Positions 1-64,000 of a stretch of 64,000 bases of DNA are shown piece after piece. The notes under the pieces were generated by a model. That model did not search any database and was not told where the DNA came from. It saw nothing but the letters and a program-made list of their open reading frames with translations. The stretch is taken from positions 57 through 64,056 of the forward strand of contig JAIVGO010000105.1 in assembly GCA_020201525.1 (NCBI GenBank), read 5' to 3'. Every line of letters begins with the position of its first letter. Within the stretch, counting starts at the first letter, position 1. Source of the DNA: Actinomycetota bacterium. Its GTDB lineage: Bacteria; Actinomycetota; AC-67. The position numbers and the translations under genes were made by a program.

Positions 1-660
1 CGGCTGCCGCCCGGTCACCGTCCAGTACAACGTCCGCGTCACGCTCCGGCGAATGTGATCCGTGCGGATTCCCCAGAACTCGAAGCCGTACCGGTGTGAG
101 GCGACATGCGCGAGCAACGACACGATCGTTGCCGCCTGCGCGGTCGGGTCGAGATCGGACGGATGCTGCGAGCGAAACGTCTCGACGACGTCGCGAAGCG
201 CCTCCGTCACTTGGTTCAGCAAATGCGTACGGATGTTCTGGAAACGCAAGTCGCCTTCCAGCGTCGCCAAGTCGACCACGCGCAGCAGCGAACGGTGCTC
301 CTCCCACAATTCCAGGAACCCATTGACGAGCTCACCGGCGGTGTCGAAGCCGGCTTTTCCTTTCCAGTTCGCTTCGCGGATGAGTGTCGCGAGGGCGGCG
401 CCGTGGCCGGCCATCGCACGCGCAAGCATCAAGATCGCTGCCTCGACGTCGGAGAAGTACTGGTAGAACGTGGCCGGCGACGTTCCCGCGCACCGTGCAA
501 TCTCGATAACGGTGAGATCGCGGTAGGACGTTTTCTCCAAAAGATCCGCGGTGCACTTCAGCAACCGCTCACGCGTCGCCCGCCCGCGATTGCCCGGCGT
601 CCGCCCGTCCGCTGCACGCGCGCCGTCCGTGCGACGCTTTCCGGCCTTGACCGGGCTCAC
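1..660 (-). CDS. TetR-family transcriptional regulator, C-terminus runs off the window start; GTG start at 660 overlaps the upstream stop (GTGA)
   Basis: Reverse-strand translation gives VSPVKAGKRRTDG...LTVIEIARCAGTSPATFYQYFSDVEAA, a TetR helix-turn-helix. No stop codon before position 1. The ORF track omits it because it is open-ended. Confidence 0.8.
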   Translation of the reverse strand, partial: MSPVKAGKRRTDGARAADGRTPGNRGRATRERLLKCTADLLEKTSYRDLTVIEIARCAGTSPATFYQYFSDVEAAILMLARAMAGHGAALATLIREANWKGKAGFDTAGELVNGFLELWEEHRSLLRVVDLATLEGDLRFQNIRTHLLNQVTEALRDVVETFRSQHPSDLDPTAQAATIVSLLAHVASHRYGFEFWGIRTDHIRRSVTRTLYWTVTGRQP

Positions 661-1274
661 GACCACACCTCGATGACGTCTTCTGTCCGCACGAGTGTCG
701 TGATGAGCGACAGCGTGTTTTCGATAACGGCGTTTGCGTATTCCTCTGGCACGCCGGCGACCGCGTCGCGCGGCAGCACGAAGTCGTAGCCGAGATTGAC
801 GGCGTCCATCGCAAAGTTCGTCATGCCGACGTTGACCGACACACCGACGCCGACGATTGTGCGAACACCGAGATTGCGCAACACCGAATCGAGATCCGTT
901 CCGGCCATCGGTCCGAGCCCGTGCAACCTCGAGAGGACGACGTCGTCGGCTTCCACGCCGATCTCGGAAACGACCTGCGCAGCTTCGCTCCCCGGCAGCA
1001 ACGTCACCGGCGACTTCCGCACCGCCATGAACAACCGGGCATTCGTGCTGGATCCCTTTCCGTCTGCACGGCGCACTGCGGTGCAATGAATGACCGACAC
1101 GCCGGCCGCGCGCGCCGCCTTCACGAGACGAGACACATTTGGAATCATCTCCTTGCGCGCGGCGTCGGCGAGTAGGGGCAGGACCGCTTGCTCGCCGATG
1201 ACGCCGTTCTGACACTCCTGGGTGACGAGCGCCGTGTGCGCCGGAGCTATGACGTCGGACAGCGCGCGTGCCAT
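657..1274 (-). CDS. Isochorismatase-family (cysteine) hydrolase; start re-set to the internal Met (MARALSDVIAP...)
   Basis: The conserved isochorismatase-like core lies in the C-terminal 206 aa of the 302-aa ORF. The ATG at 1274 overlaps the upstream stop (TGATG). The N-terminal 97 aa of the tool ORF is arginine-rich junk. Confidence 0.8.
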   Translation of the reverse strand: MARALSDVIAPAHTALVTQECQNGVIGEQAVLPLLADAARKEMIPNVSRLVKAARAAGVSVIHCTAVRRADGKGSSTNARLFMAVRKSPVTLLPGSEAAQVVSEIGVEADDVVLSRLHGLGPMAGTDLDSVLRNLGVRTIVGVGVSVNVGMTNFAMDAVNLGYDFVLPRDAVAGVPEEYANAVIENTLSLITTLVRTEDVIEVWS

Positions 1275-2260
1275 CAGGCGGGACGAATCCTCGGAAGGAC
1301 TTTCGAGCGAAACAGCTCGAGACTTTCCCAGCCGAGCTCGACGGGAATGCCCGACATCAGCGGATGCAACGTGATGACCCCGAACGCCCCGAGCTCTTCG
1401 GCGAGCGCCACACATTCGTCCGGCGTGACGACGCGATAGATGCCCTCGCTCTTCAGCTCCTCGACGTTTCCGGCCTTCGTCGCAACCTCCGATCGGTTGC
1501 CACCCGTCTGCCACGATCGATACGTGTCCGCGTCGTACCACGCGTACTTCGCGATCTCGCTCCACACCTTTTCGGGGTCCTCGGTGACGAGCACAAACCC
1601 CGGCCCGCCGGGCAGCACGCAGAAGCCCGCATAGCCAACCGCCTCACATTCCTCTTTGTACATCCGCATCAGCTCGACGTCGGCGATCGAGGGGAAGAAC
1701 CACAAATTGAGGCGTGCGGCCCGCCGCGCGGCTTTCTCGCTCGATCCGCCCATGAAGATCGGCGGGTGCGGCTTCGACATCGGCTTCGGCGTCACGCGAA
1801 TCGTCCGCCCTTTGTAGTCGAACGGCTCGCCGGTCCACGCCTGCTTCATGACTCCGAGGTATTCCTCGAGCAGCGCTCCGCGCTTCTTCCGGTCCACCCC
1901 TGCCATCTCGAATTCGTGCGTCGCGTACCCCGCGCCGGCGACGATCGATACGCGCCCGCCGCTCGCAAGGTCCAGAACGGCCAGCTGTTCGGCCAGCCGG
2001 ACGGGATCGTGCAGCGGAATGAGCGCCGCTGCGACGGAGATCGGGATTCGTTTGGTTCGGCCGGCAATCGCCGCAGCAAGCGTTAGCGGTGCCGGCAGAA
2101 AGCCGTCCTCCATGCCGTGGTGCTCCGACAGAACGACCATGTCGATGCCGTTCTCATCCGCCCACGCGCATTGATCGAGCGTGGTTGCATACGCTTCGGC
2201 ATGAGAGGTTGCCGCCCACTCGGGTGAACGAAGGTCGTAACGAAGCGCGATCGTGACCAT
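1274..2260 (-). CDS. LLM-class (luciferase-like) flavin-dependent oxidoreductase, probably F420/FMN dependent
   Basis: 328-aa ORF whose residue pattern matches a luciferase-like monooxygenase TIM barrel (MVTIALRYDLRSPEW...GGRVSIVAGAGY). High GC3. Confidence 0.85.
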   Translation of the reverse strand: MVTIALRYDLRSPEWAATSHAEAYATTLDQCAWADENGIDMVVLSEHHGMEDGFLPAPLTLAAAIAGRTKRIPISVAAALIPLHDPVRLAEQLAVLDLASGGRVSIVAGAGYATHEFEMAGVDRKKRGALLEEYLGVMKQAWTGEPFDYKGRTIRVTPKPMSKPHPPIFMGGSSEKAARRAARLNLWFFPSIADVELMRMYKEECEAVGYAGFCVLPGGPGFVLVTEDPEKVWSEIAKYAWYDADTYRSWQTGGNRSEVATKAGNVEELKSEGIYRVVTPDECVALAEELGAFGVITLHPLMSGIPVELGWESLELFRSKVLPRIRPA

Positions 2261-2263
2261 TGT

Positions 2264-3190
2264 TTATTTGATCGCGACTGGGTTGACCGGGCTCCCGAGA
2301 CCGCGAATGAACGGCTGCGGCGAGGCATCGAGGAAGAACTCGTACACGCCGTCGGCCGCACAGTCGGCTGCGAGCTCGTCGAGGTCGAAGTTTTGCCCCT
2401 GCGTCATGCCCATCTCGACGAGATGCAACAGGTGCACCGGATAGCGCAGACCCTTCATCTCGGCGGGATACACCTCGAACGTCAAGTTGTCGGTGGCGAC
2501 CGCTGCGACGTCGCGATCGTGGAACCACTCCGCGGCCGCCATGCCCGGCCCCGGGGCGGGCGCTGTGTACGCTTGCTTGTCGCCGCCCTTCAGCAGTTGC
2601 ATCTGTCCGGTGCGCAGGAGAACGATGTCTCCTTCGCCGACCCGCACCGACGCCTCAGCTTCCGCCCCGCTCAAGTCCTCCGGCGTGATCGCGTACCCGG
2701 GCTCGAGCCGGTCCACGCCTTTCACTCGGGCAACGTCGAGCAACACCCCCCGCGTCACGAGCGTCTTGTACTTGTCGACGCCACACCGCGCGGCGCCGTC
2801 TTCGTCGATGGACGACGCCGGGAATTCGTTGTAGAGCACCCCGCGGTAGCTCATGTGCGCCAGGGAGTCCCAATGAGTCGCGCATTGCAGGCCCATGTAG
2901 ACGACGTCGTCGCTCGTCCGTGCGCCGTCGGGGTCGCGCGACAGCTGCCGGTTGAGCGACACCATCGTTCGCGACGGATTGACCCGCCCCGGAATCGCGC
3001 CGATTTGAGGCCCGTCTGAGGACAGCGGAAGCGCGAGCGAAAAACGCTTCCCCTTCTTGATACAATCGCGGGCGCGCAGCACGACGTCGTCGGTGATGAA
3101 ATTCAGCGTTCCGATCTCGTCCTCATGGCCCCAGCGTCCCCAGTTGTTGACCTTCTTCGCCAGCGCGAGGAACTCTTCCGGCATCGCCAT
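2264..3190 (-). CDS. Putative cyclase-family protein (kynurenine-formamidase-like metal hydrolase)
   Basis: HWDSLAH-type motif and overall cyclase-family pattern. 308 aa. Confidence 0.8.
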   Translation of the reverse strand: MAMPEEFLALAKKVNNWGRWGHEDEIGTLNFITDDVVLRARDCIKKGKRFSLALPLSSDGPQIGAIPGRVNPSRTMVSLNRQLSRDPDGARTSDDVVYMGLQCATHWDSLAHMSYRGVLYNEFPASSIDEDGAARCGVDKYKTLVTRGVLLDVARVKGVDRLEPGYAITPEDLSGAEAEASVRVGEGDIVLLRTGQMQLLKGGDKQAYTAPAPGPGMAAAEWFHDRDVAAVATDNLTFEVYPAEMKGLRYPVHLLHLVEMGMTQGQNFDLDELAADCAADGVYEFFLDASPQPFIRGLGSPVNPVAIK

Positions 3191-3193
3191 GCG

Positions 3194-4640
3194 TTACGGC
3201 TCCACCGACGTCGTTTCCGGCAGCGTGATGGTGCGATTCGCCGCTTCGGCTGCCTTGCGAAGTTCCGCGATTGAGTCTCCGACGGCCGCGGCGAGATTCC
3301 ACAAGCCCGGCACCGTCTCTCGGCAGCTGATAAAGCCCCAGTTCATCGCGTCCATGTAGCTGAGAACGGTGATGTTGAGCGCCGCGCCGTCGAAGATCGG
3401 GCCGAGCGGGTACAGCGCGACGAGCTTCGCACCCCCGAAATACAGCGGTAAATTCGGCCCCGGGACGTTCGAGATCACGAGGTTGTGAATGACCGGGTGG
3501 CGTTCGGCAAGCCGCATCGACGAATACAGCCGCGCGGCGAGAGAAAACGTCGTCGGCGCGGCGAACTCCGCCCAGTTTTGGAGCATGTCGGCGCCGATCG
3601 CTTTGTGCTCTTCTTTCGCTCCTTTGTTGGCCTCGTGAATGTGCATGAGCCGCTCGACGGGATCTTCGATGTCGGTGGCGAGCGATGAAAACATCGCCGA
3701 CACGCGATTGGCGCTCGTGCTTTTGTCGCCGTCGTCGGGACGAACCGACACAGGGACTACGGCGAGAAGCGATTTGTCGGGCAACTCTTTGTTCTCCTCG
3801 AGATACCGCCTGAGCGCGCCTGCGGTGACCGCAAGCACAACGTCGTTCACCGTCGTGCCGAAAGCGTTCTTCACCATCTTCACGTCGTCGAGCGAGATGC
3901 GCGCGTAGGCGACTTTGCGGTGCGGCGTGATCGTCGTGTTGAAGGACGTGCGCGGAGCGGTGAGCGGCGTCGCCATGCCCGGTCGCGTCAAGCTCATTCG
4001 CGTTCGCACGAACTTCACGACCGAACCGATCGTTTGCGCGGCGACGCGAACCCCGGCCACCGGTTTCGTCAAACGATGCACGAGCGCCTTTCCGACGAGC
4101 TCGACGTCGGACGGCTTGCGTTCCGGCGTCCATTCATCCGGCTCAGGTCGCGGCGCCGGGTTCGGTTCGAGATCCAGAAGATGCACGAGCATGTTCGCGC
4201 CGGACACACCGTCGATCGTTGCGTGATGCATCTTGGCGACGATCGCTATGTAGCCGTTCTCCAAACCTTCCACGACCCACATCTCCCACAGCGGCTTCGT
4301 GCGGTCGAGCGGGCGGCTTGCCACGTCGCCTGCGAGCTCTGCGAGCTGGTCTTCGCTTCCCGGGGCCGGGCACCCGATGCGGCGCACGTGGTAGTCGAGG
4401 TCAAAGTGCGCATCCTCGACCCACACCGGATGTGCCAAGTTGAACGGCACGTGCGCCAGCCGGCGGCGGAACGGCGGAACGAGATGCAGCCGGCCCGCGA
4501 TGTGTCCCTTGAGCGTCTCAAATGAGTAGCCGCCCGGCATCGTCGACGGATCGACGACGATCGTCGCACACACGTGCATGTGCATCGTCGGCGTTTCGAA
4601 ATACAGAAACGAAGCGTCGAGTCCGCTGAGTCGCTGCATA
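3194..4640 (-). CDS. WS/DGAT-family acyltransferase (wax-ester synthase / diacylglycerol acyltransferase); start re-set to MQRLSGLDASFLYFE
   Basis: HHATIDGVSG (the HHxxxDG catalytic motif) and the N-terminal LDASFLYFE signature. GGAGG RBS 8 nt upstream of the ATG at 4640. Confidence 0.85.
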
Positions 4641-4714
4641 TGCCCCTCCTCAGGCCGCTTCGCCGGCTTGTTCGAGCGCGTCCCGAGTTGGCATTCACCC
4701 GGCCGGTTGGCAAA

Positions 4715-4728
4715 CTGACGGTGTGTCA
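4715..4728. promoter_or_regulatory. 14-bp palindromic motif CTGACGGTGTGTCA (TGAC-N5-GTCA) in the WS/DGAT-lipase divergent promoter; candidate TetR operator
   Basis: Identical 14-mer recurs at 17763-17776. Inverted repeat TGAC/GTCA. Overlaps the GTG start of the lipase. Confidence 0.5.
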
Positions 4729-5985
4729 CAAACCTATCTGATCCTCAGCATCATTGCTCTGGCGTCGACCGTCAATGCCCTCCGCCCGCTTCCGTGGACG
4801 TTCCTGTCGGTCCCCAGCTTCTTCGTCGCGTGGCTGACGACCGAGCTCGCCCCGCACCACCTCGCCGCGAATGTGGCCGTGAGCGCAGTGCTGATTTCGA
4901 TGGGAGCTCTGCACGGGCTCAAGGGCTGGCTGGCGCTCGGTTTTTCCCTCGTGACGGCAGCCGGGCTCATCGCGTTGATCGTCGAGTCGCAGCGAACCCG
5001 TGAGGTTGTCGAGCACGCGCTGCAAAAGGACTTGCGGGCCGACTATTTGTCGTGCATCGTGCCGGAGCGGGCGTCGCGATACGACTTGCGTGTGCCGTGG
5101 CGGCAGCTACTCCTTCCGTTCTATATGCGCCATCCCGACGTCGAACGCACCAAGAACGTGCCGTACGGCGAAGTTCGCCGACGAAACTTGCTCGACGTCT
5201 ACCGGCACAAGTCCCATCCCACCGGCGCGCCGACGCTGCTGCAGATCCACGGCGGGGGCTGGGTGATTTCGAACAAGAACCAGCAAGGGAAACCGATCAT
5301 GCTCCATCTCGCGTCGCGAGGCTGGGTGTGCTTCGCACCCAACTACCGGTTGTCGCCGCGTGCGATATGGCCGGCGCACATCGTCGACGTGAAGCGGGCC
5401 CTCGCGTGGATCCGTGAGCACGGCGCGGCCTACGGGGCCGATCCGGGGTTTGTCGTGGTGACCGGGGGATCGGCCGGCGGACACTTGGCGGCGCTGATGG
5501 CGCTGACGGCGAATGATCCCGCGTATCAGCCGGGATTCGAAACCGCCGACACGTCGGTACAAGCCGCAGTGCCGCATTACGGCGTGTACGACATCGCGAA
5601 CGAGACCGGCTTGAAAGGTCTCGCGCAGCGGCTCAAGATGCTAGAGGTCGTCGTGTGGAAGAAGAAGTACGCGGATGCGCAGGATGAGTTCCACCAGGCG
5701 TCGCCGCTGTTCCGCGTGCACGAGGGCGCGCCGCCGATGTTCGTGATTCACGGCGCGCACGACTCGCTCGTCCCGGTCGAAGAGGCGCGGCATTTCGTCG
5801 AGCGGTTGCGCGCCGTGTCGAAAGCACCGGTCGTGTACGCCGAGCTACCGGGAACGCAACATGCCTTCGATGTATTTCCGTCGATTCGGACCGCACACGT
5901 CGTCCGCGCGTTCGAGCGCTTCGTCGATTACGTCTATTGCACACGAAACGAGGCCGCTACCGCCGCTCCTCAGGTGCAACCGTAA
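4723..5985 (+). CDS. Membrane-anchored alpha/beta-hydrolase, HSL-family (HGGG) esterase/lipase
   Basis: HGGGW oxyanion motif, GGSAGG (GxSxG nucleophile) and HGAHDSLVP (catalytic His). N-terminal ~100 aa has predicted TM helices. GTG start at 4723, divergent from WS/DGAT. Confidence 0.85.
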   Translation: MSQTYLILSIIALASTVNALRPLPWTFLSVPSFFVAWLTTELAPHHLAANVAVSAVLISMGALHGLKGWLALGFSLVTAAGLIALIVESQRTREVVEHALQKDLRADYLSCIVPERASRYDLRVPWRQLLLPFYMRHPDVERTKNVPYGEVRRRNLLDVYRHKSHPTGAPTLLQIHGGGWVISNKNQQGKPIMLHLASRGWVCFAPNYRLSPRAIWPAHIVDVKRALAWIREHGAAYGADPGFVVVTGGSAGGHLAALMALTANDPAYQPGFETADTSVQAAVPHYGVYDIANETGLKGLAQRLKMLEVVVWKKKYADAQDEFHQASPLFRVHEGAPPMFVIHGAHDSLVPVEEARHFVERLRAVSKAPVVYAELPGTQHAFDVFPSIRTAHVVRAFERFVDYVYCTRNEAATAAPQVQP

Positions 5986-7531
5986 TGCCAAGCGCGTCGA
6001 AATCCCAGGTTTCTGCGGACACGCCGCGATCTCTGAGCAGATGCTTCATCACCCGCATCGTCGCATTGCGTGGTAGCTCGGGGAGAAGCTCGACGTAACG
6101 CGGGATCGCAAAGTACGGCAGCGCGTCTTTGAAGAAAAAGAAGAGCTCCTCCGGTGAAATCTCTTCCCCGGCAACGAGCACGATGCACGCTTTGATGTCA
6201 TCTTCCGTCATCGCGCTCGGGATGCCGTGCACGGCAGCTTCCGCGATCTTTGGGTGCGCGATGATGGCCATTTCGAGCTCCACGCTCGAAATGTTCTCCC
6301 CCCGCCGGCGAAGCGCGTCCTTCTTGCGGTCGACGAAGGTGATCGAGCCATCCTCGTTTGCGCGACCGTAGTCGCCGGTGTGGTGCCACAAATTGCGCCA
6401 GGCCTTCAGCGTCTCCTCGGGTTTACGCCAGTACCCCTTGAAGATCGTGTTCGGCTTCTTCGGACGAACCACGATTTCTCCGAGTGCTCCGACCGGCACT
6501 TTCATATCGTCGTCATCGACGAGGCGGACGTCCAAGTAATACGCCGGCGAGCCGACGCTGTTGAGATTGCGCGGCCCGGAGAGAACGCTGTACGCGATCG
6601 CACCGCATTCGGTCTGCCCGTAGAGCTGGCTGAGCACCGTCGCGCCGAAGCGCTTCATGAATTCGTGCTGCTGCTGCTCCGAAAAAGGGATCATGAGCGC
6701 GACGCGCAATTTGTGCGCGCGGTCTTTCTCGCTCGGCGGCACCCCGAGCATCGCCATGCCCATCGCACCGACGCCGGCGAAGACGGTCGCACCGGTCTCA
6801 ATGCTTCGCTCGAGAAGCCGTCCGACCGAGAAAATTGGATCGACGACCGCCGGCAGCTTGTGCACGAGAGCGCCCATCACCATTCCCTGCGCCCACGCGT
6901 GAAAAAGCGGCAAAGCCGTGAAGAGCACATCGTCGGCTATGTACTCGCACATCTCGCTCGCCATCGTCGCACCGGTCAGGTAATAGCCGTTGGGCAGCAT
7001 GCACCCCTTCGGCATCCCCGTTGTTCCCGACGTGTAGAGGATCGAGAGAACGTCCGACGGCTCGATCTCCACGTCGGGGACCGCTGCCTCCGTGTGGTGC
7101 AGCGTGGCGTACGGGATCGCTCCCTCCGTATGGTCGAACGCGATGATGCGCTTCAAGACCGGCAGGTCGCTCAGAATGCCCGCGGCTGCTTGGTATCCGG
7201 CTTCGTCGACGATGAGCGTCTCCGCCCGTGAGTCGTCGAGCTGGTACCGAAGAAAGTCGCCCTTCAGGAAAATATTGAGCGGCACTTGGATCGCACCCAA
7301 CTTTGCGCACGCAAAGAACACTTCGAGCATTTCGATGCGGTTCGAAGAAATGATGGCGACACGATCGCCCTTTCGTACGCCGAGCTCCGCGAGCCCTGCC
7401 GCGACCCGCTCGGAGCGATCGTTTGTCTGAGCAAACGTCAATTGATCGTCGGCGCACCACAGGAACAAATCGTCGGGAATCTCATTTGCGCGCTCGCGCA
7501 AGAGCGCCCCAACCACCATCGTGGACGTCAT
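5957..7531 (-). CDS. AMP-dependent acyl-CoA synthetase (FadD-like)
   Basis: YTSGTTGMPKG AMP-binding motif and ...GDYG... core. 524 aa. Confidence 0.9.
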   Translation of the reverse strand: MTSTMVVGALLRERANEIPDDLFLWCADDQLTFAQTNDRSERVAAGLAELGVRKGDRVAIISSNRIEMLEVFFACAKLGAIQVPLNIFLKGDFLRYQLDDSRAETLIVDEAGYQAAAGILSDLPVLKRIIAFDHTEGAIPYATLHHTEAAVPDVEIEPSDVLSILYTSGTTGMPKGCMLPNGYYLTGATMASEMCEYIADDVLFTALPLFHAWAQGMVMGALVHKLPAVVDPIFSVGRLLERSIETGATVFAGVGAMGMAMLGVPPSEKDRAHKLRVALMIPFSEQQQHEFMKRFGATVLSQLYGQTECGAIAYSVLSGPRNLNSVGSPAYYLDVRLVDDDDMKVPVGALGEIVVRPKKPNTIFKGYWRKPEETLKAWRNLWHHTGDYGRANEDGSITFVDRKKDALRRRGENISSVELEMAIIAHPKIAEAAVHGIPSAMTEDDIKACIVLVAGEEISPEELFFFFKDALPYFAIPRYVELLPELPRNATMRVMKHLLRDRGVSAETWDFDALGITVAPEERR

Positions 7532-7569
7532 CGCGGTGCTCCGGTGTCGTTCGGCCGTTGCAGTACGCG

Positions 7570-7581
7570 GATGCTAGCATC
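7570..7581. promoter_or_regulatory. Perfect 12-bp palindrome GATGCTAGCATC in the divergent fadD / NDP-forming-ACS intergenic region
   Basis: Self-complementary 12-mer centred in a 77-bp divergent promoter region. Confidence 0.4.
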
Positions 7582-7608
7582 GCACCGTTTCGGAGGCAGA
7601 AAGGAATC

Positions 7609-9708
7609 TTGTTGGCAACGACCGACGTTACCGGTCGCCCCGTTGCGTCACGCAACATCGACCTCGAACGGCTTCTGCGTCCCAAAGTGATCGCAGTCGT
7701 CGGTGCGTCAGATTCGCCGGGCAGCCAGAGCGCGCTGAATTACCGGATGATTCACGGGTGGTCGGATACGCTCGGACGAAAGGTCGTTCCGATCAACCCC
7801 AATCGAGACTCGGTCGGCGGCGAGAAGTGCTACGCATCTCTGAAGGATGCGCCGGACGAGATCGACGTTGCCGTGGTGATCACGTCCGACGCCGCAGGTG
7901 CCCTTCGCGATGCCGCAGACGCTGCCATCCCCTTCGTCGTCATCTTTACCGCTGGATTTTCCGAGACGGGCGATGAAGGAGTGGCGCGGCAACAGGAAAT
8001 CGAAGAGATCATCGCGTCGAGCGGAGTCCACGTCCTCGGTCCCAACACACCGCTGAACAGCTTTCAGCCGTTCCGCGAGGATCTTCCCGGCAAGCGCATT
8101 GGCCTGATCACGCAGTCGGGACACCAAGGCCGTCCGATTTATCAAGCGCAAGAGCTCGGCGTCGCGTTGGACGGGTGGGCGCCGACCGGGAACGAATCGG
8201 ATCTCGAGTCCGCCGATTTCATCCGCTACTTCGCCGATCGCTCCGAGGTGGGTGCGATCGCGTGCTACCTCGAGGGCTTCAAGGACGGTCGCACCTTGAT
8301 GCTCGCGCTTGATCACGCCGCGCAGAAACGGGTGCCTGTGACGATGATCAAGGTCGGACGCAGCGACATCGGCCGCTCGTGGGCAAAGTCCCATTCCGGC
8401 CATCTCGCGGGGAGCGATGCGGTGACGTCCGCAGTCTTGCGCCAATACGGCGTGACACGTGTCGACGGCCTCGACGAATTGCTCGACGTATCGAAGATGT
8501 TCGCGCGTTCGGCGTCGCCGGCGGGAGACGGCGTGGCGATTTACTCGATCTCGGGCGGGACGAGCGCGCACATGGCCGACTGGGCTGCCTCGATGGGTCT
8601 GCGTATGCCGGAGCTCACGATGGAAACACAGAGGACGTTGCGCGAGTGGATTCCAGGATTCTTGCGCGTCTCGAACCCGATCGACAGCGGCGGCATCGCG
8701 ACCGGCGACGAGCGCGGCCCGAAGATCCTCGATGCGATTCTCGCCGACCCTCATGTAGATGTGCTCATCGCGCCGGTGGCCGGCTCGTTCTCGCCGATCA
8801 GCGACAAGCTTGCACGGGACCTTGTTGCCGCTGCTGAAAAGGCCGACAAGCCCGTGTGCGTGATTTGGGGGTCGCCCACGGCCGACGAAGAAGGATACCG
8901 TGAGGTTTTGGTTCGCTCCCAGGTCCCGTTGTTCCGCAGCGCGCGGAACTGCTTGGTCGCGGTGAAAGCGTACCTCGATTACCACGCATTTCTTTCCTCC
9001 TACAAGTCCCCGTATGCCAAACCGGTTGTTCGCCCATTACCCGCCGCACGCACTGCACGAGCTTTGCTGAGAGACGGCGCTTCGCTATCGGAGCATCGAT
9101 CGAAAGAGTTGCTCGCGGCATACGGAATCCCGGTGACAAAGGAATCATTGGCGGTGAGCGCCAAGGAAGCCGTGCGCGCTGCGGAGCTGATCGGATATCC
9201 GGTCGTCATGAAAGGTTCCTCGCAGTCCCTGCTGCACAAGTCGGATCTCGGCCTCGTTCGATTGAACGTTCCGAACGCGCACGAAGTTCGTACAACCTTT
9301 ACCGACTTGATGAAGATCGACCGGGTCGACGCCGTTCTGGTGTCGGAAATGATCTCGGGTGGCATAGAAACAGTAGTCGGCGTGTCCCGGGACGAGATCT
9401 TCGGCCCGGTGATCATGTTCGGTCTCGGCGGGATCGCCGTCGAAGTATTCAAGGACGTGACGTTCCGGGTGCCGCCGTTTGACAAACGCGGGGCGCGGTT
9501 GATGCTCCAAGAGATCAAGGCGTTTCCTTTGCTGCAAGGCGCTCGAGGCCGGCCGAAGGCAGATCTCAGGGCAATCGTTGACGTGATCATGAAGGTGCAG
9601 CGCCTCGCGATGGATCTATCCGACGACATGGACGAGCTCGACATCAATCCGCTGGTCGCGCTCCCGGACCGCGCCGTCGCACTCGACGCGCTCGTCGTCG
9701 CTCGCTGA
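7609..9708 (+). CDS. NDP-forming acyl-CoA synthetase (ACD-type, fused alpha/beta: CoA-binding + succinyl-CoA-synthetase-like + ATP-grasp); TTG start at 7609 or 7612
   Basis: KVIAVVGASDSPGS CoA-binding N-terminus, and the ligase-CoA and ATP-grasp halves align to ADP-forming acetyl-CoA synthetase. The tool's 7423 start would overlap the divergent fadD. GGAGG..AAAGGAA RBS lies before the TTG. Confidence 0.8.
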   Translation: MLATTDVTGRPVASRNIDLERLLRPKVIAVVGASDSPGSQSALNYRMIHGWSDTLGRKVVPINPNRDSVGGEKCYASLKDAPDEIDVAVVITSDAAGALRDAADAAIPFVVIFTAGFSETGDEGVARQQEIEEIIASSGVHVLGPNTPLNSFQPFREDLPGKRIGLITQSGHQGRPIYQAQELGVALDGWAPTGNESDLESADFIRYFADRSEVGAIACYLEGFKDGRTLMLALDHAAQKRVPVTMIKVGRSDIGRSWAKSHSGHLAGSDAVTSAVLRQYGVTRVDGLDELLDVSKMFARSASPAGDGVAIYSISGGTSAHMADWAASMGLRMPELTMETQRTLREWIPGFLRVSNPIDSGGIATGDERGPKILDAILADPHVDVLIAPVAGSFSPISDKLARDLVAAAEKADKPVCVIWGSPTADEEGYREVLVRSQVPLFRSARNCLVAVKAYLDYHAFLSSYKSPYAKPVVRPLPAARTARALLRDGASLSEHRSKELLAAYGIPVTKESLAVSAKEAVRAAELIGYPVVMKGSSQSLLHKSDLGLVRLNVPNAHEVRTTFTDLMKIDRVDAVLVSEMISGGIETVVGVSRDEIFGPVIMFGLGGIAVEVFKDVTFRVPPFDKRGARLMLQEIKAFPLLQGARGRPKADLRAIVDVIMKVQRLAMDLSDDMDELDINPLVALPDRAVALDALVVAR

Positions 9709-10586
9709 TGGCCGGGCTACCATCTCCGCCACCCGACGGCAGCACCGTCCTGGCCGAGGGCGCATTCGCAGGGTCCGTTGTGTTGATCACCGGGGGTGGA
9801 ACAGGGCTCGGGAAAGCGATCGCGATGGAGTTCGCACGTCTGGGCGCAGCGATCGCGATCGTCAGTCGCAACGAGGAGCATTTGTCGGCCGGCCGCCTGG
9901 CCGTGGAGCAACTCGGGGCAAAGTCGTGCGCGGCCGCCTGTGATATCCGCGATCCCGCGCTCGTGGCGTCGGCGTTCGACGTGGTTTCCGACGAGCTCGG
10001 CCTACCCGACATCCTGATCAACAACGCAGCCGGAAACTTTCCGGTTCCGGCCGAAGACATGAGCGCGAACGCGTGGCGTTCCGTCACGCAAATCGTCTTG
10101 GACGGAACGTTCTTCTGCTCGCGGGAATTCGCGCGCCGGCACATTGCGGCCGGCATCCCGGGCTCGGTGGTCAATATCGGTGCCTCCTACGCCTGGACCG
10201 GCGGACCCGGCTTCGCCCACTCCGCCGCGGCGAAAGCCGGCGTGAAGAACCTCACAGAAACGCTGGCCGTCGAATGGGCGCCCTACGGCATCCGCGTGAA
10301 CATGATCGTCCCCGGATTGGTCCCGCATGCCGATGAAACAGCCGACATCAAGGCGGTTCCGTCTCGCGGCCAAAACGAGGACGCGCGATCGCCGGCGATG
10401 CGCGTCGGTCAACCGCGAGAGATCGGCTGGGCTGCGACGTTTCTTTGTTCGCCCTATGCGTCGTATATCACCGGCGCAACGCTGACGGTCGACGGGGCGA
10501 ATTGGCAACGACGTGCAATGCTGCAGCCCGAATTCCGCGCGATCCGCGAACAGCTCGGCAAAGAGCCCTTCGCGTTGGAGGACTAA
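9708..10586 (+). CDS. SDR-family oxidoreductase (2,4-dienoyl-CoA-reductase-like)
   Basis: TGGGTGLG Rossmann motif and YAWTGGPGFAHSAAAKAG (YxxxK-like) active-site region. ATG overlaps the upstream stop (TGATG). Confidence 0.85.
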   Translation: MAGLPSPPPDGSTVLAEGAFAGSVVLITGGGTGLGKAIAMEFARLGAAIAIVSRNEEHLSAGRLAVEQLGAKSCAAACDIRDPALVASAFDVVSDELGLPDILINNAAGNFPVPAEDMSANAWRSVTQIVLDGTFFCSREFARRHIAAGIPGSVVNIGASYAWTGGPGFAHSAAAKAGVKNLTETLAVEWAPYGIRVNMIVPGLVPHADETADIKAVPSRGQNEDARSPAMRVGQPREIGWAATFLCSPYASYITGATLTVDGANWQRRAMLQPEFRAIREQLGKEPFALED

Positions 10587-10588
10587 TT

Positions 10589-11425
10589 ATGCAGGACAAG
10601 GTTGTCGTCATAACCGGCGCGAATTCGGGAATCGGCAAGGAAACCGCGCGCGGGCTGGCGCAAAAGGGAGCGCGCGTCGTCATGGTGTGCCGTAACCCCG
10701 AAAAGGGCGCGCGCGCCGCTGAAGAGATTCGAAAAGATGCGCCCGGGGGAGTCGACCTCGTCGTCGGAGATCTCGGGACGCTCGGATCCACGCGCGATCT
10801 TGCAAAGATCCTGATCGATTCGTATCCCAAGATCGACGTTCTGGTGAACAACGCCGGCGTGTACAGGCTCCGTCGCACGCCAACGGCCGACGGCTTCGAA
10901 GAGACGTTTGCAGTGAATCATTTGGCGCCGTTTCTGCTCACGAACCTTCTGCTCGATACCGTGCGCGCAAGTGCGCCGTCACGCATCGTTGTTGTTGCGT
11001 CGGATGCGCACCGCGGTATGAGGATGGAATTCGACGACCTGCAAAGCGAACAGCGCTACAAGGCGCAGACTGCGTACGGGCGCTCGAAGATGGCCAACAT
11101 CATGTTCACGTATGCGCTGGCGAGACGACTCGAAGGCACGGGTGTCACCGTCAACGCACTGCATCCCGGATTCGTCGCGAGCAATTTCGGCAGTGGGAAC
11201 AAAGTCCCGGTAAAGCCGGTCATGATGATCCTCGGTCTTTTCGTCCTGAGCCCGAAACAGGGCGCAGAGACACCGATCTACCTCGCGTCCTCGCCCGACG
11301 TGGACGGAGTGAGCGGAAAGTACTTCTACAAAAGCCGTCCCAAGGAGTCGACCGAGCCCACGTACGACGTCGCGGCGCAAGAGCGCTTATGGATGATCAG
11401 CGAGCAGCTCACCGGCCTCGCCTAG
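10589..11425 (+). CDS. SDR-family oxidoreductase (retinol-dehydrogenase/WWOX-like); start re-set to MQDKVVVITGANSGIGKE
   Basis: TGANSGIG motif and YGRSK (catalytic YxxxK). GGAGGA RBS before the ATG at 10589. The tool's N-terminal extension overlaps the previous gene. Confidence 0.85.
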   Translation: MQDKVVVITGANSGIGKETARGLAQKGARVVMVCRNPEKGARAAEEIRKDAPGGVDLVVGDLGTLGSTRDLAKILIDSYPKIDVLVNNAGVYRLRRTPTADGFEETFAVNHLAPFLLTNLLLDTVRASAPSRIVVVASDAHRGMRMEFDDLQSEQRYKAQTAYGRSKMANIMFTYALARRLEGTGVTVNALHPGFVASNFGSGNKVPVKPVMMILGLFVLSPKQGAETPIYLASSPDVDGVSGKYFYKSRPKESTEPTYDVAAQERLWMISEQLTGLA

Positions 11426-11432
11426 CGCGGCA

Positions 11433-11723
11433 TCACTCGCCGACGAACAATCCGTTCGGCGCGATGGTGAAATCCTCGGTCACCGGCACGTACCCGCGCA
11501 GCCCGTTTCCGTCGTCGACGGCAACCAGCACGCGCAGATTTTCGCCCTCCCGGTCGTCCCAGAAGGCTTCGATCTCCACTCGGTAGAGCGTTCCGCTGTC
11601 CGGTCCCTCGATTTCTCGCGCGTGCGGGTCGTCGAGAAACGTCTCGACAAGCTCGTCGTAGGACATGTCGCGCAGCTCGTCGAGGACGGCACCGATCACG
11701 CGCTGCGCTTCCGCCCGGTTCAT
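11433..11723 (-). CDS. Small acidic hypothetical protein (96 aa), translationally coupled to the upstream enoyl-CoA hydratase (ATGA overlap)
   Basis: ATGA start/stop overlap with the ech gene, and protein-like composition. No recognisable family. Confidence 0.55.
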   Translation of the reverse strand: MNRAEAQRVIGAVLDELRDMSYDELVETFLDDPHAREIEGPDSGTLYRVEIEAFWDDREGENLRVLVAVDDGNGLRGYVPVTEDFTIAPNGLFVGE

Positions 11724-12499
11724 CGACCGCGGAATTTCGGCTCTCGTCCTTCGGCTCGGGCAGCCTTTCCTTCGGCGTAATCCTCCGAGCCGAACACGAT
11801 CGTCTGACCAAGCATCTCTTCATGCATGGACCGCTCGACTTCAGCTGTAGCAAGGGAGGAAATGATGCTGCGTGCCATGCGCACCGCGAGCGGCGCGCGT
11901 TTTGCGATCTCGTGCGCGAGCGCCAGGGCTTCCTCGTCGAGAGCGTCGAGCGGCACGACTTTCGACACGATGCCGTGCCGGTGAGCCTCTTCGGCCCCGA
12001 TGATGCGCCCGGTAAGCGCGAGCTCCGTCGCGACTCCGTGACCGGCCATTTGGAACAGGCGCGCCATGCCGCCGGAGTCGGGAATGACACCGTGGCCGGT
12101 TTCCGGCAATCCCATGCGTACGTCCTCGGCGGCGATTCGCAGATCGCAAAGCAGCGCGCGCTCGAACGATCCGCCGAGAGCCCAGCCTTTCAGGGCTGCG
12201 ATGATCGGCACCGGCATCGTGAAGAGCAGCTTCGTCTTGGCGTGACCCGCCGCAATGAACTCGAGGTCACTCTCCCCTTTCGCGCGCACTCCCAACTCCG
12301 CTGTGTCCCGGCCGGAAGAGAACGACTTCCCTTCGCCGCGCCAGACGACCGCGCGGACATCCGGCCGCTCGTGAAGCTCGGCGAGAACGTCGAAAAATCG
12401 AGCGTCCATTTCGTCGTTGAAGGCGTTGTGTCGCTCCGGCCGGTTGAGGCTGACGACCGCAACCGCGCCGTCAAAAGTGAGGCGAACCGTGTCGCTCAT
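11720..12499 (-). CDS. Enoyl-CoA hydratase/isomerase (crotonase family)
   Basis: LNRPERHNAF and ...GGSFERALLCDLRIA crotonase motifs. 259 aa. Confidence 0.9.
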   Translation of the reverse strand: MSDTVRLTFDGAVAVVSLNRPERHNAFNDEMDARFFDVLAELHERPDVRAVVWRGEGKSFSSGRDTAELGVRAKGESDLEFIAAGHAKTKLLFTMPVPIIAALKGWALGGSFERALLCDLRIAAEDVRMGLPETGHGVIPDSGGMARLFQMAGHGVATELALTGRIIGAEEAHRHGIVSKVVPLDALDEEALALAHEIAKRAPLAVRMARSIISSLATAEVERSMHEEMLGQTIVFGSEDYAEGKAARAEGREPKFRGR

Positions 12500-14028
12500 A
12501 CGCCGAACCTCGTGCGCAACTCCATCTTCACGACTTTTCCGGCCGGGTTCCGCGGCAATGCGTCGACGATCTCGAGCTGCTCCGGCAGCTTTTGGATGAT
12601 GAGGCCTTTGCCCTTGAGGAATGAAACCATCTCGTCGAATGTCAGCGCATTGCCGGCGTCCTTACAGACGACGACGGCGCATGCGCGCTCGCCGGACTCG
12701 GCGTCCGGTAACCCGATGACCGCGACGTCGGCCACTTTTTCATGCGTGAATAAGAAGTCCTCGAGCTCCTTCGCGCTGATGTTCTCGCCCTTACGAATTA
12801 TGATGTCTTTCAAGCGCCCGGTGATCGCGAGGAAGCCGTTTTCGTCGAGGCGGCCGAGGTCGCCGGTTCGGAAATACCCGTCTTCATCGAACGCTTCCAC
12901 GTCCAGCGACGAGTCAAGATATCCCTTCATCATCTGCGGGGCTTTCGCCCGCACTTCGCCTTCTTCGTTCGGACCGGCTATGCGGCCGTCGAGCGTGACG
13001 AGCTTCAGCTCGACGCCGGCCATCGGGCGCCCTTCCGACAACGCAAGCGCGTCGTCGGGATCGTCGACGCTCGCCATCGTGAGGATCGGGGATTCGGTCA
13101 GTCCGTACCCCGATACCACGCCCGCACCTCCGAGCTCTTTCTTCACGTCGTAGTGAATCTGTGGCGGCTTCGTTGCGCCGCCGCCCGGGTAGCAGCGCGC
13201 CTTGGGAAACAGCTTTTGGGATGGATTCTCACGCTGCGCCTTTAGGTAGGCGAGGTGGAAGAACGTCCCCGAGCCGGCGATCGTAACGTTTTCGCGTTGC
13301 AACATCTCGACGGTCTTCACCGGATCGAACGCTTCGTCGAGAAGATTGGTGAAACCGATCAGCAGGCTCGCGACCATCCACGTGATGCCGCCGATGTGGG
13401 TGAACGGAAAGACGAGCGCGCTGCGATCCTGGGAAACGAGCGCGAGTCGCTCCGACATCCCCGCGGCGGTGACGACGAGATTCTTGTCGGTGTGTTGCGC
13501 GCCCTTGGGGTCCGCCGTCGTGCCCGACGTGTAGAACAGCCAGCGCACCGCATCGCTCGCCGGCGATGCGTCGAGCAGCGTCGACGGATCCTCGGCCGGA
13601 AGCTCCCGATCACAAACAAGAACGTCCAGGCCATCGGTGTTCTTGGCAATGCCGCGCGCCATCGCTTCGAATTCGAAGCCGCGCCACTCGGACGGAACGA
13701 TGAGAAGCCGCGTTGCCGCCTGCTTGGCGATGAATCCGACCTCGCGCTCGCGGTAAATCGGAAGGATCGGGTTCTGCAACGCCCCGAGCCGGCAGAGTGC
13801 GCCGACCAGCACAACTGAATCGATCCACGTCGGCAACTGCCACGACACCACCGTTCCCTTACCGACACCCATGGCAGCGAGCCCCGCGGCGGTTTCCTCG
13901 GCGCGCTGTTGCAATGCAGCGAAGGTCAGCGATTCGCCGCGCTCATCCACCGCGGTCGTCGCGTCCGGCGTTTCCGCAGCCCTCTTCTCGATCAGCCGCC
14001 AGATCGTGTCTGCCGCCAGCATCGACAT
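12496..14028 (-). CDS. AMP-dependent acyl-CoA synthetase; start re-set to the internal MSMLAADTIW
   Basis: YTSGTTADPKG motif. The tool's N-terminal 32 aa is junk and would overlap the DUF35 gene. Stop overlaps the ech start (ATGA). Confidence 0.85.
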   Translation of the reverse strand: MSMLAADTIWRLIEKRAAETPDATTAVDERGESLTFAALQQRAEETAAGLAAMGVGKGTVVSWQLPTWIDSVVLVGALCRLGALQNPILPIYREREVGFIAKQAATRLLIVPSEWRGFEFEAMARGIAKNTDGLDVLVCDRELPAEDPSTLLDASPASDAVRWLFYTSGTTADPKGAQHTDKNLVVTAAGMSERLALVSQDRSALVFPFTHIGGITWMVASLLIGFTNLLDEAFDPVKTVEMLQRENVTIAGSGTFFHLAYLKAQRENPSQKLFPKARCYPGGGATKPPQIHYDVKKELGGAGVVSGYGLTESPILTMASVDDPDDALALSEGRPMAGVELKLVTLDGRIAGPNEEGEVRAKAPQMMKGYLDSSLDVEAFDEDGYFRTGDLGRLDENGFLAITGRLKDIIIRKGENISAKELEDFLFTHEKVADVAVIGLPDAESGERACAVVVCKDAGNALTFDEMVSFLKGKGLIIQKLPEQLEIVDALPRNPAGKVVKMELRTRFGV

Positions 14029-14050
14029 CCCCCTCCGCGTGATCGTTGCA

Positions 14051-14494
14051 TCAGTCCCCCACCAGCGTCCAAGCAGGCAGTGTAATGTCGGCTTCTTTCC
14101 GCCAGCGAAGCGCGACGCGCGCACCCATCGCTAAGCCTTCCGCGGTCCCATCGGTCTGCAGCAACGTGCCCTCGTCGTCGACGAGCTGGCCGACCATGCG
14201 AATGCCTTCGTCCAGCTCGACCAGCAGGACGACGAGCGGTAGTCGATCCGCCCATACCGGAAGGACCGGTGGGTGCAGAACCGTCCACGACGCGACGCGC
14301 CCGTTGCCGCTCACTTGCGTCCACACCGGATTGGTTGCCCGGCACCGGTAGCACACCGGACGCGGCTGCCAGATCCACTGCCCGCAACTCGCGCAACGCG
14401 GAACGATGAGCATGCGTTCGGCGACCCCGTCCCAAAATGGCAGCGTGTCTTGATCCGGAACGGGTCGCGGTGGAAGCGGTGGGGCGGCGCTCAT
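14051..14494 (-). CDS. DUF35-family OB-fold/Zn-ribbon protein (ChsH2 C-terminal-domain-like partner of an SCP-x thiolase/aldolase)
   Basis: CASCGQ...CYRC zinc ribbon followed by an OB-fold pattern. 4-bp overlap with the upstream Ltp2-like gene. Confidence 0.85.
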   Translation of the reverse strand: MSAAPPLPPRPVPDQDTLPFWDGVAERMLIVPRCASCGQWIWQPRPVCYRCRATNPVWTQVSGNGRVASWTVLHPPVLPVWADRLPLVVLLVELDEGIRMVGQLVDDEGTLLQTDGTAEGLAMGARVALRWRKEADITLPAWTLVGD

Positions 14495-15618
14495 GCCGGC
14501 TCCTTCGAAAAGACGATCGCCCCCGTCGGCACGACGGCCCCGCTCGTCACAAGGCAGTGATTCACGCTCTCGACTTGTGTCGTCGATGTGCCCCGAACCT
14601 GGCGCACCCCTTCGACCAACAGATTGAATCCGTGCACGTATGCCTCCGACAGCCCGCCGCCGCTCGTGTTGTAAGGCGGCGCTTCACCCGACGCGATGTA
14701 CGCGGGGGCGTCGCCTTCATCGCAAAAACCGTACTCGTGGTAGGACAGCAAAACCTGCGGCGTGAATGCGTCGTAGAACTGGACGACATCGATGTCGTCG
14801 GGTTTCAAGCCGGTGTTGCGCCACAACTCCGGCGCAACGTAGGACGCCGGGGTCACCCCCAACTCGTCGCCGTAGTAGAACGTCATCGCATACCCCTGCG
14901 GGCCGCTTCCCAGCGCGTAGCCCCTGACGTACACCGGCGTGACGTCGAGATCTCGCGCCCGCTCCTCGCTCGTCAGCACCATCGCGAGCGCCCCGTCGGT
15001 CTCCAAGCAGTTATCGAACAGACAGAGCGGTTCGGCGACCCAACGAGAGCTCAGATACTCCTCCATCGTCAGATCCTTGCGCATCATCGCCATCGGGTTC
15101 GCCTGCGCGTGACGGCGTTGCGTGATCGCAACGTTGCCGAAGTCTTCGCGCTTCCACCCGTATTTGTGCATCCAGACGCGAGTGTGCAACGCCATGCCGT
15201 CGGCGGGACGCACGAGACCATGCGGACGCTCGAACTGATCTTGTCCTTCCGCCATGATTTGCCCGACCCAGGGACGCCCTCCCGACGAGCGATTACGCGA
15301 GCGCCACACGACGACGACTTCGGCGAGACCGAGCTCGATCGCCATAGACGCGAGTGCCATAGTCGGGGCACCCGCTCCCCCGCCGTAATCTTGCGCGCCG
15401 AAGAATCTGAGGTTCTGGACGCCGATCACGCGCGCCATCTCCATCTCGGTCGTCGGCTGCCACACATACCGGCACATGCCGTCGACGTCGGCGACCGTCA
15501 AGCCCGCGTCTTTCAACGCCCCGAGAATGGCGAGGGCGCCCGAGTGTCGCTCGGTCATTCCGATGTTCTTCGAGAACGGCAGGCCGTGCAGGCCGACGAC
15601 GACCGCTTTGCGGCTCAT
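14491..15618 (-). CDS. SCP-x/Ltp2-type thiolase-fold protein (candidate steroid side-chain retro-aldolase/thiolase)
   Basis: Thiolase-like fold lacking canonical FadA motifs, with a C-terminal ...GGGLSEAYVHGFN... pattern typical of Ltp2/SCPx. Followed by a DUF35 gene. Confidence 0.85.
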   Translation of the reverse strand: MSRKAVVVGLHGLPFSKNIGMTERHSGALAILGALKDAGLTVADVDGMCRYVWQPTTEMEMARVIGVQNLRFFGAQDYGGGAGAPTMALASMAIELGLAEVVVVWRSRNRSSGGRPWVGQIMAEGQDQFERPHGLVRPADGMALHTRVWMHKYGWKREDFGNVAITQRRHAQANPMAMMRKDLTMEEYLSSRWVAEPLCLFDNCLETDGALAMVLTSEERARDLDVTPVYVRGYALGSGPQGYAMTFYYGDELGVTPASYVAPELWRNTGLKPDDIDVVQFYDAFTPQVLLSYHEYGFCDEGDAPAYIASGEAPPYNTSGGGLSEAYVHGFNLLVEGVRQVRGTSTTQVESVNHCLVTSGAVVPTGAIVFSKEPA

Positions 15619-16556
15619 AGGAATGCTGCCATCGTTTCGGCTCGCTCATCGTTGCTTCCGAAGTGCGTCGCCAGGAGAGCCGCGCGCTTCAGAAAAAGAT
15701 GCACGTCTACCTCCCACGTGAATCCCATGCCGCCGTGCACCTGCACGCACGCTTTGCCGTTCGCGACGGCTGCTTCGTTCGCGAGCAGTTGCGCCGCGAC
15801 GACTGCGCGCGTTTCGTCCCCAGCGGACGGGTCGTCGAGAATCACGCCCGCGGCGTAGACGGCCGCGCGTGCCACCTCGGCGCGGACGAGCATGTCCGCG
15901 CAGATGTGCTTCACGGCCTGAAACGATCCGATCGGGCGGTCGAACTGCCGCCTCTCTTTCGCGTACGCGACGGCGCGCTCGGTAACGGCGGTCGCGATGC
16001 CGACTTGATATGCAGCGGTCAGCGCCGCGCCGCGCAACTTCATTCCCGCACCATCCGATGCAAGAAGCTGACCCTTCGGGAGAGACGCAGCCGCATAAAG
16101 TGGCGTCAGGGGATCAAGAAACGCATCAACCTGCCCGCCCTGAACGTCGTCCGCATCACAAACCCAAACACCGTCTGGCGCCAGGATCAGCAGGCGATCT
16201 AACGAATCGAGGTGCTCCACAAGGAGAGGCGACACGTCGCGATCAACCATCCCAACAATTCCCGTCAGCCCGAAATCGGCACCAAGATGCGTCGCGACGA
16301 GCGGCCCCGGAACAAGTGCGCGGCCGAGCTGCTCGAAGACGAGCACCGCTTGCGTGCAGCCGAGACCGACGCCGCCTTCGTCCTCCGGTAGGCGCAACGA
16401 GAAAACGCCGGCGTCCACGAGCTCTGACCACATCTCTTGATCTAGCGCTCCCGTCTCTTCGCTGGCGCGGATCCGGTCCATCGTGAAACGGCCCCGGCAC
16501 AGCTCGACGATCCCGCTTTGCAGAGCGAGATCGTCGGCGCTCAACTCGAAATCCAC
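15615..16556 (-). CDS. Acyl-CoA dehydrogenase, small (beta-type) subunit of a likely heteromeric alpha2beta2 ACAD
   Basis: 313-aa ACAD fold (...GSFQAVKH...). Lies immediately after a 393-aa ACAD with no gap, as in ChsE/FadE28-29-type pairs. Confidence 0.8.
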   Translation of the reverse strand: MDFELSADDLALQSGIVELCRGRFTMDRIRASEETGALDQEMWSELVDAGVFSLRLPEDEGGVGLGCTQAVLVFEQLGRALVPGPLVATHLGADFGLTGIVGMVDRDVSPLLVEHLDSLDRLLILAPDGVWVCDADDVQGGQVDAFLDPLTPLYAAASLPKGQLLASDGAGMKLRGAALTAAYQVGIATAVTERAVAYAKERRQFDRPIGSFQAVKHICADMLVRAEVARAAVYAAGVILDDPSAGDETRAVVAAQLLANEAAVANGKACVQVHGGMGFTWEVDVHLFLKRAALLATHFGSNDERAETMAAFL

Positions 16557-17738
16557 TCAGCGCTCCTTCGGCAATCCAAGAATGCGCTCGCCCACGATGT
16601 TGCGTTGCACTTGCGACGTTCCGGCCGCGATCGTCATCGACATCGCGTGAAGCCAGCCGCGGACATGTTCGGCTGTCTCCTGATCCTCCAGCGATAGCGA
16701 CGAGCGATCGAGGAGGCGCATCGCGAGGTCCCCCATCCGGTGACGAGCCTCTGTGTAGTGGAGCTTGAACACCGACCCTCCGAGGCCCGGGACGCCCGTC
16801 CCGCGCGCGGCTTGCGTTACATTGCGCTTCGTCAGCGCCCACAGCGCATCGAAGTCGGCCGCCAGGTGTCCCAAGTCCCTGCGGATGCCGGCGTCGTCCC
16901 ACGCGGTTCCGTCTGCGCGTGGAATCTTTCGTGCGAGATCGGCGAGACGTTCGAGCATCCGCAAGGACGAAAGCAGCTCGCTCACAAATGCGGTTCCACG
17001 CTCGAAGCTGAACGTCACCATCGCGATGCGCCAGCCGTCGTTTTCGTCCCCAACGCGATTCGCCACCGGCACCCGCACGTCGTTGAAGAACACTTCGCTG
17101 AATTCGCGAGAGCCGGCGATCGTCCGCATCGGCCGCACCTCGATGCCCGGCGCGTCCATCGGCAGGATGAGCCATGTAATGCCCTCGTGCTTCGGAGCAT
17201 CCGCGTCGGTACGCACCAACAGCTCCCCGTAATCGGCAACGTGCGCAAATGAGGTCCAAATCTTTTGGCCGTTGACGACGTAGTGATCTCCGTCTCGGAC
17301 CGCCTTCGTCTGCAACGAGGCGAGGTCCGAGCCGGCGTTCGGCTCCGAGAAACATTGGCACCAAACTTCCTCGCCGCGCAGGATCTTCGGCAAGAATCGA
17401 GCCTTTTGCTCGTCACTACCTTCCGCGACGAGCGTAGGCCCGGCGTGCAACAGGCCGACGAAATTCACGCCGACGTACGGCGCGCCGGCTCGTTCGGTCT
17501 CTTCGAGAAAGATCAACTGCTCCGCAGGCGTTGCTTCGCGCCCGCCGACGGCACGCGGCCAATCGATGCCGGCGTAACCTGCCTCGAACAGCATCCGCTG
17601 CCACGTCGTGTCGTAGGTGCGCCGTGCGTGCCACTCCTCCCCCGAAGGCTTCGGCGGCAATGCCGGAAGCACATTCAGGAGCCACGCACGCAACTCCGCG
17701 CGAAAGCGTTCTTCTGATTCCGAGTACCTGAGATCCAC
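16557..17738 (-). CDS. Acyl-CoA dehydrogenase, large (alpha-type) subunit; start re-set to GTG (VDLRYSESEERF...)
   Basis: The ACAD N-terminus consensus begins at DLRYSESEERFRAELRAWL. The tool's 82-aa N-terminal extension is Arg-rich junk and overlaps the NTF2 gene. The CTGACGGTGTGTCA motif lies 25 bp upstream. Confidence 0.8.
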   Translation of the reverse strand: MDLRYSESEERFRAELRAWLLNVLPALPPKPSGEEWHARRTYDTTWQRMLFEAGYAGIDWPRAVGGREATPAEQLIFLEETERAGAPYVGVNFVGLLHAGPTLVAEGSDEQKARFLPKILRGEEVWCQCFSEPNAGSDLASLQTKAVRDGDHYVVNGQKIWTSFAHVADYGELLVRTDADAPKHEGITWLILPMDAPGIEVRPMRTIAGSREFSEVFFNDVRVPVANRVGDENDGWRIAMVTFSFERGTAFVSELLSSLRMLERLADLARKIPRADGTAWDDAGIRRDLGHLAADFDALWALTKRNVTQAARGTGVPGLGGSVFKLHYTEARHRMGDLAMRLLDRSSLSLEDQETAEHVRGWLHAMSMTIAAGTSQVQRNIVGERILGLPKER

Positions 17739-17762
17739 CGGGCGACCAGTATAAATAGGAAT

Positions 17763-17776
17763 CTGACGGTGTGTCA
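17763..17776. promoter_or_regulatory. Second copy of CTGACGGTGTGTCA, 25 bp upstream of the ACAD alpha-subunit start (internal promoter within the long minus-strand array)
   Basis: 14/14 identical to the site at 4715-4728. Confidence 0.5.
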
Positions 17777-17815
17777 GGCGCCGTCGGAAGGACTCTCTGA
17801 TGACCGTCCAGCTGC

Positions 17816-18205
17816 CTAGTTGGCACCGGGTAGTTCGCCGGCCGAAATGGGTGTCGAGTGGCGGCGCCACAAAAGCCAGCGTCCACCGCGACGTCTCCAA
17901 ACATCTGAAATCACGAACACACCGCTCCTGTCTTGACCGAGAACCGTGGCGTTCATCCCGGCGCGCTGCAACACCGTGGCGCAATCGCCGTCTACGTCGA
18001 CGCTCAATTCCTCGACCTCGTATGAATGCACAATGTAGTCCGGCAGAACATCGAGCCAGCGCTGTCTTGGCATGACGGCACGGGCCGGATGCGCAAGCAC
18101 GAGCGCAAACTTATCATCCAATAAGTCTTCCGCGGCCTTCGCGTCCCGCTCTTCCACGCACCGTTGAAAGGCGAGCATTCTCTGTTCCAGATCGCTCGAT
18201 GTCAT
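17816..18205 (-). CDS. NTF2-like/SnoaL-like (DUF4440-type) small protein; start re-set to MTSSDLEQ
   Basis: Composition and length fit an NTF2 fold. GGAG RBS 6 nt before the ATG at 18205. Confidence 0.55.
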   Translation of the reverse strand: MTSSDLEQRMLAFQRCVEERDAKAAEDLLDDKFALVLAHPARAVMPRQRWLDVLPDYIVHSYEVEELSVDVDGDCATVLQRAGMNATVLGQDRSGVFVISDVWRRRGGRWLLWRRHSTPISAGELPGAN

Positions 18206-18259
18206 TGTCACTCCAGGTCGATTTTCATGTTGGCATTGCGGCGTCATGTCGGACGAGCG

Positions 18260-19051
18260 TCACCACAACTGGTCGGTGTACGTGTCCGTACCGGGGATCG
18301 TCGGGATGAACGGGGACGCCCACAACAAGTTCGCCAGCCCCATTCGCTCTAGTTCCTTGCCGTGCGCCGCCAGGCGGTCGTTCCACACATCCATCGGGTC
18401 CCGATCCAGAAACCACAACGTCACGAAACGCTGCTTGTCGCCGGCCACGCGCGGCACGTCGGCTGGGGCGTCTTCGGGGATCGGAACGGGTGTGAAGTAC
18501 AAGCACATGGCGACCGCGCTGCCGGCAAGTGTGTTCGGCAAGTATTCGTCGCGATACCACGCGCCGACACGCGCGCGATCCACGCCGGCCGTCGCTTCCC
18601 CGATCACCACCGCAGCACCGCGGAAGGGGTGATCCAGCGCAAGCTCCGCCGGAACGCCGTCGTCGTCACGGAAGGCGCCGAAATCGTAGCGATACATTTT
18701 CGTGTGGACGTGGTCTCGTTCGGCAAACATCCGATTCTCGCGGTGCAGCCGGTGCACCTCCTTCGCCGCCCAGCCGCCCCACTCTTGCGATTGCGCCTTC
18801 GAAATCCAGTACAGCGCGAGGTACGAGCCCACCATCGGATCCGGCGCGATCGGTGAGTCCGCCGGGTACCGAAGCTCCTTGTACGGACGCGTCGCGACGA
18901 AGCGGCGTCCCGCGAGTATTCCGGGCCCGACCATGCAACCCGCGTAAAAGTGGTCGCGCTCATACCAACGGTTGTACGCGACTTGGTGATCCTTCCACGG
19001 CTCGACGATCGTAAGCAGCATCGAGCCGAGCTTCACGGGGTAATCATCCAT
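18260..19051 (-). CDS. Conserved hypothetical protein (263 aa), family not recognised; start re-set to MDDYPVKLGSM
   Basis: High GC3 and Trp/Tyr-rich, protein-like sequence. The tool's N-terminal 68 aa is Arg-rich junk and overlaps the next gene. Confidence 0.6.
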   Translation of the reverse strand: MDDYPVKLGSMLLTIVEPWKDHQVAYNRWYERDHFYAGCMVGPGILAGRRFVATRPYKELRYPADSPIAPDPMVGSYLALYWISKAQSQEWGGWAAKEVHRLHRENRMFAERDHVHTKMYRYDFGAFRDDDGVPAELALDHPFRGAAVVIGEATAGVDRARVGAWYRDEYLPNTLAGSAVAMCLYFTPVPIPEDAPADVPRVAGDKQRFVTLWFLDRDPMDVWNDRLAAHGKELERMGLANLLWASPFIPTIPGTDTYTDQLW

Positions 19052-19053
19052 GT

Positions 19054-19299
19054 CTAGTCGATGATCGAGAACGTCGGCTGCTGGGTGCCGACCTCCCAAA
19101 CCATCGCGGCCTCGAGTACCCGGCCGTTCACGATCAGATCGATGAGCCGGTCCTCTCCTACGAGCACAGAAAGGCGGGTCGTCGTCTGATCCCGCATCGC
19201 TTCTTCGAGCTGCTTCTGAGCGGTCGCAACATCGGTGTCTTCGGCGAGCGTCCACCGCTCTGCGTTCGGATCGGAACCGAGTCTCACGTACTTGCCCAT
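19054..19299 (-). CDS. Small hypothetical protein (81 aa)
   Basis: About 80% GC at third positions. GGAGG RBS (CTGAGGAGGGGAGCGATG) upstream. Sits snugly between fadD and the downstream gene. Confidence 0.6.
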   Translation of the reverse strand: MGKYVRLGSDPNAERWTLAEDTDVATAQKQLEEAMRDQTTTRLSVLVGEDRLIDLIVNGRVLEAAMVWEVGTQQPTFSIID

Positions 19300-19310
19300 C
19301 GCTCCCCTCC

Positions 19311-20873
19311 TCAGATTGATTGCGCTCGTTCGCGCAGCTCGTACTTGAGCACCTTACCGCTTGCGTTCACCGGCAGGGCGTCCACGATCACGACGCGCCG
19401 CGGCACTTTGTAATTGGCCATCTGCTCGCGCGCCCACGCAATGACTTCGGATGCATCGATCGCCTGGCCCGCACGCGGCACCACGAACGCGACACCGACC
19501 TCGCCGAGCCGATCGTCCGGCACACCTACGACGGCCGCCGCTGCAACACGTGGATGACGCAGCAACTCGTTCTCTATCTCCGCCGGATAGGCGTTGAAGC
19601 CGCCGACGATGAACATGTCCTTCTTTCGATCGGTGATCCGGAGATAGCCGCGATGGTCCATCACGCCGATGTCGCCGGTGTGCAACCACCCGCCGGCGTC
19701 GATCACTTCCGCGGTTTGTGCTGGATCTTCGAAATAGCCGCGCATCACGTTGTAGCCGCGAATGACGACCTCGCCGGGATCTCCTCGCGGCACCTCGGCG
19801 CCGGCATCGTCGACGACGCGAACCTCCGTATCCGGGATGGCGCATCCCGACGTGTTCGCAATGGTTTCCTCGTCGTCATTCGGGCGGCACATCGTCGCGG
19901 TGCCTGTGGACTCCGTTAGGCCGTACGCGGTGAGAATCGTCTCGAAGGTCAAGTCTTTCCGCATCTGCTTGATGAGCTCGACCGGCACCACTGCTGCACC
20001 CGTTACGGCCACACGCAAAGACGAAAGGTCGTATGCCGTCCGGTCCGGGTGATTGAGGATCGACTGATACAGCGTCGGCGGGCCCGGCAGGAACGTCACT
20101 CGCTCCTCGGAGATCCGTTGCAAGACCGACGGAACATCGAAGACCGGGTGCGGGATTGTGACCGCGCCACGCATGATCGCCGAGAGGAATCCCGCCTTGT
20201 AGCCGAACGTGTGGAAGAACGGGTTGACGACGAGATAGCGATCGCCTTCGCGGAGCCCGACGATGCGGGACCACACCTCGAACACACGTAACGTCTGCCC
20301 GTGCGTCGTCATGACGCCTTTCGGATGACCAGTCGTGCCCGACGTAAAGATGATGTCGGATAGGTCGTCCGCGCCGACTTCTCGCACTTGGTCAACGGCA
20401 GTCGATAGAAATTCCTTCCACCCGATCGTGCCGTCCGGTTCGTCACCGCGGAGCACAACGATCTTTTCCAACGAGGGAATCGGCCCGACGTCGCGCAGCA
20501 AATGCACATAGTCGGTGTTGAGAAAGCCTGTGACGGTGAACAAGAGCTTTGCACGGCTCTTTTCGAGCACGTAAGCGGCTTCACGTCCCTTGAAGCGAGT
20601 ATTGATCGGTACCACAACACCGCCCGCCGACAGGGCCCCGAGCGCCGCAACGATCCACTCCTGCATGTTCGGGGCCCAGATCGCAACACGGTCGCCGGGA
20701 TCGATTCCCCCGGCGATACACGCGCGCGATGCTTCGCGCACAGCCTGGTACAGGTCGGTGAACGTCAAGCGCACGTCACCGTCCACAACGGCCTCGTTCG
20801 ACCCGAATCGCTCGGCGGACGTGTGTATCACACCGGGGATGCTTCCCCACAACAAGTCTCCGCGCGTCTCCAC
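19311..20873 (-). CDS. AMP-dependent acyl-CoA synthetase
   Basis: FTSGTTGHPKG motif. 520 aa. Confidence 0.9.
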   Translation of the reverse strand: METRGDLLWGSIPGVIHTSAERFGSNEAVVDGDVRLTFTDLYQAVREASRACIAGGIDPGDRVAIWAPNMQEWIVAALGALSAGGVVVPINTRFKGREAAYVLEKSRAKLLFTVTGFLNTDYVHLLRDVGPIPSLEKIVVLRGDEPDGTIGWKEFLSTAVDQVREVGADDLSDIIFTSGTTGHPKGVMTTHGQTLRVFEVWSRIVGLREGDRYLVVNPFFHTFGYKAGFLSAIMRGAVTIPHPVFDVPSVLQRISEERVTFLPGPPTLYQSILNHPDRTAYDLSSLRVAVTGAAVVPVELIKQMRKDLTFETILTAYGLTESTGTATMCRPNDDEETIANTSGCAIPDTEVRVVDDAGAEVPRGDPGEVVIRGYNVMRGYFEDPAQTAEVIDAGGWLHTGDIGVMDHRGYLRITDRKKDMFIVGGFNAYPAEIENELLRHPRVAAAAVVGVPDDRLGEVGVAFVVPRAGQAIDASEVIAWAREQMANYKVPRRVVIVDALPVNASGKVLKYELRERAQSI

Positions 20874-20882
20874 TTGCGAGCC

Positions 20883-21725
20883 CTAGCGGAACGCCGCCAC
20901 GGTCTTCGCGTAGTCGTCGAGCACCGGGAGGATTTCGTCCACGTAGCCTCCCGTGATTCCGACGACAACCTCTGTGACGCCGACCGATTGGAAGTACTCG
21001 AGTTTCTTCGGATCGGGAATGCTCCCGCACGGAACGATTTCGATGTTCGAGGGGTCGCGCCCGGCTTTCTCGAACGCCGCGCGAAGCTCCGGCAGCGCGG
21101 CCGCGACACCGCGCGCGCCGATGGGAATCCACCCATCGGCGTACTCCGCAATGTGGGCGAAGAGCTTCGGTCCCGCGCCGCCGCCGATCAGCACCGGCGG
21201 TCGCGGCTGCTGCACGGGCTTCGGCCACGCCCAGCTCGGCTCGAATCGAACGAACTCACCGTCGAACGACGCCTCGTTTTGCGTCCACAGCGCCTCCATT
21301 GCGAGCATGCATTCCCGCGTGATCTCGCGACGCTGCCGGAAATCAACGCCGTGATCGGTCATTTCCTCGACGTTCCAGCCAAACCCGATACCGAACACGA
21401 AACGCCCGCCCGACACGTGATCGAGCGAAGCCACTTCCTTCGCCGTGACGATCGGATCACGTTCCGCGACGAGGCAGATGCCCGTCCCGAGCCGGATCTT
21501 GGTCGTCGCACATGCCGCGACGGTCAGAGCGACAAAAGGATCCATCGTTCTCCGGTACTGCTCGGGAAGCGGCTCCCCCATCGGCGCCGGTGTCGTGCGG
21601 CTGATCGGAATGTGCGTGTGCTCGGGGAAAAAGATCGAGTCGAAGCCACGATCCTCTGCTTCACGAGCGAGCTCGCCCGGACCCATGGTCGTGTCGGTCA
21701 CGAACATCGTTATGCCGAACCGCAT
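20883..21725 (-). CDS. LLM-class F420-dependent oxidoreductase (TIGR03619-like)
   Basis: 280-aa luciferase-like fold (MRFGITMFVTD...GGRFVFGIGFGW). Confidence 0.8.
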   Translation of the reverse strand: MRFGITMFVTDTTMGPGELAREAEDRGFDSIFFPEHTHIPISRTTPAPMGEPLPEQYRRTMDPFVALTVAACATTKIRLGTGICLVAERDPIVTAKEVASLDHVSGGRFVFGIGFGWNVEEMTDHGVDFRQRREITRECMLAMEALWTQNEASFDGEFVRFEPSWAWPKPVQQPRPPVLIGGGAGPKLFAHIAEYADGWIPIGARGVAAALPELRAAFEKAGRDPSNIEIVPCGSIPDPKKLEYFQSVGVTEVVVGITGGYVDEILPVLDDYAKTVAAFR

Positions 21726-21733
21726 ATGTCCCC

Positions 21734-22147
21734 CTAACGATCGTGGCGCGTCGCCACCAGCAATGCCGACGCAACGACGAGCGTGACGACGATACCGCCC
21801 ATCAGTCCGGCAGCGTCACCCGCCGGCAACAGCGACAGCTTGAAGGATACGAAATAGGCGTGGAGTACCAAGAAAGCAACTTGGCCAATGAGTGCCGCAC
21901 GGATCGCGCCCGAGTCCATCACCAGCGACGCATACGACAACGCAGCGGAAAGCGCGACGTACATCGCCCCAAAATCGCGCACGAGCTCGTCGTTGTACGG
22001 ACCGAGTGGCCGCAGCCAATGCCGGCCGAATCCGGGGAACGACGACCAAAACGCGTGCGGCGATGCCAGCGCCCATAGCCCGGTCGCCCCTTGCGACACA
22101 GCAAGAGCGAGCAGCCCTCCGCGAACCCACGTGGCGCGGGACGTCAT
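21734..22147 (-). CDS. Hypothetical integral membrane protein (137 aa, about 4 TM segments)
   Basis: Hydrophobic segments. ATGA overlap with the upstream ACAD stop. Confidence 0.6.
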   Translation of the reverse strand: MTSRATWVRGGLLALAVSQGATGLWALASPHAFWSSFPGFGRHWLRPLGPYNDELVRDFGAMYVALSAALSYASLVMDSGAIRAALIGQVAFLVLHAYFVSFKLSLLPAGDAAGLMGGIVVTLVVASALLVATRHDR

Positions 22148-23325
22148 CCCGCCGTCCGTGTCTGGCTGAACGGCAAGCCCTTATCGGGACGAGCCTCCCG
22201 CGGCAACCCCAAAACGCGCTCCGCGATAACGTTGCGCTGAATCTCGTCGGTGCCGCCGCCGATGTGGAGCGACCGTTCCCACAAGAAGTGTTGCTGAGGG
22301 CCCTCGCCGGCGAGTGCTCCGTCCGGTCCGAGCAGATGCACGCCGAGCAACGCGGCGTCTGAAGACAGATTCGCTATGGCGAGCTTTAAGATCGACCCTT
22401 CCGCTGTCGGGATCTCGCCTCTTCGAAGCTTCGACAAAATGCGTTTGTTCAGGAAGTCGAGAATCCGTTCTTGGGTATAGACGCGCGCCAGGTTGTCGCG
22501 CACGACGGGGTCGAGTGCGTACCGAGAGCGCGCGATCTCCGCCAGTTTCACGAACGGAAATGTGTACCCACCCGTCGAGGTGCCGATCGACATCCGTTCG
22601 TGCATCAGTGTGGTCGTGGCCACGCGCCATCCGTCACCCGGTTCGCCGATACGATTCGCGTCGGGCACTCGCACGTCGGATAAAAACACTTCGCTGAAGT
22701 GCGCATCTCCGTCGATTTGGCGAAGCGGACGCACCTCGACGCCGGGAGTGTGCATGTCGACGATGAAATACGCGAGCCCTTCGTGCTTCGGCTTGTCTGG
22801 ATCAAACCGCGCCAGAAGGATCCCGTAATCGGCCTCATCGGCTTGCGAGCTCCACACCTTCTGACCGTTGACGATCCACTCGTCGCCGTCCCGGAATGCG
22901 CGCGTCGCGAGCGACGCGAGGTCGGAGCCGGCGCCCGGCTCGGAAAAAAGTTGGCACCAGATCTCGTTGCCGTTGAGCATCGCGCGAATGTGTCGCTGCT
23001 TCTGCTCCTCGGTGCCGTGCGCGATGATCGTCGGTCCGGCCATCCCGAAGCCGACCATGTTGAAAACGATGTTCGCACCCACACGCGCCTTTTCTTCCGC
23101 CCAAATTGCCGACTCGACCGGCCCGTACCCGCGCCCGCCGTACTCAACCGGCCAGTGCGGCGCCCCATAGTCACCGGCAGCCAGCGCACGATGCCACGAC
23201 CGCGCCTGCTCTGTCGTATAAGGCGGGTCGCCGTTTTCCGATCGCCACACCGGGAAGCTCTCTTCGAGCCACGCGCGCGCCTCCGCTCGAACGCGCGCCT
23301 CTTCAGCGGAATCGTTGAAGTCCAT
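22144..23325 (-). CDS. Acyl-CoA dehydrogenase; start re-set to MDFNDSAEEARVRAEARAWL
   Basis: ACAD N-terminal consensus at the internal Met. That ATG overlaps the stop of the upstream thiolase (TAATG). The tool's 114-aa extension is junk. Confidence 0.9.
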   Translation of the reverse strand: MDFNDSAEEARVRAEARAWLEESFPVWRSENGDPPYTTEQARSWHRALAAGDYGAPHWPVEYGGRGYGPVESAIWAEEKARVGANIVFNMVGFGMAGPTIIAHGTEEQKQRHIRAMLNGNEIWCQLFSEPGAGSDLASLATRAFRDGDEWIVNGQKVWSSQADEADYGILLARFDPDKPKHEGLAYFIVDMHTPGVEVRPLRQIDGDAHFSEVFLSDVRVPDANRIGEPGDGWRVATTTLMHERMSIGTSTGGYTFPFVKLAEIARSRYALDPVVRDNLARVYTQERILDFLNKRILSKLRRGEIPTAEGSILKLAIANLSSDAALLGVHLLGPDGALAGEGPQQHFLWERSLHIGGGTDEIQRNVIAERVLGLPREARPDKGLPFSQTRTAG

Positions 23326-24491
23326 TACGGTTTTCCGACAATGAGACCGCTCGTCGGCACGCCAGTGCCGGCCGTCACGAGTACGTTCTGGACGCTGTCG
23401 ACCTGATTCACCGCGGTGCCGCGCACTTGCCGAACCGCTTCGGTTATTCCGTTCATCCCGTGCACGTAGCCCTCGCCGAGCTGCCCTCCGTTCGTGTTGA
23501 CGGGCAACCGGCCGCCGATCTCGATGGCACCGTCGCGAACGAAGTGACGGCCCTCGCCGCGGCCGCAAAAGCCGAACTCTTCGAGCTGCGTCAGTACGAA
23601 CGGCGTGAAGTGATCGTAGATAACGGCGGTTTGGATGTCGTCCGGTCCCAGACCCGATTGGTCCCACATGCGACGCGCTACCAGACCCATCTCCGGCAAG
23701 CCGCTGATGTCGTCGCGGTAGTAGCTCGTCATGCCCTCTTGATCGTCGGCCGAGCCTTGCGCCGCGCCCTTGATCACCGCCGGCGGCTGCTTCAAGTCAC
23801 GGGCGCGCTCCACCGACGTGACGATGACGGCCACAGCGCCGTCCGTTTCCTGACAGCAATCGAGCAGATGCAAAGGCTCGACGATCCACCGCGACGCTTG
23901 ATGCTCGTCGAGCGTGATCGGCTGTTCGTAGAACCAGGCATGTGGATTCGTCGCCGCGTGCTTACGATCCGCGACCGCGACCAAGCCGAAGTCTTCACTC
24001 GTCGCGCCGAATTCGTGCATGTAACGGCGCGCCGCCATCGCCACCCAGCTCGCCGGCGTCACGAGCCCGAACGGCGTGTACCAGCTGTAATGAACGAGCT
24101 CCTGTGTCGGTCCGGCGGGCCGCGTATGAACACCCGAGCCGAACCGCCGCCACGAACGGCCGTTCAACGCGCGGTAGCACACCACGACATTCGCTTCGCC
24201 GGTCGCGACCGCCATCGCGGCCTGCTGAACGACGGCGCACGCAGCGCCGCCCCCGTAGTGGACCCGGCTGAAGAACGTCAAGTCGCCCATGCCGAGGTTC
24301 CGGGCAATCTCGATCTCTTCGGTCGTGTCCATCGTGAACGTGACCATGCCGTCGACTTCTTCCGGAGCAATGCCGGCATCGTCGAGTGCGGCCTTCACTG
24401 ATTCAACCGCCATGCGCAGCTCGGTGCGGCCGGAATCCTTCGAGAATTCCGTGGCGCCGATGCCGGCGATCGCCGCGCGGCCGGAAATCAC
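23325..24491 (-). CDS. SCP-x/Ltp2-type thiolase-fold protein; GTG start (MISGRAAIAGIGATEF) overlapping the hotdog stop (GTGA)
   Basis: Thiolase-like sequence from VVVISGRAAIAGIG onward. The tool's single 590-aa ORF fuses it to upstream hotdog sequence only because the frame has no stop. Confidence 0.85.
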   Translation of the reverse strand: MISGRAAIAGIGATEFSKDSGRTELRMAVESVKAALDDAGIAPEEVDGMVTFTMDTTEEIEIARNLGMGDLTFFSRVHYGGGAACAVVQQAAMAVATGEANVVVCYRALNGRSWRRFGSGVHTRPAGPTQELVHYSWYTPFGLVTPASWVAMAARRYMHEFGATSEDFGLVAVADRKHAATNPHAWFYEQPITLDEHQASRWIVEPLHLLDCCQETDGAVAVIVTSVERARDLKQPPAVIKGAAQGSADDQEGMTSYYRDDISGLPEMGLVARRMWDQSGLGPDDIQTAVIYDHFTPFVLTQLEEFGFCGRGEGRHFVRDGAIEIGGRLPVNTNGGQLGEGYVHGMNGITEAVRQVRGTAVNQVDSVQNVLVTAGTGVPTSGLIVGKP

Positions 24492-24821
24492 GACGACCCT
24501 CGAGGCAGCGTGAGCGTTATGGTCCCGGTCACGTGGTCGCCGAGAGAATTCGCGCCGCGAATCGCAATTTCGACGCGTCCGCTCGCGTCCTTCGACGTCA
24601 CAGTACCGGTCTCGTCCGACGAAGCCGTTGGTTGTGAGGATGTTCATGAAGATGTCCTTCGAGCCGCTTCGCTGTGCGATGTCCTTGTCATGGTGCACGT
24701 CTTGGAAATCTCGCGATGCGAGCGCACCCGCGACGATCAACGTAGGCGTTATAGGGACATCGAGCGGCGGCAACTCGTCGCCGACGGATACCTGGTCCGC
24801 ACGCAACGTCTTCAGTCGCAC
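24488..24821 (-). pseudogene. MaoC-like (R)-hydratase hotdog gene (ChsH1-like small subunit, carrying the D/H hydratase-2 motif) disrupted by an apparent frameshift near 24600-24646
   Basis: The N-terminal part (VRLKTLRADQVSVGDELPPLDVPITPTLIVAGALASRDFQDVHHD...DIFMNILTTNGFVG) reads in one frame. The conserved C-terminus (SKDASGRVEIAIRGANSLGDHVTGTITLTLPRGSS*) reads in the +1 frame and ends with a TGA overlapping the thiolase GTG. Confidence 0.55.
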
Positions 24822-25873
24822 GTCGCCATCACGTCCCCAAGCTTCTCCAACTGCGCGGCTGCCCCGCCGAGCGTCAATTCGATTTGCTTTGCCCAGAGCG
24901 TGTACCGGTGCAGTGGATACGACACATCGACACCGATGCCACCGTGCAAGTGCATCGCGGCCGACAACACTCGCTGTCCTGCCTCGGACGCCCAGAATTT
25001 CGCGATGAGGACCTCCTCCGTTGCTTCGAATCCTTCGGAGACGCGCCAGGCTGCCTGCCACATCGTCCACCGCATCGCTTCGACGTCGATGTAGCAATCA
25101 GCCACACGTTGCTGTACGGCCTGAAAGCTTCCGAGCGGGCGTCCGAACTGCTCGCGCGACGACGTGTACTCGGCTGTGAGGCGAAGCGCCTTCTCGGCTA
25201 CGCCGGTCTGCATCGCGCAAAGCCCGAGCAGACCTCGCTCGCGCAGCCAGGCAATCGCAGTCGCCTCGCCGAGCAATTCCGCAGAAACGCCGCCGAACGA
25301 CACGTCGAAACGCAGCTCATGACTCGTGACAACGTTGCGCGCGGTAGAAACGGATGCCACATCGACGAGAAACAGGGCATTCGACGCGACGACAACAATC
25401 GCAGATGCGAGATGCACGGCAGGCACGCCAAACGCAAGCCCGTCAAGCACCCACGCAGCACCGTCGCGTCGTGCCGTTACGGAGGACTCGTCTTCGGGCA
25501 GTGCGCCCGTCAGAATGATCTTTCCTTCAACGACCCCCGGCAAGTACCGCGTCTTTTGCTCCGGGGTACCGAACTGCGAAAGAGGAAGCGCGCCGAGAAC
25601 GAGTGCTTCGAACGCAGGCACCGGTGCTACCGCCCGACCTACTTCCTCGAGCAACAAGCACAGCTCGATGATCCCATGGCCACTGCCGCCGAATTCCTCC
25701 GAGACTGCGATGCCGAGAAGGTTCGCCCGTGCAAGCTCTTCCCACAGCGCCCGGTCGAACGCGTCTTCCGTCGCCGCGATCTCCTTGAGCCGGTCGGCCG
25801 TCAGCCGGCCGTCGAAGATCTGTCGCGCCAGCCCGCGAACGGCGTCTTGCTCTTCGGTCAGGGCAAGATTCAT
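24812..25873 (-). CDS. Acyl-CoA dehydrogenase, small (beta-type, 353 aa) subunit
   Basis: ACAD fold (...GSFQAVQQ...). ATGA overlap with the upstream ChsH2-like gene. Probably partners the 393-aa ACAD at 26802-27983. Confidence 0.8.
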   Translation of the reverse strand: MNLALTEEQDAVRGLARQIFDGRLTADRLKEIAATEDAFDRALWEELARANLLGIAVSEEFGGSGHGIIELCLLLEEVGRAVAPVPAFEALVLGALPLSQFGTPEQKTRYLPGVVEGKIILTGALPEDESSVTARRDGAAWVLDGLAFGVPAVHLASAIVVVASNALFLVDVASVSTARNVVTSHELRFDVSFGGVSAELLGEATAIAWLRERGLLGLCAMQTGVAEKALRLTAEYTSSREQFGRPLGSFQAVQQRVADCYIDVEAMRWTMWQAAWRVSEGFEATEEVLIAKFWASEAGQRVLSAAMHLHGGIGVDVSYPLHRYTLWAKQIELTLGGAAAQLEKLGDVMATCD

Positions 25874-26805
25874 GATGCCTCCGTCGGGCGAAACAGCGGC
25901 ACCGTCAATGAATCGTCGACCGCTTGAAACGAAACCTGCACCGGCAGCCCGATCGCGACCCCCGACGGCTCGACTCCGATTACGTTCGACACGATCCGAA
26001 CGCCCTCTTCCAGAGCGATAAGCGCAACGACGTAGGGAGTTTCGAATCCCGGAATCGGCGGGTAATGATGCACGACGAAGCTGTACACCTCACCGCGGCC
26101 GCTCGATGTGACGGTGTCCCAGTCCAGCGAACGGCAGGCGCCGCACATCGGTCTCGGGGGGTGGCGTAACGATCCGCAGGACGAACAACGCTGAATCAGC
26201 AGTTTCCCTTGCGCCACGCCGTCCCAGAAAAACTTCGTGTCGTCGTTCATCGACGGATGCGCGCGCACTCCGACAGGGGTGGCGGCGGCGCGTGACGCCG
26301 GGCGGAACTTCAGCATCCGAAATCGCATCATTCCGACGATCTCGCCGTTTTGATCGCGCCACACGGACTCAGTATCGACAAAGTGTCCCGCGCCGAGACC
26401 GGTCTGCTTTTCATTCGACACGCCGGCGATCGACGCTGTGACGGTTACAAGGTCGCCCGGCCGCAAGTACCGCACGTACTCCTGATCGCAATTCGTTGCG
26501 ATCACCGACGTGAACCCTGCATCGTCGAGCTCGGCAAACAACAACGACTGCCCTCCGGTTTCTTCCGGTTTGACACCGAGACGCCGCATCGTCCACGCCT
26601 GCAACATCGTCGGGGGGGCAACGATGCCGTCGTGTACTGATTCAAACGATGGATCCGTGTAAACGGGGTTGGTGTCACCAACGGCGTCGCACCAGTGCTG
26701 GATCATCGCTTCGTTGACCGGCCACGGCGCCGTGCGCGGCGATTCGATCTCGCGGCCGACGTAACCGCGAAGACGCTCGATGAAGGTTTGCTCCGCGACG
26801 CTCAT
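25870..26805 (-). CDS. ChsH2-like protein: N-terminal MaoC-type hotdog domain fused to a C-terminal DUF35 (Zn-ribbon + OB-fold) domain; start re-set to MSVAEQTF (311 aa)
   Basis: N-terminus has a GDTNPVYTD hydratase-2-like motif with Tyr in place of His. C-terminus has CSSCGSLRHPPRPMCGAC and an OB fold. The ATG overlaps the upstream ACAD stop (ATGA). Confidence 0.8.
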   Translation of the reverse strand: MSVAEQTFIERLRGYVGREIESPRTAPWPVNEAMIQHWCDAVGDTNPVYTDPSFESVHDGIVAPPTMLQAWTMRRLGVKPEETGGQSLLFAELDDAGFTSVIATNCDQEYVRYLRPGDLVTVTASIAGVSNEKQTGLGAGHFVDTESVWRDQNGEIVGMMRFRMLKFRPASRAAATPVGVRAHPSMNDDTKFFWDGVAQGKLLIQRCSSCGSLRHPPRPMCGACRSLDWDTVTSSGRGEVYSFVVHHYPPIPGFETPYVVALIALEEGVRIVSNVIGVEPSGVAIGLPVQVSFQAVDDSLTVPLFRPTEAS

Positions 26806-27983
26806 CGTTTCGCCCTCGGCATACCCAGCCCGGCGGTGGCGATGATCTCGCGCTGCACCTCGTTGACGCCACCGCCAAACGTCAGCACGGTCGCCCAGCG
26901 CCATGTGTGCTCGAGTCGGCCGCCGATGATCGCGGCAGGGGACTCTTGCCGCACGGTACCGGCTTCGCCGACGACTTCCATCAAATACTTGTACGCCTCG
27001 ATGAAGAGCTCACTGCCGTACACCTTTGCAGCCGACGCGTCGGCCGGGTTAATCGTGCCGCGCGTCATGCCCCACGCCATCTTCCAGTTCAGAAGCTTGA
27101 GAGCTTCGGTTCGCGCGCGGACGCGCGCGAGATTCATCCGCACCCACGGCCGGTCGATAACCCGTTGGCCGTTCGCGCGTCGGGTTTCGCACGCCCATGC
27201 GCGAACGTCGTCGAGCAAACCGTCGAGGCGGCCCGAGCAAGCGAGCGCGACGCGTTCGTGATTGAGCTGCGTCGTGATGAGCCGCCAGCCTTCGTTTTCG
27301 GCCCCAACGAGCGACGACGCCGGCACGCGGACGTCTTCGAAGAACGTCGCGTTCGTGCGACCGTCGTCGAACGTGTCGATCGGCGTCCAGGAGAAGCCGG
27401 GCACCGACGCATCCACGATGAAGATGCTGATGCCCTTGTGCTTTGGAGCGTCTGGGTCGGTGCGAGCCGCCAGCCAAATGAAATCGGCGTCGTGCCCGCC
27501 CGTCGTGAAGATCTTGTGGCCGTTGATGATGTAGGTATCGCCCTCGCGCACCGCACGTGTGCGCAGCGACGCCAAGTCGGTTCCCGCGCTGGGCTCGGTG
27601 TAGCCGATCGCAAAGTGCACTTCGCCGCGCACGATCGCCGGGACGAATCGCTTTTTCTGTTCGTCGCTTCCGTGTTCGAGCAGCGTCGGGCCGACCGTGT
27701 TCAACGTCACGAGGGGAATCGGCGCGATCGCGCGCCGCGCCTCGTCGAAAAAGATGTACTGCTCGATCGGCGTCGCACCGCGACCGCCGTATTCCTCGGG
27801 ATAGCCGAGCCCGAGCCAGCCGTCCGACCCCATTTGCCTCACCAGGCGACGAAACAGCGGACCCTGATGCTCGCCGGCATTGAGGCCGAGCTCGGCGCGC
27901 ACCTCAGGAGAAATCAGATGTGCGAAGTACGCGCGCAACTCATCACGAAGCGCCTTTTGCTCCGGTGAGTAATCGACGTACAT
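26802..27983 (-). CDS. Acyl-CoA dehydrogenase (alpha-type, 393 aa)
   Basis: Canonical ACAD pattern (...FSEPSAGTDLASL...GGGVNEVQREII). Confidence 0.9.
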   Translation of the reverse strand: MYVDYSPEQKALRDELRAYFAHLISPEVRAELGLNAGEHQGPLFRRLVRQMGSDGWLGLGYPEEYGGRGATPIEQYIFFDEARRAIAPIPLVTLNTVGPTLLEHGSDEQKKRFVPAIVRGEVHFAIGYTEPSAGTDLASLRTRAVREGDTYIINGHKIFTTGGHDADFIWLAARTDPDAPKHKGISIFIVDASVPGFSWTPIDTFDDGRTNATFFEDVRVPASSLVGAENEGWRLITTQLNHERVALACSGRLDGLLDDVRAWACETRRANGQRVIDRPWVRMNLARVRARTEALKLLNWKMAWGMTRGTINPADASAAKVYGSELFIEAYKYLMEVVGEAGTVRQESPAAIIGGRLEHTWRWATVLTFGGGVNEVQREIIATAGLGMPRAKR

Positions 27984-27989
27984 ACCGGC

Positions 27990-28763
27990 CTATCTTGGGC
28001 GCGGAATCGGCCCGCCCCACCCGATGAACGACGTTGCGCCGCCATCAACGATGAACTCGGCGCCGGTGCAGTACGAGCTTTCATCCGACGCGAGAAACAA
28101 TGCCATCTGCGCGATGTCGAGCGGCTTGCCGGCGCGCCGCAATGGAACCGCGCCGAATAACGCATCCAAATCGACGTCCTGAAGACCTTGTGCTCGCAGC
28201 ATGGGCGTGTCGATCGTGCCCGGATGAATCGAGTTCACTCGAACTCCGTGCTTACCGAATTCGGACGCCGCTACCTTCGTCATGCCACGCACCGCAAACT
28301 TCGACGCAGTGTAAGCGGCCAATCCTGCGCTGCCACGCAACCCTTCGACGGATGAAATGTTGATGATCGAACCACCCTGCTTTTTCAGCAGTGGATAGAC
28401 GGCCCGCATCCCCAGAAACACACCTACCTGATTGACGTTGATCACGTCCATGTACTCCTGCAGCGTCGATTGAACGATCTTTCCGAATCGCAGAATCCCC
28501 GCGTTGTTCATCAAGACGTGCAGGCCGCCAAACCTCGAGTGCGCTTCCTCGACGGCCGACGACCAATCGGCCTCATTCGTCACGTCGGTGTGCACATATG
28601 CTGCCGCGTCGCCGAGTTCCTTTGCCGTTGCGATGCCGTCCGCGTCGAGCACGTCTGCCACCACGACCTGTGCGCCTTCCGCCACGAACAAGCGAGCGGT
28701 TTCCGCGCCGCTGCCCCGGGCGCCGCCCGTGATCAGCGCAACTTTTCCGTCGAGTCGGCCCAT
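27990..28763 (-). CDS. SDR-family dehydrogenase (3-hydroxyacyl-CoA / hydroxysteroid-dehydrogenase-like); start re-set to MGRLDGKVALITGG
   Basis: TGGARGSG motif and YTASKFAV (YxxxK). 257 aa. Confidence 0.85.
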   Translation of the reverse strand: MGRLDGKVALITGGARGSGAETARLFVAEGAQVVVADVLDADGIATAKELGDAAAYVHTDVTNEADWSSAVEEAHSRFGGLHVLMNNAGILRFGKIVQSTLQEYMDVINVNQVGVFLGMRAVYPLLKKQGGSIINISSVEGLRGSAGLAAYTASKFAVRGMTKVAASEFGKHGVRVNSIHPGTIDTPMLRAQGLQDVDLDALFGAVPLRRAGKPLDIAQMALFLASDESSYCTGAEFIVDGGATSFIGWGGPIPRPR

Positions 28764-28764
28764 G

Positions 28765-29895
28765 TCAGATTCCGATGCGGTCCGCGAGCAGCGAGCGATG
28801 ATATGTCGGGTCACCGAACAGCAGCTCCGACGACTTCGCCCGCTTGAAGTACAAGTGCGAGTCGTGCTCCCACGTAAAGCCGATTCCGCCGTGCACTTGA
28901 ATGTTTTCTGTTGCGGCGAAGAAGAATGCCTCCGCGCAATACGCCTTGGCGAGAGACGCGACTACGGGCAGCTCCTCATTGTCGTCGGCGGCGGCCCACA
29001 TGGCGTAATACGCAGCGGTTTTCGCCGACTCGACGCGCAGCAGGATGTCGGCGCACTTGTGCTTGATCGCTTGGAATGAGCCGATTGGCCGGCCGAACTG
29101 CACGCGCTCCTTGGCATATTCCACGGCCATGTCCAAACAGCGTGTAGCCCCTCCCGTCATTTCCGCCGACAAACACACAGCGATCTGATCGAGCGTCTTC
29201 GACAACGCCGGCCACGCAGCGCCGGGTTGCCCCAGCGGCGCCGCTCGCACTCCCGAGAATTCGAGGCGAGCCTGTTTCCGCGTCTTGTCGATCGTTTCGA
29301 GCAGCGTGCGGGTCAACCCGTCTGCATCTCCATCGACGACGAACAGCCCGACGCCGTTCGTCCCCGCGGTCCCTTCGAGTCGCGCAGCGACGACGATGAG
29401 ATCGGCGATGTGCCCGTCCAGCACGTACGACTTCGTGCCGTCGAGCGTCCACGCGTCGTCTGAACGTTGCGCGCGAAGAGTGATGGCATCCGCATCCCAC
29501 GCGCCGCCGGGCTCGCCGAGCGCGAGCGTGGCGATCTTCTCGCCGGAGGCAATGCCGGGCAGCAAATTCTCCTTGTCGCGCTCCGACCCGGCATTGAGAA
29601 TGGCATTCGCGCCCGCGCACACCGAGGAAAGAAACGGCGCGCACAACAACACGCGTCCCATTTCCTCCAGGACGATGCCGGTCTCGACGAACGAAAAACC
29701 CTGTCCGCCGTACTCTTCGGGAATCGCGAGCCCTTGCAGGCCGAGCTCCTGCGCCATTTGCTTCCATACCGCAGGCTCGTAGCCCTCGTCGGTTTCCATC
29801 AGCCGGCGCACCTCCGCCGACGGCGATTTGTCTTCGAGGAAACGACGGATTGTTCGGCGAAGCTCTTCCTGTTCGTCGCTGAAGGTGAAATTCAC
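28765..29895 (-). CDS. Acyl-CoA dehydrogenase
   Basis: ACAD pattern (...GSFQAIKH...IQVHGGIGFTWE). 376 aa. Confidence 0.9.
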   Translation of the reverse strand: MNFTFSDEQEELRRTIRRFLEDKSPSAEVRRLMETDEGYEPAVWKQMAQELGLQGLAIPEEYGGQGFSFVETGIVLEEMGRVLLCAPFLSSVCAGANAILNAGSERDKENLLPGIASGEKIATLALGEPGGAWDADAITLRAQRSDDAWTLDGTKSYVLDGHIADLIVVAARLEGTAGTNGVGLFVVDGDADGLTRTLLETIDKTRKQARLEFSGVRAAPLGQPGAAWPALSKTLDQIAVCLSAEMTGGATRCLDMAVEYAKERVQFGRPIGSFQAIKHKCADILLRVESAKTAAYYAMWAAADDNEELPVVASLAKAYCAEAFFFAATENIQVHGGIGFTWEHDSHLYFKRAKSSELLFGDPTYHRSLLADRIGI

Positions 29896-29904
29896 ACGAG
29901 CCTC

Positions 29905-31053
29905 CTACGGCTTCTCGCCCGAAACAACCCACATCGCGAAGAACTGCGATCCGCCGCCGTATGCGTGTCCCAGGCCGATCCGCGCCCCGTCTACTTGATG
30001 TTCGCCTGCTCGGCCACGCACTTGCAACGCCGCCTCGGCGAAACGCAGCATGCCGGAAGCACCGATCGGGTTCGAGGAAAGGACGCCGCCGGACATATTG
30101 ACTGGGAGATCCCCGTCGAGTGCGGTAACGCCGTCTTCGGTCAGCCTCCAGCCGGTGCCGATCTCGGTGAAGCCCAGGTTTTCGAGCCACATCGGCTCGT
30201 ACCAACTGAAGGGCACATACATCTCGACGCAATCGATGTCGTTCCGCGGATCCTTGATGCCGGCCTGTGCGTACACCGCCTCCGCGCAGTCGCGGCCGGC
30301 CCTCGGGTTGATCTCGTCTCGGCCGGCCATGCCGAGCGGTTCGCTGCGCACGGCGGTACCAAGCACCCACGCCGGCTCATTTCTGGTTGCGACATCTTCA
30401 GACGCAAGCACCATCGCACAGGCGCCGTCGGAGGACGGGCAGCATTCCAGAAATCGGATCGGATCCCAGAGCACGGGCGACGCGGCAACCTGCTCGAGCG
30501 TGATCCCTTCCATTCGCAGGTGCGCGAACGGATTCTTCAGCGCGTTGAGCCGGTCCTTCAGCGCGACCTTGATGCCGATATCGCTCGGCGCTCCGGATCG
30601 GCGAATGTATTCGCGGATGTGCGGCGCAAAGTAGCCTCCGGCGCCGGCGACGATCGGCTGCTGGAACGGGATCTTCGGCGCCAGCGCCCACATCGCGTTG
30701 GATTCGGACTGCTTTTCGTACGCGACGGTGAGGACGCGCTTGAAGCGGCCGCTCTGCACATGATGCGCTGCGACAACCGCGGTGGACCCGCCGACGCTGC
30801 CGGCCGTGTGGACGCGAAGGAGCGGCTTGCCCACGGCCCCGAGCGCATCGGCGAGATAGAGCTCGGGCATCATCATGCCTTCGAACATGTCCGGTGCCTT
30901 GCCGAGAACTACCGCTTCGATGTCGCTCCACGTCAGCCCCGCATCTTCCAAGGCACGCAGAGCAGCTTCTCGTACGAGACCGGCTATCGACACATCGGTC
31001 CGCGCCGTGTCGTGCTTCGTTTGTCCGATGCCGATGACGCCGCAGAGCTCCAT
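29905..31053 (-). CDS. SCP-x/Ltp3-Ltp4-type thiolase-fold lipid-transfer protein
   Basis: Thiolase-like sequence, non-FadA type. 382 aa. Adjacent to a second paralogue. Confidence 0.85.
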   Translation of the reverse strand: MELCGVIGIGQTKHDTARTDVSIAGLVREAALRALEDAGLTWSDIEAVVLGKAPDMFEGMMMPELYLADALGAVGKPLLRVHTAGSVGGSTAVVAAHHVQSGRFKRVLTVAYEKQSESNAMWALAPKIPFQQPIVAGAGGYFAPHIREYIRRSGAPSDIGIKVALKDRLNALKNPFAHLRMEGITLEQVAASPVLWDPIRFLECCPSSDGACAMVLASEDVATRNEPAWVLGTAVRSEPLGMAGRDEINPRAGRDCAEAVYAQAGIKDPRNDIDCVEMYVPFSWYEPMWLENLGFTEIGTGWRLTEDGVTALDGDLPVNMSGGVLSSNPIGASGMLRFAEAALQVRGRAGEHQVDGARIGLGHAYGGGSQFFAMWVVSGEKP

Positions 31054-32109
31054 CTACTCGCCCTCCAGCACGCACACGAGGTTTTGCTGCAAGCACGGAC
31101 CGGACGTGGCATGTGCGAGCGCGCGTGCGGCTGAGCCGTCCATGATGCGTTGGGCAGCTTCACCAATGCGTATGAGCCCGGCCGCCATCATCGGGTTAGC
31201 GCCGAGCGCGCCTCCGGATGGATTCACACGAGCGCCGTTCGAAAGCGATAGCGCGTCGAGGAGAATCAGCTCCTGGTGCGTGAACGGTGCGTGAAGCTCG
31301 ACCACATCAAATGCTCCGCCGCGACCTCCCGCCTGTTCCGCCGCGAGCGCCGTGGAGGACGATACAGTCAGGTCACGCGACCCCAACTGGTGCGCCTCAA
31401 CACGGTGATCAATCCCGCGGATCCACGCCGGCCGCTCACAGATCTCGCGCGCCTTGTCTCCGGCAACGAGAACGATTGCCGCCGCCCCGTCAGAGATCGG
31501 CGGGCAATCGTGCTTGCGCAACGGCGACACAAGGTACGGCTCCTTCAACAAAACGTCCACGTCGAAGTCGCCACTCAGATGCGCGTTCGGGTTCGATGCG
31601 GCGTCGCGCCGGCTTCGCGCCGCGACCGATGCCATTTCACGCTCGTCATGGCTTCCGAAATCGAGCATTGCTCGTGCCTGCAGCGCCGCCATGCTGATCG
31701 CATCCGGCCACAGCGGCGTGAGGTAATACGGATCGAGCTGCATTGACATCACTTCCGGCAGCTCGCCCATCGACGACTTTCCGAAGCAATAAATCAGCGC
31801 GGAATCGATGTCGCCTTCCTGCAACCGGATCCATGCTTCGTACAGAGCCCACGCGCCGTCCATCTCGACGTGCGACTCCTCGATCGGCGGCCAGGCACCA
31901 ATTGCATCTAGCCCCATGACGAACGCAAACGGTTGTCCGGCGAGATAGTCGCAGCTTCCCGAGACGGTAAAGCCGATGTCTCGAAGCGGGATGCCCGATT
32001 GCTCTAGTGCCGCGGACACCACCGGCATGAGGATCTCGACCTCGTTTCGCGCCGGATCCCGCCGGACCGACGGCGCCTGCACGAAGGAAACCACGGCGAC
32101 GTCACGCAT
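31054..32109 (-). CDS. SCP-x/Ltp-type thiolase-fold protein (paired with the previous gene); start re-set to MRDVAVVSFVQAP
   Basis: Thiolase-like sequence. The tool's 28-aa extension is junk. 8-bp overlap with the upstream DUF35 gene. Confidence 0.8.
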   Translation of the reverse strand: MRDVAVVSFVQAPSVRRDPARNEVEILMPVVSAALEQSGIPLRDIGFTVSGSCDYLAGQPFAFVMGLDAIGAWPPIEESHVEMDGAWALYEAWIRLQEGDIDSALIYCFGKSSMGELPEVMSMQLDPYYLTPLWPDAISMAALQARAMLDFGSHDEREMASVAARSRRDAASNPNAHLSGDFDVDVLLKEPYLVSPLRKHDCPPISDGAAAIVLVAGDKAREICERPAWIRGIDHRVEAHQLGSRDLTVSSSTALAAEQAGGRGGAFDVVELHAPFTHQELILLDALSLSNGARVNPSGGALGANPMMAAGLIRIGEAAQRIMDGSAARALAHATSGPCLQQNLVCVLEGE

Positions 32110-32593
32110 CGCGGTACTCCATGATCTTTTCAATTGGGACGTCGGGCTCGCCGGTGGGCGTGAAGTACTTAATGCTGAGCAACGTCGGCGCAAGCTCTTC
32201 GTCCGGCACCCACACGGCCTTCACCCGCATACCCATCCTCACGTCTTCAGCCGCGACTTCCTGTAGGAGGCCCACCAAAGGAATATCGGAACCGTCCAGG
32301 AGAATGTGCGCGGAGACATACGGCACAGGCACGGATCCGGCGAACGGAATGTTCACGATGCAGAATGTCGTCACCGTCCCGCTGTCTGCCACGGTAACTT
32401 CCTCTTCCGTCGGCACGCCGCACTTCGGACAGGAACCACGCGGGGGAACGTACACCTTGGCGCATCGCGGGCATTTTTGGCCGACGATCTCCTTCGAAGC
32501 GATCCGCTTCAAGAAGCGCGAGGCCGCGACACCCGGCGTATAGGTGTACTCCAGGCGGACCGGCGTGATGATTCCGGTGACCGGGTCGCTCAT
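32102..32593 (-). CDS. DUF35-family Zn-ribbon/OB-fold protein; start re-set to MSDPVTGIITP
   Basis: CPRCAKVYVPPRGSCPKC zinc ribbon plus OB fold. ATGA overlap with the upstream gene. The tool's 71-aa extension is Arg-rich junk. Confidence 0.8.
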   Translation of the reverse strand: MSDPVTGIITPVRLEYTYTPGVAASRFLKRIASKEIVGQKCPRCAKVYVPPRGSCPKCGVPTEEEVTVADSGTVTTFCIVNIPFAGSVPVPYVSAHILLDGSDIPLVGLLQEVAAEDVRMGMRVKAVWVPDEELAPTLLSIKYFTPTGEPDVPIEKIMEYRDA

Positions 32594-33045
32594 GGTTCCG
32601 GCTCGAAGCATTCGATGTCGGTGATGAAGCCGACGCGCTCCTTGCGCCAGCGCGGGCGCACGCGCATGCCGGTCTTCATTGCTTCTTCGGACCCGGCGTC
32701 GACGGCGTGCAGGATCGCGGTGTCGGCGCCGTCGGGCTTGATGAGGGCGAACGCAAAGGGCTTCTGCAAAGGATGCTTCGCACGCGGTTGCGACACCCAC
32801 GCCCACGTCGTCACGACGCCGGCGGGACCGACCGGAGCGAATTCGATCAGCGTCTCCGCCGTCTCCGGGTCGTACTCGACCGGGGGGAATATCACTTTGC
32901 CGGATGAAGATTTGATGCCGAGCAGCTCGCCGTCGCGGAGTCCTGTCAGAAAGCGTCCGATAACAGGACCGACGCTGCGCGTGTAGTTGTATTCAAGGAC
33001 ATGCAGCGCCGACAGCGCCTCAGTCTCTTCTGCCATAGGACCCAA
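32590..33045 (-). CDS. DUF35-related OB-fold protein (no Zn ribbon); first gene behind a KstR-type operator
   Basis: OB-fold-like DUF35 pattern. TTG start at 33045 or ATG at 33036. TAGAACACGTTCCT sits immediately upstream. Confidence 0.7.
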   Translation of the reverse strand: MGPMAEETEALSALHVLEYNYTRSVGPVIGRFLTGLRDGELLGIKSSSGKVIFPPVEYDPETAETLIEFAPVGPAGVVTTWAWVSQPRAKHPLQKPFAFALIKPDGADTAILHAVDAGSEEAMKTGMRVRPRWRKERVGFITDIECFEPEP

Positions 33046-33047
33046 AG

Positions 33048-33061
33048 TAGAACACGTTCCT
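33048..33061. promoter_or_regulatory. KstR-type operator (TAGAACACGTTCCT) between fadD stop and the DUF35/thiolase operon
   Basis: Match to the KstR consensus TnnAACnnGTTnnA (13/14). Confidence 0.7.
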
Positions 33062-33081
33062 ATTTTTTGTGCAAGGCGGCT

Positions 33082-34626
33082 TTAGATGGCGCGTTCGCGG
33101 CCTTGCCAGTAGGGATCGCGTAGCGCTCGCTTGTAGAGCTTGCCGTTCGGATCACGCGGCAGCACATCGACGAAATCGTACGTACGCGGGCACTTGTACT
33201 TCGCAAGGCGCTCGCGACAGAATGCATCGAGATCCCCCGTCAATGCGTCACCGGGCGCAACGCCGGCGGCAGGCTCGATCACCGCTTTCACTTCCTCGCC
33301 CCAATCGTCGTGTGGAATGCCAAAGACCGCTGCGTCGCCGACTTTGGGATGCGACAGAAGCACGCCTTCGATTTCGGCGGGGTAGATGTTCACGCCGCCG
33401 GAGATGATCATATCGATCTTGCGATCGCACAAGAAGAGATAGCCGTCTTCATCGAGATAGCCGATATCACCGACCGTGAAGAAGCCTTCTTTCCACGACT
33501 TGTCGGTCTTCTCTTTGTCCTTGTGGTACTCGAAGCCGTAGTCGCCCATCTTGATGTACACCGTTCCCGGCTGGCCGGCGGGTGCCGGTTGTTCTGCATC
33601 GTCGAGAATGCTGATTTCGGAGATCGGCCACGGCTTGCCGACCGTTCCCGGTTTCTTCATCCACTCCTCCGGCGTTACGAGTGTTCCGCCGCCTTCCGTC
33701 GCCGCGTAGTACTCGTAAATGACGTTGCCCCACCACTCGATCATCCGTCGCTTCACGTCCGGCGGACACGGTGCCGCGCTGTGCACCATGACCCGCAGAG
33801 ACGACACATCGGCCTTCTTCTTCACGTCGTCGGGGAGTTGCAGAAGCCGGTGGAACTGCGTCGGCACCATGTGCGACGTGGTCACGCGATAACGCTCGAT
33901 GAGCCGCAGGGTTTCCTCCGGCGTCCACTTGTCCATCAATACGACACTGTGCCCGAGGTGCAATGAATCGAGCGTGAAGTTGACGACGGCGGTGTGGTAC
34001 AGCGGCGACACTGTCAGGTGCACGTTGTCATCGAGCGGCTGAATGCCGAACAGCGTCAGGAAGAGCCCGTTCAGCATGCCGTTTGTGTCGGGGTCGACCG
34101 ACGGTGTCGGCCGGCGCACGCCTTTCGGCTTGCCGGTCGTACCTGCCGTGTAGGTCATGACGGCCCCCGTCGAGCGATCTTCGGGAAGATCGGTCGGCTG
34201 TCCCTCCTTGAGTTCCGCGTACGGACGGAAACCCGGCAACGTTCCGACGGAGAACCGCGCCTTCTCGTGGAACTTCGTCTCGCCGACGGCACCGAGACAC
34301 GCGTCGGCAAGCGCCTCATGACCCACGAATGCCTTCGCGTCGGAGTCCGCCAGAATGTACGCAACCTCCGGCGCCGTCAGGTGATAGTTGATCGGAACGA
34401 TGTACCAGCCCGCCTGTAATGCTGCGAGGTACAGCTCGATGATCGCAGCGCCGTTCGGCAACATCGCCGCCACCGTGTCGCCGGGATCGAAACCAAGCGC
34501 ACGCAACCCGTGCACAACTTGGTTACAGCTCGCGAGCAAACGAGCGGCGGAGTGCTCGGTCCCGTCCGGCTCGACGAGCGCGAGGTGCTCCGGATCGGTC
34601 TGCGCCGCGACCCAAAATCCCGACAT
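33082..34626 (-). CDS. AMP-dependent acyl-CoA synthetase; start re-set to MSGFWVAAQTDP
   Basis: YTAGTTGKPKG motif. The tool's 164-aa N-terminal extension is junk. A KstR-type operator lies about 10 bp upstream of the ATG at 34626. Confidence 0.85.
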   Translation of the reverse strand: MSGFWVAAQTDPEHLALVEPDGTEHSAARLLASCNQVVHGLRALGFDPGDTVAAMLPNGAAIIELYLAALQAGWYIVPINYHLTAPEVAYILADSDAKAFVGHEALADACLGAVGETKFHEKARFSVGTLPGFRPYAELKEGQPTDLPEDRSTGAVMTYTAGTTGKPKGVRRPTPSVDPDTNGMLNGLFLTLFGIQPLDDNVHLTVSPLYHTAVVNFTLDSLHLGHSVVLMDKWTPEETLRLIERYRVTTSHMVPTQFHRLLQLPDDVKKKADVSSLRVMVHSAAPCPPDVKRRMIEWWGNVIYEYYAATEGGGTLVTPEEWMKKPGTVGKPWPISEISILDDAEQPAPAGQPGTVYIKMGDYGFEYHKDKEKTDKSWKEGFFTVGDIGYLDEDGYLFLCDRKIDMIISGGVNIYPAEIEGVLLSHPKVGDAAVFGIPHDDWGEEVKAVIEPAAGVAPGDALTGDLDAFCRERLAKYKCPRTYDFVDVLPRDPNGKLYKRALRDPYWQGRERAI

Positions 34627-34635
34627 GGGCGAAAT

Positions 34636-34649
34636 TAGAACACGTTCTC
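34636..34649. promoter_or_regulatory. KstR-type operator (TAGAACACGTTCTC), 10 bp upstream of the fadD ATG at 34626
   Basis: Consensus match (13/14), positioned over the promoter/RBS. Confidence 0.7.
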
Positions 34650-34791
34650 GTTGGACATCGCAACCGCGTGTGTGAGCAATCCCACAGCTCGGCCGAAAGA
34701 ACCGACACAGGTGAAACACCACCCGGCGGCGAATATGGGATGACGCGGCCGGGACGGCCGAGGTCACGTCCATTGCCCGGGAGGTGGCGCC

Positions 34792-35268
34792 ATGCGCCGG
34801 AGAACGAAACTGCTGCTCGCGTCGAGCGTGCTCGGCCTGCTCATCCCCATCCGAGCGAACGCCATAGTTATCGTCGGCGGCTTCGAAGGAGCCGGCGTTC
34901 AAGGAACGCACGGGATCATCGTCAACTGGCACTCCAGCCGTGCGGGGACGGCGGGGATCATCATCGTTGGGGGGACGCCCCTTGCGGCGCCGGTAGAGGC
35001 AAGCCTTTCCTGTGCCTATTTCGCCCCCGCGCCGAGCACCTCTGCCACACCCGTGAAGGTGGGCGGCACGTTCTATGGCTTCGGCATGGGCAGCGATGGG
35101 CACTACTATGCAGTGCAAGCGTTCGACGGTGGTCCCGGCGGCGCCGACACGGTCGGTATCATCATTGTCGGCGGCCAGCCAAGCCCAACGGATCCGTACT
35201 GCGGCGCATCCGCCGTCCCGATGTCACCGTTTAATGGCGACGTCAACGGCTTCATCATCTACGACTGA
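34792..35268 (+). CDS. Secreted glycine-rich repeat protein of unknown function (signal peptide; repeated GIIIVGG/AIVIVGG motifs)
   Basis: GGAGGTG RBS, an N-terminal Sec signal (MRRRTKLLLASSVLGLLIPIRANA), and four copies of an (A/G)I(V/I)IVGG-like motif. Confidence 0.65.
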   Translation: MRRRTKLLLASSVLGLLIPIRANAIVIVGGFEGAGVQGTHGIIVNWHSSRAGTAGIIIVGGTPLAAPVEASLSCAYFAPAPSTSATPVKVGGTFYGFGMGSDGHYYAVQAFDGGPGGADTVGIIIVGGQPSPTDPYCGASAVPMSPFNGDVNGFIIYD

Positions 35269-35368
35269 TATTACGCACCGGCGACCTCGATGGGCAGCCT
35301 CTGACAGGCGACGCGCACGGATTGAAATTCGCTTTCGACAGGCGAGGCATCCGCTTGAAGTCCTGAAT

Positions 35369-35382
35369 CAGAACGTGTTCTA
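35369..35382. promoter_or_regulatory. KstR-type operator (CAGAACGTGTTCTA) upstream of adh
   Basis: Palindromic core AGAACGTGTTCT. Confidence 0.7.
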
Positions 35383-35414
35383 ATGCCTCTCCAGACTGAA
35401 CACGGGAGGTTCCG

Positions 35415-36494
35415 ATGCGGGCCGCAGTGTTGCCGGGTCTCAATGAAACGCTTCAAATCCGCGACGACGTCGAGGTGAACGGGCCCGGTCCCGGTGAGGT
35501 TCGCGTGCGCATCGCAGCAAGCGGCGTGTGCCATTCGGACCTGTCGCTGCAGAATGGAACGCTCCCGCATCCGTTCCCCGTCATACCCGGACACGAGGGA
35601 GCCGGCGAAGTCCTCTCCGTCGGCGACGGCGTCACATCGGTCAAAGAAGGCGACCACGTCATCATGGCTTTTTGTGCGCCGTGCGGCGACTGCCCATCGT
35701 GCCTTCGCGGTCAGCCGAACCTCTGCAACGTGATCATGACCGACTCGCTCACGAATCCGCGTTTCGTCGTCGACGGTATGCCGCACTGGGGTTACGCCGG
35801 CAACGGGTCTTTTTCCGAGGAAATCGTCGTTCGCGCCGAGGCGGCCATCCCGATTCCCGAGGACGTGCCTCTCGATGTCGCGTCGCTCATCGGCTGCGGC
35901 GTCATGACCGGCGTCGGCGCGTCACTCAACACCGCGAAAGTGACCCCGGGATCATCGGTGGCGGTGTTCGGATGCGGGGGCGTCGGCCTCAGCGTCATTC
36001 AAGGCGCGCGCATTTGCGGCGCTGCAGAGATCATCGCCGTGGACCTGCTCGAATCGAAGCGCGAGAACGCCAAGAAATTCGGCGCGACGTATGCGGTTTC
36101 TCCGAACGATCTTGCCGGTCTCAGCATGCAGCTGACCGGGGGCGAAGGGTTCGACTACGCATTCGAAGTGGTCGGATTATCGAGCACGATTCGTGCGGCG
36201 TGGGATGCAACGCGCCGGGGCGGCACGACATGCATCGTCGGCGCCGGAAAGATCGACGACATGGTGATGTTCTCCGCGTTCGAGATCTTTTACATGGAGC
36301 GCAATTTGATCGGCTCCTGGTACGGATCCGCAGACGTGCGCCGCGACTTTCCTCGCTTGCTGCGCCTCTGGCGCGAAGGCCGGCTCGATCTCGAGGGCTT
36401 GATCTCGCAGCGCATCGACCTCTCGGAGATCAATGAAGCTTTCGAAGCCCTGAAGAACGGCGAAGTGATCCGCTCCGTAGTTCAATTCAAATAA
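35415..36494 (+). CDS. Zn-dependent alcohol dehydrogenase (MDR family)
   Basis: GHEGAGEV Zn-binding motif, CxxCxxC structural-zinc motif, and GCGGVGLS NAD-binding motif. KstR-type operator 30 bp upstream. Confidence 0.9.
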   Translation: MRAAVLPGLNETLQIRDDVEVNGPGPGEVRVRIAASGVCHSDLSLQNGTLPHPFPVIPGHEGAGEVLSVGDGVTSVKEGDHVIMAFCAPCGDCPSCLRGQPNLCNVIMTDSLTNPRFVVDGMPHWGYAGNGSFSEEIVVRAEAAIPIPEDVPLDVASLIGCGVMTGVGASLNTAKVTPGSSVAVFGCGGVGLSVIQGARICGAAEIIAVDLLESKRENAKKFGATYAVSPNDLAGLSMQLTGGEGFDYAFEVVGLSSTIRAAWDATRRGGTTCIVGAGKIDDMVMFSAFEIFYMERNLIGSWYGSADVRRDFPRLLRLWREGRLDLEGLISQRIDLSEINEAFEALKNGEVIRSVVQFK

Positions 36495-36552
36495 TCAACT
36501 CGGCATCGTGGTATGCATCTACTATCGCGGGTGATTGCCGGTGCATGCCACG

Positions 36553-36565
36553 ACGGACCGTCCGT
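36553..36565. repeat. Perfect 13-nt palindrome ACGGACCGTCCGT between convergent adh and P450 genes
   Basis: Self-complementary sequence in an 87-bp convergent intergenic region. Could be a protein-binding site or part of a bidirectional terminator. Confidence 0.3.
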
Positions 36566-36581
36566 TTCCGCGGCCGGATAA

Positions 36582-37793
36582 CTACCTCTCGGGTGTGAAC
36601 TTCACCGGCATGTGCTTGATGCCGTTGATGAAGTTCGACCGCATATGGGACACCGGACCCGCAAGCTCCATGTCGGGAAGTCTCGTCAGAAGCTCCTCGA
36701 ACATACATTTGATCTCGAGCTGCGCAAGGCTGAAGCCGAGACAAAAATGCGGACCGCCGCCGCCGAACGCCAAGTGTTCGTTCGGGGTGCGGTCGACCTT
36801 GAACGAATGGGGCTCCGGAAACTTCGCTTCATCGCGGTTGGCGGAGATGTACCACAAAAGAACCTTGTCGCCTGCGGCGATCTTCTGTTCACCGATCTCG
36901 GTGTCGCACGTCGCCGTTCGCCGAAAGTGCATGACCGGCGTGACGTACCGCAGCATCTCTTCGACTGCCGGCGCGAACAGCGAGGGATCGTCGCGGAGCT
37001 TCTCGCGCTCCTCGGGATGCTCGAAAAGCGCGAGCATGCCGCCCGAGATGAGATTGCGCGTCGTCTCGTTTCCGGCGACGGCGAGGAGGAGGAAAAAGAC
37101 CGCGAGCTCCATCTCGCTCATCGTCTCGCCGTCGACTTCGGCGTGCGCAAGGATGGAAACAAGATCGTCCCGCTTTTCGGCCTTGCGTTCCGCTGCCAAC
37201 TCTCCTGCGTACGCGAACATCTCGAGAGCCGCCGTGCGGGCGCCTTCCATGCTGGTTCCATACTCGGGATCTTCCAGGCCTATCATCGTGTTGCTCCAGG
37301 TGAAGACCTTGTGCCGTTCTTCGTGCGGGACACCGAGGAGCTCGGCAATGACTTGCAGCGGCAACTCCGCCGAAACCTCGGTCACGAAGTCGCATTCGCC
37401 TTTCGTCGCAACGGCGTCGACGATCTTGCGCGTGATATCGCGCACGTGCGGCTCGATGCGCGTGATCATCTTCGGGAGAAAGCCCTTATTGACGAGCGTG
37501 CGGAGGCGCGTATGCGCCGGAGGATCCTGGTTTACCATCGCAAGCTCGTATCCGCCTTCGGGATCGATGATGTTCGTGCCCTTAGCCGACGTGAACGACA
37601 TCCAATCCTTCGATGCGTGGGCCACGTCCTCATAGCGAGTGAGATTCCAAAAACCTGGGCCGTCGGGCTCAGGATTGAAGTAGACCGGCTCATTCACGCG
37701 CAGCCAATCGAAGACGTCGTGGGGCACGCCCGTGACGAACTGATCCATGTCGTAGAGATCAACTTTCACGTCGTGAACCCCCTCCCGGATCAT
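36582..37793 (-). CDS. Cytochrome P450 (steroid-hydroxylase-like, CYP125/CYP142-type context); start re-set to MIREGVHDV
   Basis: FGGGPHFCLG heme-binding loop and EEMLRY (ExxR). A KstR-type operator lies 12 bp upstream of the ATG at 37793. The tool's start at 37835 would place the operator inside the CDS. Confidence 0.85.
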   Translation of the reverse strand: MIREGVHDVKVDLYDMDQFVTGVPHDVFDWLRVNEPVYFNPEPDGPGFWNLTRYEDVAHASKDWMSFTSAKGTNIIDPEGGYELAMVNQDPPAHTRLRTLVNKGFLPKMITRIEPHVRDITRKIVDAVATKGECDFVTEVSAELPLQVIAELLGVPHEERHKVFTWSNTMIGLEDPEYGTSMEGARTAALEMFAYAGELAAERKAEKRDDLVSILAHAEVDGETMSEMELAVFFLLLAVAGNETTRNLISGGMLALFEHPEEREKLRDDPSLFAPAVEEMLRYVTPVMHFRRTATCDTEIGEQKIAAGDKVLLWYISANRDEAKFPEPHSFKVDRTPNEHLAFGGGGPHFCLGFSLAQLEIKCMFEELLTRLPDMELAGPVSHMRSNFINGIKHMPVKFTPER

Positions 37794-37805
37794 CCGGCAA
37801 GCCAG

Positions 37806-37819
37806 TAGAACACGTTCTT
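37806..37819. promoter_or_regulatory. KstR-type operator (TAGAACACGTTCTT) upstream of the P450 gene
   Basis: Consensus match (13/14). Confidence 0.7.
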
Positions 37820-37886
37820 TTTTCGAGTGCAACACCCGGCAAAATCAACGTTCCATAGAGCGAACAGTTCCGGTTGCCCGAAGAAC

Positions 37887-37900
37887 TAGAATGTGTTCTA
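37887..37900. promoter_or_regulatory. KstR-type operator variant (TAGAATGTGTTCTA) upstream of echA
   Basis: One half-site is AAT instead of AAC. It overlaps the tool-predicted ATG of ech. Confidence 0.6.
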
Positions 37901-37908
37901 CTTTTGCC

Positions 37909-38706
37909 GTGAGCGACCGGCCGCACCTTCTCATCGACCGAGACGGGCACATCGTCACGCTGACGATGAACCGTCCCGATGCGCGCAACGCATTGTCGTC
38001 GGAAATGATCGTCCGGCTCGCCGATGCGTGGGTGATGATCGACGAGGATCCGGAGATACGTGTCGCAATCTTGACGGGCGCGGCCGGACATTTTTGCGCC
38101 GGCGCCGACCTGAAGTCGATGGCCGGCGGCTACGGCAAAGACGAATGGACCGCGCGCACGGCGGAAGACCCGTTCCTCCCATGGAAAGCGCTCCTGCGAA
38201 ACCATCGTTTGCGGAAACCCCTCGTCGCCGCCGTCGAAGGCTACGCCGTGGCCGGCGGCACAGAAATCTTGCAAGGAACCGACATTCGCGTTGCGGCAGA
38301 AACAGCGACGTTCGGCATCGCGGAGGCAAAGCGCGGCTTGTTTCCGCTCGGCGGCTCGACGGTGAGGTTGCGCCGCCAGATCCCGTATACAAAGGCAATG
38401 GAGATCATGCTCACCGGTGAGTTCCTCAGCGCGCGCGATGCGCTCGAGATCGGCCTGATCGGACGCGTGGTGCCCGAAGGCGAAGCGTTGAACGAAGCGA
38501 AGAAGCTCGCCGAGAAGGTCGCGGCGAACGCACCGTTGTCGGTCCAAGCCATCAAGCGTTCCGTGCAGGAAACCGAGGGACTGCCGGAAGAAGAAGCAAT
38601 GAAGATCGAGCTCGAGATCGGCATGCCGATCTTCGGGACGGAAGACGCGCGCGAAGGACCGCGCGCGTTCGCGGAGAAGCGCCCGCCCGAATTCAAGGGA
38701 CGCTGA
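37909..38706 (+). CDS. Enoyl-CoA hydratase (crotonase); start re-set to GTG (VSDRPHLLIDRDGHIVTLTMNRP)
   Basis: Crotonase motifs. The tool's ATG at 37891 lies inside the KstR-type operator TAGAATGTGTTCTA. Confidence 0.8.
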   Translation: MSDRPHLLIDRDGHIVTLTMNRPDARNALSSEMIVRLADAWVMIDEDPEIRVAILTGAAGHFCAGADLKSMAGGYGKDEWTARTAEDPFLPWKALLRNHRLRKPLVAAVEGYAVAGGTEILQGTDIRVAAETATFGIAEAKRGLFPLGGSTVRLRRQIPYTKAMEIMLTGEFLSARDALEIGLIGRVVPEGEALNEAKKLAEKVAANAPLSVQAIKRSVQETEGLPEEEAMKIELEIGMPIFGTEDAREGPRAFAEKRPPEFKGR

Positions 38707-39306
38707 GTGCGGCCTCGCATCGCAGCGGCGATCCGCGCATTGGTCGAGCACGCGGTCACCGCCGACGTCCCGGACGAACAAGCAGAACGAGTTGCCGCCG
38801 ACATCGAAAAGCTGGACGCGCACTTCCAGTCATTTCCGAGACGAGCCCCGCGAAGCCCGGCGCTGCCGGATCTCACAGATATCCAAGCTTCGTTCTCGGG
38901 TGACCCGATCATCGGCGAGGCGAACCCGATGGCTCCACCGGTCCACGTCCTCGTCGACGGAGAACTCATTCGGGGAGCCGTGCGCCTCGGCGACCCGTAC
39001 GAAGGCCCGCCCGGATACGTGCACGGCGCCGTGGTGGCGGGAATCTTCGACATGCTCCTCGGCCTCGCGAATATCGCGAGCGGCAACCCGGGGATGACGG
39101 GAACGCTCACGATCCGGTACCTGCTCCCGACACCGCTTCATACCGATCTCGCGTTCGAAGCGAAGACGAAGAGCGTCGACGGGCGCAAGATCTACACCGC
39201 CGGAGCGCTCTATGCAGGCGAGACGCTTACGGCCGAAGCCGACGGGTTGTTCGTCAGCGTCACCGGTTCACGGTCTGAATCGATCTTTTCCGAACGGCTC
39301 GGGTAG
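38707..39306 (+). CDS. Hotdog-fold thioesterase-like protein (PaaI/4HBT-type)
   Basis: YVHGAVVAGIFDMLLG resembles the PaaI-type active-site helix. GTG start directly after the ech stop. Confidence 0.6.
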   Translation: MRPRIAAAIRALVEHAVTADVPDEQAERVAADIEKLDAHFQSFPRRAPRSPALPDLTDIQASFSGDPIIGEANPMAPPVHVLVDGELIRGAVRLGDPYEGPPGYVHGAVVAGIFDMLLGLANIASGNPGMTGTLTIRYLLPTPLHTDLAFEAKTKSVDGRKIYTAGALYAGETLTAEADGLFVSVTGSRSESIFSERLG

Positions 39307-39342
39307 CAAGGAATCCCCGCCTTCGCGGCGAATCAGTGCAAC

Positions 39343-40845
39343 GTGACAAAGCGATACTCACTCGTCCTCGCACTCCTTACGGCGCTGTCGTCCCTCGGCG
39401 CCCAGATGGTGTCGCGCGCGACGCCGGAGAATTGCGGGCCGCTCGCGGCGCACCGAAGCGCCCCGGCGAGCGGAGTGCCCCGGACGGATACCGCCGACCG
39501 CCGCGGCATCCGCGCGTTCGCCGTGCAGTTCAAACAAGACCTGCGCTTCGTGGAAAGCTACGCGACGTACCGGCAAAAGATGCGGTGCATGATGGAGACA
39601 TACGTCGTGCCGAATCTCTCCCCCGACGTCCCGAACCTCGTGGTGTTCAACGAGGACATCGGGCTCATGACGCTTGCGATCGGCTCGCGCGGGAAGGCCG
39701 TTCGCGAATTCGCGAAGAGCCGAGCAGGAAAGGCGGGTGGCGACCAAAGTGGAGCGCCGGCGGGTGCGGCCGGAGCACTCGGGCTGGCGAATGGCGCGTA
39801 CGCAAGCCAAGTCGCGTACTACCAAGCCAAGTTCCCGGGGATCGACCCGCGCAAGCAAGTGTTCCTCGCTGCGACCGACACCTTCGCGCGAGCATTCTCC
39901 CAAACGTTCAGCGATATCGCGCGCGACTACGGCGTCTACGTGGTCGCGTCCAACAACCAAGGCCTTTTCGAAGAATCGACCGACCCGGCAGACGTTGCAG
40001 CACTCGGAGATCCCGATCTCCTTCCCGGCGTTTCAAGTGTGTACGTGGCGACGGGTCCGGAGGTGTGGAATCAAGTGTTCTTGTGGGGGCCGGAGGACAC
40101 TGCTCCTGATGCGCCGGCGCCGGAGCGGAATGTGCTTTTCCGAAACAAGAAGGTTCCGCTGACGGCAATTGAAAAGGATTTCATCGCGCTCGATGAAGGA
40201 CCGTCGACGGGTCCGGGTGCCGCAGCGAACATCGGCGCAGCAGCCATTCCCGGCAGCGACGCAAAGCTCGGATTCGCGACGAGCCTTCCCGCGTTCGTGT
40301 ACGGCTACAACATAGGTTCGCCTCGTCCCGCGGTCAACGCTTGCAGCAACACTGCCGTCTACTACATGCCGTGCATGAGCGATCTCGGCGTCAACGTCGT
40401 CGTCCAAGCAGAAGCGAACCCAGGACGATGGGCGTCCCTCGGCGGGCAAGCGGAGTGGCAACCGTTCGAGTGGATGGGTTCCACGTGGCGTGCCGTCGCC
40501 GATCCCACGGTGAACTTCCGGTACAACATCACACCGCACATGGTTGGGAACTTGCTCGACCTGGCCTTCGACGGACAGACGGCAATAACATCGCGCGACG
40601 GCGGCTACCCCGCTGCCCACTACGTGGGAAACGTTTCTTCGGAAGCCGAGAGCGAACAGGGAGATCCCGAATACAGCTTCTACATCGGCGACAAGGATCA
40701 GTTCGTCACGCTGGCGCCGTGGGTGAACAACACCGACGACCGCGAACTGTTGCGAGCGACATCGACCCGGCTCGCGCCGGCATCCGACGACCCACTGGAA
40801 AACGACTACCTGGAGACGGTGCTATGGGCAGATCTCGTGTTCTGA
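39343..40845 (+). CDS. Secreted protein with possible carbon-nitrogen hydrolase (nitrilase-superfamily) fold
   Basis: N-terminal signal peptide. Motifs VVFNEDIGL (Glu), LFRNKKVPL (Lys) and MPCMSD (Cys) are reminiscent of the nitrilase E-K-C triad, but the Cys motif is degenerate. Confidence 0.6.
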   Translation: MTKRYSLVLALLTALSSLGAQMVSRATPENCGPLAAHRSAPASGVPRTDTADRRGIRAFAVQFKQDLRFVESYATYRQKMRCMMETYVVPNLSPDVPNLVVFNEDIGLMTLAIGSRGKAVREFAKSRAGKAGGDQSGAPAGAAGALGLANGAYASQVAYYQAKFPGIDPRKQVFLAATDTFARAFSQTFSDIARDYGVYVVASNNQGLFEESTDPADVAALGDPDLLPGVSSVYVATGPEVWNQVFLWGPEDTAPDAPAPERNVLFRNKKVPLTAIEKDFIALDEGPSTGPGAAANIGAAAIPGSDAKLGFATSLPAFVYGYNIGSPRPAVNACSNTAVYYMPCMSDLGVNVVVQAEANPGRWASLGGQAEWQPFEWMGSTWRAVADPTVNFRYNITPHMVGNLLDLAFDGQTAITSRDGGYPAAHYVGNVSSEAESEQGDPEYSFYIGDKDQFVTLAPWVNNTDDRELLRATSTRLAPASDDPLENDYLETVLWADLVF

Positions 40846-42047
40846 CAATTCTCTTCGCAGCCGGCCTTCTGGCAACCGGTATGAGTGCGCGCGCGGCAAC
40901 GCCATCGAGCGGGATTGTGAGCTCGTCAAACGACGCATTGAGCTGGTCGGGCTCATTCGATGCGATCGTGACGCCGGGCATCCTCGCGGAGTGCAGCCTT
41001 GGCATCTGCGACAAGTTCACGTACACGGTGAACCTTGCTGAGAGCGCGACCGAGGAGATCGAAGTGGCAGTGCGCTGGCTGAGCGAATCCACCGACACGG
41101 ACCTCGACCTGTTCGTCACCGATGAAGAAGGCGCGGTGGTCGGCCAGTCGACGGGTCTCGATTCCTCGGCGGAAGTCGCGCACATTCCCGTGTCCAACGG
41201 CACGTTCGACGTGTGGGTAGCGCCGGTCACGCTCGACGAGCCCTTGCAATACAGCGGCCGCATCGAAGTCGAGTCGCCGCCGGCCGTCGAACCCGTGCGC
41301 GATCTGCTGCCGAACATGACGACGCTCGAGCCGCACACACTCATGATCGCCACCGGCGAGTACTACATCGATCCGGTCCACAACGAAGCCGTCAGCTGCT
41401 ATCCCGAAGAGATCACCGATCCAGACGAGCAAACGCCGACGCGCTGCTTACGCTTCGATCAAATCGCCTACAACCAAGGCGCGGGCCCGCTCGAGCTTCG
41501 GTTCAATCCGATCGATCCGAGCAATGCCGGATCACCCCGGTTGCGCCAGCGGATTTATTCGAGCGACGGCACGTATCGTGAAGTCACCGCCGAAGACGCG
41601 ATGGAGTTTCACCCCATCCACGGGCACTGGCATTACTCGGGATTCGGTCTCGGGCGTTTGTACGTCGACGGCAACCCGACGCCGGTCCGTCAGAGCAACA
41701 AGAAAGGCTTCTGCTTGATCGACGTCGACTTCGAAGGATGGGGCGCAAAGGGAAACGGGCCACGCAGCTATTCAGCGCCGGGCTGCCTCGTTCCCGATCC
41801 GGATGAAGGCGGCGACGTGGTCATGGGAATCGATAACGGCTGGGCCGATGTCTACAACTGGTTCCTCGCCGACCAATTCATCGACATCACAGGACTCGCG
41901 GACGGGGTCTACCGCCTTGAAATCATCGCGGACCCGGGCAACACGCTCGTTGAATCTGATTACACGGACAACGCGCGGTCGACGTGGATCTGTATCAGCG
42001 GCACGACGGTGAACAAGGTGGCGGGTCCGGACGCAGCGTGTGTGTGA
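40824..42047 (+). CDS. Secreted lysyl-oxidase (LOX) family protein (copper amine oxidase with LTQ-cofactor-type catalytic domain); start re-set to MGRSRVLTILFAAGL
   Basis: Signal peptide; HPIHGHWHY (the HxHxH copper site, compare LOX WHSCHQHYH); KKGFCLIDVD (compare KASFCLEDT); QFIDITGLADGVYRLEIIADPGNTLVESDYTDNARSTWICI (compare [39 protein letters not shown]). 22-bp overlap with the previous gene. Confidence 0.75.
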   Translation: MGRSRVLTILFAAGLLATGMSARAATPSSGIVSSSNDALSWSGSFDAIVTPGILAECSLGICDKFTYTVNLAESATEEIEVAVRWLSESTDTDLDLFVTDEEGAVVGQSTGLDSSAEVAHIPVSNGTFDVWVAPVTLDEPLQYSGRIEVESPPAVEPVRDLLPNMTTLEPHTLMIATGEYYIDPVHNEAVSCYPEEITDPDEQTPTRCLRFDQIAYNQGAGPLELRFNPIDPSNAGSPRLRQRIYSSDGTYREVTAEDAMEFHPIHGHWHYSGFGLGRLYVDGNPTPVRQSNKKGFCLIDVDFEGWGAKGNGPRSYSAPGCLVPDPDEGGDVVMGIDNGWADVYNWFLADQFIDITGLADGVYRLEIIADPGNTLVESDYTDNARSTWICISGTTVNKVAGPDAACV

Positions 42048-45023
42048 TCACACAGCGGCCGGCTGCTCCTCGGACGAGCCGAGATACGCCGCGATGACGA
42101 CATCGTCCCGCTGAACGTGCGCGGGTAGCCCTTCGGACAGAAGCTTGCCGCGGTTGACGACGTACATGTAATCCGAAACCGACGTCACCATGTGCACGTC
42201 GTGCTCGATGAGCAGGATCGACGTGCCGAGGTTGTCACGCACGTGATACAGGTGCTCGGCAAGCTTCGCGGTCTCGGTGTTGTCGAGACCAGACGCCGGC
42301 TCGTCAAGCATAACCAGCTTCGCGCCGCTGACGAGCGCGCGCGCGAGCTCGACCATGCGCAGCGTTCCGAGCGGCAATCCTGCGACCGGCCGGTCGGCGA
42401 TGTCGTCGAGGTCGAGCAAGTGGATGACGCCGGCCACTTTCTCGCGCGCGGCGCGCTCACCGCGAAGTGCGGCCGACGTGACGGCGACGTGTGCGAGCAC
42501 ACCGGTGGGATTTTGCAAATGCGTAGCGACGAGCAGGTTCTCGAAGATCGAGAGCTGATGAAAGAGTTGGACGACTTGGAACGTGCGGCCGACACCGAGC
42601 CCGGCGCGCTTGTGCACCGGCCAGTCGGTGACGTCATGGTCGAAGATCCGCACGCGCCCACCCGTCGGCACCACGAGACCGGAGATCGCATTGAACGTCG
42701 TCGTTTTCCCAGCGCCGTTCGGGCCGATGAGACCGACGATTTCCCCTTCCCGAACCGACAACGACACATCGTCGACTGCAACGAGCCCGCCGAAGCGAAC
42801 CGTTAAGCCCTCGACGTCGAGGACGGCGAGGTTTTCAGTGCGCTCCACCGACGGCCGTCGCATCGCCGTTTGTTTCTTCGAAGAACCATTGGTCGGCGCA
42901 TCGATGTGTGGAGCGAAGGCCGGACCGATACGAGCCCGGGTGCGTCGGCGCGGCGAGAGATTCATCCGTCGGGCGAGAGCCTGTGGAATGCCGGCAAGAC
43001 CACCGGGGTACATCAGCAAAACTCCGGCGAGCAGCCCGGCACTCACGAGCTCCAGGCCGCCGGGAACGGTGACGCGATAAAAGAGCTCGCCCAAGCCGGC
43101 GAACAAGATCGCTGCGCCGATTGCTCCGCCAAGACTGCTCACTCCGCCGACGACCGCAACGGCGAGATAGAACAGCGATTTGTCGAACCCGAATTGTGCC
43201 TCGGCATTTACCGATCCTGCTCCGGTGATCAACAAGTTGCCGGCGATTCCGGCGAGCATTCCCGAAATGGCGAACGCCAGGAGCTTGTACCGAGTGACGT
43301 CGATACCGAGTGAGGCTGCCGCCGTCTCGGAGCCGCGGACCGCGAAGAACGCACGGCCGGTTTTCGAGTCTCGCACATTGAAGAGCGCCCACAGCACGGC
43401 TGCGGCAACGGCAAGCGCAACGTAATAGAACGTCCTTCGCTCGGCGAAATCGAAGAATGGAAATGCGCCCGATCGCCCGATCGCTTTCACGCTGATCGAA
43501 GTGCTTCCTCCCGCGCCCCCGACCAACCAGGGTGACTTGAACAGATATTCGTTCGACATCCAGAGCACGATCAGCGTCGCCACGGCGAGATACAGGCCGC
43601 GCACCCTCAGCGCGACGAGCCCAACAACGGCGGCAAATCCTGCCGACGCCACCGAGACGAGTGGAAGGTTGAGCGGAAACTGCAAACCGGCGCGATTGCT
43701 CAAAAGCGCAGTAGTGAATGCACCGATGCCCAGCAGCGCCGCCTGCGCGAGTGAGATCTGACCGACCCATCCCGTGAGGAGAACGAGCGAGGCGGCGATA
43801 AGCAAGATGATGCACGCTTGAATCGCGTCGCCGAGCAATGAAAACGGTGCGCCGATAAACGGGCCGATGATAAGGCCGGCAAGAACGATCAGGATGAGAA
43901 CCGCTTTCGCAAGCCGCATGCGGAACAGCCGAACGACCAAACGAGCTACAGCACGACCGGCCCTTCCGGCGCTCGGCAGTAAGGCCCCAACCACAACCAA
44001 CGACATCGCGACCCATGCGCGGTGAAAAAGGAGCGCACCGACCACGGCGCCGGCGCCGGTAAGGCGGGCGAGAGTGCGGCGAAAGCTTGATCCGAGGTGC
44101 AGTCGGGATTGGGCCGGCTCGTCCAACGCCGGCGAGGCGCTGCTTCCGACGAAACGTTCGCCGCGGAGTGCCATGACGACAAGCGCAACAAGCGTCAAGA
44201 CAAGCTGCGGCGCGCCGAGCTGCGTCGCGAATCCGCCGATGCCCGGTATAAGGGCGATCGCCGGCACCATGCCGAGCACGATCCCGACGACGGCAGATCC
44301 AGTCGCCGCACCCGGAAGGCTGCTGAGTCCGCCGAGCAACGCCGCAACAAACGCCGGCAAAACGATGAGGGTCAAGTTGATCGGCTCGAGCACCGTGACG
44401 GGCGCGAGAAGAATGCCCGCCAACGCGGCAAGTGCTCCTCCGAGCGCCCACGCAAGTCGCGTCGTCGCGTCGGGATCGATTCCCATCAACGACGCAGCCC
44501 GGCGGTTGTCGGCCGCCGATCGCATCGCAAGCCCCACCTCGGTGAACCGGAAGAGAGCGAACAGCAAAGCGACGCACGTAAAAGCGACCGCCAAAAGACC
44601 GATCTGCCCGAAACGAAGGATCGACGCGCCGACGTGAATGCCGCCCTCCGGAAAGAGCCGGACGGCCCCCCGTGGTGTCGTGCCCCACAATTTCACCGCC
44701 AGGCTGAGCAAGATGCCGAGCGCGGCAATTGTGCCTACTGTTTGGGCCGTCGGCCCTTGACGCCGCAATGCGCGTACAAACACTCGCTCGATGATGATCC
44801 CGATCAGGGCACCGAACGCGACTCCAAGGACGAGCGCTGCCACAGCCGGCACGTGGTGCTGCACCAGTGAGTACGTCACAAACGCGGGAACCATCGCCAT
44901 CGTGCCGTGCGCGAGATTCAACACGCGCGACGATTGGTGAATGACGACGATGCCAACCGCGAATAACGCAAAGGCCCCGACGAGCGGTAGCGAAAGAAGG
45001 AAGTAGACCGGAACCTGGCTCAT
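42048..45023 (-). CDS. Branched-chain-amino-acid-type ABC importer, triple fusion LivH-like permease + LivM-like permease + LivG-like ATPase (991 aa)
   Basis: Two successive permease domains (about 1-290 and 330-640) followed by Walker A GPNGAGKTT, a signature-like LGTLRMVELARAL, and Walker B LVMLDEP. Confidence 0.85.
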   Translation of the reverse strand: MSQVPVYFLLSLPLVGAFALFAVGIVVIHQSSRVLNLAHGTMAMVPAFVTYSLVQHHVPAVAALVLGVAFGALIGIIIERVFVRALRRQGPTAQTVGTIAALGILLSLAVKLWGTTPRGAVRLFPEGGIHVGASILRFGQIGLLAVAFTCVALLFALFRFTEVGLAMRSAADNRRAASLMGIDPDATTRLAWALGGALAALAGILLAPVTVLEPINLTLIVLPAFVAALLGGLSSLPGAATGSAVVGIVLGMVPAIALIPGIGGFATQLGAPQLVLTLVALVVMALRGERFVGSSASPALDEPAQSRLHLGSSFRRTLARLTGAGAVVGALLFHRAWVAMSLVVVGALLPSAGRAGRAVARLVVRLFRMRLAKAVLILIVLAGLIIGPFIGAPFSLLGDAIQACIILLIAASLVLLTGWVGQISLAQAALLGIGAFTTALLSNRAGLQFPLNLPLVSVASAGFAAVVGLVALRVRGLYLAVATLIVLWMSNEYLFKSPWLVGGAGGSTSISVKAIGRSGAFPFFDFAERRTFYYVALAVAAAVLWALFNVRDSKTGRAFFAVRGSETAAASLGIDVTRYKLLAFAISGMLAGIAGNLLITGAGSVNAEAQFGFDKSLFYLAVAVVGGVSSLGGAIGAAILFAGLGELFYRVTVPGGLELVSAGLLAGVLLMYPGGLAGIPQALARRMNLSPRRRTRARIGPAFAPHIDAPTNGSSKKQTAMRRPSVERTENLAVLDVEGLTVRFGGLVAVDDVSLSVREGEIVGLIGPNGAGKTTTFNAISGLVVPTGGRVRIFDHDVTDWPVHKRAGLGVGRTFQVVQLFHQLSIFENLLVATHLQNPTGVLAHVAVTSAALRGERAAREKVAGVIHLLDLDDIADRPVAGLPLGTLRMVELARALVSGAKLVMLDEPASGLDNTETAKLAEHLYHVRDNLGTSILLIEHDVHMVTSVSDYMYVVNRGKLLSEGLPAHVQRDDVVIAAYLGSSEEQPAAV

Positions 45024-45029
45024 GCGCCG

Positions 45030-46517
45030 CTACGTCGGAATGTCCTTGCCGGCATCTAGATCCTCGAGCTCGACGCGTTCGTCGCGCCATCCGGAGAACC
45101 GGTCTTTGTACTGGATCGACCACGCTTGCATGCGCGTATTGGCGAAGTGATCCCCGGCTCGCCACGACAGTGGGGGCGTCAGTCCCGTATCCAGTGTCAT
45201 GTTGTTCAAGACGGCAATCAGCCGTTCGCGGGTGAGTTGCGGCCCGACGTCTTGAAGCGCCTTCACCATCATTGTCATACCGAGATATGCGCCTTCCACG
45301 AACGTGTTGGTGAAGTCGGCGCTGCTCCCAGTTTGCATAGCGTTGACATAATCGCTGACTGCGCGCCTGCCAAGATTCGCACCGATGGGCGGGTTGTACC
45401 CGGTCCACAGCCACAGCCCGTTGCACCGCGTCCCGCATTGCTGCGCAAAGCTACGCGTGAACAGCGGTTGGGGCCCGCCCATCCGGATGCCATCGGAAGG
45501 GCTCAGCGCGCCGGCCGTCAGCCAGCTGATCGCCGTCGCCGGCTCGAGCAACAGAGCGACGAAGTCGCACTTCGGCGCGCTCAAACACGCATTATTGAAA
45601 ACCTGGATTTGCGGACCATAGCTCACCTGCGAATTCGCAATCCCACAGAAACGCTCTTTGCACTGTGCGTTCTTGAACGGGTTGGAAAAGCCGGGAACCT
45701 CTGCGTGTGTCACGCGCTTCACTGCGGCGTTGAACGCGACCGCTCCCTCGAGGCCGAAGTGATACGTGCTCTCATACACAATGCCGAAGTGCCGCGCCCC
45801 GGCGTCGTACGCCTGCTGCACCATGATGTGCATCGCCGACATGGTCGACGCTGCTACCGGCCAGATATACGGATCAAGGTACTGGTGGATGAGCATCCCA
45901 TCAGAGCCGACGACAGGAACGCCCTTCTTCTTGAGATAGCCCGCGTTGGAGACGTTCTGCAGACCCTCAGACGAGGGAACGACCGCGAGGGCGAAGACCT
46001 TCTTGTCCTCGACCAGATTCCGGATGTAGTCACCGCCGAGGTCGAACTTCCATCCGTCGTCTTTCAAGAGAAGACTAAGCTTGCGTCCGCACACGCCGCC
46101 GGTGCGGTTCACTGCGTTCGCGACGGCCGTCATACCGTATCGCGCGTCGTGGAGGAAGCTCGCGCCGATTCCCGTATTGACGATCGTCGCGCCGAGCTTG
46201 ATCTCGCTTCCCGTGACGCCGACGTCCGTTGCCCCCCCGTTTCGACCGGCTGCGCATTGAAAGGAAGCCGGCGCCGGCGGCAACACCGACGTCTTCTGCA
46301 GGTCGTTCGGCGAAGACGAGTCGACCGGCGCGACGGATCCGAGCTTTCCACCTGATTGCGTAACTTCTCGAACCACGGAGCTCGTCGGCTTCTTCGGGGG
46401 AGCAACGACGACGGCAGAGGCAGCGATGGCTACCCCGGACAGCACCGCTAACGTCAGCCACGCGGGCGAAATGCGGTAATGATCACCCGATCGACGGAAC
46501 GGCAGCCGTACCTTCAC
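45030..46517 (-). CDS. ABC transporter substrate-binding protein (Liv/amide-urea family) with N-terminal membrane anchor; GTG start overlapping the upstream stop (GTGA)
   Basis: Periplasmic-binding-protein type I pattern. The GTG at 46517 shares GTGA with the stop of the 848-aa surface-protein gene. The tool's ATG start at 46586 is 23 codons further upstream, inside that gene. Confidence 0.8.
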   Translation of the reverse strand: MKVRLPFRRSGDHYRISPAWLTLAVLSGVAIAASAVVVAPPKKPTSSVVREVTQSGGKLGSVAPVDSSSPNDLQKTSVLPPAPASFQCAAGRNGGATDVGVTGSEIKLGATIVNTGIGASFLHDARYGMTAVANAVNRTGGVCGRKLSLLLKDDGWKFDLGGDYIRNLVEDKKVFALAVVPSSEGLQNVSNAGYLKKKGVPVVGSDGMLIHQYLDPYIWPVAASTMSAMHIMVQQAYDAGARHFGIVYESTYHFGLEGAVAFNAAVKRVTHAEVPGFSNPFKNAQCKERFCGIANSQVSYGPQIQVFNNACLSAPKCDFVALLLEPATAISWLTAGALSPSDGIRMGGPQPLFTRSFAQQCGTRCNGLWLWTGYNPPIGANLGRRAVSDYVNAMQTGSSADFTNTFVEGAYLGMTMMVKALQDVGPQLTRERLIAVLNNMTLDTGLTPPLSWRAGDHFANTRMQAWSIQYKDRFSGWRDERVELEDLDAGKDIPT

Positions 46518-49060
46518 GACTGCGTCAGCCTTCGCAAGACCCGGCGCCGGGCCGCGAAAAAGACGGGCGCGACAAACAAAACCCAAAGCCCAACCGATCG
46601 CGCGAACATTCCTCCTTCACCGGCGACGAGAACCTTCCATCCATGTCCGATCGTCCGGACGACGCGCTCAACGATGCTTTCCTTCGGCGGCGTCACAACC
46701 GGCCGCTCCAGTTGAGGCACCTCAATCTTCGGCACAACCACCGGCGGCAGTGGTACTGCGGGCGGCTCGACAACGGCCGGCACGATCCGAATCGACGTCG
46801 CGTCACCCTTCGTCGCCGCGAAGTCGAAAATGAGACGGGAGGCGAGCGCGCGGTCGTTCACGAATGTCAGGCGCAGCGCCGGCACTTGGGTCTCGGTCTT
46901 CTCTTGATTGTTGATCACAATGTCTTCTTGCTGTTGCCAAGGGTCGCGAATCGCGTGACCATGTGCGCCACCTTTGGTCTTCAGCACATCGGCTGAGGGC
47001 AACTCGACCCGAACTTGCGCGCCGAGCTGCGATGAGATTCCCTCGGCGACTTTAGACGCGTCGCACGATTCGGCTCCGCCGCAACTGTAGGTGTCCGTCT
47101 CCACGCCTTCGAAAATACGCTCGTACGTCGCCGACGATCCGCCGGGCTTACCGGTCGCGCCGACGTTGATCTCCGATCGCACAAAAGCAATGGAGACTCC
47201 ACCGGTGATACGTATGTTGCGCGCCTCGGCAAAGACGGTTCCGACGAGCTTGCCTGTCGCGTCGCGGTGCAGCTCCGTTCCGCTCAGCGATGATCCGATC
47301 GAAATGAGGTTCGGGATCGAAACGCCGCCGAATTCGGCACTCGACCTCGCCAGAGACTTCTCGAGAGAACACGCCCCTGTCGCATCGCCGTCGCCCTGCG
47401 GCGCTTCGCCGTCGAGCGCGCGTGCGTGCACGTGCGGGCTCGAAGGCGTGCCGCCGAAGTCGCCGCACTGGGCTTCCTCGTATCGCCAATCAGGAAGCGA
47501 CACGGATTTCTTTATCGTGTCGTAATCGGAGACGGTGTTCGCGTCGCGATCCACGGCAACGGCTTCCGTGCTCGACTCGTCGTTGCTCAAATGGGTTCGC
47601 CGGATCCGCGCGAAATACAAGTTGCGGTCTCCGTCCTTCAATCCGGTGGCGTTGCCGAAGGCACCCCAGTAATCGCCCCCAAACGAGAAGACGTTTTGCA
47701 ACGCGGCATTCACGCCGCCGATGCGTTCGATGCGCAGCCCGAACGCTTGCGCGTCGGCGGCAAATTGCGGTTCTTCGGTCGTGAGTGAATCCAGCCGGGT
47801 GAAATCCGTGGTTCCTCCCGGCGCAAACTCGTCGTCCGAAAGCGTGTCGCGGAAGACCGTGTAGACCCACGTGGAGTTCGGTCCCCGGATGGGCACGACG
47901 ATCGAAGAGTTGAACGGGACGGTGACGACCGCCCCGAGGTTCGGACCGTATCCGAAGCTCGTGGCTTGCGGTATCTCGTAACCTCTGTCCCCGCTCACGA
48001 GCACGGCACCGTCGATGTCCACGTACATCCTTCCGTTCTCCGCGTTGAGCCCTGCTCCCAGAACGTTGAGGTTTCCAGCCGCGATCTGACCGACGAACAC
48101 TTTGTGAATGCCGTCGAAAACCCACACCGATTGCGCCGGGGAATTTGGATCGGATGCCACCAACACGAGGCGCTTCGCTTTTTGATCTGCGTACACGTCG
48201 CCTCGCGCGTAGCTCCCGGGGAGGAAATAGAGCTGTTGGACGCTCGTGTCCTTGCGTTCGACCGCAGCGACGGCTTGGACGCCCGGAGCGACAACCGACT
48301 GCGCTTGCGTCGCGCCACATCCAACGATGACGGAGTCCGGCGTTGTAAGTGCTTCCGCTTGCGTAAAGTAGGTGATTGCCGACTGGCATCCGCGCAGAAC
48401 AACCGGTCCCCAGGTCGCATCTCCCCCGACCCGGTCAATCTCCACGACGAACACGCCGGTCATCCGAGGCACGTCGGCCGACGGGAGTACACGAGCCTTC
48501 AGCCCCGGAACAGCCTGTCCGATCAGGAGGATCCGGTTTTGACTTGGAATCGTCATCCCGAGAGGGCGAAGCCCAGGCGGGAACACCGTTGCCAGCGGCA
48601 GTTCCGACGCAACGTCGAACGAGTCCAAATTGATCGTTACGAGCGTCGGCAACGTCGTGTTGTCCATGGATTCCGATGTCGGATACGTGACGAGAAGCAA
48701 ACGGCGCGCGGCTTCGTCGATTGCGAGAACGCGCGGCTTTCCCCCGCCACCACTTTGTTGCCAGTAGGACGGGTACGTCACGCTGCGAACCTTACGAAGA
48801 TCATTGCCGTCGTACGCCGTGATCCATAGAGGGCGATCGAGGTCGCCGCCGACTTCGAGCAAGCGCCGCGCATGGTTGTCCACGACGAGCTGGCTTCCCG
48901 AGGTGAGAGGAATCGTACCGACGGCATGCAGTCCGGGTTGGGCGGCATTCGCCGCTACGGGAAAGACGGGAATCAGTGCAAGAACAGCGATGACCGCCGC
49001 GAGACGAATCCCGCGGCAGCTTCGCCGTTGCGCAAGCCACGCCGAGCGCAACTCACGCAT
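46514..49060 (-). CDS. Large secreted/cell-surface protein (848 aa): signal peptide, beta-propeller-like N-terminal region, Pro-rich stalk, C-terminal TM anchor with basic tail
   Basis: Signal peptide MREL...PVFPVAANA. Repeated YVTN-like segments. PAVVEPPAVPLPPVVVPKIEVPQLERPVVTPP linker. C-terminal VGLWVLFVAPVFFAARRRVLRR. Confidence 0.7.
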   Translation of the reverse strand: MRELRSAWLAQRRSCRGIRLAAVIAVLALIPVFPVAANAAQPGLHAVGTIPLTSGSQLVVDNHARRLLEVGGDLDRPLWITAYDGNDLRKVRSVTYPSYWQQSGGGGKPRVLAIDEAARRLLLVTYPTSESMDNTTLPTLVTINLDSFDVASELPLATVFPPGLRPLGMTIPSQNRILLIGQAVPGLKARVLPSADVPRMTGVFVVEIDRVGGDATWGPVVLRGCQSAITYFTQAEALTTPDSVIVGCGATQAQSVVAPGVQAVAAVERKDTSVQQLYFLPGSYARGDVYADQKAKRLVLVASDPNSPAQSVWVFDGIHKVFVGQIAAGNLNVLGAGLNAENGRMYVDIDGAVLVSGDRGYEIPQATSFGYGPNLGAVVTVPFNSSIVVPIRGPNSTWVYTVFRDTLSDDEFAPGGTTDFTRLDSLTTEEPQFAADAQAFGLRIERIGGVNAALQNVFSFGGDYWGAFGNATGLKDGDRNLYFARIRRTHLSNDESSTEAVAVDRDANTVSDYDTIKKSVSLPDWRYEEAQCGDFGGTPSSPHVHARALDGEAPQGDGDATGACSLEKSLARSSAEFGGVSIPNLISIGSSLSGTELHRDATGKLVGTVFAEARNIRITGGVSIAFVRSEINVGATGKPGGSSATYERIFEGVETDTYSCGGAESCDASKVAEGISSQLGAQVRVELPSADVLKTKGGAHGHAIRDPWQQQEDIVINNQEKTETQVPALRLTFVNDRALASRLIFDFAATKGDATSIRIVPAVVEPPAVPLPPVVVPKIEVPQLERPVVTPPKESIVERVVRTIGHGWKVLVAGEGGMFARSVGLWVLFVAPVFFAARRRVLRRLTQS

Positions 49061-49132
49061 ACATCTCCTTCACGCGCTTCCACGCGCCTCTCGCCAGCGC
49101 CACAACAAAAACCTCGCCTTTTTTCGGTGTTG

Positions 49133-49759
49133 TTACTGGACGGCCTCGATGCCACCGACGATCGCGAGCTGGTTGAAGCAAGCCTTCAATCCGCCGGGAC
49201 CGGCGGTACAGTCGATACCCGGCACGACACCACCGGGAATGATGACCGGCGCAGCGGTCGCCTCTGCACGTGCCGTCGGATAGGAAATCCCGTTGCACTT
49301 GAAAGAATCGAGGCGAAGATCGGCAACGACCCCGAGCGAATGGCCCTGGAGGTTCCAGCTGCAGCTGTTACTGCCGCTCGTGATGCTCATGTTGCCGACG
49401 ATGTCGGTCACGATGGGCGTTGCAGCCAAAGCGTTGTACGCGGGCTCGAGCGGCGAGGTTCCCGTCAGCGGCGTCGAAGAGCATCCCGAGTGCGTCGCGT
49501 CGCCGTGCTTGCAGAACGAGAACGCGCCACTTAACGGGAACGTTCCGGCCACAGAACCCTCACAAGCCACGTTTCCGGAGACCGTTCCGAAGCCGCCATT
49601 GACGAGAATCAGGTTCTCGTAGCCGCCGCCGTTGTCGAGCAGGACCGTGCCCTCGACTTGACAGACAACGCCACCGGCTGCATGCGCGGGCGCGAATCCG
49701 AAGACCATCGCCAGCACGACACCGATCAGAAGAACGATTCGAATCTTGCGCTTGTCCAC
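49133..49759 (-). CDS. Secreted Cys/Gly-rich hypothetical protein (208 aa)
   Basis: GGAGGTG RBS and GTG start, followed by a signal peptide. 10 Cys in a 180-aa mature region. Confidence 0.6.
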   Translation of the reverse strand: MDKRKIRIVLLIGVVLAMVFGFAPAHAAGGVVCQVEGTVLLDNGGGYENLILVNGGFGTVSGNVACEGSVAGTFPLSGAFSFCKHGDATHSGCSSTPLTGTSPLEPAYNALAATPIVTDIVGNMSITSGSNSCSWNLQGHSLGVVADLRLDSFKCNGISYPTARAEATAAPVIIPGGVVPGIDCTAGPGGLKACFNQLAIVGGIEAVQ

Positions 49760-49912
49760 CGAAGCACCTCCACTCTTGGGACCCCGAGCCGGGCCCTCAC
49801 CCTCTGGCTTTTGTGACGCGGTGTCAGGATTCGCTTCGCCGGGGGTTCATTCCTGCCGCAATCGGGTGGAATTCGGACGGCGAATATAGCCGTTTGCCTG
49901 GCGGAACGTCTA

Positions 49913-51022
49913 CTAGTCGGTCACGAGACCGTTCAGGCGCTCGAGTGTGTCGGCGCACTCGGTCACCATGTCGAAAATGACGTCCCGCGCGCTGCGCACC
50001 GACTTCATCGAGCCCACGATCTGCCCGACCGGCATCCCGATCAACTCTTCCGGCTGGTAGCGGTAGATTCGGTGGTAGGCCTCGCTCGTGAGCATCCACT
50101 GCAGCGGCATCGGCAGCGGATCCGGGTTCTTCGGGTCATCCCACTCCTCCGTCCATTTCGTGCGCAGCATGCGGGCAGGCTTGCCGCTCATGACTCGTGA
50201 CCGGACGGTATCCCGTGACGAGGCATCGAACAGCTTTTGGACGACGACCGGCGGCGTATCCGCCTCCGCAACCGTCAGCCAGATCGATCCCGTCCAGACG
50301 CCTTGCGCTCCGAGCGCAAGCCCGGCCGCCATCTGACGCCCCGATCCGATGCCGCCCGCTGCGAGCACCGGAGTGGGCGCCACCGCGTCGACCACTTCCG
50401 GGACGAGGACCATCGTTGCTACCTCGGCGGTGTGACCGCCGGCCTCGGTGCCTTGCGCCACGATGAAGTCGACGCCGGCTTCCTTCTGCGCGATCGCTTG
50501 CTCGATGCGGCCGACGAGCGCGGCAACCTTGACGCCGCGCCGGCGCGCCTCGTCGACTACGTCCTTCGGCGGGGCTCCCAATGCGTTCACCAGCAACGCG
50601 ATTGGGTGCTCCCAGCAAACGTCGAGCTGCGGACGCGCCGTCTGGTCGGTCCAACCGAGCAGCTGGTGCGGCGCCGGCTCGTCGGCAGGCAGCTTCGGGA
50701 CGTTGTACTTGTCGAGGATGGCTTCGACGAACTTCTTGTGCTCTTCGGGGATCGACTTTTGAAGCTCCTCCATCAACGACCCGGCGTCGATTTCGGCGCC
50801 CACGTACTTGGCCGGCATGACGACGTCGACGCCGTACGGCTTGCCGTCGACATGGTCGTCGATCCACCTCAGCTCGATCTCGAGCTCGTCCGGCGTGAAG
50901 TACAGGGCGCCGAGGACGCCCATCCCTCCGGCGCGGCTGACGGCTGCGACGACGTCGCGACAGTGGCTGAACGCGAAGATCGGAAACTCGATGCCAAACA
51001 TGTCGCAGATTGGCGTACGCAT
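49913..51022 (-). CDS. Nitronate monooxygenase (NMO / 2-nitropropane-dioxygenase-like FMN enzyme); start re-set to MRTPICDMFGIEFPIFAFSH
   Basis: GIEFPIFA...GGMGVLG and ...AQGTEAGGH NMO motifs. GGAG RBS. The tool's 65-aa extension is junk. Confidence 0.85.
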   Translation of the reverse strand: MRTPICDMFGIEFPIFAFSHCRDVVAAVSRAGGMGVLGALYFTPDELEIELRWIDDHVDGKPYGVDVVMPAKYVGAEIDAGSLMEELQKSIPEEHKKFVEAILDKYNVPKLPADEPAPHQLLGWTDQTARPQLDVCWEHPIALLVNALGAPPKDVVDEARRRGVKVAALVGRIEQAIAQKEAGVDFIVAQGTEAGGHTAEVATMVLVPEVVDAVAPTPVLAAGGIGSGRQMAAGLALGAQGVWTGSIWLTVAEADTPPVVVQKLFDASSRDTVRSRVMSGKPARMLRTKWTEEWDDPKNPDPLPMPLQWMLTSEAYHRIYRYQPEELIGMPVGQIVGSMKSVRSARDVIFDMVTECADTLERLNGLVTD

Positions 51023-51032
51023 TCCAGGCTCC

Positions 51033-52598
51033 TTACGCAGATGTGGCGACGGCCTTCGCCCACGGGTAGTCGGGCTTGCCGCTCGGTTGCCGCTGAACTT
51101 GATCGACGAGGTGAATTTCGCGCGGCACCTTGTAGCGGGCGATGAGCGGGCTGCAAAAGTCCTGGATCGCTTCGAGCGTGGGACTCTTTCCGGGACGCGG
51201 CTGTACGACGGCCGCAACTCGCTCGCCCCACCGGTCGTCCGGCACGCCGACGATCACGACGTCGTATACATCGGGGTGACCCTTCACCGCCGACTCGACT
51301 TCTTCGGGATAGATCTTCTCGCCGCCGGAGTTGATGCAGACCGACCCACGCCCGAGCACGGTCACAATCCCGTCGGCTTCGACGACTGCCATGTCCCCGG
51401 GGATAACCCAGCGCTCGCCGTTTACTTCCACGAACGTCGCGGCGGTCTTTTCCGGATCCTTGTAATACCCGAGCGGGATGTAGCGTTTCAGCGCGAGCCT
51501 GCCGACGGCGCCAGATCCCGGCACGACCGGCTTCAAATCCTCGTCGAGCACCGCGGTGCGCTCGTTCATCATGTAATGCCGGGACCCAGCGCCGAACGCT
51601 TCCCCGCCTTGAAATCCCGTTTCGGTCGCGCCGAAGTTCTCCGCGATGATGGAGTTCGGCAGCAGCGTTCGGAGCTGTTCCTTGACAGCTTCCGAAAGCA
51701 CCGCACCGGTCGAGCCGAAGTACATCAGCGTGGACGTGTCGTACTGCTTTTCCTCGAGCGCGTCGGCGAGCGGACGCGCCATCGCGTCTCCGACGATCGT
51801 CATCGTGTTCACCTTGTTGTCTTCAACCGCGCGCCACGCCGCATGCGCGTCGAAACGCGGAATGAGCGTCACTGTGTCGCCCCAGTTGAAGCCGATGAGA
51901 ACGGCGAGCTGTGCGGCTCCGTGAATGAGCGGGGGAACGGGAAACTGCGACAGCGCGTAGCGCTGGCGGGCGATCTCCGCTTGCTCTTCCGGCTTGGAGA
52001 TCGGATCCATGGTCGGGTTACCGCCGCCCAGCGCCGCGAAGAAGAGATCTTCGTGCCGCCACATGACGCCTTTCGGCATACCTGTGGTGCCTCCGGTGAA
52101 GATGATGAACAAGTCGTCTTGCGAGCGGGGCGCGAAGTCGCGATCCGGTGATCCTGCGTTCAGCGCCTCCTCGTATTCGACGGACCCCTCGAACGGAACG
52201 TCGCTTTCGTCATCCACCACGACCAGCGTGTGCATCTTCGGCGACCGAACCGCAACAACACGTTGCGAAAACTCGCGCTGATGAAAGAGCGCTACGAGAT
52301 CGGCTTCGTCGAATATGTATTTCAGCTCGCCTTCGACGTAGCGATAGTTGACGTTGATGGGAATCGCGCGAATCTTCAAGCACGCCAACAGACCCTCGAC
52401 GTACGGAAAACCGTTGTAGAGGTACATTCCGACGTGGTTGCCGGCCTTCACGCCGGAAGCGAGCAGGTGGTGCGCGATCCGGTTCGAACGGGCGTCGATC
52501 TCGGAGTACGTGAGGCTGCGGTCTCCGACCACGAGCGCAGTGCGGTCGGCAACGGCGTCTACGACCGATTCAAAGATGTCGGCGAGATTGAAGTCCAT
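51033..52598 (-). CDS. AMP-dependent acyl-CoA synthetase (FadD3/FadD17-like context)
   Basis: FTGGTTGMPKG motif. A KstR-type operator lies 10 bp upstream of the ATG at 52598. Confidence 0.9.
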   Translation of the reverse strand: MDFNLADIFESVVDAVADRTALVVGDRSLTYSEIDARSNRIAHHLLASGVKAGNHVGMYLYNGFPYVEGLLACLKIRAIPINVNYRYVEGELKYIFDEADLVALFHQREFSQRVVAVRSPKMHTLVVVDDESDVPFEGSVEYEEALNAGSPDRDFAPRSQDDLFIIFTGGTTGMPKGVMWRHEDLFFAALGGGNPTMDPISKPEEQAEIARQRYALSQFPVPPLIHGAAQLAVLIGFNWGDTVTLIPRFDAHAAWRAVEDNKVNTMTIVGDAMARPLADALEEKQYDTSTLMYFGSTGAVLSEAVKEQLRTLLPNSIIAENFGATETGFQGGEAFGAGSRHYMMNERTAVLDEDLKPVVPGSGAVGRLALKRYIPLGYYKDPEKTAATFVEVNGERWVIPGDMAVVEADGIVTVLGRGSVCINSGGEKIYPEEVESAVKGHPDVYDVVIVGVPDDRWGERVAAVVQPRPGKSPTLEAIQDFCSPLIARYKVPREIHLVDQVQRQPSGKPDYPWAKAVATSA

Positions 52599-52607
52599 CC
52601 GGCGTAG

Positions 52608-52621
52608 TAGAACACGTTCTC
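52608..52621. promoter_or_regulatory. KstR-type operator (TAGAACACGTTCTC) upstream of the fadD-NMO operon
   Basis: Consensus match (13/14), 10 bp from the ATG at 52598. Confidence 0.7.
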
Positions 52622-52637
52622 GTTTCTGAATGCAAGG

Positions 52638-53207
52638 TCAGTTCTGACCGGCCTTCTCTCGCGGGTTTGTGTCGCCGAGTGGATCGCAGATTCGGCACGG
52701 TTCCAGCTTTGCCTCGGTGCCCTCGGGAACGGCTTTCACGCCACTTCGCCCGGAGACGACGACACAGTCGGGACGGTGGAACATCGTGCCGGTCGGCGTC
52801 ATCACAAAGCCATTCGACCCGTGAGTGGCTTGAGATCCCCCGGCCACCCCGGTCGCCAGCAAGGTCTCGATGCGACGGAGCGAGGATTGCAACTCGTCGG
52901 ACTGACGCCGCGATTCCTGGCCTTGACGCGCCATCCAATACGCGAAGTAGCACAGGCCGCCGACCACCGCGATCGCAAGGCCGAACACGCCACCGGAAAT
53001 AAGGTACGGAATTTGCTCGAACACGTACGGCGTGCGCGACGCGCCCCACCAACCCAGAAGGATCACCGGCAGCCCGATCCCGATCAGAGCGGCGCCGGCA
53101 ATCATCAACCAGCGATCTGCTCTGCGTCTCCCATCCCCGCGGACGCGAAGCTTTCCGATTGCGTCACGAAGCCTCGCGTTGCGCTCCTCGCCAGACGATT
53201 CCATCAA
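52638..53207 (-). CDS. Hypothetical membrane protein (2 TM) with C-terminal Cys-x-n-CxxC putative zinc-ribbon domain
   Basis: Two hydrophobic helices, then HRPDC...EPCRIC. 4-bp overlap with the upstream surface-protein gene. Confidence 0.55.
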   Translation of the reverse strand: MMESSGEERNARLRDAIGKLRVRGDGRRRADRWLMIAGAALIGIGLPVILLGWWGASRTPYVFEQIPYLISGGVFGLAIAVVGGLCYFAYWMARQGQESRRQSDELQSSLRRIETLLATGVAGGSQATHGSNGFVMTPTGTMFHRPDCVVVSGRSGVKAVPEGTEAKLEPCRICDPLGDTNPREKAGQN

Positions 53208-54733
53208 CGCGCCGTTTCCAGCGGACAGACCTCAGCCACCGTCGTTGCAGTCGCACCGTCGGCAAAGCGACGGAGCACAAAAGCCGCGAGCACGCCGAGC
53301 AGCAGCGCCAATGCGGCGGCCGAGCCCGGCAGTCCTTTCACCCCAACGGGCACCGCATCGATGATCAATTGCCCTCCACCAGAAGCAAGCGGGGTCGTGC
53401 CGCCGGTGAAGCCGCCCCCGGCGAATCCGCCAGGTGCAACCGGGATGCCGACCCCGCCGTTGTCGATCGGAATGTCGATGACGGGCTCTTCGTCGGGGTT
53501 GTACATGGGTGCGGCTGCAGCATCGACGGCCGCATCACCGAGGACGATCGAAAACGTCTGGTCGGCCTGCGTCATGCTCGTCACGTAACCGGCGATCGTC
53601 GGCGAGAACACCTTGAAAACTTCATACAGCGGGCTGCTCTTGGAGCTGGGGCTCCGAATCCAATTGCGCACGTTCTCATCCGGAATCGCATCGATAAGCT
53701 TGTTCATGCCTTTGGAGTTCATTCGGATGATCAAACCGTCGACGGTGCCGAATCCGTAGGCGGATTCCTTCTCCACGCGTTTGGATGCGGGCGTGAGAAT
53801 CACATCGAACCCGTTCTCACGCAATTGATCGAGGAGTGGCTTCGCGTATTGTCCGAGCGGATCCTGGCTCGCGTTCGACGCGTGAAAGCCGTTCCCGTCG
53901 ACATAGATCGGAACATGGCATGTCTTCTGATCGGCGTTCGGCTGCTGACACTGCGCGTCAAAGCTCATGCCCGTGATCTTCGTCGCCGTCGTGGGCGTTG
54001 CGGTGACTCCGTCGCTCGTCACCCGAGCGACCGTGTCGATCGAAGCGAAGGACACGAGCCCGAGCAGCGACACATCCTCGAGATGAGTGATCGCAGATGA
54101 AATCGCGACCCCGCGGCGCACCTCGGTGACGGTGCGCGAGCTCATCGCCCCGATGAAGAAACCATTCACGGGGCCGACTTCCTTCGTAACCGTGGTCCCG
54201 TCGGAACGACCCTCACGCGCGTTCGCGATCATGTCCACGACACCACCGCTCGCGTATTGCGACGACGAAGGATGGCCTTCGGCTTCCGGATAAAAAGCTT
54301 CCGCGCGGAGCGGATACGTGCAACTGTTCGTTTCACAGCCGCCTGCGATCCCGGACTTGAGCGCCTCGCGAAGATCGTCAATCTGCGGAACGGATCCGGC
54401 GCGTGTGGGGTCGAACATCACCAAGTCGAGAAGGAGCGCCGGGTCGGCGTTACCGGCAGCGTCGCCCGGCCACGCAACGCTCGCGAGGGCACGGCCACTC
54501 GGCCCCGAGTCCGTATTGGAAATGCTGTGCACCTTGCGAAGCTCAAACGTCGGATCGGTCGGCAATCCAAATGAGGGCTGGTTGTAGATGACCGAGATCG
54601 CCGTCGCCGACGCCGACATTTGGTAGCCACCGAGATCCGTTTCTTCACCCGATGCACGCATCGCGAGCGGCAACGCCGACAGGATCGCGACGGCTATCGC
54701 GACAAATGCGTATCTGTGTGGCTTGCGCATCAT
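53204..54733 (-). CDS. Secreted/cell-surface protein (509 aa) with signal peptide, Gly-rich linker and C-terminal TM anchor
   Basis: Signal peptide MMRKPHRYAFVAIAVAILSALPLAMRA. Gly-rich GGFAGGGFTGGTTPLASGGG linker. ...LPGSAAALALLLGVLAAFVLRR anchor. Confidence 0.65.
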   Translation of the reverse strand: MMRKPHRYAFVAIAVAILSALPLAMRASGEETDLGGYQMSASATAISVIYNQPSFGLPTDPTFELRKVHSISNTDSGPSGRALASVAWPGDAAGNADPALLLDLVMFDPTRAGSVPQIDDLREALKSGIAGGCETNSCTYPLRAEAFYPEAEGHPSSSQYASGGVVDMIANAREGRSDGTTVTKEVGPVNGFFIGAMSSRTVTEVRRGVAISSAITHLEDVSLLGLVSFASIDTVARVTSDGVTATPTTATKITGMSFDAQCQQPNADQKTCHVPIYVDGNGFHASNASQDPLGQYAKPLLDQLRENGFDVILTPASKRVEKESAYGFGTVDGLIIRMNSKGMNKLIDAIPDENVRNWIRSPSSKSSPLYEVFKVFSPTIAGYVTSMTQADQTFSIVLGDAAVDAAAAPMYNPDEEPVIDIPIDNGGVGIPVAPGGFAGGGFTGGTTPLASGGGQLIIDAVPVGVKGLPGSAAALALLLGVLAAFVLRRFADGATATTVAEVCPLETAR

Positions 54734-54748
54734 CCGGTCTTTCCAAGG

Positions 54749-55273
54749 TTAGAGCTCGCCCACGATGATCGGCGCCAAGCCGAGAGACAGCTCGTCGAGC
54801 ATCAACAACGCCGGATCCGTAGCCAGCGCCCGGGCGATCGCCAGCATCTGCTGCTCTCCGCCCGACATCGTCCCTGCGAGCTGGTTACGACGCTCCTTCA
54901 GCCGCGGGAACTGATCGAATGTGCGCTCCTCAACTTGCTGGAGAGGCACTTTCGAATACGTCGCCATGCGCAAGTTCTCGTCGACAGTGAGGTTCGGAAA
55001 GATCCCGCGGCCTTCCGGAATTGCGCAGACGCCGGCGCGCGCCAGCTCATCCGCAGTCGCGCCGTTGACATGGCGGCCGGCAACGTGGACACACCCGGAT
55101 TTCGCTTGCATTTGGCCGGAAGCGACTTTGAGCGTGGTCGTTTTCCCGGCGCCGTTCGGGCCGAGAAGCGCCATCACGCTCCGTTCCGGCACCACGAGAT
55201 CAACGCCGTGCAAGACCTCGATCCGTCCATAGGCGGCGTGGACGTCCCGCAGCTCCAAAACGGGCGCGCTCAT
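54749..55273 (-). CDS. LivF-like ABC ATPase, C-terminally truncated (about 174 aa; ends right after the Walker B/D-loop region); start re-set to MSAPVLELRDV
   Basis: Walker A GPNGAGKTT, signature SGGEQQM, and Walker B LLMLDELSLGLAP are followed directly by a TAA. Only 15 bp separate it from the next gene. Normal LivF continues about 55 aa further, through the H-loop. Confidence 0.7.
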   Translation of the reverse strand: MSAPVLELRDVHAAYGRIEVLHGVDLVVPERSVMALLGPNGAGKTTTLKVASGQMQAKSGCVHVAGRHVNGATADELARAGVCAIPEGRGIFPNLTVDENLRMATYSKVPLQQVEERTFDQFPRLKERRNQLAGTMSGGEQQMLAIARALATDPALLMLDELSLGLAPIIVGEL

Positions 55274-56004
55274 GCCGCGTCTCCATCCTGGCCGAGGTAC
55301 GCCACTTGGACCTCCTTGTTCGCCTGAACCTCGGCCGGGGATCCGTGTGCAATGAGCCTGCCGAAGTCCAAGACGTAGATGTCGCTGCACAGCCCCATTA
55401 CGAACTCGATGTCATGTTCAACGAGCAAGACGGCTAAACCTTGTGCGGCCAAACGTTTGAGGAGTTCGGCCATAAAGTCCGTTTCGCTCTCAGTGAGGCC
55501 GCTGGAAGCTTCGTCGAGCAGCATGAGCCGCGGCGCCGTCGCGAGAGCGCGCCCCAGCTCAACGAGACGGAGAAGCCCGGTCGACATCGTGTCGGCGCGC
55601 TGATCGGCGACGTGGCCGATGCCGACGGTCTCGAGAATCTCACCGGCGATCGCGCGCGGATCGATCTTTTCTTTGGACCATCCTTGGCGAATCTCCGCAG
55701 CGACGAGAATGTTCTCGCGCGCGGTGAGCGAGCCGAAGACTTCGAGACGCTGGAACGTGCGGGCGATCCCGAGCCGGGCGCGCTCGTGCGGTTCCAGACC
55801 GGTCATGTCGCGATCCTCGAACCGCACACGGCCGTTCGTCGGATCGATGAGTCCCGAAATGACGTTGAACATCGTCGTCTTGCCGGCCCCGTTTGGCCCG
55901 ATGAGCCCGGTGACCGTTCCGGGTTCCACGGCCAGCTCCACGTCATGGAGCGCGCGCAAGCCTCCGAACGAGACGCCGACGGCTTCAGCCTGCAGTAGCG
56001 GCAA
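55270..56004 (-). CDS. LivG-like ABC transporter ATPase
   Basis: GPNGAGKTT and LLDEASSGL motifs. 244 aa. Confidence 0.9.
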   Translation of the reverse strand: MPLLQAEAVGVSFGGLRALHDVELAVEPGTVTGLIGPNGAGKTTMFNVISGLIDPTNGRVRFEDRDMTGLEPHERARLGIARTFQRLEVFGSLTARENILVAAEIRQGWSKEKIDPRAIAGEILETVGIGHVADQRADTMSTGLLRLVELGRALATAPRLMLLDEASSGLTESETDFMAELLKRLAAQGLAVLLVEHDIEFVMGLCSDIYVLDFGRLIAHGSPAEVQANKEVQVAYLGQDGDAA

Positions 56005-57904
56005 TACCGCTCACCTCCTCCATGATGGGCGGCGGTGCGGCTGCCGGCGGATTTGCCGGCTCCTTGGGAAGAACCCTGCGCACCTGTTGCGTGATGAAGA
56101 ACGACAGGCCGTTCGGGTTGCGCCCGAGGCTGAGCGCGCCTGCTCCGACGATCATGAAGACCAATCCGTTGAGAGCAGGGAACTTCGATTGCATGTAAAG
56201 CAGCAGCGCGTAAAGCACGCCGCCGATCAGCGATCCGAACACCGTTGTAATGCCGCCGACGACGGCGAGGAGAATCACGGGCAAGCTTTGAAACATCAAA
56301 AAGTCGACCCCGCCGGCACTTCCTGCGAGCCCGCCGTACAGTGCTCCGGCAACGCCGGCCATCGCGGCGGAGATCATGAACACGGTGAGCTTGGTACGAG
56401 CGAGGCTCAGTCCCAGGGTCGCGCATGCAACCTGCGAGTCGCGCATCGCCGCGAGGCGGCGGCCGAAACGGCCCCGCCTTATGGCAATGACAATCGTGCC
56501 GAACACGCCGAACATGATTGAGAGCAAAATCATGTACGCACGCTCGCCGTCGAACGAAACACCGAGCAGGTCCAGTCGAGGAATGTTCAATGCTCCGAGA
56601 TTGCCAAACACATGCTCGTTCGAGAACACCATCTTGTCCATCAGCACCGCAAATGCCATCGTGCTGAGAGCGAGATACAGACCCTGGAGGCGCAACGACG
56701 GCAACGCGACGATCGCGCCGACGGCGCCGGCGAGAACGAGCGCGGCAACGATCCCGATCAAATTGCCGTCGGCCCCCATACGCGCCATCGCGAAAGCGCC
56801 GAGACCGGCGAACGTCATCTGGCACAGCGAGACTTGCCCCGCGAATCCGACGAGCGGAATGAGTGAAAGCATGATGAGCCCGTACGCAAGACCGAGGGCC
56901 GTCCGCGAGATGTCTGCCGGTTGAAGCATTCCCGAGACGATCACCGTGACAGCAATGAGCACGCCAAAACCCGCAAAAGCTTTCCGGTATGTCGGAAGCC
57001 GGGGACCGACCGCACCCGCGAGGCGCGCCGTTCGAAGCCGTGCTTCGGGCAGCGTCAGCAGCGCAACGAACAAGAAAAGCGTAGGGAGTGCTTCGCGCAA
57101 GCCGAGCAGCGGCCCACTGAGATTGATGTATCCGATGACATATGCCTCGATGAGCCCGAGCGTAAAACCACCCACGAACGTCATGGGAAGACTGCTCAAC
57201 CGCCCGACCATCGCGGCCGCATACGCATTGACGACGAGCAGCGTCAAAATGAGAACGTTCATTTGGAGTACCGGCGCGAGCAAAATGCCGGCAATCGAGG
57301 CCAGCGATGCGCCGATCGCCCAGGAAAGCATGCTGACGCGGTTCGGCTGCGCTCCGTTCATCGCGAGCAAGTTCCGATCGTCGACCACTGCTCGCATGGC
57401 TATCCCCACACGGGTACGCGACAGAAGCGCATAGAGGAACGCCGCGACGACTCCGCCGGCAAGAACCGTGATGATTTCGTGCCACGTTACAAGGATGCCC
57501 CCGAGCTGAACTCCGCTGGGCTCAAAGAATCCGGGTAGCTCGCGGGCGACGGTCGGATCCCACAAAATATTTGCAACACCGACGAGGAACACCATGATCG
57601 CGACGGTGATCACGAGCGAGGTCGCGACCGACGCCCCGCGAAGTCCCCGGATCACGCCACGTTCGAGCCCCGCGCCGAACAGAGGCGCGAGGACGAAGAC
57701 GACGAGGATCATCGCGAGTGGCGCGGGCCAATGCCATCCCACGCGCAGTTGCCAATAAAGAAACGCCATCAGCATGCCGATACCGCCGTGCGCGATGTTG
57801 AAGATTCCCGACGTCGTGTACGTGACGACCAAGCCGGTCGCTGCCACCGAGTAGACCGACCCGGTGACGATTCCTGCGATGGTGAACGAGAGAAACTCGC
57901 CCAC
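55985..57904 (-). CDS. Fused LivH-LivM-type ABC permease (639 aa)
   Basis: Two branched-chain-amino-acid permease domains in tandem. Confidence 0.9.
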   Translation of the reverse strand: MGEFLSFTIAGIVTGSVYSVAATGLVVTYTTSGIFNIAHGGIGMLMAFLYWQLRVGWHWPAPLAMILVVFVLAPLFGAGLERGVIRGLRGASVATSLVITVAIMVFLVGVANILWDPTVARELPGFFEPSGVQLGGILVTWHEIITVLAGGVVAAFLYALLSRTRVGIAMRAVVDDRNLLAMNGAQPNRVSMLSWAIGASLASIAGILLAPVLQMNVLILTLLVVNAYAAAMVGRLSSLPMTFVGGFTLGLIEAYVIGYINLSGPLLGLREALPTLFLFVALLTLPEARLRTARLAGAVGPRLPTYRKAFAGFGVLIAVTVIVSGMLQPADISRTALGLAYGLIMLSLIPLVGFAGQVSLCQMTFAGLGAFAMARMGADGNLIGIVAALVLAGAVGAIVALPSLRLQGLYLALSTMAFAVLMDKMVFSNEHVFGNLGALNIPRLDLLGVSFDGERAYMILLSIMFGVFGTIVIAIRRGRFGRRLAAMRDSQVACATLGLSLARTKLTVFMISAAMAGVAGALYGGLAGSAGGVDFLMFQSLPVILLAVVGGITTVFGSLIGGVLYALLLYMQSKFPALNGLVFMIVGAGALSLGRNPNGLSFFITQQVRRVLPKEPANPPAAAPPPIMEEVSGIAATAG

Positions 57905-57919
57905 GCCGCGATCTCCTTT

Positions 57920-59356
57920 CTACGCCCTGGCTGGTATGAGGGGGAACCGGCAGTCCCAACCGCTCGCCGGCGTCAGCCGCGAAAATTTGTTGTTCTTCAC
58001 GATCGCATAGAGAAAACAATTCGTCGGGGTCTTCAGCCCCGTGTCGTGCGCGGCGTGCAATCCGAAACCCGTCCACTGGTGAATCTTTTTCAGTTCCTCG
58101 AACACCTTCTTGCGCGTCAGATCGGGACCGGCCGATGTCGCCGCTTGAGCAAACAGGCGCCCGGCCGACCATGCATACAGACCGAAGTAGTCGGGCTTCG
58201 CACCGGGCTGAACGCGAGCCAGCCATTGCCGGTACAACATCATCTCCGGACTCGACGGCTCTTCCCCGTAAATGCCGAGAGCATTGTTGAGAAATACGAG
58301 CGATCCTTCAACGCTCGGCCCTCCAAGGGAGAGATAGCCTGAGGAGTACGCCACCGAGTCCCAATCGCGAACTTTCGGGAACCATTTTTGTTGACGCATT
58401 GCGTCTTGAATCTTCACCAGAGTTCGATAATCGCCGACAAAGTTGACGTACTCGATGCCCAGGTCCTTCATGTCGAGCACAAAAGGGTTGTAATTCGGTT
58501 CCGACACGTTGAGCTGCTGCCTGTAATCAAAGTGGTACCCGATTGACTCCAAGGCGTTGATACGCTGCGCCATCGAATTCTTGGAAACGGCCACATTGAG
58601 CCACAATGCGGCCGCGTGCTTGTAGACCGCCGGACCGTACGTCTGCTTGATGTACTGCTCCGGGCCGATCATGTACTTGTCGTTGCGCACAGGGTACGCG
58701 GGATAATTGTTCGTCGCGTTCGTGCGGGCGGCGTTCACGGTGATTGCACTGATATCGGGAATGCCGCAGTCTTGTCCGGCCTGCGCACCTCCGTTGTCGA
58801 GCGCCGACATCGAGCCCACGAGCGCGAATGCTTTCTGGCATGCCTCGAGCACGGCATTGCGATTCGCGCCGGCATCGATGCGGGTATCGAGCAGCAACGG
58901 CTTCATCGCTCGGCCGCAGATCCCTCCTTGGCTGTTGACGAATGCCGACAGCGCCTGCATCGCTTGATGTGTCGACTTGAACAGCCCGGATTGCACACCG
59001 CTGACATCCGACGCGACAGCGACCGTGATTTGGCTTGGGGTGACACCAACGTCCGTGGCCTTGTTGCCGCCGGCCGACGGCTCGCAACGCTGCACCGGGG
59101 TGACGCCGGGCGGTACGGCGCCGCCGGGCGGAAGCACACCGCCACTGGGTCCTACGCTCGGAAAAACGCCACCGGATGGTTGCGCACCGGGCACTTCACC
59201 CGGATTAGCCGACACGGCATTCCCACCGCGACCGGCGCCGATTCCCGCGGCGCGTTGCTCCGCCGTCAGACGCGCACCGCACGCCGTCGCAATCAGGGCG
59301 ACTGCCCCAAGAAACGCAGCCGTGCGCAAACTCAAACGAGTGCGGCGTTGCGGCAT
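57920..59356 (-). CDS. ABC transporter substrate-binding lipoprotein (Liv/amide family)
   Basis: Lipobox LIATAC, a Pro/Gly-rich linker, and a type I periplasmic-binding fold. Confidence 0.85.
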   Translation of the reverse strand: MPQRRTRLSLRTAAFLGAVALIATACGARLTAEQRAAGIGAGRGGNAVSANPGEVPGAQPSGGVFPSVGPSGGVLPPGGAVPPGVTPVQRCEPSAGGNKATDVGVTPSQITVAVASDVSGVQSGLFKSTHQAMQALSAFVNSQGGICGRAMKPLLLDTRIDAGANRNAVLEACQKAFALVGSMSALDNGGAQAGQDCGIPDISAITVNAARTNATNNYPAYPVRNDKYMIGPEQYIKQTYGPAVYKHAAALWLNVAVSKNSMAQRINALESIGYHFDYRQQLNVSEPNYNPFVLDMKDLGIEYVNFVGDYRTLVKIQDAMRQQKWFPKVRDWDSVAYSSGYLSLGGPSVEGSLVFLNNALGIYGEEPSSPEMMLYRQWLARVQPGAKPDYFGLYAWSAGRLFAQAATSAGPDLTRKKVFEELKKIHQWTGFGLHAAHDTGLKTPTNCFLYAIVKNNKFSRLTPASGWDCRFPLIPARA

Positions 59357-59366
59357 GCCAAGCCTC

Positions 59367-60521
59367 CTACCGTCGCCGAGTCTCGGACCAGGGCTTGTTT
59401 GCGTCGGGCTCTAGTTCGCGAGGAAGCCCCAGAATGCGCTCCCCGATGACATTACGCAATATCTCCGACGTCCCGCCACCGATCGTCAATGCCGGCGAAA
59501 AGACAAAACCTTGCGCCCACCATCCTGCATCCGCACCGATCGGTCCCGAATCGGCCAGCATTCCCGCGGGTCCCGCCAAATCTTTTGCAATACGGAAAAT
59601 GTCGCGACCGTGCGGATCGGCGAGCGCTTTGCGCACCGACGCAGCCGGCGCGGATCCGCCGGTGATAGCCGCGCCGACCATGCGCAAGCCGTGCACGCGA
59701 AGGATTTCGCCCTCGATGTACAGTTGCGCGAGCTTCTGACGCATCACGAGATCCGGCGCACCGCCGCGGTCTCGTACAAGATCGATGAGATCTTGCGCGG
59801 TCGGCCCCCAACCCCATTGCGCGCCGCCGCGCGACAACGTGACACGCTCGTTCGCAAGCGTGTCTTTCGCAAGCTCCCAGCCGCCGTTCTCCGGACCGAT
59901 GAGGTTACTTGCAGGCACGCGCACATCGGTAAAGAACACGTTGTTGAAGTTATGCCACCCGCTCGCGTCGACGATCGGCTGGATCTCGACACCGGGCGAC
60001 TTCATGTCGACGATGAAGTACGAGATACCTGCGTGCTTCGGCACATCGGCATTCGTTCGCGCAAGCAATATCCCGAACGCAGCGTCGTGCGCCAACGACG
60101 TCCACGTTTTCTGGCCGTTGACGATGTACACGTCGCCTTCCCCGACGGCGCGAGTCGATGCATTCGCGAGATCTGATCCTGCTTCAGGCTCACTGAACAG
60201 CTGGCACCAGATTTCCTCGCCGCTCAGCATCGGCGGGATATAGCGATTCTTCTGCTGATCGGTGCCGTGAGCGACGAGGATCGGACCGCAATGTCCCGTG
60301 CCGATCGGGTTGATGGGGCGCTGCACGCCGGCCTTCTTCAGCTCGTCGTCGATGATGAGCTGCTGCATCGGCTCGGCGTCGAGACCCCACGGCCGCGGCC
60401 AGTGCGGCACCACGTACCCCGCTCCGGCAAGATCCTTGCCGCTTGGATTCGGATGCGCCGCGAGCCAGGCTCGAACCTCCAGCCGTCTGGAATCGTCCTG
60501 AGGAGGAAGCTCGAGATCCAT
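59367..60521 (-). CDS. Acyl-CoA dehydrogenase divergent from kstR (FadE34-like context); start re-set to MDLELPPQDD
   Basis: ACAD pattern. Divergent arrangement with the kstR ortholog and a shared operator. Confidence 0.85.
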   Translation of the reverse strand: MDLELPPQDDSRRLEVRAWLAAHPNPSGKDLAGAGYVVPHWPRPWGLDAEPMQQLIIDDELKKAGVQRPINPIGTGHCGPILVAHGTDQQKNRYIPPMLSGEEIWCQLFSEPEAGSDLANASTRAVGEGDVYIVNGQKTWTSLAHDAAFGILLARTNADVPKHAGISYFIVDMKSPGVEIQPIVDASGWHNFNNVFFTDVRVPASNLIGPENGGWELAKDTLANERVTLSRGGAQWGWGPTAQDLIDLVRDRGGAPDLVMRQKLAQLYIEGEILRVHGLRMVGAAITGGSAPAASVRKALADPHGRDIFRIAKDLAGPAGMLADSGPIGADAGWWAQGFVFSPALTIGGGTSEILRNVIGERILGLPRELEPDANKPWSETRRR

Positions 60522-60555
60522 ATGAACCTCTTTATACGTCGTGCTGCAGAAAAAT

Positions 60556-60569
60556 TGCAACAGGTTCTA
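60556..60569. promoter_or_regulatory. KstR operator (TGCAACAGGTTCTA) in the fadE-kstR divergent region (autoregulation site)
   Basis: Perfect TnnAACnnGTTnnA match, 14 bp upstream of the kstR start. Confidence 0.75.
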
Positions 60570-60582
60570 GAATGGCGCTACC

Positions 60583-61173
60583 GTGGCGACCCAAGTGGAA
60601 ACGCTCCTGACGGAGAAACAATCCGCGAGGCGCCGGCGCGTGATCAAGGCGGCAATGGTCCTTGCCGCAGAAGGCGGGTACGACGCCGTGCAAATGCGCG
60701 ACGTCGCGGCGCGGGCGCGCGTGGCACTCGGCACGCTCTACCGCTACTTCCCCTCGAAAGATCAACTTCTGGTCGCTGCGCTCGGAGAATGGACGGGCGA
60801 GTTGCAGCAGCGACTCGTTACGCGGCCGCCGCGCGGCAGTACTCCGGTCGAGCGCGTGACGGACGTCTTGCGCCGGGCCACTCGTGCGCTCGAACGAGAG
60901 CCGCAGCTGACGGCGGCACTCGTCACGGCGCTGTCGTCGCTCACATCTGAAGATCCGAAAGCGCTCGAGGATGCGTCCAGCGTGTATCTCGTGATGAGCG
61001 AGATCATCGGGCACGCGATGGACGACGGCGACGTGCACGACCGAGAAGCAACGGTACGCGTGCTCGGCCAAGTGTGGTTTTCGGCGCTCGTCGCTTGGGT
61101 GCGCGGCTGGGGTCCCGACGGGCAGATGTTCAAGGACCTCGAAGCGGCAGTGCGCTTGTTGCTCCCGCACTGA
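60583..61173 (+). CDS. kstR: TetR-family repressor KstR ortholog (master regulator of sterol uptake and side-chain/ring A-B catabolism)
   Basis: GGYDAVQMRDVAARARVALGTLYRYFPSKDQLLVAAL and ...VWFSALVAWVRG...AVRLLL closely parallel M. tuberculosis KstR (GGYEAVQMRAVADRADVAVGTLYRYFPSK...). A perfect TnnAACnnGTTnnA site lies in its own upstream region. Confidence 0.9.
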   Translation: MATQVETLLTEKQSARRRRVIKAAMVLAAEGGYDAVQMRDVAARARVALGTLYRYFPSKDQLLVAALGEWTGELQQRLVTRPPRGSTPVERVTDVLRRATRALEREPQLTAALVTALSSLTSEDPKALEDASSVYLVMSEIIGHAMDDGDVHDREATVRVLGQVWFSALVAWVRGWGPDGQMFKDLEAAVRLLLPH

Positions 61174-61223
61174 TCGAGCGTACTCGTGCACACAGGTTCA
61201 CGTTGCCGCAATTCGGAGCCGTA

Positions 61224-61745
61224 ATGCGCTTCGTGCCGATGACGATGAGGGACTTGGCGATGTTCGCCGAATGGCTGCGCCGGCCGCACGTCGCCGAATG
61301 GTGGACGTCTCCTGCGTCGGAGGACGAGGTACGGGCCGAATACAGCGCCGAAATCGAAGGAGGCTCGACGTCATCGTTTTACATCGCGCACGTCGATGAC
61401 GTTCCGATCGGATTCATACAGTCTTATGTTGCGGCGGGATCCGGCGACGGCTGGTGGAGCGAGGAGACGGATCCAGGCGTGCGCGGGATCGATCAATTCA
61501 TCGCCGATCCCACGAGGCTGAGCCAAGGCCTCGGAACGCAAATGATCAAGGAGTTCACCGAAATGTTGTTCGCCGAGCCAGGCGTGACGAGGATTCAGGC
61601 CGACCCCGATCCGAGGAACACTCGAGCGATACGAAGCTATGGGAAAGCCGGGTTCCGTCCAACAGTCGTCGTCGCGACGCCCGACGGCGATGCACTACTG
61701 ATGATCCTGGACCGCCCGGCTCCGGGTGATGTGGCTTATCGTTGA
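61224..61745 (+). CDS. GNAT-family N-acetyltransferase; start re-set to MRFVPMTMRDL
   Basis: GNAT pattern (...RIQADPDPRNTRAIRSYGKAGF). GGAG RBS 7 nt upstream of the ATG at 61224. Confidence 0.8.
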   Translation: MRFVPMTMRDLAMFAEWLRRPHVAEWWTSPASEDEVRAEYSAEIEGGSTSSFYIAHVDDVPIGFIQSYVAAGSGDGWWSEETDPGVRGIDQFIADPTRLSQGLGTQMIKEFTEMLFAEPGVTRIQADPDPRNTRAIRSYGKAGFRPTVVVATPDGDALLMILDRPAPGDVAYR

Positions 61746-62230
61746 GACGAGGGGGGACGATGAAGGAATCCGATAGCTTCATTCGTGAGCTGGCTGCCGC
61801 GTTCTCGCTCGCGCACGCGCAAATCGCGAAGCAGATTCGGGATCTGAGCGACGACGCGCTCGCCTGGACGCCGGCAGTTGAGACGAATTCCATCTCCACC
61901 CTCGTTGTCCATGTTCTCGGGTCCGAAGCAGAGCTGCTGCGACTGATCAAAGGGCTACCCGCCCCGCGCGACCGGCCCGCCGAGTTTTCCGGACCTCCCA
62001 AAGACGCGGCAACCCTGCTCGCGAAGATCGACGTCGCCGAAGATCTGCTGAACGACATCGGATCGCAGATCGGCGAAGCCGACTTGCGCCGATCGTTTCT
62101 CCGACCCAGTGCCGTTCGAATCAAAGAACCGGGGTCGGGCTTGTTCTGGATCATCAACGGCTACGGCCATGCGCGCGAGCATCTCGCGCACATCGAGCTC
62201 ACGCGGCAGCTGTATGAGCGTTCAAAATAA
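61742..62230 (+). CDS. DinB/YfiT-like (DinB_2) family protein
   Basis: His-rich four-helix-bundle-like pattern (HVLGSEAELL...HAREHLAH). Start could be 61742 or the ATG at 61760. Confidence 0.65.
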   Translation: MRRGGTMKESDSFIRELAAAFSLAHAQIAKQIRDLSDDALAWTPAVETNSISTLVVHVLGSEAELLRLIKGLPAPRDRPAEFSGPPKDAATLLAKIDVAEDLLNDIGSQIGEADLRRSFLRPSAVRIKEPGSGLFWIINGYGHAREHLAHIELTRQLYERSK

Positions 62231-62241
62231 GGGGGAAGACG

Positions 62242-62628
62242 ATGACCAACCCCATCTTTTACGTCGACTCCTCGGCGATTCGCGAAGGAAAGATCGACGA
62301 GGTGAAGGTGAACATGAAAGAGCTCGCAGACTTCGCGCGCGCCAACGAACCGCAATTGATTTCCTACAACTTCTTCATAGACGAGCTCGGCGCGAGAATG
62401 AGTACGGTGGCGATTCACGCGGATGCCGTCTCCATGGAATTTCATATTGAGGTTGGAACGCCGTACTTTCGGAAGTTCACGGACCTGATCAACCTTGAAT
62501 CCATCGACGTATACGGGGAGCCGAGTGAAACTGTCCTCGCGCAGCTCCGGCAGAAAGCCGCGATGCTGGGTGCCGGCGGGGTAACCATTCACGAGCTTCA
62601 ATCGGGGTTCTCGCGCATTCGGGTCTGA
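62242..62628 (+). CDS. Small hypothetical protein (128 aa), possibly ABM/Dabb-like
   Basis: ORF with coding-like composition. No confident family. Confidence 0.5.
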   Translation: MTNPIFYVDSSAIREGKIDEVKVNMKELADFARANEPQLISYNFFIDELGARMSTVAIHADAVSMEFHIEVGTPYFRKFTDLINLESIDVYGEPSETVLAQLRQKAAMLGAGGVTIHELQSGFSRIRV

Positions 62629-62729
62629 CCTGAAGTCGAGCTCTCCGCGTTGGCGGGTCACGGTGGCGTGAGTTCTCCGTGCGTCTATACACGTAGGACG
62701 TGTATAGACAACAAAGTTAGCGTTGCTAA

Positions 62730-63956
<1,227 letters not shown>

Positions 63957-63958
63957 CC

Positions 63959-64000
63959 GGTGCTCGACGGTGCAGTCGCGATCGTTACCGGCGCCGGTCA
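63959..64000 (+). CDS. Start of an SDR-family oxidoreductase (VLDGAVAIVTGAG...), truncated by the window end
   Basis: GTG start followed by the typical SDR N-terminus AIVTGAG. Only 14 codons are visible. Confidence 0.4.

What the first reader, a model, noticed from the sequence alone, without database searches (positions are those of the whole stretch)
4715..17776. Identical 14-bp palindrome CTGACGGTGTGTCA at two promoters: candidate operator for a second, unassigned regulator
The same 14-mer (TGAC-N5-GTCA inverted repeat) occurs at 4715-4728 and again at 17763-17776. The first copy is in the divergent promoter of the WS/DGAT-cyclase-LLM-isochorismatase-TetR operon and the membrane lipase, where it overlaps the lipase GTG. 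The second copy is 25 bp upstream of an ACAD alpha-subunit gene inside the long minus-strand array. A 14/14 identity in 64 kb is unlikely by chance. It is not a KstR or KstR2 (AnCAAGnnCTTGnT) motif. The TetR gene that terminates the WS/DGAT operon (1-660) is the obvious candidate cognate repressor (autoregulation).
Basis: seen in the sequence. Interest (0 to 1): 0.7.

Follow-up and report, generated by a model that had tools for sequence, protein, structure and literature searches.

The report
Conserved TetR operator at lipid-gene promoters
The repeated 14-mer is a real repressor-binding site: two weakened copies of a 19-bp palindrome that sits on lipid-metabolism promoters across many actinobacteria and that travels with the TetR-type regulator gene at the window's edge, so it is an ordinary kind of gene switch belonging to an unstudied regulator family.

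Summary
The 14-mer CTGACGGTGTGTCA is at both stated positions. Comparison with relatives rescues the idea.

- **Motif.** Both copies are imperfect instances of a 19-bp palindrome, A-T/C-CTGACGG-N-CCGTCAG-A/G-T.
- **Enrichment.** In 495 kb around 80 metagenomic orthologs of the window's TetR (Pfam TetR_C_38), the 15-bp core occurs 15 times exactly. Scrambled palindromes average 0.02.
- **Link to the TetR.** In about 40 loci the motif lies directly upstream of the TetR gene or of an isochorismatase-TetR pair. The TetR recognition helix (TSPATFYQYF) is invariant from 45 to 100% identity.
- **Conservation.** Site 1 (WS/DGAT | lipase) is kept in two relatives and lost in two others. Site 2 (ACAD alpha) is kept in four fetched contigs (two with the same upstream sequence), each with the same TATACT -10 box.
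- **Architecture.** The usual layout is operator, then a -10 box, then 6-9 nt, then the start codon, as expected for leaderless transcripts. The variant half-site GTGTCA supplies the lipase GTG start.
- **Other sites.** A weaker site lies at 49813, and a strong one lies about 5 kb beyond the window start.

No binding or ligand data exist. The TetR has no close solved structure and no curated family name. It is not KstR, KstR2, BkaR or Mce3R, and probably not FdmR. I rate it a new member of a known kind, of moderate interest.

The parts
4713..4731 (.). Operator site 1. The 19-mer is AACTGACGGTGTGTCACAA and the 15-bp core is 4715-4729. It lies in the divergent WS/DGAT-operon / LipQ promoter region, and the LipQ GTG (4723) is inside its variant right half.
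   Evidence: The weight-matrix score is 15.9 bits, second best in the window. The orthologous position holds an identical core in L099 and CTGACGGAGTGTCAG in L005. It has been lost in L002 and L003.
17761..17779 (.). Operator site 2. The 19-mer is ATCTGACGGTGTGTCAGGC and the 15-bp core is 17763-17777. It lies in the 78-bp gap between the DUF4440 gene and ACAD alpha.
   Evidence: It is the best weight-matrix match in the window, at 22.0 bits. The orthologous position upstream of ACAD alpha in L101-L104 carries consensus operators scoring 28.7-31.4 bits.
17748..17753 (-). Predicted -10 box TATACT of the ACAD-alpha promoter. It lies 9 nt downstream of the operator core and 9 nt upstream of the GTG at 17738, so the predicted transcription start is about 17738-17741.
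   Evidence: TATACT is conserved upstream of the ACAD-alpha orthologs in L101-L104. The same layout is seen in 55 of 126 operator-adjacent genes.
12496..17738 (-). Probable transcription unit controlled from site 2: ACAD alpha (16557-17738), ACAD beta (15615-16556), thiolase-like (14491-15618), ChsH2-type OB protein (14051-14494) and FadD-type ligase (12496-14124).
   Evidence: Pfam assignments. The genes abut or overlap. The same gene order follows the operator in L101, L102 and L104.
1..660 (-). TetR-family regulator gene (TetR_N + TetR_C_38), the proposed cognate repressor. It is 223 aa in full, and its last 3 codons run off the window start.
   Evidence: Pfam and the full gene in L001. Orthologs sit next to the motif. 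The recognition helix is invariant. The AF2 model has pLDDT 88 and an EthR-like fold.
657..4639 (-). WS/DGAT (3194-4639), cyclase (2264-3190), LLM monooxygenase (1274-2260) and isochorismatase (657-1274). These genes are tightly packed or overlapping and end in the TetR gene, so the operon is probably autoregulated from site 1.
   Evidence: Pfam and gene calls. The same cluster with operators occurs in L005 and L099.
4723..5985 (+). LipQ-like membrane esterase/lipase. Its GTG-TCA start lies inside the operator, and it is probably translated from a leaderless transcript.
   Evidence: Pfam and NCBIfam. The N-terminus is homologous in L005, L002 and L003 and begins at the same GTG.
4711..4716 (+). 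Putative weak -10 element CAAACT, 6 nt upstream of the LipQ GTG. Its last two bases are the first two bases of the operator core.
   Evidence: CA(A/G)ACT is conserved at the same distance in L002 and L005, and AACACT occurs one nt further upstream in L003. This is an inference. It is not a canonical TANNNT box.
4731..4736 (-). Putative -10 box TAGGTT for the WS/DGAT operon, 1 nt upstream of the operator. The transcription start would fall inside the operator, giving a leader of about 85 nt with a GGAGGGG Shine-Dalgarno sequence.
   Evidence: Read from the sequence. TAGATT lies at the same place in L099. This is an inference, because the element lies inside the LipQ coding sequence.
49811..49829 (.). 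Candidate third operator, TTGTGACGCGGTGTCAGGA. It lies 53 nt upstream of the GTG (49759) of a 208-aa signal-peptide protein, which is followed by an 848-aa secreted protein. Neither protein has a Pfam match.
   Evidence: Third best weight-matrix match, 13.7 bits, and intergenic. Its conservation in relatives was not tested.

Best explanation
The two 14-mers are operators of one TetR-family repressor: the PF19352 (TetR_C_38) protein encoded at 1-660.

A dimer would bind the palindrome A-T/C-CTGACGG-N-CCGTCAG-A/G-T, which is placed on or next to the -10 box of its target promoters.

- **Site 1.** One operator sits across two back-to-back promoters. Its left half overlaps the weak -10 box and discriminator of the leaderless LipQ gene. 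Its right half contains the LipQ GTG. On the other strand it lies just downstream of the -10 box of the WS/DGAT-cyclase-LLM-isochorismatase-TetR operon. Binding there would shut off both promoters and make the TetR autoregulated.
- **Site 2.** The operator covers the -35/spacer region of a conserved TATACT promoter that starts the ACAD alpha/beta-thiolase-OB-FadD unit, probably as a leaderless mRNA.

A lipophilic effector, most likely an acyl-CoA or a related lipid intermediate, would release the repressor.

**Shown here:** the motif, its enrichment, its positional link to the TetR gene, the orthologous conservation of both sites, and the promoter geometry.

**Inferred:** that this TetR is the binding protein, that it represses, and what the ligand is.
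For: 1. **Motif.** 92 non-redundant sites from 97 related loci give a 19-bp palindrome.
2. **Enrichment.** In 495 kb around 80 TetR orthologs, the 15-bp core has 15 exact matches, 40 at up to 1 mismatch and 69 at up to 2 mismatches. 300 palindromes with scrambled half-sites average 0.023, 0.64 and 9.6.
3. **Link to the TetR.**
   - 39 of 80 loci have a site within 4.2 kb upstream of the TetR, clustered at -23 to -150 and at -636 to -689.
   - Counting the first gene next to each site gives TetR 25 times, isochorismatase (followed by TetR) 16, Amidohydro_2 17, FadD 15, ADP-forming ACS 14, LLM 10 and ECH 8.
   - Among loci fetched with the ACS protein, all 5 that encode a TetR ortholog carry the motif. 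The 6 loci without the motif have no ortholog.
4. **Recognition helix.** TSPATFYQYF is invariant in 23 orthologs of 45-100% identity, which matches the constancy of the operator.
5. **Site 1 is conserved** in L099 (identical core) and L005.
6. **Site 2 is conserved** upstream of ACAD alpha in L101-L104, together with TATACT.
7. **Architecture.** 60 of 126 operator-adjacent genes have TANNNT 6-9 nt before the start codon, against 0.7% of all ATG/GTG positions. The operator core ends 1 nt or 7-10 nt before the -10 box.
8. **Fold.** The AF2 model (pLDDT 88) is closest to EthR (TM 0.72/0.81), followed by the acyl-CoA sensors FadR, DesT and FasR.
Against: - There is no binding, expression or transcription-start data.
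- Both window sites deviate from the consensus by 2-3 bases in one half, so affinity may be low.
- Site 1 has been lost in L002 and L003, and the ACAD gene of L005 has no intergenic operator. Individual sites therefore turn over.
- About half of the TetR-centred loci show no site. Many are 1-2 kb contigs, and operons such as the window's put the promoter 4 kb away.
- Co-localisation cannot exclude that another factor encoded elsewhere binds the motif.
- The ligand rests only on the functions of the regulon genes and on fold neighbours.
- The weight matrix was built from sites selected with a consensus, so core-position frequencies are inflated. The flank positions and the scrambled-palindrome control are not affected.
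Confidence: 0.8

Rival explanations
1. The motif is a genuine operator, but it is bound by a different regulator from the TetR at 1-660. Candidates are another TetR paralog, one of the two-domain relatives, or the IclR-type regulator encoded a few kb beyond the window start. In that case the TetR_C_38 gene is simply one member of the regulon.
For: - Co-localisation does not identify the binding protein.
- A TetR_C_20 regulator is divergent from the motif in 3 loci.
- An IclR gene lies near the L001 19569 site.
- Two half-site classes exist, CTGACGG and CTGACAC, including pure class-II palindromes. These could reflect two proteins.
Against: - The TetR_C_38 ortholog is by far the most frequent regulator next to the motif, in about 40 loci across distant taxa.
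- Its DNA-reading helix is invariant, as the operator is.
- No other regulator family recurs to a comparable extent.
Confidence: 0.12
2. The motif is a promoter element rather than a repressor site. It would be a -35-like or UP-like sequence read by RNA polymerase or by an alternative sigma factor at leaderless promoters.
For: It sits at a fixed distance (1 nt or 7-10 nt) upstream of -10 boxes in 39 promoters.
Against: - It is a perfect dyad, which is typical of dimeric HTH proteins and not of sigma-factor elements.
- It also occurs downstream of -10 boxes and across start codons.
- It occurs in tandem pairs 17-29 bp apart.
- Its distribution follows one TetR gene.
Confidence: 0.04
3. The palindrome works at the RNA level, or is a dispersed REP-like repeat. 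At site 2 it would be a hairpin or terminator between the DUF4440 gene and the ACAD gene.
For: At site 2 the + strand folds into an 11-bp hairpin with free energy -18.3 kcal/mol and z-score -4.6.
Against: - That hairpin is on the non-coding strand of the gene array.
- The transcribed (-) strand folds weakly (-8 kcal/mol), and site 1 shows no stable fold.
- The core palindrome leaves a 1-nt loop.
- No Rfam family matches.
- There are only 3 sites in 64 kb, and none at up to 2 mismatches in the six motif-negative ACS-centred loci (about 110 kb), none of which encodes a TetR ortholog.
- The sites lie upstream of start codons, not after stop codons.
Confidence: 0.02
4. The repeat is a chance coincidence with no function.
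For: 155 other 14-mers also recur in the window. Site 1 scores only at the 95th percentile of the best match in shuffled windows.
Against: Both positions carry the same motif in orthologous promoters of several relatives. The motif is enriched by more than two orders of magnitude near the TetR.
Confidence: 0.02

Closest known systems
Acyl-CoA-responsive TetR repressors of lipid metabolism (Thermus and Bacillus FadR, Pseudomonas DesT, Mycobacterium FasR, KstR2, FdmR/Rv0238)
   Same: - It is a single-domain TetR protein.
- It has a short palindromic operator overlapping promoters.
- Its regulon consists of acyl-CoA ligases, ACADs, enoyl-CoA hydratases and thiolases.
- It is probably autoregulated.
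- These proteins are among the nearest folds after EthR.
   Different: - Sequence similarity is only at family level. The best profile matches to PDB chains outside EthR are YvdT at 2.4e-6, DesT at 5e-5 and Bacillus FadR at 1.6e-4.
- The operator is different: KstR2 reads AnCAAGnnCTTGnT, and BkaR reads GTTA-N-T-N4-A-N-TAAC (PMC3920632).
- The C-terminal domain is Pfam TetR_C_38.
- No ligand is known.
- FdmR is conserved in all mycobacteria (PMC4482099). This family shows no mycobacterial member among the 120 closest relatives of its Nocardia representative. I could not retrieve FdmR's operator sequence.
EthR (Rv3855) of M. tuberculosis
   Same: It is the closest solved structure by sequence (E = 5.5e-8 with the profile) and by fold (TM 0.72/0.81). 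EthR has a long hydrophobic ligand tunnel.
   Different: Identity is about 19%. According to PMC4482099, the EthR motif is larger, more complex, present in multiple copies and not a classical short palindrome. Here the operator is a single 15-19 bp dyad, and the regulon is different.
Mce3R (Rv1963c) regulon of M. tuberculosis
   Same: From my own knowledge, the Mce3R regulon contains a heteromeric ACAD pair (fadE17/fadE18), an LLM monooxygenase, ribA1, a flavin reductase and an SDR. Similar gene types lie next to the motif in this genome.
   Different: Mce3R is a fused double TetR that binds asymmetric, non-palindromic 25-bp sites (PMC11667970). The protein here is single-domain and its operator is a dyad. 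A profile search of the PDB does not retrieve Mce3R at E <= 0.01.
KstR regulon, in the same window
   Same: It is also a TetR repressor with a palindromic box at promoters of lipid or steroid-type catabolic genes. Both systems are interleaved within the same 64 kb.
   Different: KstR boxes (TAGAACACGTTCTA at 33046, 34634, 35371, 37804 and 52606) share no half-site with CTGACGG.

Membership tests
TetR-family repressor with a palindromic operator | N-terminal TetR-type HTH domain and an all-helical C-terminal ligand domain | tested here: met
   TetR_N scores 28.9 bits against a cut-off of 24. TetR_C_38 has E = 5e-39. The AF2 model has 10 helices and pLDDT 88. The fold matches EthR at TM 0.72/0.81.
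TetR-family repressor with a palindromic operator | Dyad-symmetric operator of about 15-20 bp overlapping the promoter of target genes | tested here: met
   A 19-bp palindrome from 92 sites. The sites abut or overlap -10 boxes or start codons.
TetR-family repressor with a palindromic operator | Operator in the regulator's own promoter (autoregulation) and genomic linkage of regulator and targets | tested here: met
   Sites lie directly upstream of the TetR ortholog in 24 loci and of the isochorismatase-TetR pair in 16 loci. In the window, the operon that ends in the TetR starts at site 1.
TetR-family repressor with a palindromic operator | Sequence-specific DNA binding that is released by a small-molecule ligand | not testable with these tools
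   This needs EMSA or footprinting, with and without candidate acyl-CoAs or lipids.
KstR / KstR2 regulons | Operator TnnAACnnGTTnnA (KstR) or AnCAAGnnCTTGnT (KstR2) | tested here: not met
   The site sequences CTGACGGTGTGTCA(G/C) do not fit either pattern. Genuine KstR-type boxes lie elsewhere in the window.
FdmR (Rv0238) fatty-acid degradation repressor | Orthology to Rv0238, a TetR conserved in all mycobacteria including M. leprae (PMC4482099) | tested here: inconclusive
   The 120 closest relatives of the Nocardia member include no protein named as Mycobacterium. They drop from 83% to 53% identity after three Nocardia entries. I did not have the Rv0238 sequence, and the FdmR paper (PMC8072231) is not held.
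Mce3R-type double TetR | Two fused TetR modules in one chain and an asymmetric 25-bp operator (PMC11667970) | tested here: not met
   The protein is 223 aa with one HTH and the operator is palindromic. Two-domain relatives of 430-486 aa do exist in the wider family, but the window protein is not one of them.
BkaR / Fad35R (Rv2506) | Operator core GTTA-N-T-N4-A-N-TAAC (PMC3920632) | tested here: not met
   The half-site is different.
Intrinsic terminator or REP-like dispersed repeat | Stable RNA hairpin on the transcribed strand followed by a U-run, or high copy number in intergenic regions after genes | tested here: not met
   Folding on the transcribed strand is weak. There are 3 sites per 64 kb. 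The sites precede start codons. There is no Rfam hit.

The most novel reading that the evidence does not exclude
The operator may double as part of the gene start. In a recurrent hybrid form, CTGACGG-N-(G/A)TGTCAG, the non-consensus half supplies the GTG or ATG start codon of a leaderless gene. Examples are LipQ here, in L005 and in L099, the ADP-forming ACS in L010 and L017, and a FadD in L003. The same 15 bp would then encode the repressor site, the transcription start and the initiation codon. In addition, the two half-site classes (GG versus AC at core positions 6-7), together with the pure class-II palindromes CTGACACAGTGTCAG next to the TetR gene, could form a graded or two-regulator code. 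The two-domain relatives of this TetR might take part in it. Three of the four sites in this genome carry the rare class-II half, which makes up about 3% of half-sites overall.
Probability: 0.25. Interest if true: 0.55.

Novelty: new member of a known kind. Interest (0 to 1): 0.4.

Why it matters
This work gives an uncharacterised TetR subfamily a predicted operator, a predicted regulon and a predicted promoter layout. The subfamily is Pfam PF19352. It forms 189 clusters at 50% identity with E <= 1e-30, and it is widespread in soil Acidimicrobiia, uncultured Actinomycetota, Streptomyces and some Nocardia.

- **Predicted regulon.** Acyl-CoA ligases, an ADP-forming acyl-CoA synthetase, heteromeric ACADs, hydratases, thiolases, LLM monooxygenases, Amidohydro_2 enzymes, a wax-ester/triacylglycerol synthase and a lipase.
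- **Biological implication.** One repressor would link neutral-lipid storage and mobilisation with a beta-oxidation-like pathway.
- **Testability.** The predictions can be tested directly in culturable Streptomyces.
- **Use for annotation.** The motif marks promoters and probable leaderless starts in metagenome-assembled genomes.

It is not a new kind of mechanism.

Tried and rejected
- **Chance.** I counted repeated 14-mers (155).
- **Literature search for the motif.** Three searches for CTGACGG, CCGTCAG and TGACGG combined with operator or TetR found nothing relevant.
- **FdmR.**
  - The PNAS paper is not held.
  - Other papers give only the locus tag Rv0238 and the protein's function.
  - The motif table in Balhana et al. 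has logos only, and Rv0238 is not in it.
- **BkaR and Mce3R operators.** I read both descriptions and both differ.
- **PDB sequence searches.** A single-sequence search and a profile search gave only family-level hits.
- **NCBIfam.** The only hit is a sub-threshold one to FabR.
- **Representative-library search.** I reran it with alignment A2.
- **Cluster names.** Only generic names such as 'TetR family transcriptional regulator' are given.
- **Leaderless analysis.** I corrected it.
- **Crude coding mask.** It over-extends ORFs upstream, so it flags sites 1 and 2 as coding. I used it only as a conservative bound: 42 of 107 sites fall inside predicted coding sequence, against 84% of all bases.
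- **Operator upstream of the window's own ACS gene (7531-7612).** None is present. Relatives have one there, so it has decayed in this genome.
- **Not done.** I could not scan the whole source genome for the motif. Only the window and about 10 kb beyond its start were available.

Full report
**1. Observation**

CTGACGGTGTGTCA is present at 4715-4728 and 17763-17776, both on the + strand. There is no other match at up to 2 mismatches.

Pfam and the public gene calls confirm the context. A tightly packed minus-strand operon runs WS/DGAT (3194-4639), cyclase, LLM monooxygenase, isochorismatase and a TetR (TetR_N + TetR_C_38, 1-660). It is divergent from a LipQ-like lipase (4723-5985) whose GTG lies inside the motif. 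The second copy lies in a 78-bp gap, 24 nt upstream of the GTG (17738) of the alpha subunit of a heteromeric acyl-CoA dehydrogenase.

The window comes from an uncultured Actinomycetota MAG, GCA_046262895.1.

155 different 14-mers recur in the window, so a 14/14 identity is expected many times over.

**2. What the element is**

I fetched loci around relatives of the ADP-forming acyl-CoA synthetase gene (7612-9705), because a 10-kb flank around it spans both sites. A scan for TGAC-N5-GTCA showed the motif just upstream of that gene's orthologs in 8 loci, and looser matching raised this to 11 of 17 loci. The hits were always a longer palindrome, CTGACGG-N-CCGTCAG.

From 92 non-redundant sites the motif is A-T/C-CTGACGG-N-CCGTCAG-A/G-T.

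The window copies are imperfect. Site 2 is CTGACGG-T-GTGTCAG and site 1 is CTGACGG-T-GTGTCAC.

With a weight matrix built from the other genomes, these two are the best matches in the window (22.0 and 15.9 bits). A third site at 49813 scores 13.7, and the next best position scores 9.0. A fourth, near-consensus site (TTGACGGGCCGTCAG, 20.1 bits) lies about 5 kb beyond the window start, between an SDR gene and a ribA-flavin reductase pair (L001 19569).

**3. Which regulator**

*Co-occurrence in the ACS-centred loci.* TetR orthologs (44-64% identity) occur in five of the ACS-centred loci. All five carry the motif. In L006 a site lies just upstream of the TetR gene, in L005 upstream of the isochorismatase-TetR pair, and in L014 a weaker match lies at the TetR start.

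*An independent, TetR-centred test.* I fetched 80 metagenomic loci centred on orthologs of the TetR, 495 kb in all.
- The 15-bp core occurs 15 times exactly, 40 times at up to 1 mismatch and 69 times at up to 2 mismatches.
- 300 palindromes built from scrambled half-sites average 0.023, 0.64 and 9.6.
- 39 of 80 loci have a site within 4.2 kb upstream of the TetR. The sites cluster directly in front of the gene and about 640-690 bp upstream, which is in front of an isochorismatase-TetR pair.

*First gene next to each site*:

| Gene family | Count |
|---|---|
| the TetR itself | 25 |
| Amidohydro_2 | 17 |
| isochorismatase | 16 |
| FadD-type ligases | 15 |
| ADP-forming ACS | 14 |
| LLM monooxygenases | 10 |
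| enoyl-CoA hydratases | 8 |

SDRs, CoA-transferases, ACADs, thiolases, WS/DGAT and LipQ appear less often.

*Recognition helix.* TSPATFYQYF is invariant across 23 orthologs of 45-100% identity. That fits an operator which does not change between Acidimicrobiia, uncultured Actinomycetota and Streptomyces.

**4. Both window sites are conserved at orthologous promoters**

*Site 1.* The closest relative I found (TetR 79% identical, L099) has the identical core between LipQ and WS/DGAT. L005 has CTGACGGAGTGTCAG there. L002 and L003 have lost it.

*Site 2.* Four contigs carry ACAD-alpha orthologs of 75-83% identity (L101-L104); L102 and L104 have the same upstream sequence. All four have consensus operators (28.7-31.4 bits) followed by the same TATACT box and, 9-10 nt later, the start codon.

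*Turnover.* Relatives have strong sites upstream of ACS and of isochorismatase that have decayed in this genome. Individual sites are therefore gained and lost within a stable regulon.

**5. How it probably works**

Among 126 operator-adjacent genes, 60 have a TANNNT hexamer 6-9 nt before the start codon. Only 0.7% of all ATG/GTG positions do. This is the signature of leaderless transcripts.

In 55 of these the order is operator, -10 box, start codon. The operator core ends 1 nt (16 cases) or 7-10 nt (23 cases) before the -10 box, so it sits over the spacer and the -35 region. Window site 2 belongs to this class: gap 9 nt, TATACT at 17753-17748, then 9 nt, then the GTG.

In a second class the start codon lies inside the operator. 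The non-consensus half (G/A)TGTCAG supplies the GTG or ATG. This applies to LipQ in the window, L005 and L099, to ACS in L010 and L017, and to a FadD in L003.

This explains why site 1 carries the variant half and overlaps the lipase GTG.

On the opposite strand of site 1, TAGGTT (TAGATT in L099) lies 1 nt upstream of the operator. A bound dimer would therefore also sit on the transcription start of the WS/DGAT operon, which ends in the TetR gene. That gives autoregulation.

These promoter assignments and repression itself are inferences.

**6. Effector**

No effector was tested.

The AF2 model is confident (pLDDT 88). Its nearest solved folds are EthR (TM 0.72/0.81), followed by the acyl-CoA sensors FadR, DesT and FasR.

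Together with a regulon of CoA-thioester enzymes, this makes an acyl-CoA or another lipid ligand the most likely effector. The confidence in this is low.

**7. Comparison with known systems**

- The motif is not a KstR or KstR2 box. KstR-type boxes occur elsewhere in the window.
- It differs from the BkaR box (PMC3920632) and from the asymmetric Mce3R sites (PMC11667970).
- The protein has no close solved relative, no specific NCBIfam model and only generic names in public records.
- FdmR (Rv0238; PMC12403877) is the closest functional analogue. It is conserved in all mycobacteria (PMC4482099). The Nocardia member of this family has no protein named as mycobacterial among its 120 closest relatives, so orthology is unlikely. 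I could not see the FdmR sequence or its operator.

**8. Rivals**

- **Chance** is excluded by the orthologous conservation.
- **An RNA hairpin or terminator** is unlikely. The strong fold at site 2 is on the non-coding strand. The transcribed strand and site 1 fold weakly, and there is no Rfam hit.
- **A sigma-factor promoter element** does not fit a perfect dyad that also occurs downstream of -10 boxes and in tandem pairs.
- **Another protein reading the motif** is the only serious alternative. I give it about 12%.

**9. Verdict**

This is an ordinary mechanism, a TetR repressor with a palindromic operator, in an uncharacterised but widespread subfamily. The prediction of its operator, regulon and promoter layout is clean and testable.

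Novelty: new member of a known kind. Interest: 0.4.

Noticed in passing
window 33046, 34634, 35371, 37804, 52606: KstR-type boxes (TAGAACACGTTCTA and close variants) recur five times. Part of the window therefore belongs to a KstR-like steroid or lipid regulon that is interleaved with the regulon described here.
   Followed up: no
window 7531-7612: The FadD | ADP-forming ACS intergenic region has no operator. Eleven of 17 relatives, and the closest relative L099 (28.2 bits), have one there. The flanking GATGCTAGCAT is kept but the operator has decayed, so this gene pair seems to have left the regulon in this genome.
   Followed up: partly
window 17762-17788 (+ strand): Next to site 2 there is a third half-site-like element, CCGTCGG (17781-17787), exactly 10 bp beyond the variant half. 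With CTGACGG it forms an 11-bp hairpin on the + strand with free energy -18.3 kcal/mol and z-score -4.6. Its meaning is unknown. It could be a second binding register or a terminator for antisense transcripts.
   Followed up: partly
window 17771-17800 and 17800-18075 (+ strand): The GTG inside site 2 opens a 9-codon ORF. Its stop overlaps (TGATG) the ATG of a 91-aa ORF that is antisense to the DUF4440 gene. This is probably spurious, but the geometry matches the 'start codon inside the operator' class.
   Followed up: no
window 46514-49759 (- strand): Downstream of candidate site 3 lie a 208-aa protein with a signal peptide and an 848-aa secreted protein. Neither has a Pfam match. They are unusual members for a lipid-catabolism regulon.
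   Followed up: partly
L056 1576, L062 1607, L073 1449, L092 2100, L093 11637: Perfect 'class II' palindromes, CTGACACAGTGTCAG, lie immediately downstream of the TetR gene. In three of the five loci (L062, L073, L093) a luciferase-like monooxygenase gene starts a few nt after the site. The window genome is also rich in the CTGACAC half-site: 3 of its 4 sites carry it, against about 3% of half-sites overall.
   Followed up: partly
P0138, P0141, P0142, P0146, P0148, P0152, P0156, P0157 and others: The wider family contains proteins of 430-486 aa with two consecutive matches to the TetR profile. These are fused double TetRs, reminiscent of Mce3R but not retrieved as its relatives.
   Followed up: no
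L007 (CAZTOV010000002.1, labelled Burkholderiales MAG): This locus has an ACS ortholog of 57% identity preceded by a near-consensus operator (28.7 bits), in a bin labelled as proteobacterial. This points to mis-binning or horizontal transfer.
   Followed up: no
L008 6107/6129, L014 9808/9832, L095 2930/2953, L062 762/779, L035 615/644: Operators occur as tandem pairs spaced 17-29 bp apart (start to start) in several divergent promoter regions. This suggests two dimers per control region in those loci.
   Followed up: no
L001 14942-21446 (beyond the window start): Downstream of the TetR lie an LLM, an SDR, a GDSL lipase, an IclR regulator, a second SDR, the strong operator at 19569, then ribA (DHBP synthase/GTP cyclohydrolase II) and an FMN reductase. 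From my own knowledge, this gene set resembles the mycobacterial mel2 (Rv1936-1941) locus.
   Followed up: no

What the first reader, a model, noticed from the sequence alone, without database searches (positions are those of the whole stretch)
24488..24821. ChsH1-like MaoC hotdog gene split across two reading frames between an ACAD and the Ltp2-like thiolase
The hotdog N-terminus, including the catalytic hydratase-2 motif SRDFQDVHHD, reads in the same frame as the downstream thiolase through ...FMNILTTNGFVG. The conserved hotdog C-terminus (DASGRVEIAIRGANSLGDHVTGTITLTLPRGSS*) is in the +1 frame, and its TGA overlaps the thiolase GTG (GTGA), exactly as expected for an intact coupled gene. In between, the zero frame gives only low-complexity Arg/Asp residues (RDRYCDVEGRERTRRNCDSRREF). 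A 1-nt indel near 24600-24646 would restore a hotdog of about 110 aa. As annotated by ORF callers this yields an artefactual 590-aa hotdog-thiolase fusion. In this locus the partner ChsH2-like protein (25870-26805) has Tyr replacing the catalytic His, so this small subunit may carry the catalytic residues. A genuine frameshift would then inactivate the hydratase.
Basis: seen in the sequence. Interest (0 to 1): 0.65.

Follow-up and report, generated by a model that had tools for sequence, protein, structure and literature searches.

The report
ChsH1 hydratase gene with 92-bp deletion
The small catalytic subunit gene of a steroid side-chain hydratase is broken in this metagenome-assembled genome by a clean 92-base deletion, not a 1-base slip; a near-identical sister assembly carries the intact gene, so this is an ordinary pseudogene or an assembly error.

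Summary
On the minus strand, 24821-24488 holds a ChsH1-type MaoC hotdog gene whose first 70 codons read in the Ltp2 frame. Its last 40 codons read in another frame and end in the GTGA stop/start overlap with ltp2.

The proposed cause is wrong. A sister MAG (GCA_046262895.1) is 100% identical on both sides and carries an intact 141-aa gene. Against it, the window lacks exactly 92 nt between 24612 and 24611, that is codons 71-100 plus two bases of codon 101.

The missing stretch is conserved. It is present without gaps in all 80 genomic homologues and in all 120 best protein hits (132-164 aa). It encodes the end of the central helix and about 1.5 beta-strands, so the gene as written cannot make a folded hydratase subunit.

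The locus is a normal igr-type operon (the two ChsE acyl-CoA dehydrogenase (ACAD) subunits, ChsH2, ChsH1, Ltp2). ChsH2 carries the known His-to-Tyr substitution, so ChsH1 is the only catalytic subunit.

Without reads I cannot say whether the deletion is a recent allele (about 0.6) or an assembly artefact (about 0.35). Interest is low.

The parts
24612..24821 (-). chsH1 remnant, 5' part: GTG start (24821-24819) and codons 1-70, including the catalytic Asp38/His43 (motif SRDFQDVHHD). It is in the same reading frame as ltp2.
   Evidence: It is 100% identical in DNA to L001 10001-10210. The dyad aligns with D29/H34 of M. tuberculosis ChsH1, PDB 4WNB_B, E 9e-39.
24611..24612 (-). Deletion junction. 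92 nt present in the sister MAG (L001 10211-10302, encoding FVTDWAGPEALLKKVAIRLGVPNYPDDTMR plus 2 nt of Leu101) are absent between these two bases.
   Evidence: No flanking direct repeat or microhomology. The 92 nt occur nowhere else in the window.
24488..24611 (-). chsH1 remnant, 3' part: last base of codon 101, codons 102-141 and the TGA stop (24490-24488). It is out of frame with the 5' part. In the 5' frame it reads as 40 junk residues.
   Evidence: (100% identity to P0001 residues 102-141 in the other frame).
23325..24491 (-). ltp2: steroid side-chain aldolase of the thiolase fold, 388 aa, intact. Its GTG start overlaps the chsH1 stop (GTGA). A GAGGG Shine-Dalgarno-like motif lies 5 nt upstream.
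   Evidence: PDB 6OK1_A, E 6e-179, aligned residue 2 to residue 4. NCBIfam PRK07855, 703 bits, positions 1-387 on 3-389/390. Annotated as MCA1833355.1, 388 aa.
24812..25873 (-). Acyl-CoA dehydrogenase subunit, 353 aa, one of the ChsE1-ChsE2-type pair. Intact.
   Evidence: PDB 6WY8_A (Tcur3481) E 6e-85; 4X28_D E 2e-61. Pfam hits to Acyl-CoA_dh_N and Acyl-CoA_dh_1 only.
25870..26805 (-). chsH2: non-catalytic MaoC-like domain followed by zinc ribbon and OB-fold (DUF35), 311 aa, intact. Tyr replaces the catalytic His (GDTNPVYTD).
   Evidence: Pfam FAS1_DH_region, zf-ChsH2 and OB_ChsH2_C. PDB 4WNB_A E 1.6e-38 and 6OK1_B E 1.4e-42.
26802..27983 (-). Acyl-CoA dehydrogenase subunit, 393 aa, the other member of the ChsE1-ChsE2-type pair. 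Intact.
   Evidence: PDB 4X28_A E 6e-138; 6WY8_B (Tcur3483) E 4e-131.

Best explanation
The feature is the ChsH1 orthologue of an igr-type steroid side-chain operon. ChsH1 is the small catalytic beta subunit of the heteromeric MaoC-type enoyl-CoA hydratase ChsH1-ChsH2. The operon order here is ACAD, chsH2, ACAD, chsH1, ltp2.

Shown:
- The gene has lost 92 bp (codons 71-100 plus two bases of codon 101) relative to an otherwise base-identical allele in a sister MAG.
- The missing piece is conserved in every homologue examined.
- It encodes the C-terminal end of the central hotdog helix, one full beta-strand and the start of the next.
- The loss also shifts the frame.

Inferred:
- No folded ChsH1 can be made.
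- ChsH2 lacks the catalytic His, so the hydratase has no active site.
- The enoyl-CoA made by the ACAD pair cannot be hydrated, and Ltp2 receives no substrate.
- Because 92 = 2 mod 3, ribosomes that start at the chsH1 GTG now read straight into ltp2. They would make a 498-aa product: 70 ChsH1 residues, 40 junk residues, then full Ltp2. The stop/start coupling is lost. Ltp2 can still start at its own GTG behind a GAGGG motif.

My preferred reading is that the deletion is a genuine, very recent loss-of-function allele in the sampled population and not an error.
For: Deletion defined by DNA comparison:
- Window 24612-34821 equals L001 1-10210 at 100%.
- Window 14487-24611 equals L001 10303-20426 with one homopolymer difference.
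- 92 nt of L001 have no counterpart in the window.

The ancestral state is the long form:
- The 120 best of 7980 protein homologues are 132-164 aa.
- 80 of 80 genomic loci cover residues 71-101 with zero gaps and a median 68% identity.
- The intact allele reaches the Pfam MaoC_dehydratas threshold (29.0 bits against a cut-off of 27). The window products match nothing.

Structure: the AF2 model of the intact allele has H58-76, E81-89 and E97-108, with block pLDDT of 78-87 in this region.

Family and role:
- PDB 4WNB_B ChsH1, E 9e-39, with D29/H34 conserved.
- ChsH2, Ltp2 and both ACADs match the solved ChsH2, Ltp2 and ChsE proteins.
- Only ChsH1 carries the dyad, and ChsH2 has Tyr for His (PMC11321319).

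The deletion is in the deposited record: accessions MCA1833355 and MCA1833356 are consecutive, so no protein lies between them.

For a real allele:
- The two MAGs are distinct consensus genotypes, differing by one synonymous SNP at 43110.
- The window assembly has the correct homopolymer length where the sister MAG is frameshifted.
- The junction has no repeat that could mislead a graph assembler.
- In a de Bruijn graph assembly, junction k-mers must come from reads. This is inference from how such assemblers work; the assembler used is unknown.
Against: - No reads are available, so the allele cannot be verified.
- A sister MAG of the same population (one substitution in 32.7 kb) has the intact gene.
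- Both remnants are still 100% identical to the intact allele, and every neighbouring gene is intact. There is therefore no sign of relaxed selection, which fits an artefact as well as a very recent event.
- Two of the three differences between the MAGs are indels that each break a gene. That ratio is more typical of technical error than of divergence, though the numbers are tiny.
- The sequencing platform and the assembler are unknown.
Confidence: 0.6

Rival explanations
1. Assembly or consensus artefact. The organism has an intact 141-aa chsH1, as in the sister MAG, and the 92-nt gap arose during assembly, contig merging or polishing of this MAG, or from a minor chimeric read path. Biologically nothing is broken.
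For: - The sister MAG GCA_046262895.1 is identical over 20.3 kb around the site and has the intact gene.
- The flanks show no further decay.
- The only other difference in that 20.3-kb stretch is a G4/G5 homopolymer length that breaks a gene in the sister MAG. So at least one of the two assemblies plausibly contains indel errors.
- MAG contigs are consensus sequences of populations.
Against: - There is no repeat or microhomology at the junction, and repeats are where assemblers usually collapse sequence.
- The window assembly is the one with the correct homopolymer length.
- 92 nt is far larger than typical polishing errors.
- The two MAGs differ by a synonymous SNP, so they are not the same consensus.
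Confidence: 0.35
2. One reading: a single-nucleotide indel (sequencing error or mutation) near 24600-24646 splits an otherwise complete hotdog gene of about 110 aa.
Against: - The joined 112-aa product lacks 30 residues, many of them invariant or nearly invariant in homologues: T73, D74, W75, G77, P78, I87, R88, L89, G90, P92, N93, Y94, P95, D97, T98, M99.
- It matches no Pfam family.
- The base-identical sister allele shows that exactly 92 nt are missing.
- No homologue is shorter than 132 aa among the 120 best.
Confidence: 0.01
3. The sequence as written is functional. It could be a naturally short hotdog, a programmed frameshift that joins the two parts, or a genuine ChsH1(N)-Ltp2 fusion enzyme.
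For: The chsH1 start is in frame with ltp2, giving an uninterrupted 498-codon ORF. The catalytic Asp and His are retained in the N-terminal 70 residues.
Against: - The core of the hotdog sheet is missing whichever frame is read.
- The 40 linker residues are the out-of-frame reading of the conserved C-terminus.
- Ltp2 homologues, the NCBIfam model and the solved structure all start at residue 1-4.
- 71 of 80 related loci have separate chsH1 and ltp2 genes.
- The exact 498-aa product is not in the 15-billion-protein collection.
Confidence: 0.02

Closest known systems
M. tuberculosis ChsH1 (Rv3541c), the catalytic subunit of the ChsH1-ChsH2 enoyl-CoA hydratase (PDB 4W78, 4WNB)
   Same: The intact sister allele aligns over residues 13-136 with E 9e-39 and the catalytic Asp and His are conserved. 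It is a single MaoC hotdog domain of about 130-140 aa. It is encoded next to chsH2 and directly upstream of ltp2. The partner ChsH2 has Tyr in place of the catalytic His.
   Different: The window copy lacks residues 71-101 and is frameshifted, so it is a remnant and not a member in working order. The gene order here is ACAD, chsH2, ACAD, chsH1, ltp2. My recollection that the M. tuberculosis igr operon runs fadE28, fadE29, chsH2, chsH1, ltp2 was not tested here.
MaoC family dehydratase MFN2641544.1 (P0001) of sister MAG GCA_046262895.1, contig JBHELV010000048.1
   Same: Same gene in the same population. DNA is 100% identical for 210 nt before and 124 nt after the lesion, and for about 10 kb on each side. 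Synteny is identical.
   Different: It carries the 92 nt that the window lacks, and is annotated as an intact 141-aa protein.
Thermomonospora curvata Ltp2-ChsH2(DUF35) aldolase complex (PDB 6OK1) and ACAD pair Tcur3481/Tcur3483 (PDB 6WY8)
   Same: The neighbours of the remnant are close homologues: Ltp2 E 6e-179, the DUF35 part of ChsH2 E 1.4e-42, and the ACADs E 6e-85 and 4e-131. The T. curvata locus-tag numbers 3481 and 3483, with one gene between them, suggest the same ACAD, chsH2, ACAD order. This is inference from the names only.
   Different: None of these proteins is the disrupted one. They only place the remnant in a complete, otherwise intact operon.
HadB / HadAB-type (3R)-hydroxyacyl-ACP dehydratase subunits (PDB 4RLJ, 5ZY8)
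   Same: Same MaoC hotdog superfamily and the same heteromeric logic of catalytic plus non-catalytic subunit. The sequence match is weak (E about 2e-7; NCBIfam HadB 39.8 bits).
   Different: Far below the NCBIfam cut-off (203 bits). The genomic context is steroid/acyl-CoA catabolism, not FAS-II.

Membership tests
ChsH1 (catalytic MaoC hotdog subunit of the steroid side-chain hydratase) | Complete single hotdog domain of about 130-145 aa: central helix plus antiparallel sheet | tested here: not met
   The window copy lacks codons 71-100 plus part of codon 101 and is frameshifted. It matches no Pfam family. The intact sister allele meets this feature: PF01575 at 29.0 bits against a cut-off of 27, with the AF2 hotdog topology.
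ChsH1 (catalytic MaoC hotdog subunit of the steroid side-chain hydratase) | Catalytic Asp/His dyad (D29/H34 in M. tuberculosis ChsH1) | tested here: met
   D38 and H43 in SRDFQDVHHD align with D29 and H34 of 4WNB_B. They lie in the retained N-terminal 70 residues. The role of the dyad is taken from PMC11321319.
ChsH1 (catalytic MaoC hotdog subunit of the steroid side-chain hydratase) | Encoded with a ChsH2 partner (inactive MaoC domain plus DUF35) and directly upstream of ltp2 | tested here: met
   chsH2 at 25870-26805. ltp2 at 23325-24491 with the GTGA overlap. The same adjacency occurs in 71 of 80 related loci.
ChsH1 (catalytic MaoC hotdog subunit of the steroid side-chain hydratase) | Forms a heteromer with ChsH2 and hydrates 3-oxo-4,17-pregnadiene-20-carboxyl-CoA | not testable with these tools
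   This needs protein expression and an enzyme assay. It is predicted to fail for the window allele.
igr-type steroid side-chain operon (ChsE1-ChsE2, ChsH1-ChsH2, Ltp2) | Heteromeric ACAD pair homologous to ChsE1-ChsE2 | tested here: met
   4X28_A E 6e-138 and 4X28_D E 2e-61. 6WY8_B E 4e-131 and 6WY8_A E 6e-85.
igr-type steroid side-chain operon (ChsE1-ChsE2, ChsH1-ChsH2, Ltp2) | Ltp2-type aldolase of the thiolase fold, full length without extension | tested here: met
   6OK1_A E 6e-179. NCBIfam PRK07855 at 703 bits against a cut-off of 469, end to end.
igr-type steroid side-chain operon (ChsE1-ChsE2, ChsH1-ChsH2, Ltp2) | The actual substrate is a steroid with a C3 side chain | not tested
   No steroid-ring degradation genes were looked for in the window. 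Substrate assignment rests on homology only.

The most novel reading that the evidence does not exclude
The deletion is a real allele kept at appreciable frequency in the natural population. It switches off the last cycle of steroid side-chain cleavage while creating an in-frame ChsH1(1-70)-linker-Ltp2 protein. This would be strain-level metabolic division of labour, or accumulation of a C22 steroid acid, in an uncultured Actinomycetota lineage. The same locus also carries a double-DUF35 gene split into two coupled ORFs, so it may be undergoing remodelling of its aldolase-hydratase complexes.
Probability: 0.06. Interest if true: 0.35.

Novelty: new member of a known kind. Interest (0 to 1): 0.12.

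Why it matters
It matters little beyond annotation hygiene. The gene should be flagged as a pseudogene caused by a 92-bp internal deletion, not "corrected" by one base and not merged with ltp2. Any metabolic reconstruction of this MAG should treat the ChsH1-ChsH2 hydration step as absent or unverified.

If the allele is real, it is a natural knockout of the only catalytic subunit of a well-studied steroid hydratase. An isogenic intact allele exists in a sister population, which could be used to ask whether side-chain cleavage is dispensable in that habitat.

The case also shows that two-frame homology does not imply a 1-nt indel. Comparison with a near-identical genome was needed to size the lesion.

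Tried and rejected
- 1-nt indel: rejected. The stitched 112-aa product lacks 30 conserved residues.
- Programmed frameshift or recoding: rejected for the same reason.
- Naturally short hotdog: rejected. No homologue under 132 aa among the best 120, and 80 of 80 genomic loci are ungapped over residues 71-101.
- Ltp2 with a genuine N-terminal extension: rejected.
- Replication slippage or microhomology-mediated deletion: no direct repeat brackets the junction. The nearest shared word, TGACCG, is offset by 5 nt and does not give the observed junction.
- The 92 nt moved elsewhere: no match longer than 13 nt in the window.
- A second ChsH1 paralogue in the window that could compensate: none. The best other tblastn hits have E of 0.008 or worse and are about 40 residues long.
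- Search for more copies of either allele: exact scans of genome contigs and metagenome contigs with the 32-nt 3' flank found nothing. The protein clusters hold only the two NCBI MAGs.
- The look-up of encoding contigs with proteins shared by both MAGs returned "not on record". Only proteins unique to the sister MAG could be fetched, so only 32.7 kb of the 64-kb window could be compared.
- A GC3 frame-plot screen for further frameshifts in the window was too coarse at 62.7% GC to be conclusive.

Full report
**What is in the sequence.** All genes of this region lie on the minus strand.
- A GTG at 24821-24819 lies 10 nt inside the end of the upstream acyl-CoA dehydrogenase gene. It opens a frame that reads VRLKTLRADQVSVGDELPPLDVPITPTLIVAGALASRDFQDVHHDKDIAQRSGSKDIFMNILTTNGFVGR.
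- The same frame then gives 40 Arg/Asp-rich residues and runs without a stop into the thiolase-fold gene.
- A second frame reads ...TGTVTSKDASGRVEIAIRGANSLGDHVTGTITLTLPRGSS*. Its TGA (24490-24488) overlaps the GTG of the thiolase-fold gene (24491-24489).
- The mechanical ORF list contains the 590-aa ORF 23325-25097.

**What the lesion really is.** A protein search with the two parts joined found 7980 homologues. The 120 best are all 132-164 aa.
- The best hit, P0001 (141 aa, "MaoC family dehydratase", MAG GCA_046262895.1), is identical to the window in both parts. It has about 30 extra residues between ...NGFVGR and TGTVTSK....
- I fetched its contig as locus L001 and compared DNA.
- Window 24612-34821 equals L001 1-10210 at 100%. 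Window 14487-24611 equals L001 10303-20426 except for one homopolymer base.
- L001 10211-10302 (92 nt) has no counterpart in the window.
- In gene coordinates the deletion runs from codon 71 position 1 to codon 101 position 2.
- The cause is therefore a 92-nt deletion, not a 1-nt indel. It removes 30 codons and shifts the frame by 2. This is why the 5' part is now in frame with ltp2, whose start overlaps the old stop by GTGA.
- No direct repeat or microhomology flanks the junction. The 92 nt are not elsewhere in the window.

**Direction of the change.** The long form is ancestral.
- In an alignment of 13 homologues, most of the deleted positions are invariant or nearly so. Examples are T73, D74, W75, G77, P78, I87, R88, L89, G90, P92, N93, Y94, P95, D97, T98 and M99.
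- In 80 genomic loci from species-representative genomes, the hotdog covers residues 71-101 in 80 of 80. There are zero gap columns there, and identity in that stretch is 55-84%.
- The intact allele passes the Pfam MaoC_dehydratas threshold (29.0 against 27 bits). Neither the frame-A product nor the joined 112-aa product matches any Pfam family.
- An AlphaFold2 model of the intact allele (mean pLDDT 76; blocks 78-87 over the region concerned) has the central helix at 58-76 and strands at 81-89, 97-108, 113-122 and 125-135.
- The deletion removes the end of the helix, the whole first strand and the start of the second. The frameshift removes the rest.

**What the gene is.**
- P0001 matches M. 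tuberculosis ChsH1 (PDB 4WNB_B) with E 9e-39. The alignment places D38/H43 of this protein on D29/H34 of ChsH1.
- The protein at 25870-26805 has the FAS1_DH_region, zf-ChsH2 and OB_ChsH2_C domains. It matches ChsH2 (4WNB_A, E 1.6e-38) and the ChsH2 DUF35 domain (6OK1_B, E 1.4e-42). Its motif GDTNPVYTD has Tyr where M. tuberculosis ChsH2 (GDRNPIYVD) also has Tyr.
- The literature states three things (PMC11321319). Only ChsH1 has the catalytic His/Asp dyad. ChsH2 has Tyr for His and binds the steroid rings. The heterodimer has a single active site built from the ChsH1 active-site housing and the ChsH2 pocket.
- The downstream gene is an Ltp2 orthologue (6OK1_A, E 6e-179; NCBIfam PRK07855, 703 bits). 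It aligns end to end from its first residues.
- The two ACADs match the two chains of ChsE1-ChsE2 (4X28) and the Tcur3481/Tcur3483 pair (6WY8).
- The locus is therefore an ordinary igr-type operon in the order ACAD, chsH2, ACAD, chsH1, ltp2.
- In related genomes a separate ltp2 follows chsH1 within 100 nt in 71 of 80 loci. In 57 of those the start overlaps the stop as NTGA.

**Consequences (inferred).**
- Without the sheet, the 70-residue N-terminal piece cannot form a hotdog. ChsH2 cannot supply the catalytic His, so the hydratase step is lost.
- No second ChsH1-like gene is present in the window.
- Translation from the chsH1 start would now give a 498-aa product: 70 native residues, 40 junk residues and Ltp2.
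- Ltp2 may still initiate at its own GTG behind a GAGGG motif.

**Real allele or artefact.**
- Exact look-ups show that the window comes from an NCBI MAG ("Actinomycetota bacterium", locus tags LC750_, contig of 67,059 nt). Ltp2 (MCA1833355.1) and the ACAD (MCA1833356.1) have consecutive accessions there, so no protein is annotated for the hotdog. The deletion is in the deposited record.
- The sister MAG (tags ABR548_) annotates ChsH2, ACAD, MaoC and Ltp2 as MFN2641542 to MFN2641545.
- Over the 32.7 kb I could compare (L001 and L082), the two assemblies differ by three things only. These are the 92-nt deletion, a G5 (window) versus G4 (sister) run at 21575-21579, and one synonymous G/T difference at 43110.
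- The G run leaves an F420-dependent LLM oxidoreductase intact in the window and unannotated in the sister.
- So each assembly has one broken gene that the other has intact, and the remnants show no further decay.
- I lean towards a real, very recent allele (about 0.6). There is no repeat at the junction. The window assembly is the accurate one at the homopolymer. The SNP shows two distinct consensus genotypes.
- An assembly artefact (about 0.35) cannot be excluded without reads.

**Verdict.** It is wrong in mechanism and size. The system is well known and the lesion is an ordinary deletion, or possibly an error, in a MAG. Interest is low.

Noticed in passing
window 32102-33045 (minus strand): A double-DUF35 (two OB-fold domains, one zinc ribbon) gene next to the 382-aa and 351-aa thiolase-fold genes is split into two ORFs in different frames: 151 aa (32590-33045) and 163 aa (32102-32593). 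They are joined by an ATGA stop/start overlap that falls exactly in the variable inter-domain linker. All 120 best homologues are single chains of 294-366 aa covering 94-99% of the joined sequence. No protein is annotated there in either MAG, and the sequence is identical in the sister MAG. It could be a frameshift pseudogene or a functional gene fission.
   Followed up: partly
window 21575-21579 (gene 20883-21725, minus strand): This is a homopolymer of five G on the coding (minus) strand here, against four in sister MAG GCA_046262895.1. The 280-aa F420-dependent LLM oxidoreductase (TIGR03619, 259 bits) is intact and annotated here (MCA1833352.1). It has no called gene in the sister contig.
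   Followed up: partly
window 43110 (ABC transporter gene 42048-45023, minus strand): This is the only base substitution found between the two MAGs in 32.7 kb: G here and T in the sister on the coding (minus) strand, GCG versus GCT, both Ala, so synonymous.
   Followed up: yes
window 14051-17984 and 28765-32109 (minus strand): The window carries several further sets of paired ACADs, SCP2-type thiolase-fold genes and DUF35 proteins, plus three acyl-CoA synthetases. This indicates a large acyl-CoA/steroid-like side-chain catabolic island. Substrates were not assigned.
   Followed up: no
window 21734-22147 (minus strand): A 137-aa ORF between the ACAD and the LLM oxidoreductase has no Pfam or NCBIfam match. 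It is annotated as hypothetical in both MAGs.
   Followed up: no

What the first reader, a model, noticed from the sequence alone, without database searches (positions are those of the whole stretch)
39343..42047. Secreted lysyl-oxidase homolog operonic with a secreted nitrilase-superfamily-like protein inside a steroid-catabolic regulon
The 40824-42047 product carries the LOX copper site HxHxH (HPIHGHWHY). It also has the FCL(E/I)D box and the long C-terminal QWIDITD...ESDYTxN...C motif block of animal lysyl oxidases (LTQ-cofactor enzymes), behind a signal peptide. Bacterial LOX homologs are rare and functionally uncharacterised in most lineages. Here it overlaps by 22 bp, and is presumably co-translated with, a secreted 500-aa protein with nitrilase-like E/K/C motifs. 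The pair sits between KstR-controlled operons and next to Liv-type importers. One speculation is an extracellular amine-oxidising / C-N-cleaving module, for example for conjugated bile acids or polyamine-like substrates, feeding an amino-acid-type ABC importer.
Basis: partly seen in the sequence, partly recalled or inferred. Interest (0 to 1): 0.8.

Follow-up and report, generated by a model that had tools for sequence, protein, structure and literature searches.

The report
Exported lysyl oxidase paired with serine-type nitrilase-fold enzyme
Two overlapping genes in an uncultured actinobacterium encode an exported lysyl-oxidase homologue and an exported, unannotated nitrilase-fold protein whose catalytic cysteine is a serine; in other bacteria this protein usually sits next to a flavin monoamine oxidase, which gives a first testable clue to what bacterial lysyl oxidases do.

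Summary
Gene A (39343-40845, 500 aa) and gene B (40824-42047, 407 aa) overlap by 22 nt, and both have signal-peptide-like N-termini.

B is a lysyl-oxidase family member:
- It scores above the Pfam threshold, and its model's best fold match is human LOXL2.
- The copper histidines and the cofactor Lys/Tyr pair are invariant.
- NCBI already annotates it as lysyl oxidase family.

The main result is comparative. In 80 species-level genome loci, A's neighbour is a Tat-exported MAO-type flavin amine oxidase in 45, and A carries or adjoins a glycerophosphodiesterase domain in 33. LOX takes the oxidase slot in one clade containing the window, and sits beside A-family genes in two other arrangements.

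Best reading: an exported hydrolase-plus-amine-oxidase module in which LOX replaces the flavoenzyme. The substrate is unknown. The steroid or bile-acid link is not supported, because the pair sits in unrelated contexts elsewhere.

The parts
39343..40845 (+). Gene A: exported 500-aa divergent nitrilase-superfamily (CN-hydrolase fold) protein, serine type; annotated 'hypothetical protein'
39343..39417 (+). Signal-peptide-like N-terminus of A (MTKRYSLVLALLTALSSLGAQMVSR); the cleavage site is not determined
   Evidence: Sequence read directly. Low-confidence N-terminal helix in the model. No signal-peptide predictor was available.
39652..39654 (+). Glu104 of A (VVFNED): first catalytic Glu of the nitrilase tetrad
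   Evidence: Follows strand 98-101. Aligns to Nit2 Glu43 through the bridging clade. Invariant in 120/120 close homologues and in 89/89 locus-encoded copies.
40150..40173 (+). Lys270 ... Glu277 of A (KVPLTAIE): catalytic Lys and probable second Glu
   Evidence: K270 aligns to Nit2 K112. Both residues are invariant. The Glu2 assignment is inferred from its position (Lys+7).
40279..40284 (+). Thr313-Ser314 of A (GFATSLPAF): Ser314 occupies the nucleophile-elbow position that is Cys in all characterised nitrilase-superfamily enzymes
   Evidence: It directly follows strand 308-312. S314 aligns to Ser268 of the bridging clade, which aligns to Nit2 Cys153. Five related clusters have GIATCQDAY-type Cys in the same column. 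Ser is invariant in 120/120 close homologues.
40342..40374 (+). Cys334 and Cys344 of A: invariant in the A clade but not at the nucleophile position; probably a disulfide (inferred)
   Evidence: C334 lies in an insertion that the bridging clade lacks. C344 lies just after the MP that matches the 'FPE'-motif region. Conservation.
40824..40845 (+). 22-nt overlap between the A stop and the B start, with GGAG upstream: translational coupling
   Evidence: The same 22-nt overlap occurs in L081, L085 and L089.
40824..42047 (+). Gene B: exported lysyl-oxidase family protein (407 aa)
40824..40895 (+). Signal peptide of B (MGRSRVLTILFAAGLLATGMSARA|A)
   Evidence: Sequence read directly, with an AxA motif at residues 22-24.
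40896..41273 (+). N-terminal beta-sandwich of B, PPC / collagenase collagen-binding-domain-like
41610..41633 (+). His263, His266, His268, His270 of B (HPIHGHWH): copper site
   Evidence: Aligns to LOXL2 HDCHRHYH. Invariant in 31 family members.
41700..41702 (+). Lys293 of B: the lysine of the LTQ cofactor pair
   Evidence: Aligns to the Lys of LOXL2 'GHKASFCLED'. Invariant.
41853..41855 (+). Tyr344 of B: the tyrosine of the LTQ cofactor pair
   Evidence: Aligns to the Tyr of LOXL2 'WDMY'. Invariant.

Best explanation
A and B form a translationally coupled, exported two-enzyme cassette.

B is a copper/LTQ amine oxidase of the lysyl-oxidase family. Here it fills the role that a Tat-exported MAO-type flavin amine oxidase fills in most relatives of this module. 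This is a non-orthologous displacement.

A is a divergent nitrilase-superfamily hydrolase with a Glu-Lys-Glu-Ser active site instead of Glu-Lys-Glu-Cys. The most likely flow is:
1. Outside the cytoplasm, A cleaves an amide (or ester) bond in an amine-bearing compound, probably lipid-head-group-like, and so exposes or releases a primary amine.
2. B oxidises that amine to an aldehyde, releasing NH4+ and H2O2.

Shown: the fold and family of both proteins, the conserved catalytic residues, the Cys-to-Ser change, the conserved adjacency of A with amine oxidases of two unrelated folds, and the GDPD fusions.

Inferred: that A is catalytically active, that A acts before the oxidase, and the substrate class. 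Ethanolamine-type head groups or N-acyl amines are suggested by the GDPD fusions, by one ceramidase-A-LOX operon, and by the small-amine preference of the one characterised prokaryotic LOX.
For: B is a LOX:
- PF01186 above threshold and sequence match to LOXL2.
- His266/268/270, Lys293 and Tyr344 invariant in 31 homologues.

A is nitrilase-fold:
- The A1 profile finds a sister clade that scores above the PF00795 threshold.
- hhalign of A against the sister clade gives 100% probability; the sister clade against Nit2/Nit3/NitFhit gives 97.8%.
- Glu104, Lys270, Glu277 and Ser314 are invariant in 120/120 homologues. Cys-type relatives carry Cys in exactly the Ser314 column.

Module evidence:
- Of 80 species-level genome loci, 45 have a PF01593 amine oxidase with a TAT signal within 1.2 kb of A, and 34 of these are directly downstream on the same strand.
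- That oxidase is MAO/putrescine-oxidase-like.
- LOX occupies the same slot in the window, L001, L081, L082/83, L085, L086-88 and L089.
- The A proteins of these loci form one clade in an NJ tree, which fits a single replacement.
- Two further arrangements exist: L096 (an A-like gene at 35% identity directly upstream of LOX) and L093 (a GDPD-A fusion convergent with LOX, 19 nt apart).
- GDPD is fused or adjacent in 33 of 80 loci.
- A ceramidase lies 3 nt upstream of A-LOX in L085.
- The archaeal HTU-LOX oxidises many small primary amines, taurine best (PMC6452851).
Against: - No biochemical data exist for any member of the A family or for any LOX of this clade.
- Cys-to-Ser mutants of nitrilase-superfamily enzymes are generally inactive (general knowledge; several C-to-S/A variants appear among the PDB hits). 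A could therefore be a binding protein rather than an enzyme.
- 26 of 72 untruncated A loci have no oxidase within 1.2 kb (one of them, L020, has an FAO 3.6 kb downstream), so the coupling is not obligatory.
- B carries a collagen-binding-domain-like module, which could point to a polymeric or protein substrate.
- The ceramidase link rests on 2 loci only.
- The NJ tree has no support values.
- The residue mapping rests on profile alignments and predicted secondary structure, not on inspected coordinates.
Confidence: 0.5

Rival explanations
1. B works like animal LOX, oxidising lysine side chains of a secreted or cell-surface protein to cross-link it. A is an unrelated or only loosely related neighbour.
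For: B has the complete LOX catalytic set. Its N-terminal beta-sandwich resembles clostridial collagen-binding domains. An unpaired LOX homologue (L084) lies 4 kb from a collagen-repeat protein.
Against: The 22-nt overlap and the A-LOX adjacency are conserved down to 44% LOX identity and recur in two other arrangements. A's usual partner is a small-molecule MAO-type oxidase. No collagen-like gene was noted in the window, although it was not systematically scanned. Grau-Bove et al. judged cross-linking of bacterial collagens unlikely (PMC4448552).
Confidence: 0.15
2. A is a catalytically dead pseudo-enzyme that has lost its Cys. It binds the substrate and hands it to the oxidase, or it docks or stabilises the oxidase outside the cell.
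For: The nucleophile Cys is replaced by Ser throughout the clade. C-to-S variants of family members are used as inactive substrate traps (PDB titles). The genes are tightly translationally coupled.
Against: Glu104, Lys270, Glu277, Thr313 and Ser314 are invariant in 120/120 homologues, which is the pattern expected for a working active site. A partners with two oxidases of unrelated fold and cofactor, which argues against a specific docking or maturation role. A is also fused to an apparently intact GDPD enzyme, with the HRGG...ENT motif present.
Confidence: 0.15
3. The order is reversed: the oxidase acts first, and A processes its nitrogen-containing product, or detoxifies an inhibitor such as an aminonitrile.
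For: Nitrilase-superfamily enzymes act on nitriles, amides and carbamoyl groups (one search hit list). LOX enzymes are sensitive to 3-aminopropionitrile, as HTU-LOX is (PMC6452851).
Against: Amine oxidases release aldehyde, ammonia and H2O2, which leaves no C-N bond for A to cleave. The gene order is A (often GDPD-A) first and oxidase second in 34 of 45 flavin-oxidase loci.
Confidence: 0.08
4. The pair belongs to the surrounding sterol/lipid catabolic regulon and processes conjugated bile acids or similar compounds for uptake by the adjacent Liv-type transporter.
For: The window neighbours are ChsH2-, ChsE- and Ltp2-like genes, acyl-CoA ligases, a P450, an enoyl-CoA hydratase and two Liv-type ABC systems. 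The upstream gene on the same strand ends only 36 nt before A. One other pair-bearing contig (L087) also has a Peripla_BP_6 gene about 700 nt downstream of LOX.
Against: No KstR or KstR2 operator lies near the pair. None of the window's flanking genes accompanies the pair or the A family elsewhere. The transporter is convergent with the pair, not co-transcribed.
Confidence: 0.07

Closest known systems
Animal lysyl oxidases (LOX/LOXL2; PDB 5ze3)
   Different: Identity is about 22%. B has no SRCR domains or pro-peptide; a PPC-like beta-sandwich is present instead. It sits in an operon with a hydrolase-fold protein, and its context points to small or lipid amines rather than collagen or elastin.
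[quoted passage not shown]
   Same: Both are prokaryotic LOX-domain proteins. HTU-LOX shows that such enzymes can oxidise many small primary amines. Its native role is described as 'cryptic'.
   Different: It comes from a different lineage, and no partner gene has been reported. The present pair offers a genomic context that HTU-LOX lacks.
Nitrilase-superfamily amidases (Geobacillus pallidus amidase 2plq, Nesterenkonia amidase 3hkx, H. pylori CN hydrolase 6mg6) and the secreted branch vanin/biotinidase
   Different: A has Ser314 where all characterised members have the nucleophilic Cys. It carries a helical insertion of about 90 residues (106-196), an insertion holding two invariant cysteines, and a C-terminal extension. 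Pfam PF00795 does not detect it.
MAO-type flavin amine oxidases (PF01593; monoamine oxidase 8p84, MAO-A/B, putrescine oxidase, cyclohexylamine oxidase)
   Same: They catalyse the same net reaction as LOX, occupy the same gene slot next to A-family genes, and are also exported (by Tat).
   Different: Their fold and cofactor (FAD) are unrelated. None is present in the window, where LOX replaces it.
Pseudomonas aeruginosa SphBC periplasmic sphingosine oxidation (PMC11398299)
   Same: It is a precedent for a Tat-exported periplasmic oxidase that removes a lipid amine outside the cytoplasm. In that bacterium a sphingosine-induced secreted ceramidase supplies the amine (PMC5150637 abstract).
   Different: No homology was tested. 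SphC is predicted to be FMN-linked and works with a cytochrome c. There is no nitrilase-fold partner.

Membership tests
Lysyl oxidase family (PF01186) | Significant match to the family profile | tested here: met
   32.7 bits against a gathering score of 20.4, E 7.5e-8. phmmer to LOXL2 at E 2e-5.
Lysyl oxidase family (PF01186) | HxHxH copper-binding histidines | tested here: met
   His266, His268 and His270 align to LOXL2 H-R-H-Y-H and are invariant in 31 homologues.
Lysyl oxidase family (PF01186) | Lys and Tyr that form the LTQ cofactor | tested here: met
   Lys293 aligns to the Lys of 'HKASFCLED' and Tyr344 to the Tyr of 'WDMY' in LOXL2. Both are invariant. That these LOXL2 residues are the LTQ pair is from memory.
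Lysyl oxidase family (PF01186) | Catalytic-domain fold | tested here: met
Lysyl oxidase family (PF01186) | Copper-dependent amine oxidase activity and a formed LTQ cofactor | not testable with these tools
   Needs protein expression, phenylhydrazine or redox-cycling staining, metal analysis and an H2O2-coupled assay.
Nitrilase superfamily (CN hydrolase, PF00795) | Alpha-beta-beta-alpha sandwich fold | tested here: met
Nitrilase superfamily (CN hydrolase, PF00795) | Direct match to the family profile | tested here: not met
   A gives no Pfam or NCBIfam hit. The A1 profile finds no PDB nitrilase. Direct hhalign to the Nit branch reaches only 5% probability. A transitive link exists through the sister clade: PF00795 at 31.0 and 26.5 bits against 23.2, and hhalign at 100% and 97.8%.
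Nitrilase superfamily (CN hydrolase, PF00795) | Catalytic Glu and Lys (plus a second Glu) | tested here: met
   Glu104 and Lys270 align to Nit2 Glu43 and Lys112 and are invariant, as is Glu277. The Glu277 assignment is by position only.
Nitrilase superfamily (CN hydrolase, PF00795) | Nucleophilic Cys at the elbow after the central strand | tested here: not met
   Ser314 occupies this column. Cys-type relatives read GIATCQDAY against GFATSLPAF here. Ser is present in 120/120 close homologues and in 88/109 representative clusters that cover the column.
KstR-controlled steroid catabolic regulon | KstR or KstR2 operator upstream of the operon | tested here: not met
   TnnAACnnGTTnnA matches twice in 64 kb (expected 0.46), at 45673 and 60556, neither near 39343. 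The KstR2 motif has no match. The consensus motifs were recalled from memory.
KstR-controlled steroid catabolic regulon | Conserved co-location of the pair with steroid catabolic genes | tested here: not met
   The pair's flanks differ in L001, L081, L082, L085, L086 and L089. The window's flanking proteins have no homologues next to A elsewhere, apart from generic hits.

The most novel reading that the evidence does not exclude
The A family is a large, unrecognised, exported branch of the nitrilase superfamily that has switched its nucleophile from Cys to Ser yet remains catalytic. It has 683 clusters at 50% identity. With a GDPD domain and an interchangeable amine oxidase (flavin MAO-type or copper LOX), it would form a previously undescribed extracytoplasmic pathway. 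That pathway would strip and oxidatively deaminate amine head groups of lipids, such as ethanolamine-type glycerophosphodiesters, N-acyl amines or sphingoid bases. This would give bacterial lysyl oxidases their first defined physiological role.
Probability: 0.3. Interest if true: 0.8.

Novelty: new variant of a known kind. Interest (0 to 1): 0.6.

Why it matters
Prokaryotic lysyl oxidases have been known from genomes since 2015, and their function is still called enigmatic or cryptic (PMC4448552, PMC6452851).

Here a LOX occupies the same operon slot as an exported MAO-type flavoenzyme, next to one conserved hydrolase-fold partner. That turns the open question into a concrete experiment:
- Find the amine that the partner (and its frequent GDPD fusion) releases.
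- Test both oxidases on that amine.

Separately, a nitrilase-superfamily clade with an invariant Ser in place of the nucleophilic Cys is unexpected. I know of no characterised member of the superfamily that lacks that Cys, and one targeted full-text search found no description of such a clade. If it is active, it widens the chemistry of that fold. It also adds a family of several hundred clusters that Pfam and NCBIfam currently leave unannotated.

Tried and rejected
- **Sequence searches for A.** Direct Pfam, NCBIfam and PDB sequence or profile searches found nothing, only chance Bcl-2-like hits at E about 0.4.
- **First attempt at the nucleophile.** Direct hhalign of A against a Nit-branch alignment reached only 5% probability and suggested Cys334 as the nucleophile. 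I rejected this once the bridging clade gave a confident alignment that placed Ser314 there.
- **Canonical CN-hydrolase gene in fetched loci.** A regex search found none to use as a reference. I obtained reference sequences from PDB alignments, using a recalled NIT2 sequence as bait.
- **Gene callers.** My first two simple callers mis-called the window. The third reproduced it.
- **Regulatory scans.** Promoter and terminator scans around the pair gave matches at chance level. KstR and KstR2 motif scans gave nothing near the pair.
- **Conserved flanking genes.** The window's SBPs, permease, ECH, thioesterase, P450 and 848-aa protein showed only generic ABC and P450 hits elsewhere.
- **Ceramidase as a general partner.** It occurs in only 2 loci.
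- **Literature.** Searches for PDB 8p84 / a characterised bacterial MAO and for a Ser-type nitrilase clade found nothing relevant.
- **Model coordinates.** I could not inspect them, so the Cys334-Cys344 disulfide and the active-site geometry remain inferences.
Full report
**1. What is in the sequence**

Two co-directional ORFs occupy 39343-42047.
- Gene A runs 39343-40845 (GTG start, 500 aa).
- Gene B runs 40824-42047 (ATG start, 407 aa).
- The B start lies 22 nt before the A stop and has GGAG 6-9 nt upstream.

Both lengths equal those of the proteins NCBI predicts for this contig, a 67-kb contig of an uncultured Actinomycetota MAG. There A is 'hypothetical protein' and B is 'lysyl oxidase family protein'. 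Both N-termini have the charged, hydrophobic and small-residue layout of Sec signal peptides. B has an AxA motif at residues 22-24. No signal-peptide predictor was available, so export is read from the sequence.

**2. Gene B is a lysyl-oxidase family member**

- It scores 32.7 bits on PF01186 (gathering score 20.4) and matches human LOXL2 (PDB 5ze3) at E 2e-5.
- In that alignment HPIHGHWH pairs with HDCHRHYH. Lys293 pairs with the Lys of GHKASFCLED, and Tyr344 with the Tyr of WDMY. From memory, these are the copper ligands and the LTQ pair of LOXL2.
- In an alignment of 31 bacterial homologues (36-72% identity), His263/266/268/270, Lys293, Tyr344 and four cysteines are invariant.

B is a LOX. 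Bacterial LOX homologues are already described, with unknown function (PMC4448552; PMC6452851).

**3. Gene A is a nitrilase-superfamily protein, but of a serine type**

A has no Pfam, NCBIfam or PDB sequence hit, even when searched as a 32-sequence profile. Its AlphaFold model is confident (pLDDT 85, pTM 0.88).
- Foldseek returns nitrilase-superfamily enzymes for all 50 hits listed; 156 hits reach E<=1e-3.

A sequence bridge also exists.
- A profile search of 1.84 billion cluster representatives finds 683 clusters at E<=1e-3.
- Among them is a sister clade of 820-870 aa proteins, with an A-like domain followed by BNR-propeller repeats. Two of the five members scanned score above the PF00795 threshold (31.0 and 26.5 bits against 23.2) and two more score just below it.
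- hhalign links A to this clade at 100% probability (E 5e-74). It links that clade to Nit2/Nit3/NitFhit at 97.8% (E 7e-13).

Through these alignments:
- Glu104 (VVFNED) equals Nit2 Glu43.
- Lys270 (RNKKVPL) equals Nit2 Lys112.
- The nucleophile Cys153 of Nit2 is matched by Ser314 (GFATSLPAF).

These residues sit directly after predicted strands 98-101, 264-269 and 308-312, as expected for this fold. Five related clusters carry the canonical Cys in the very same column, for example GIATCQDAY.

Glu104, Lys270, Glu277, Thr313, Ser314, Cys334 and Cys344 are invariant in 120/120 close homologues and in 89/89 locus-encoded copies. Cys334 lies in an insertion absent from the sister clade. Cys344 lies just after the MP that matches the 'FPE'-motif region. 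With Cys31 and Cys82, they are more likely disulfide partners of an exported protein (inference).

The 'E/K/C' reading is wrong in its last letter.

**4. Genomic context: the main finding**

I fetched 80 species-level genome loci encoding A relatives (48-64% identity), from Nevskiales gammaproteobacteria, Binatia and many Actinomycetota.
- Clustering their neighbours showed one dominant partner directly downstream on the same strand. It is a protein with a TAT signal and PF01593 (232 bits). Its closest solved relatives are monoamine oxidases, putrescine oxidase and cyclohexylamine oxidase.
- By tblastn census, 45 of 80 loci have this flavin amine oxidase within 1.2 kb of A. In 34 it lies directly downstream on the same strand.
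- 33 loci have a GDPD glycerophosphodiesterase domain fused or adjacent upstream of A.
- 8 loci are truncated, and only L001 has LOX.

Metagenome contigs of the window's nearest relatives all carry the A-LOX pair. These are L081, L082/83, L085, L086-88 and L089. Three of them have the same 22-nt overlap, and LOX identity falls as low as 44%.

In a neighbour-joining tree of A domains, the LOX-paired proteins form one clade, sister to the largest group of flavin-oxidase-paired clades (no support values).

A LOX-centred scan of metagenomes found two more arrangements with A-family genes outside that clade:
- L096 has an A-like gene (35% identity) ending about 20 nt before the LOX-homologous region.
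- L093 has a GDPD-A fusion (53% identity) convergent with LOX, with stops 19 nt apart.
Both retain Glu, Lys, Glu and Ser. Six other LOX loci with adequate flank lack A.

Thus A-family proteins associate with amine oxidases of two unrelated folds and cofactors. The simplest account is shared chemistry: a common amine substrate or product. A shared maturation or docking role is less likely.

**5. The window's own context is not conserved**

The neighbours are sterol-side-chain-type beta-oxidation genes (ChsH2-like hydratase domains, split acyl-CoA dehydrogenases, an Ltp2-like thiolase), acyl-CoA ligases, a P450, an enoyl-CoA hydratase, a 4HBT-like protein and two Liv-type ABC systems.
- The KstR operator consensus matches twice in 64 kb (0.46 expected). 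The matches are inside a binding-protein gene and between a TetR gene and an acyl-CoA dehydrogenase at 60556. Neither is near the pair. The KstR2 motif has no match.
- In every other contig the pair has different flanks: CAP-domain and response-regulator genes, a TPP enzyme, a ceramidase and others.
- The window's flanking proteins do not recur beside A elsewhere.

The pair therefore behaves as a portable two-gene cassette. The steroid, bile-acid and Liv-importer parts of the first interpretation are unsupported.

**6. Mechanism proposed**

Shown:
- Both proteins are exported.
- B has a complete LOX active site.
- A has a nitrilase-fold active site with Ser in place of Cys, under strict conservation.
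- A is translationally coupled to B.
- A's slot-mate is otherwise an MAO-type oxidase.
- A is often fused behind a GDPD domain with intact HRGG...ENT motifs.

Inferred:
- A hydrolyses an amide or ester bond of an amine-bearing compound outside the cell.
- The oxidase then converts the freed primary amine to an aldehyde, ammonium and H2O2.

Hints to the substrate class are indirect.
- GDPD enzymes release head-group alcohols such as ethanolamine from glycerophosphodiesters (general knowledge).
- One LOX-type operon starts with an alkaline ceramidase, and another locus has one 5.5 kb away.
- Amidase-signature genes lie next to some GDPD-A loci.
- HTU-LOX, a characterised prokaryotic LOX, prefers small amines such as taurine.
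- P. aeruginosa uses a Tat-exported periplasmic oxidase against sphingosine.

I put 0.5 on the coupled hydrolase-oxidase module and much less on any particular substrate.

**7. Rivals**

- Protein-lysine cross-linking by B, with A incidental (0.15).
- A as an inactive binding or docking partner (0.15).
- Reversed order of action, or inhibitor detoxification (0.08).

Evidence for and against each is given in the Rival explanations section.

**8. Novelty and score**

B alone is a new member of a known, already annotated family. Three things appear to be undescribed:
- The Ser-type nitrilase-fold clade, which Pfam and NCBIfam do not cover.
- Its conserved pairing with exported amine oxidases.
- The recurrent substitution of LOX for the flavoenzyme.

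One targeted full-text search found nothing. This gives prokaryotic LOX a testable physiological context. I rate it a new variant of a known kind, with interest 0.6.

Noticed in passing
L085 3126-5852: A 908-aa neutral/alkaline ceramidase (PF04734) ends 3 nt before the A-LOX pair in a close relative, giving a ceramidase-A-LOX operon. A ceramidase fragment also lies 5.5 kb downstream of A in L059.
   Followed up: partly
L084 327-1679 and 5056-5874: An unpaired LOX homologue (43% identity to B) has a Ferritin_2-like gene directly upstream and a collagen-repeat (PF01391) protein about 4 kb away.
   Followed up: no
proteins P0315, P0316, P0326, P0330, P0381: A sister clade of the A family consists of 820-870 aa proteins with an A-like N-terminal domain (motif ISKDAWMPD, also Ser-type). 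In those scanned with Pfam, BNR/sialidase-like propeller repeats follow. This clade bridges A to Pfam CN_hydrolase.
   Followed up: partly
proteins P0289, P0312, P0325, P0344, P0383: Five representative clusters related to A keep a canonical Cys (GIA[ITV]CxDA[FWY]) in the column where A has Ser314. They may represent the ancestral state of the Cys-to-Ser switch.
   Followed up: partly
L004, L059, L063, L073 (genes +1 to +3 of A): An amidase-signature enzyme (PF01425, 324 bits for the representative from L073) lies just downstream of A in the four loci. All four have GDPD-A, and three of them lack a flavin oxidase.
   Followed up: no
window 46514-49060 (-): An 848-aa protein with a signal peptide and a C-terminal hydrophobic anchor has no Pfam hit. 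It heads the minus-strand Liv-type ABC operon.
   Followed up: no
window 42048-45023 (-): A single 991-aa ORF fuses two BPD_transp_2 permease domains with an ABC ATPase (LivH+LivM+LivG-like). Its stop codon directly abuts the LOX stop codon (42047/42048), leaving no intergenic space between the convergent genes.
   Followed up: no
window 60556-60569: A KstR-like operator match, TGCAACAGGTTCTA, lies in the 22-nt gap between a divergent acyl-CoA dehydrogenase gene (59367-60560, -) and a TetR gene (60583-61173, +).
   Followed up: no
window 3194-4729 (-): A wax-ester synthase / diacylglycerol acyltransferase (WS/DGAT, 292 bits) is present. This fits a lipid-storing actinobacterium.
   Followed up: no
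L093 7568-9085 (-): A 505-aa ORF with no Pfam hit lies directly upstream of the GDPD-A fusion that is convergent with LOX.
   Followed up: no
L003 4028-4708 and equivalents in L005, L009, L010, L029, L046: A gene of about 220-270 aa is divergently transcribed immediately upstream of A in Nevskiales loci. The L003 copy is TetR-family by Pfam. It is a candidate ligand-sensing regulator of the module.
   Followed up: partly
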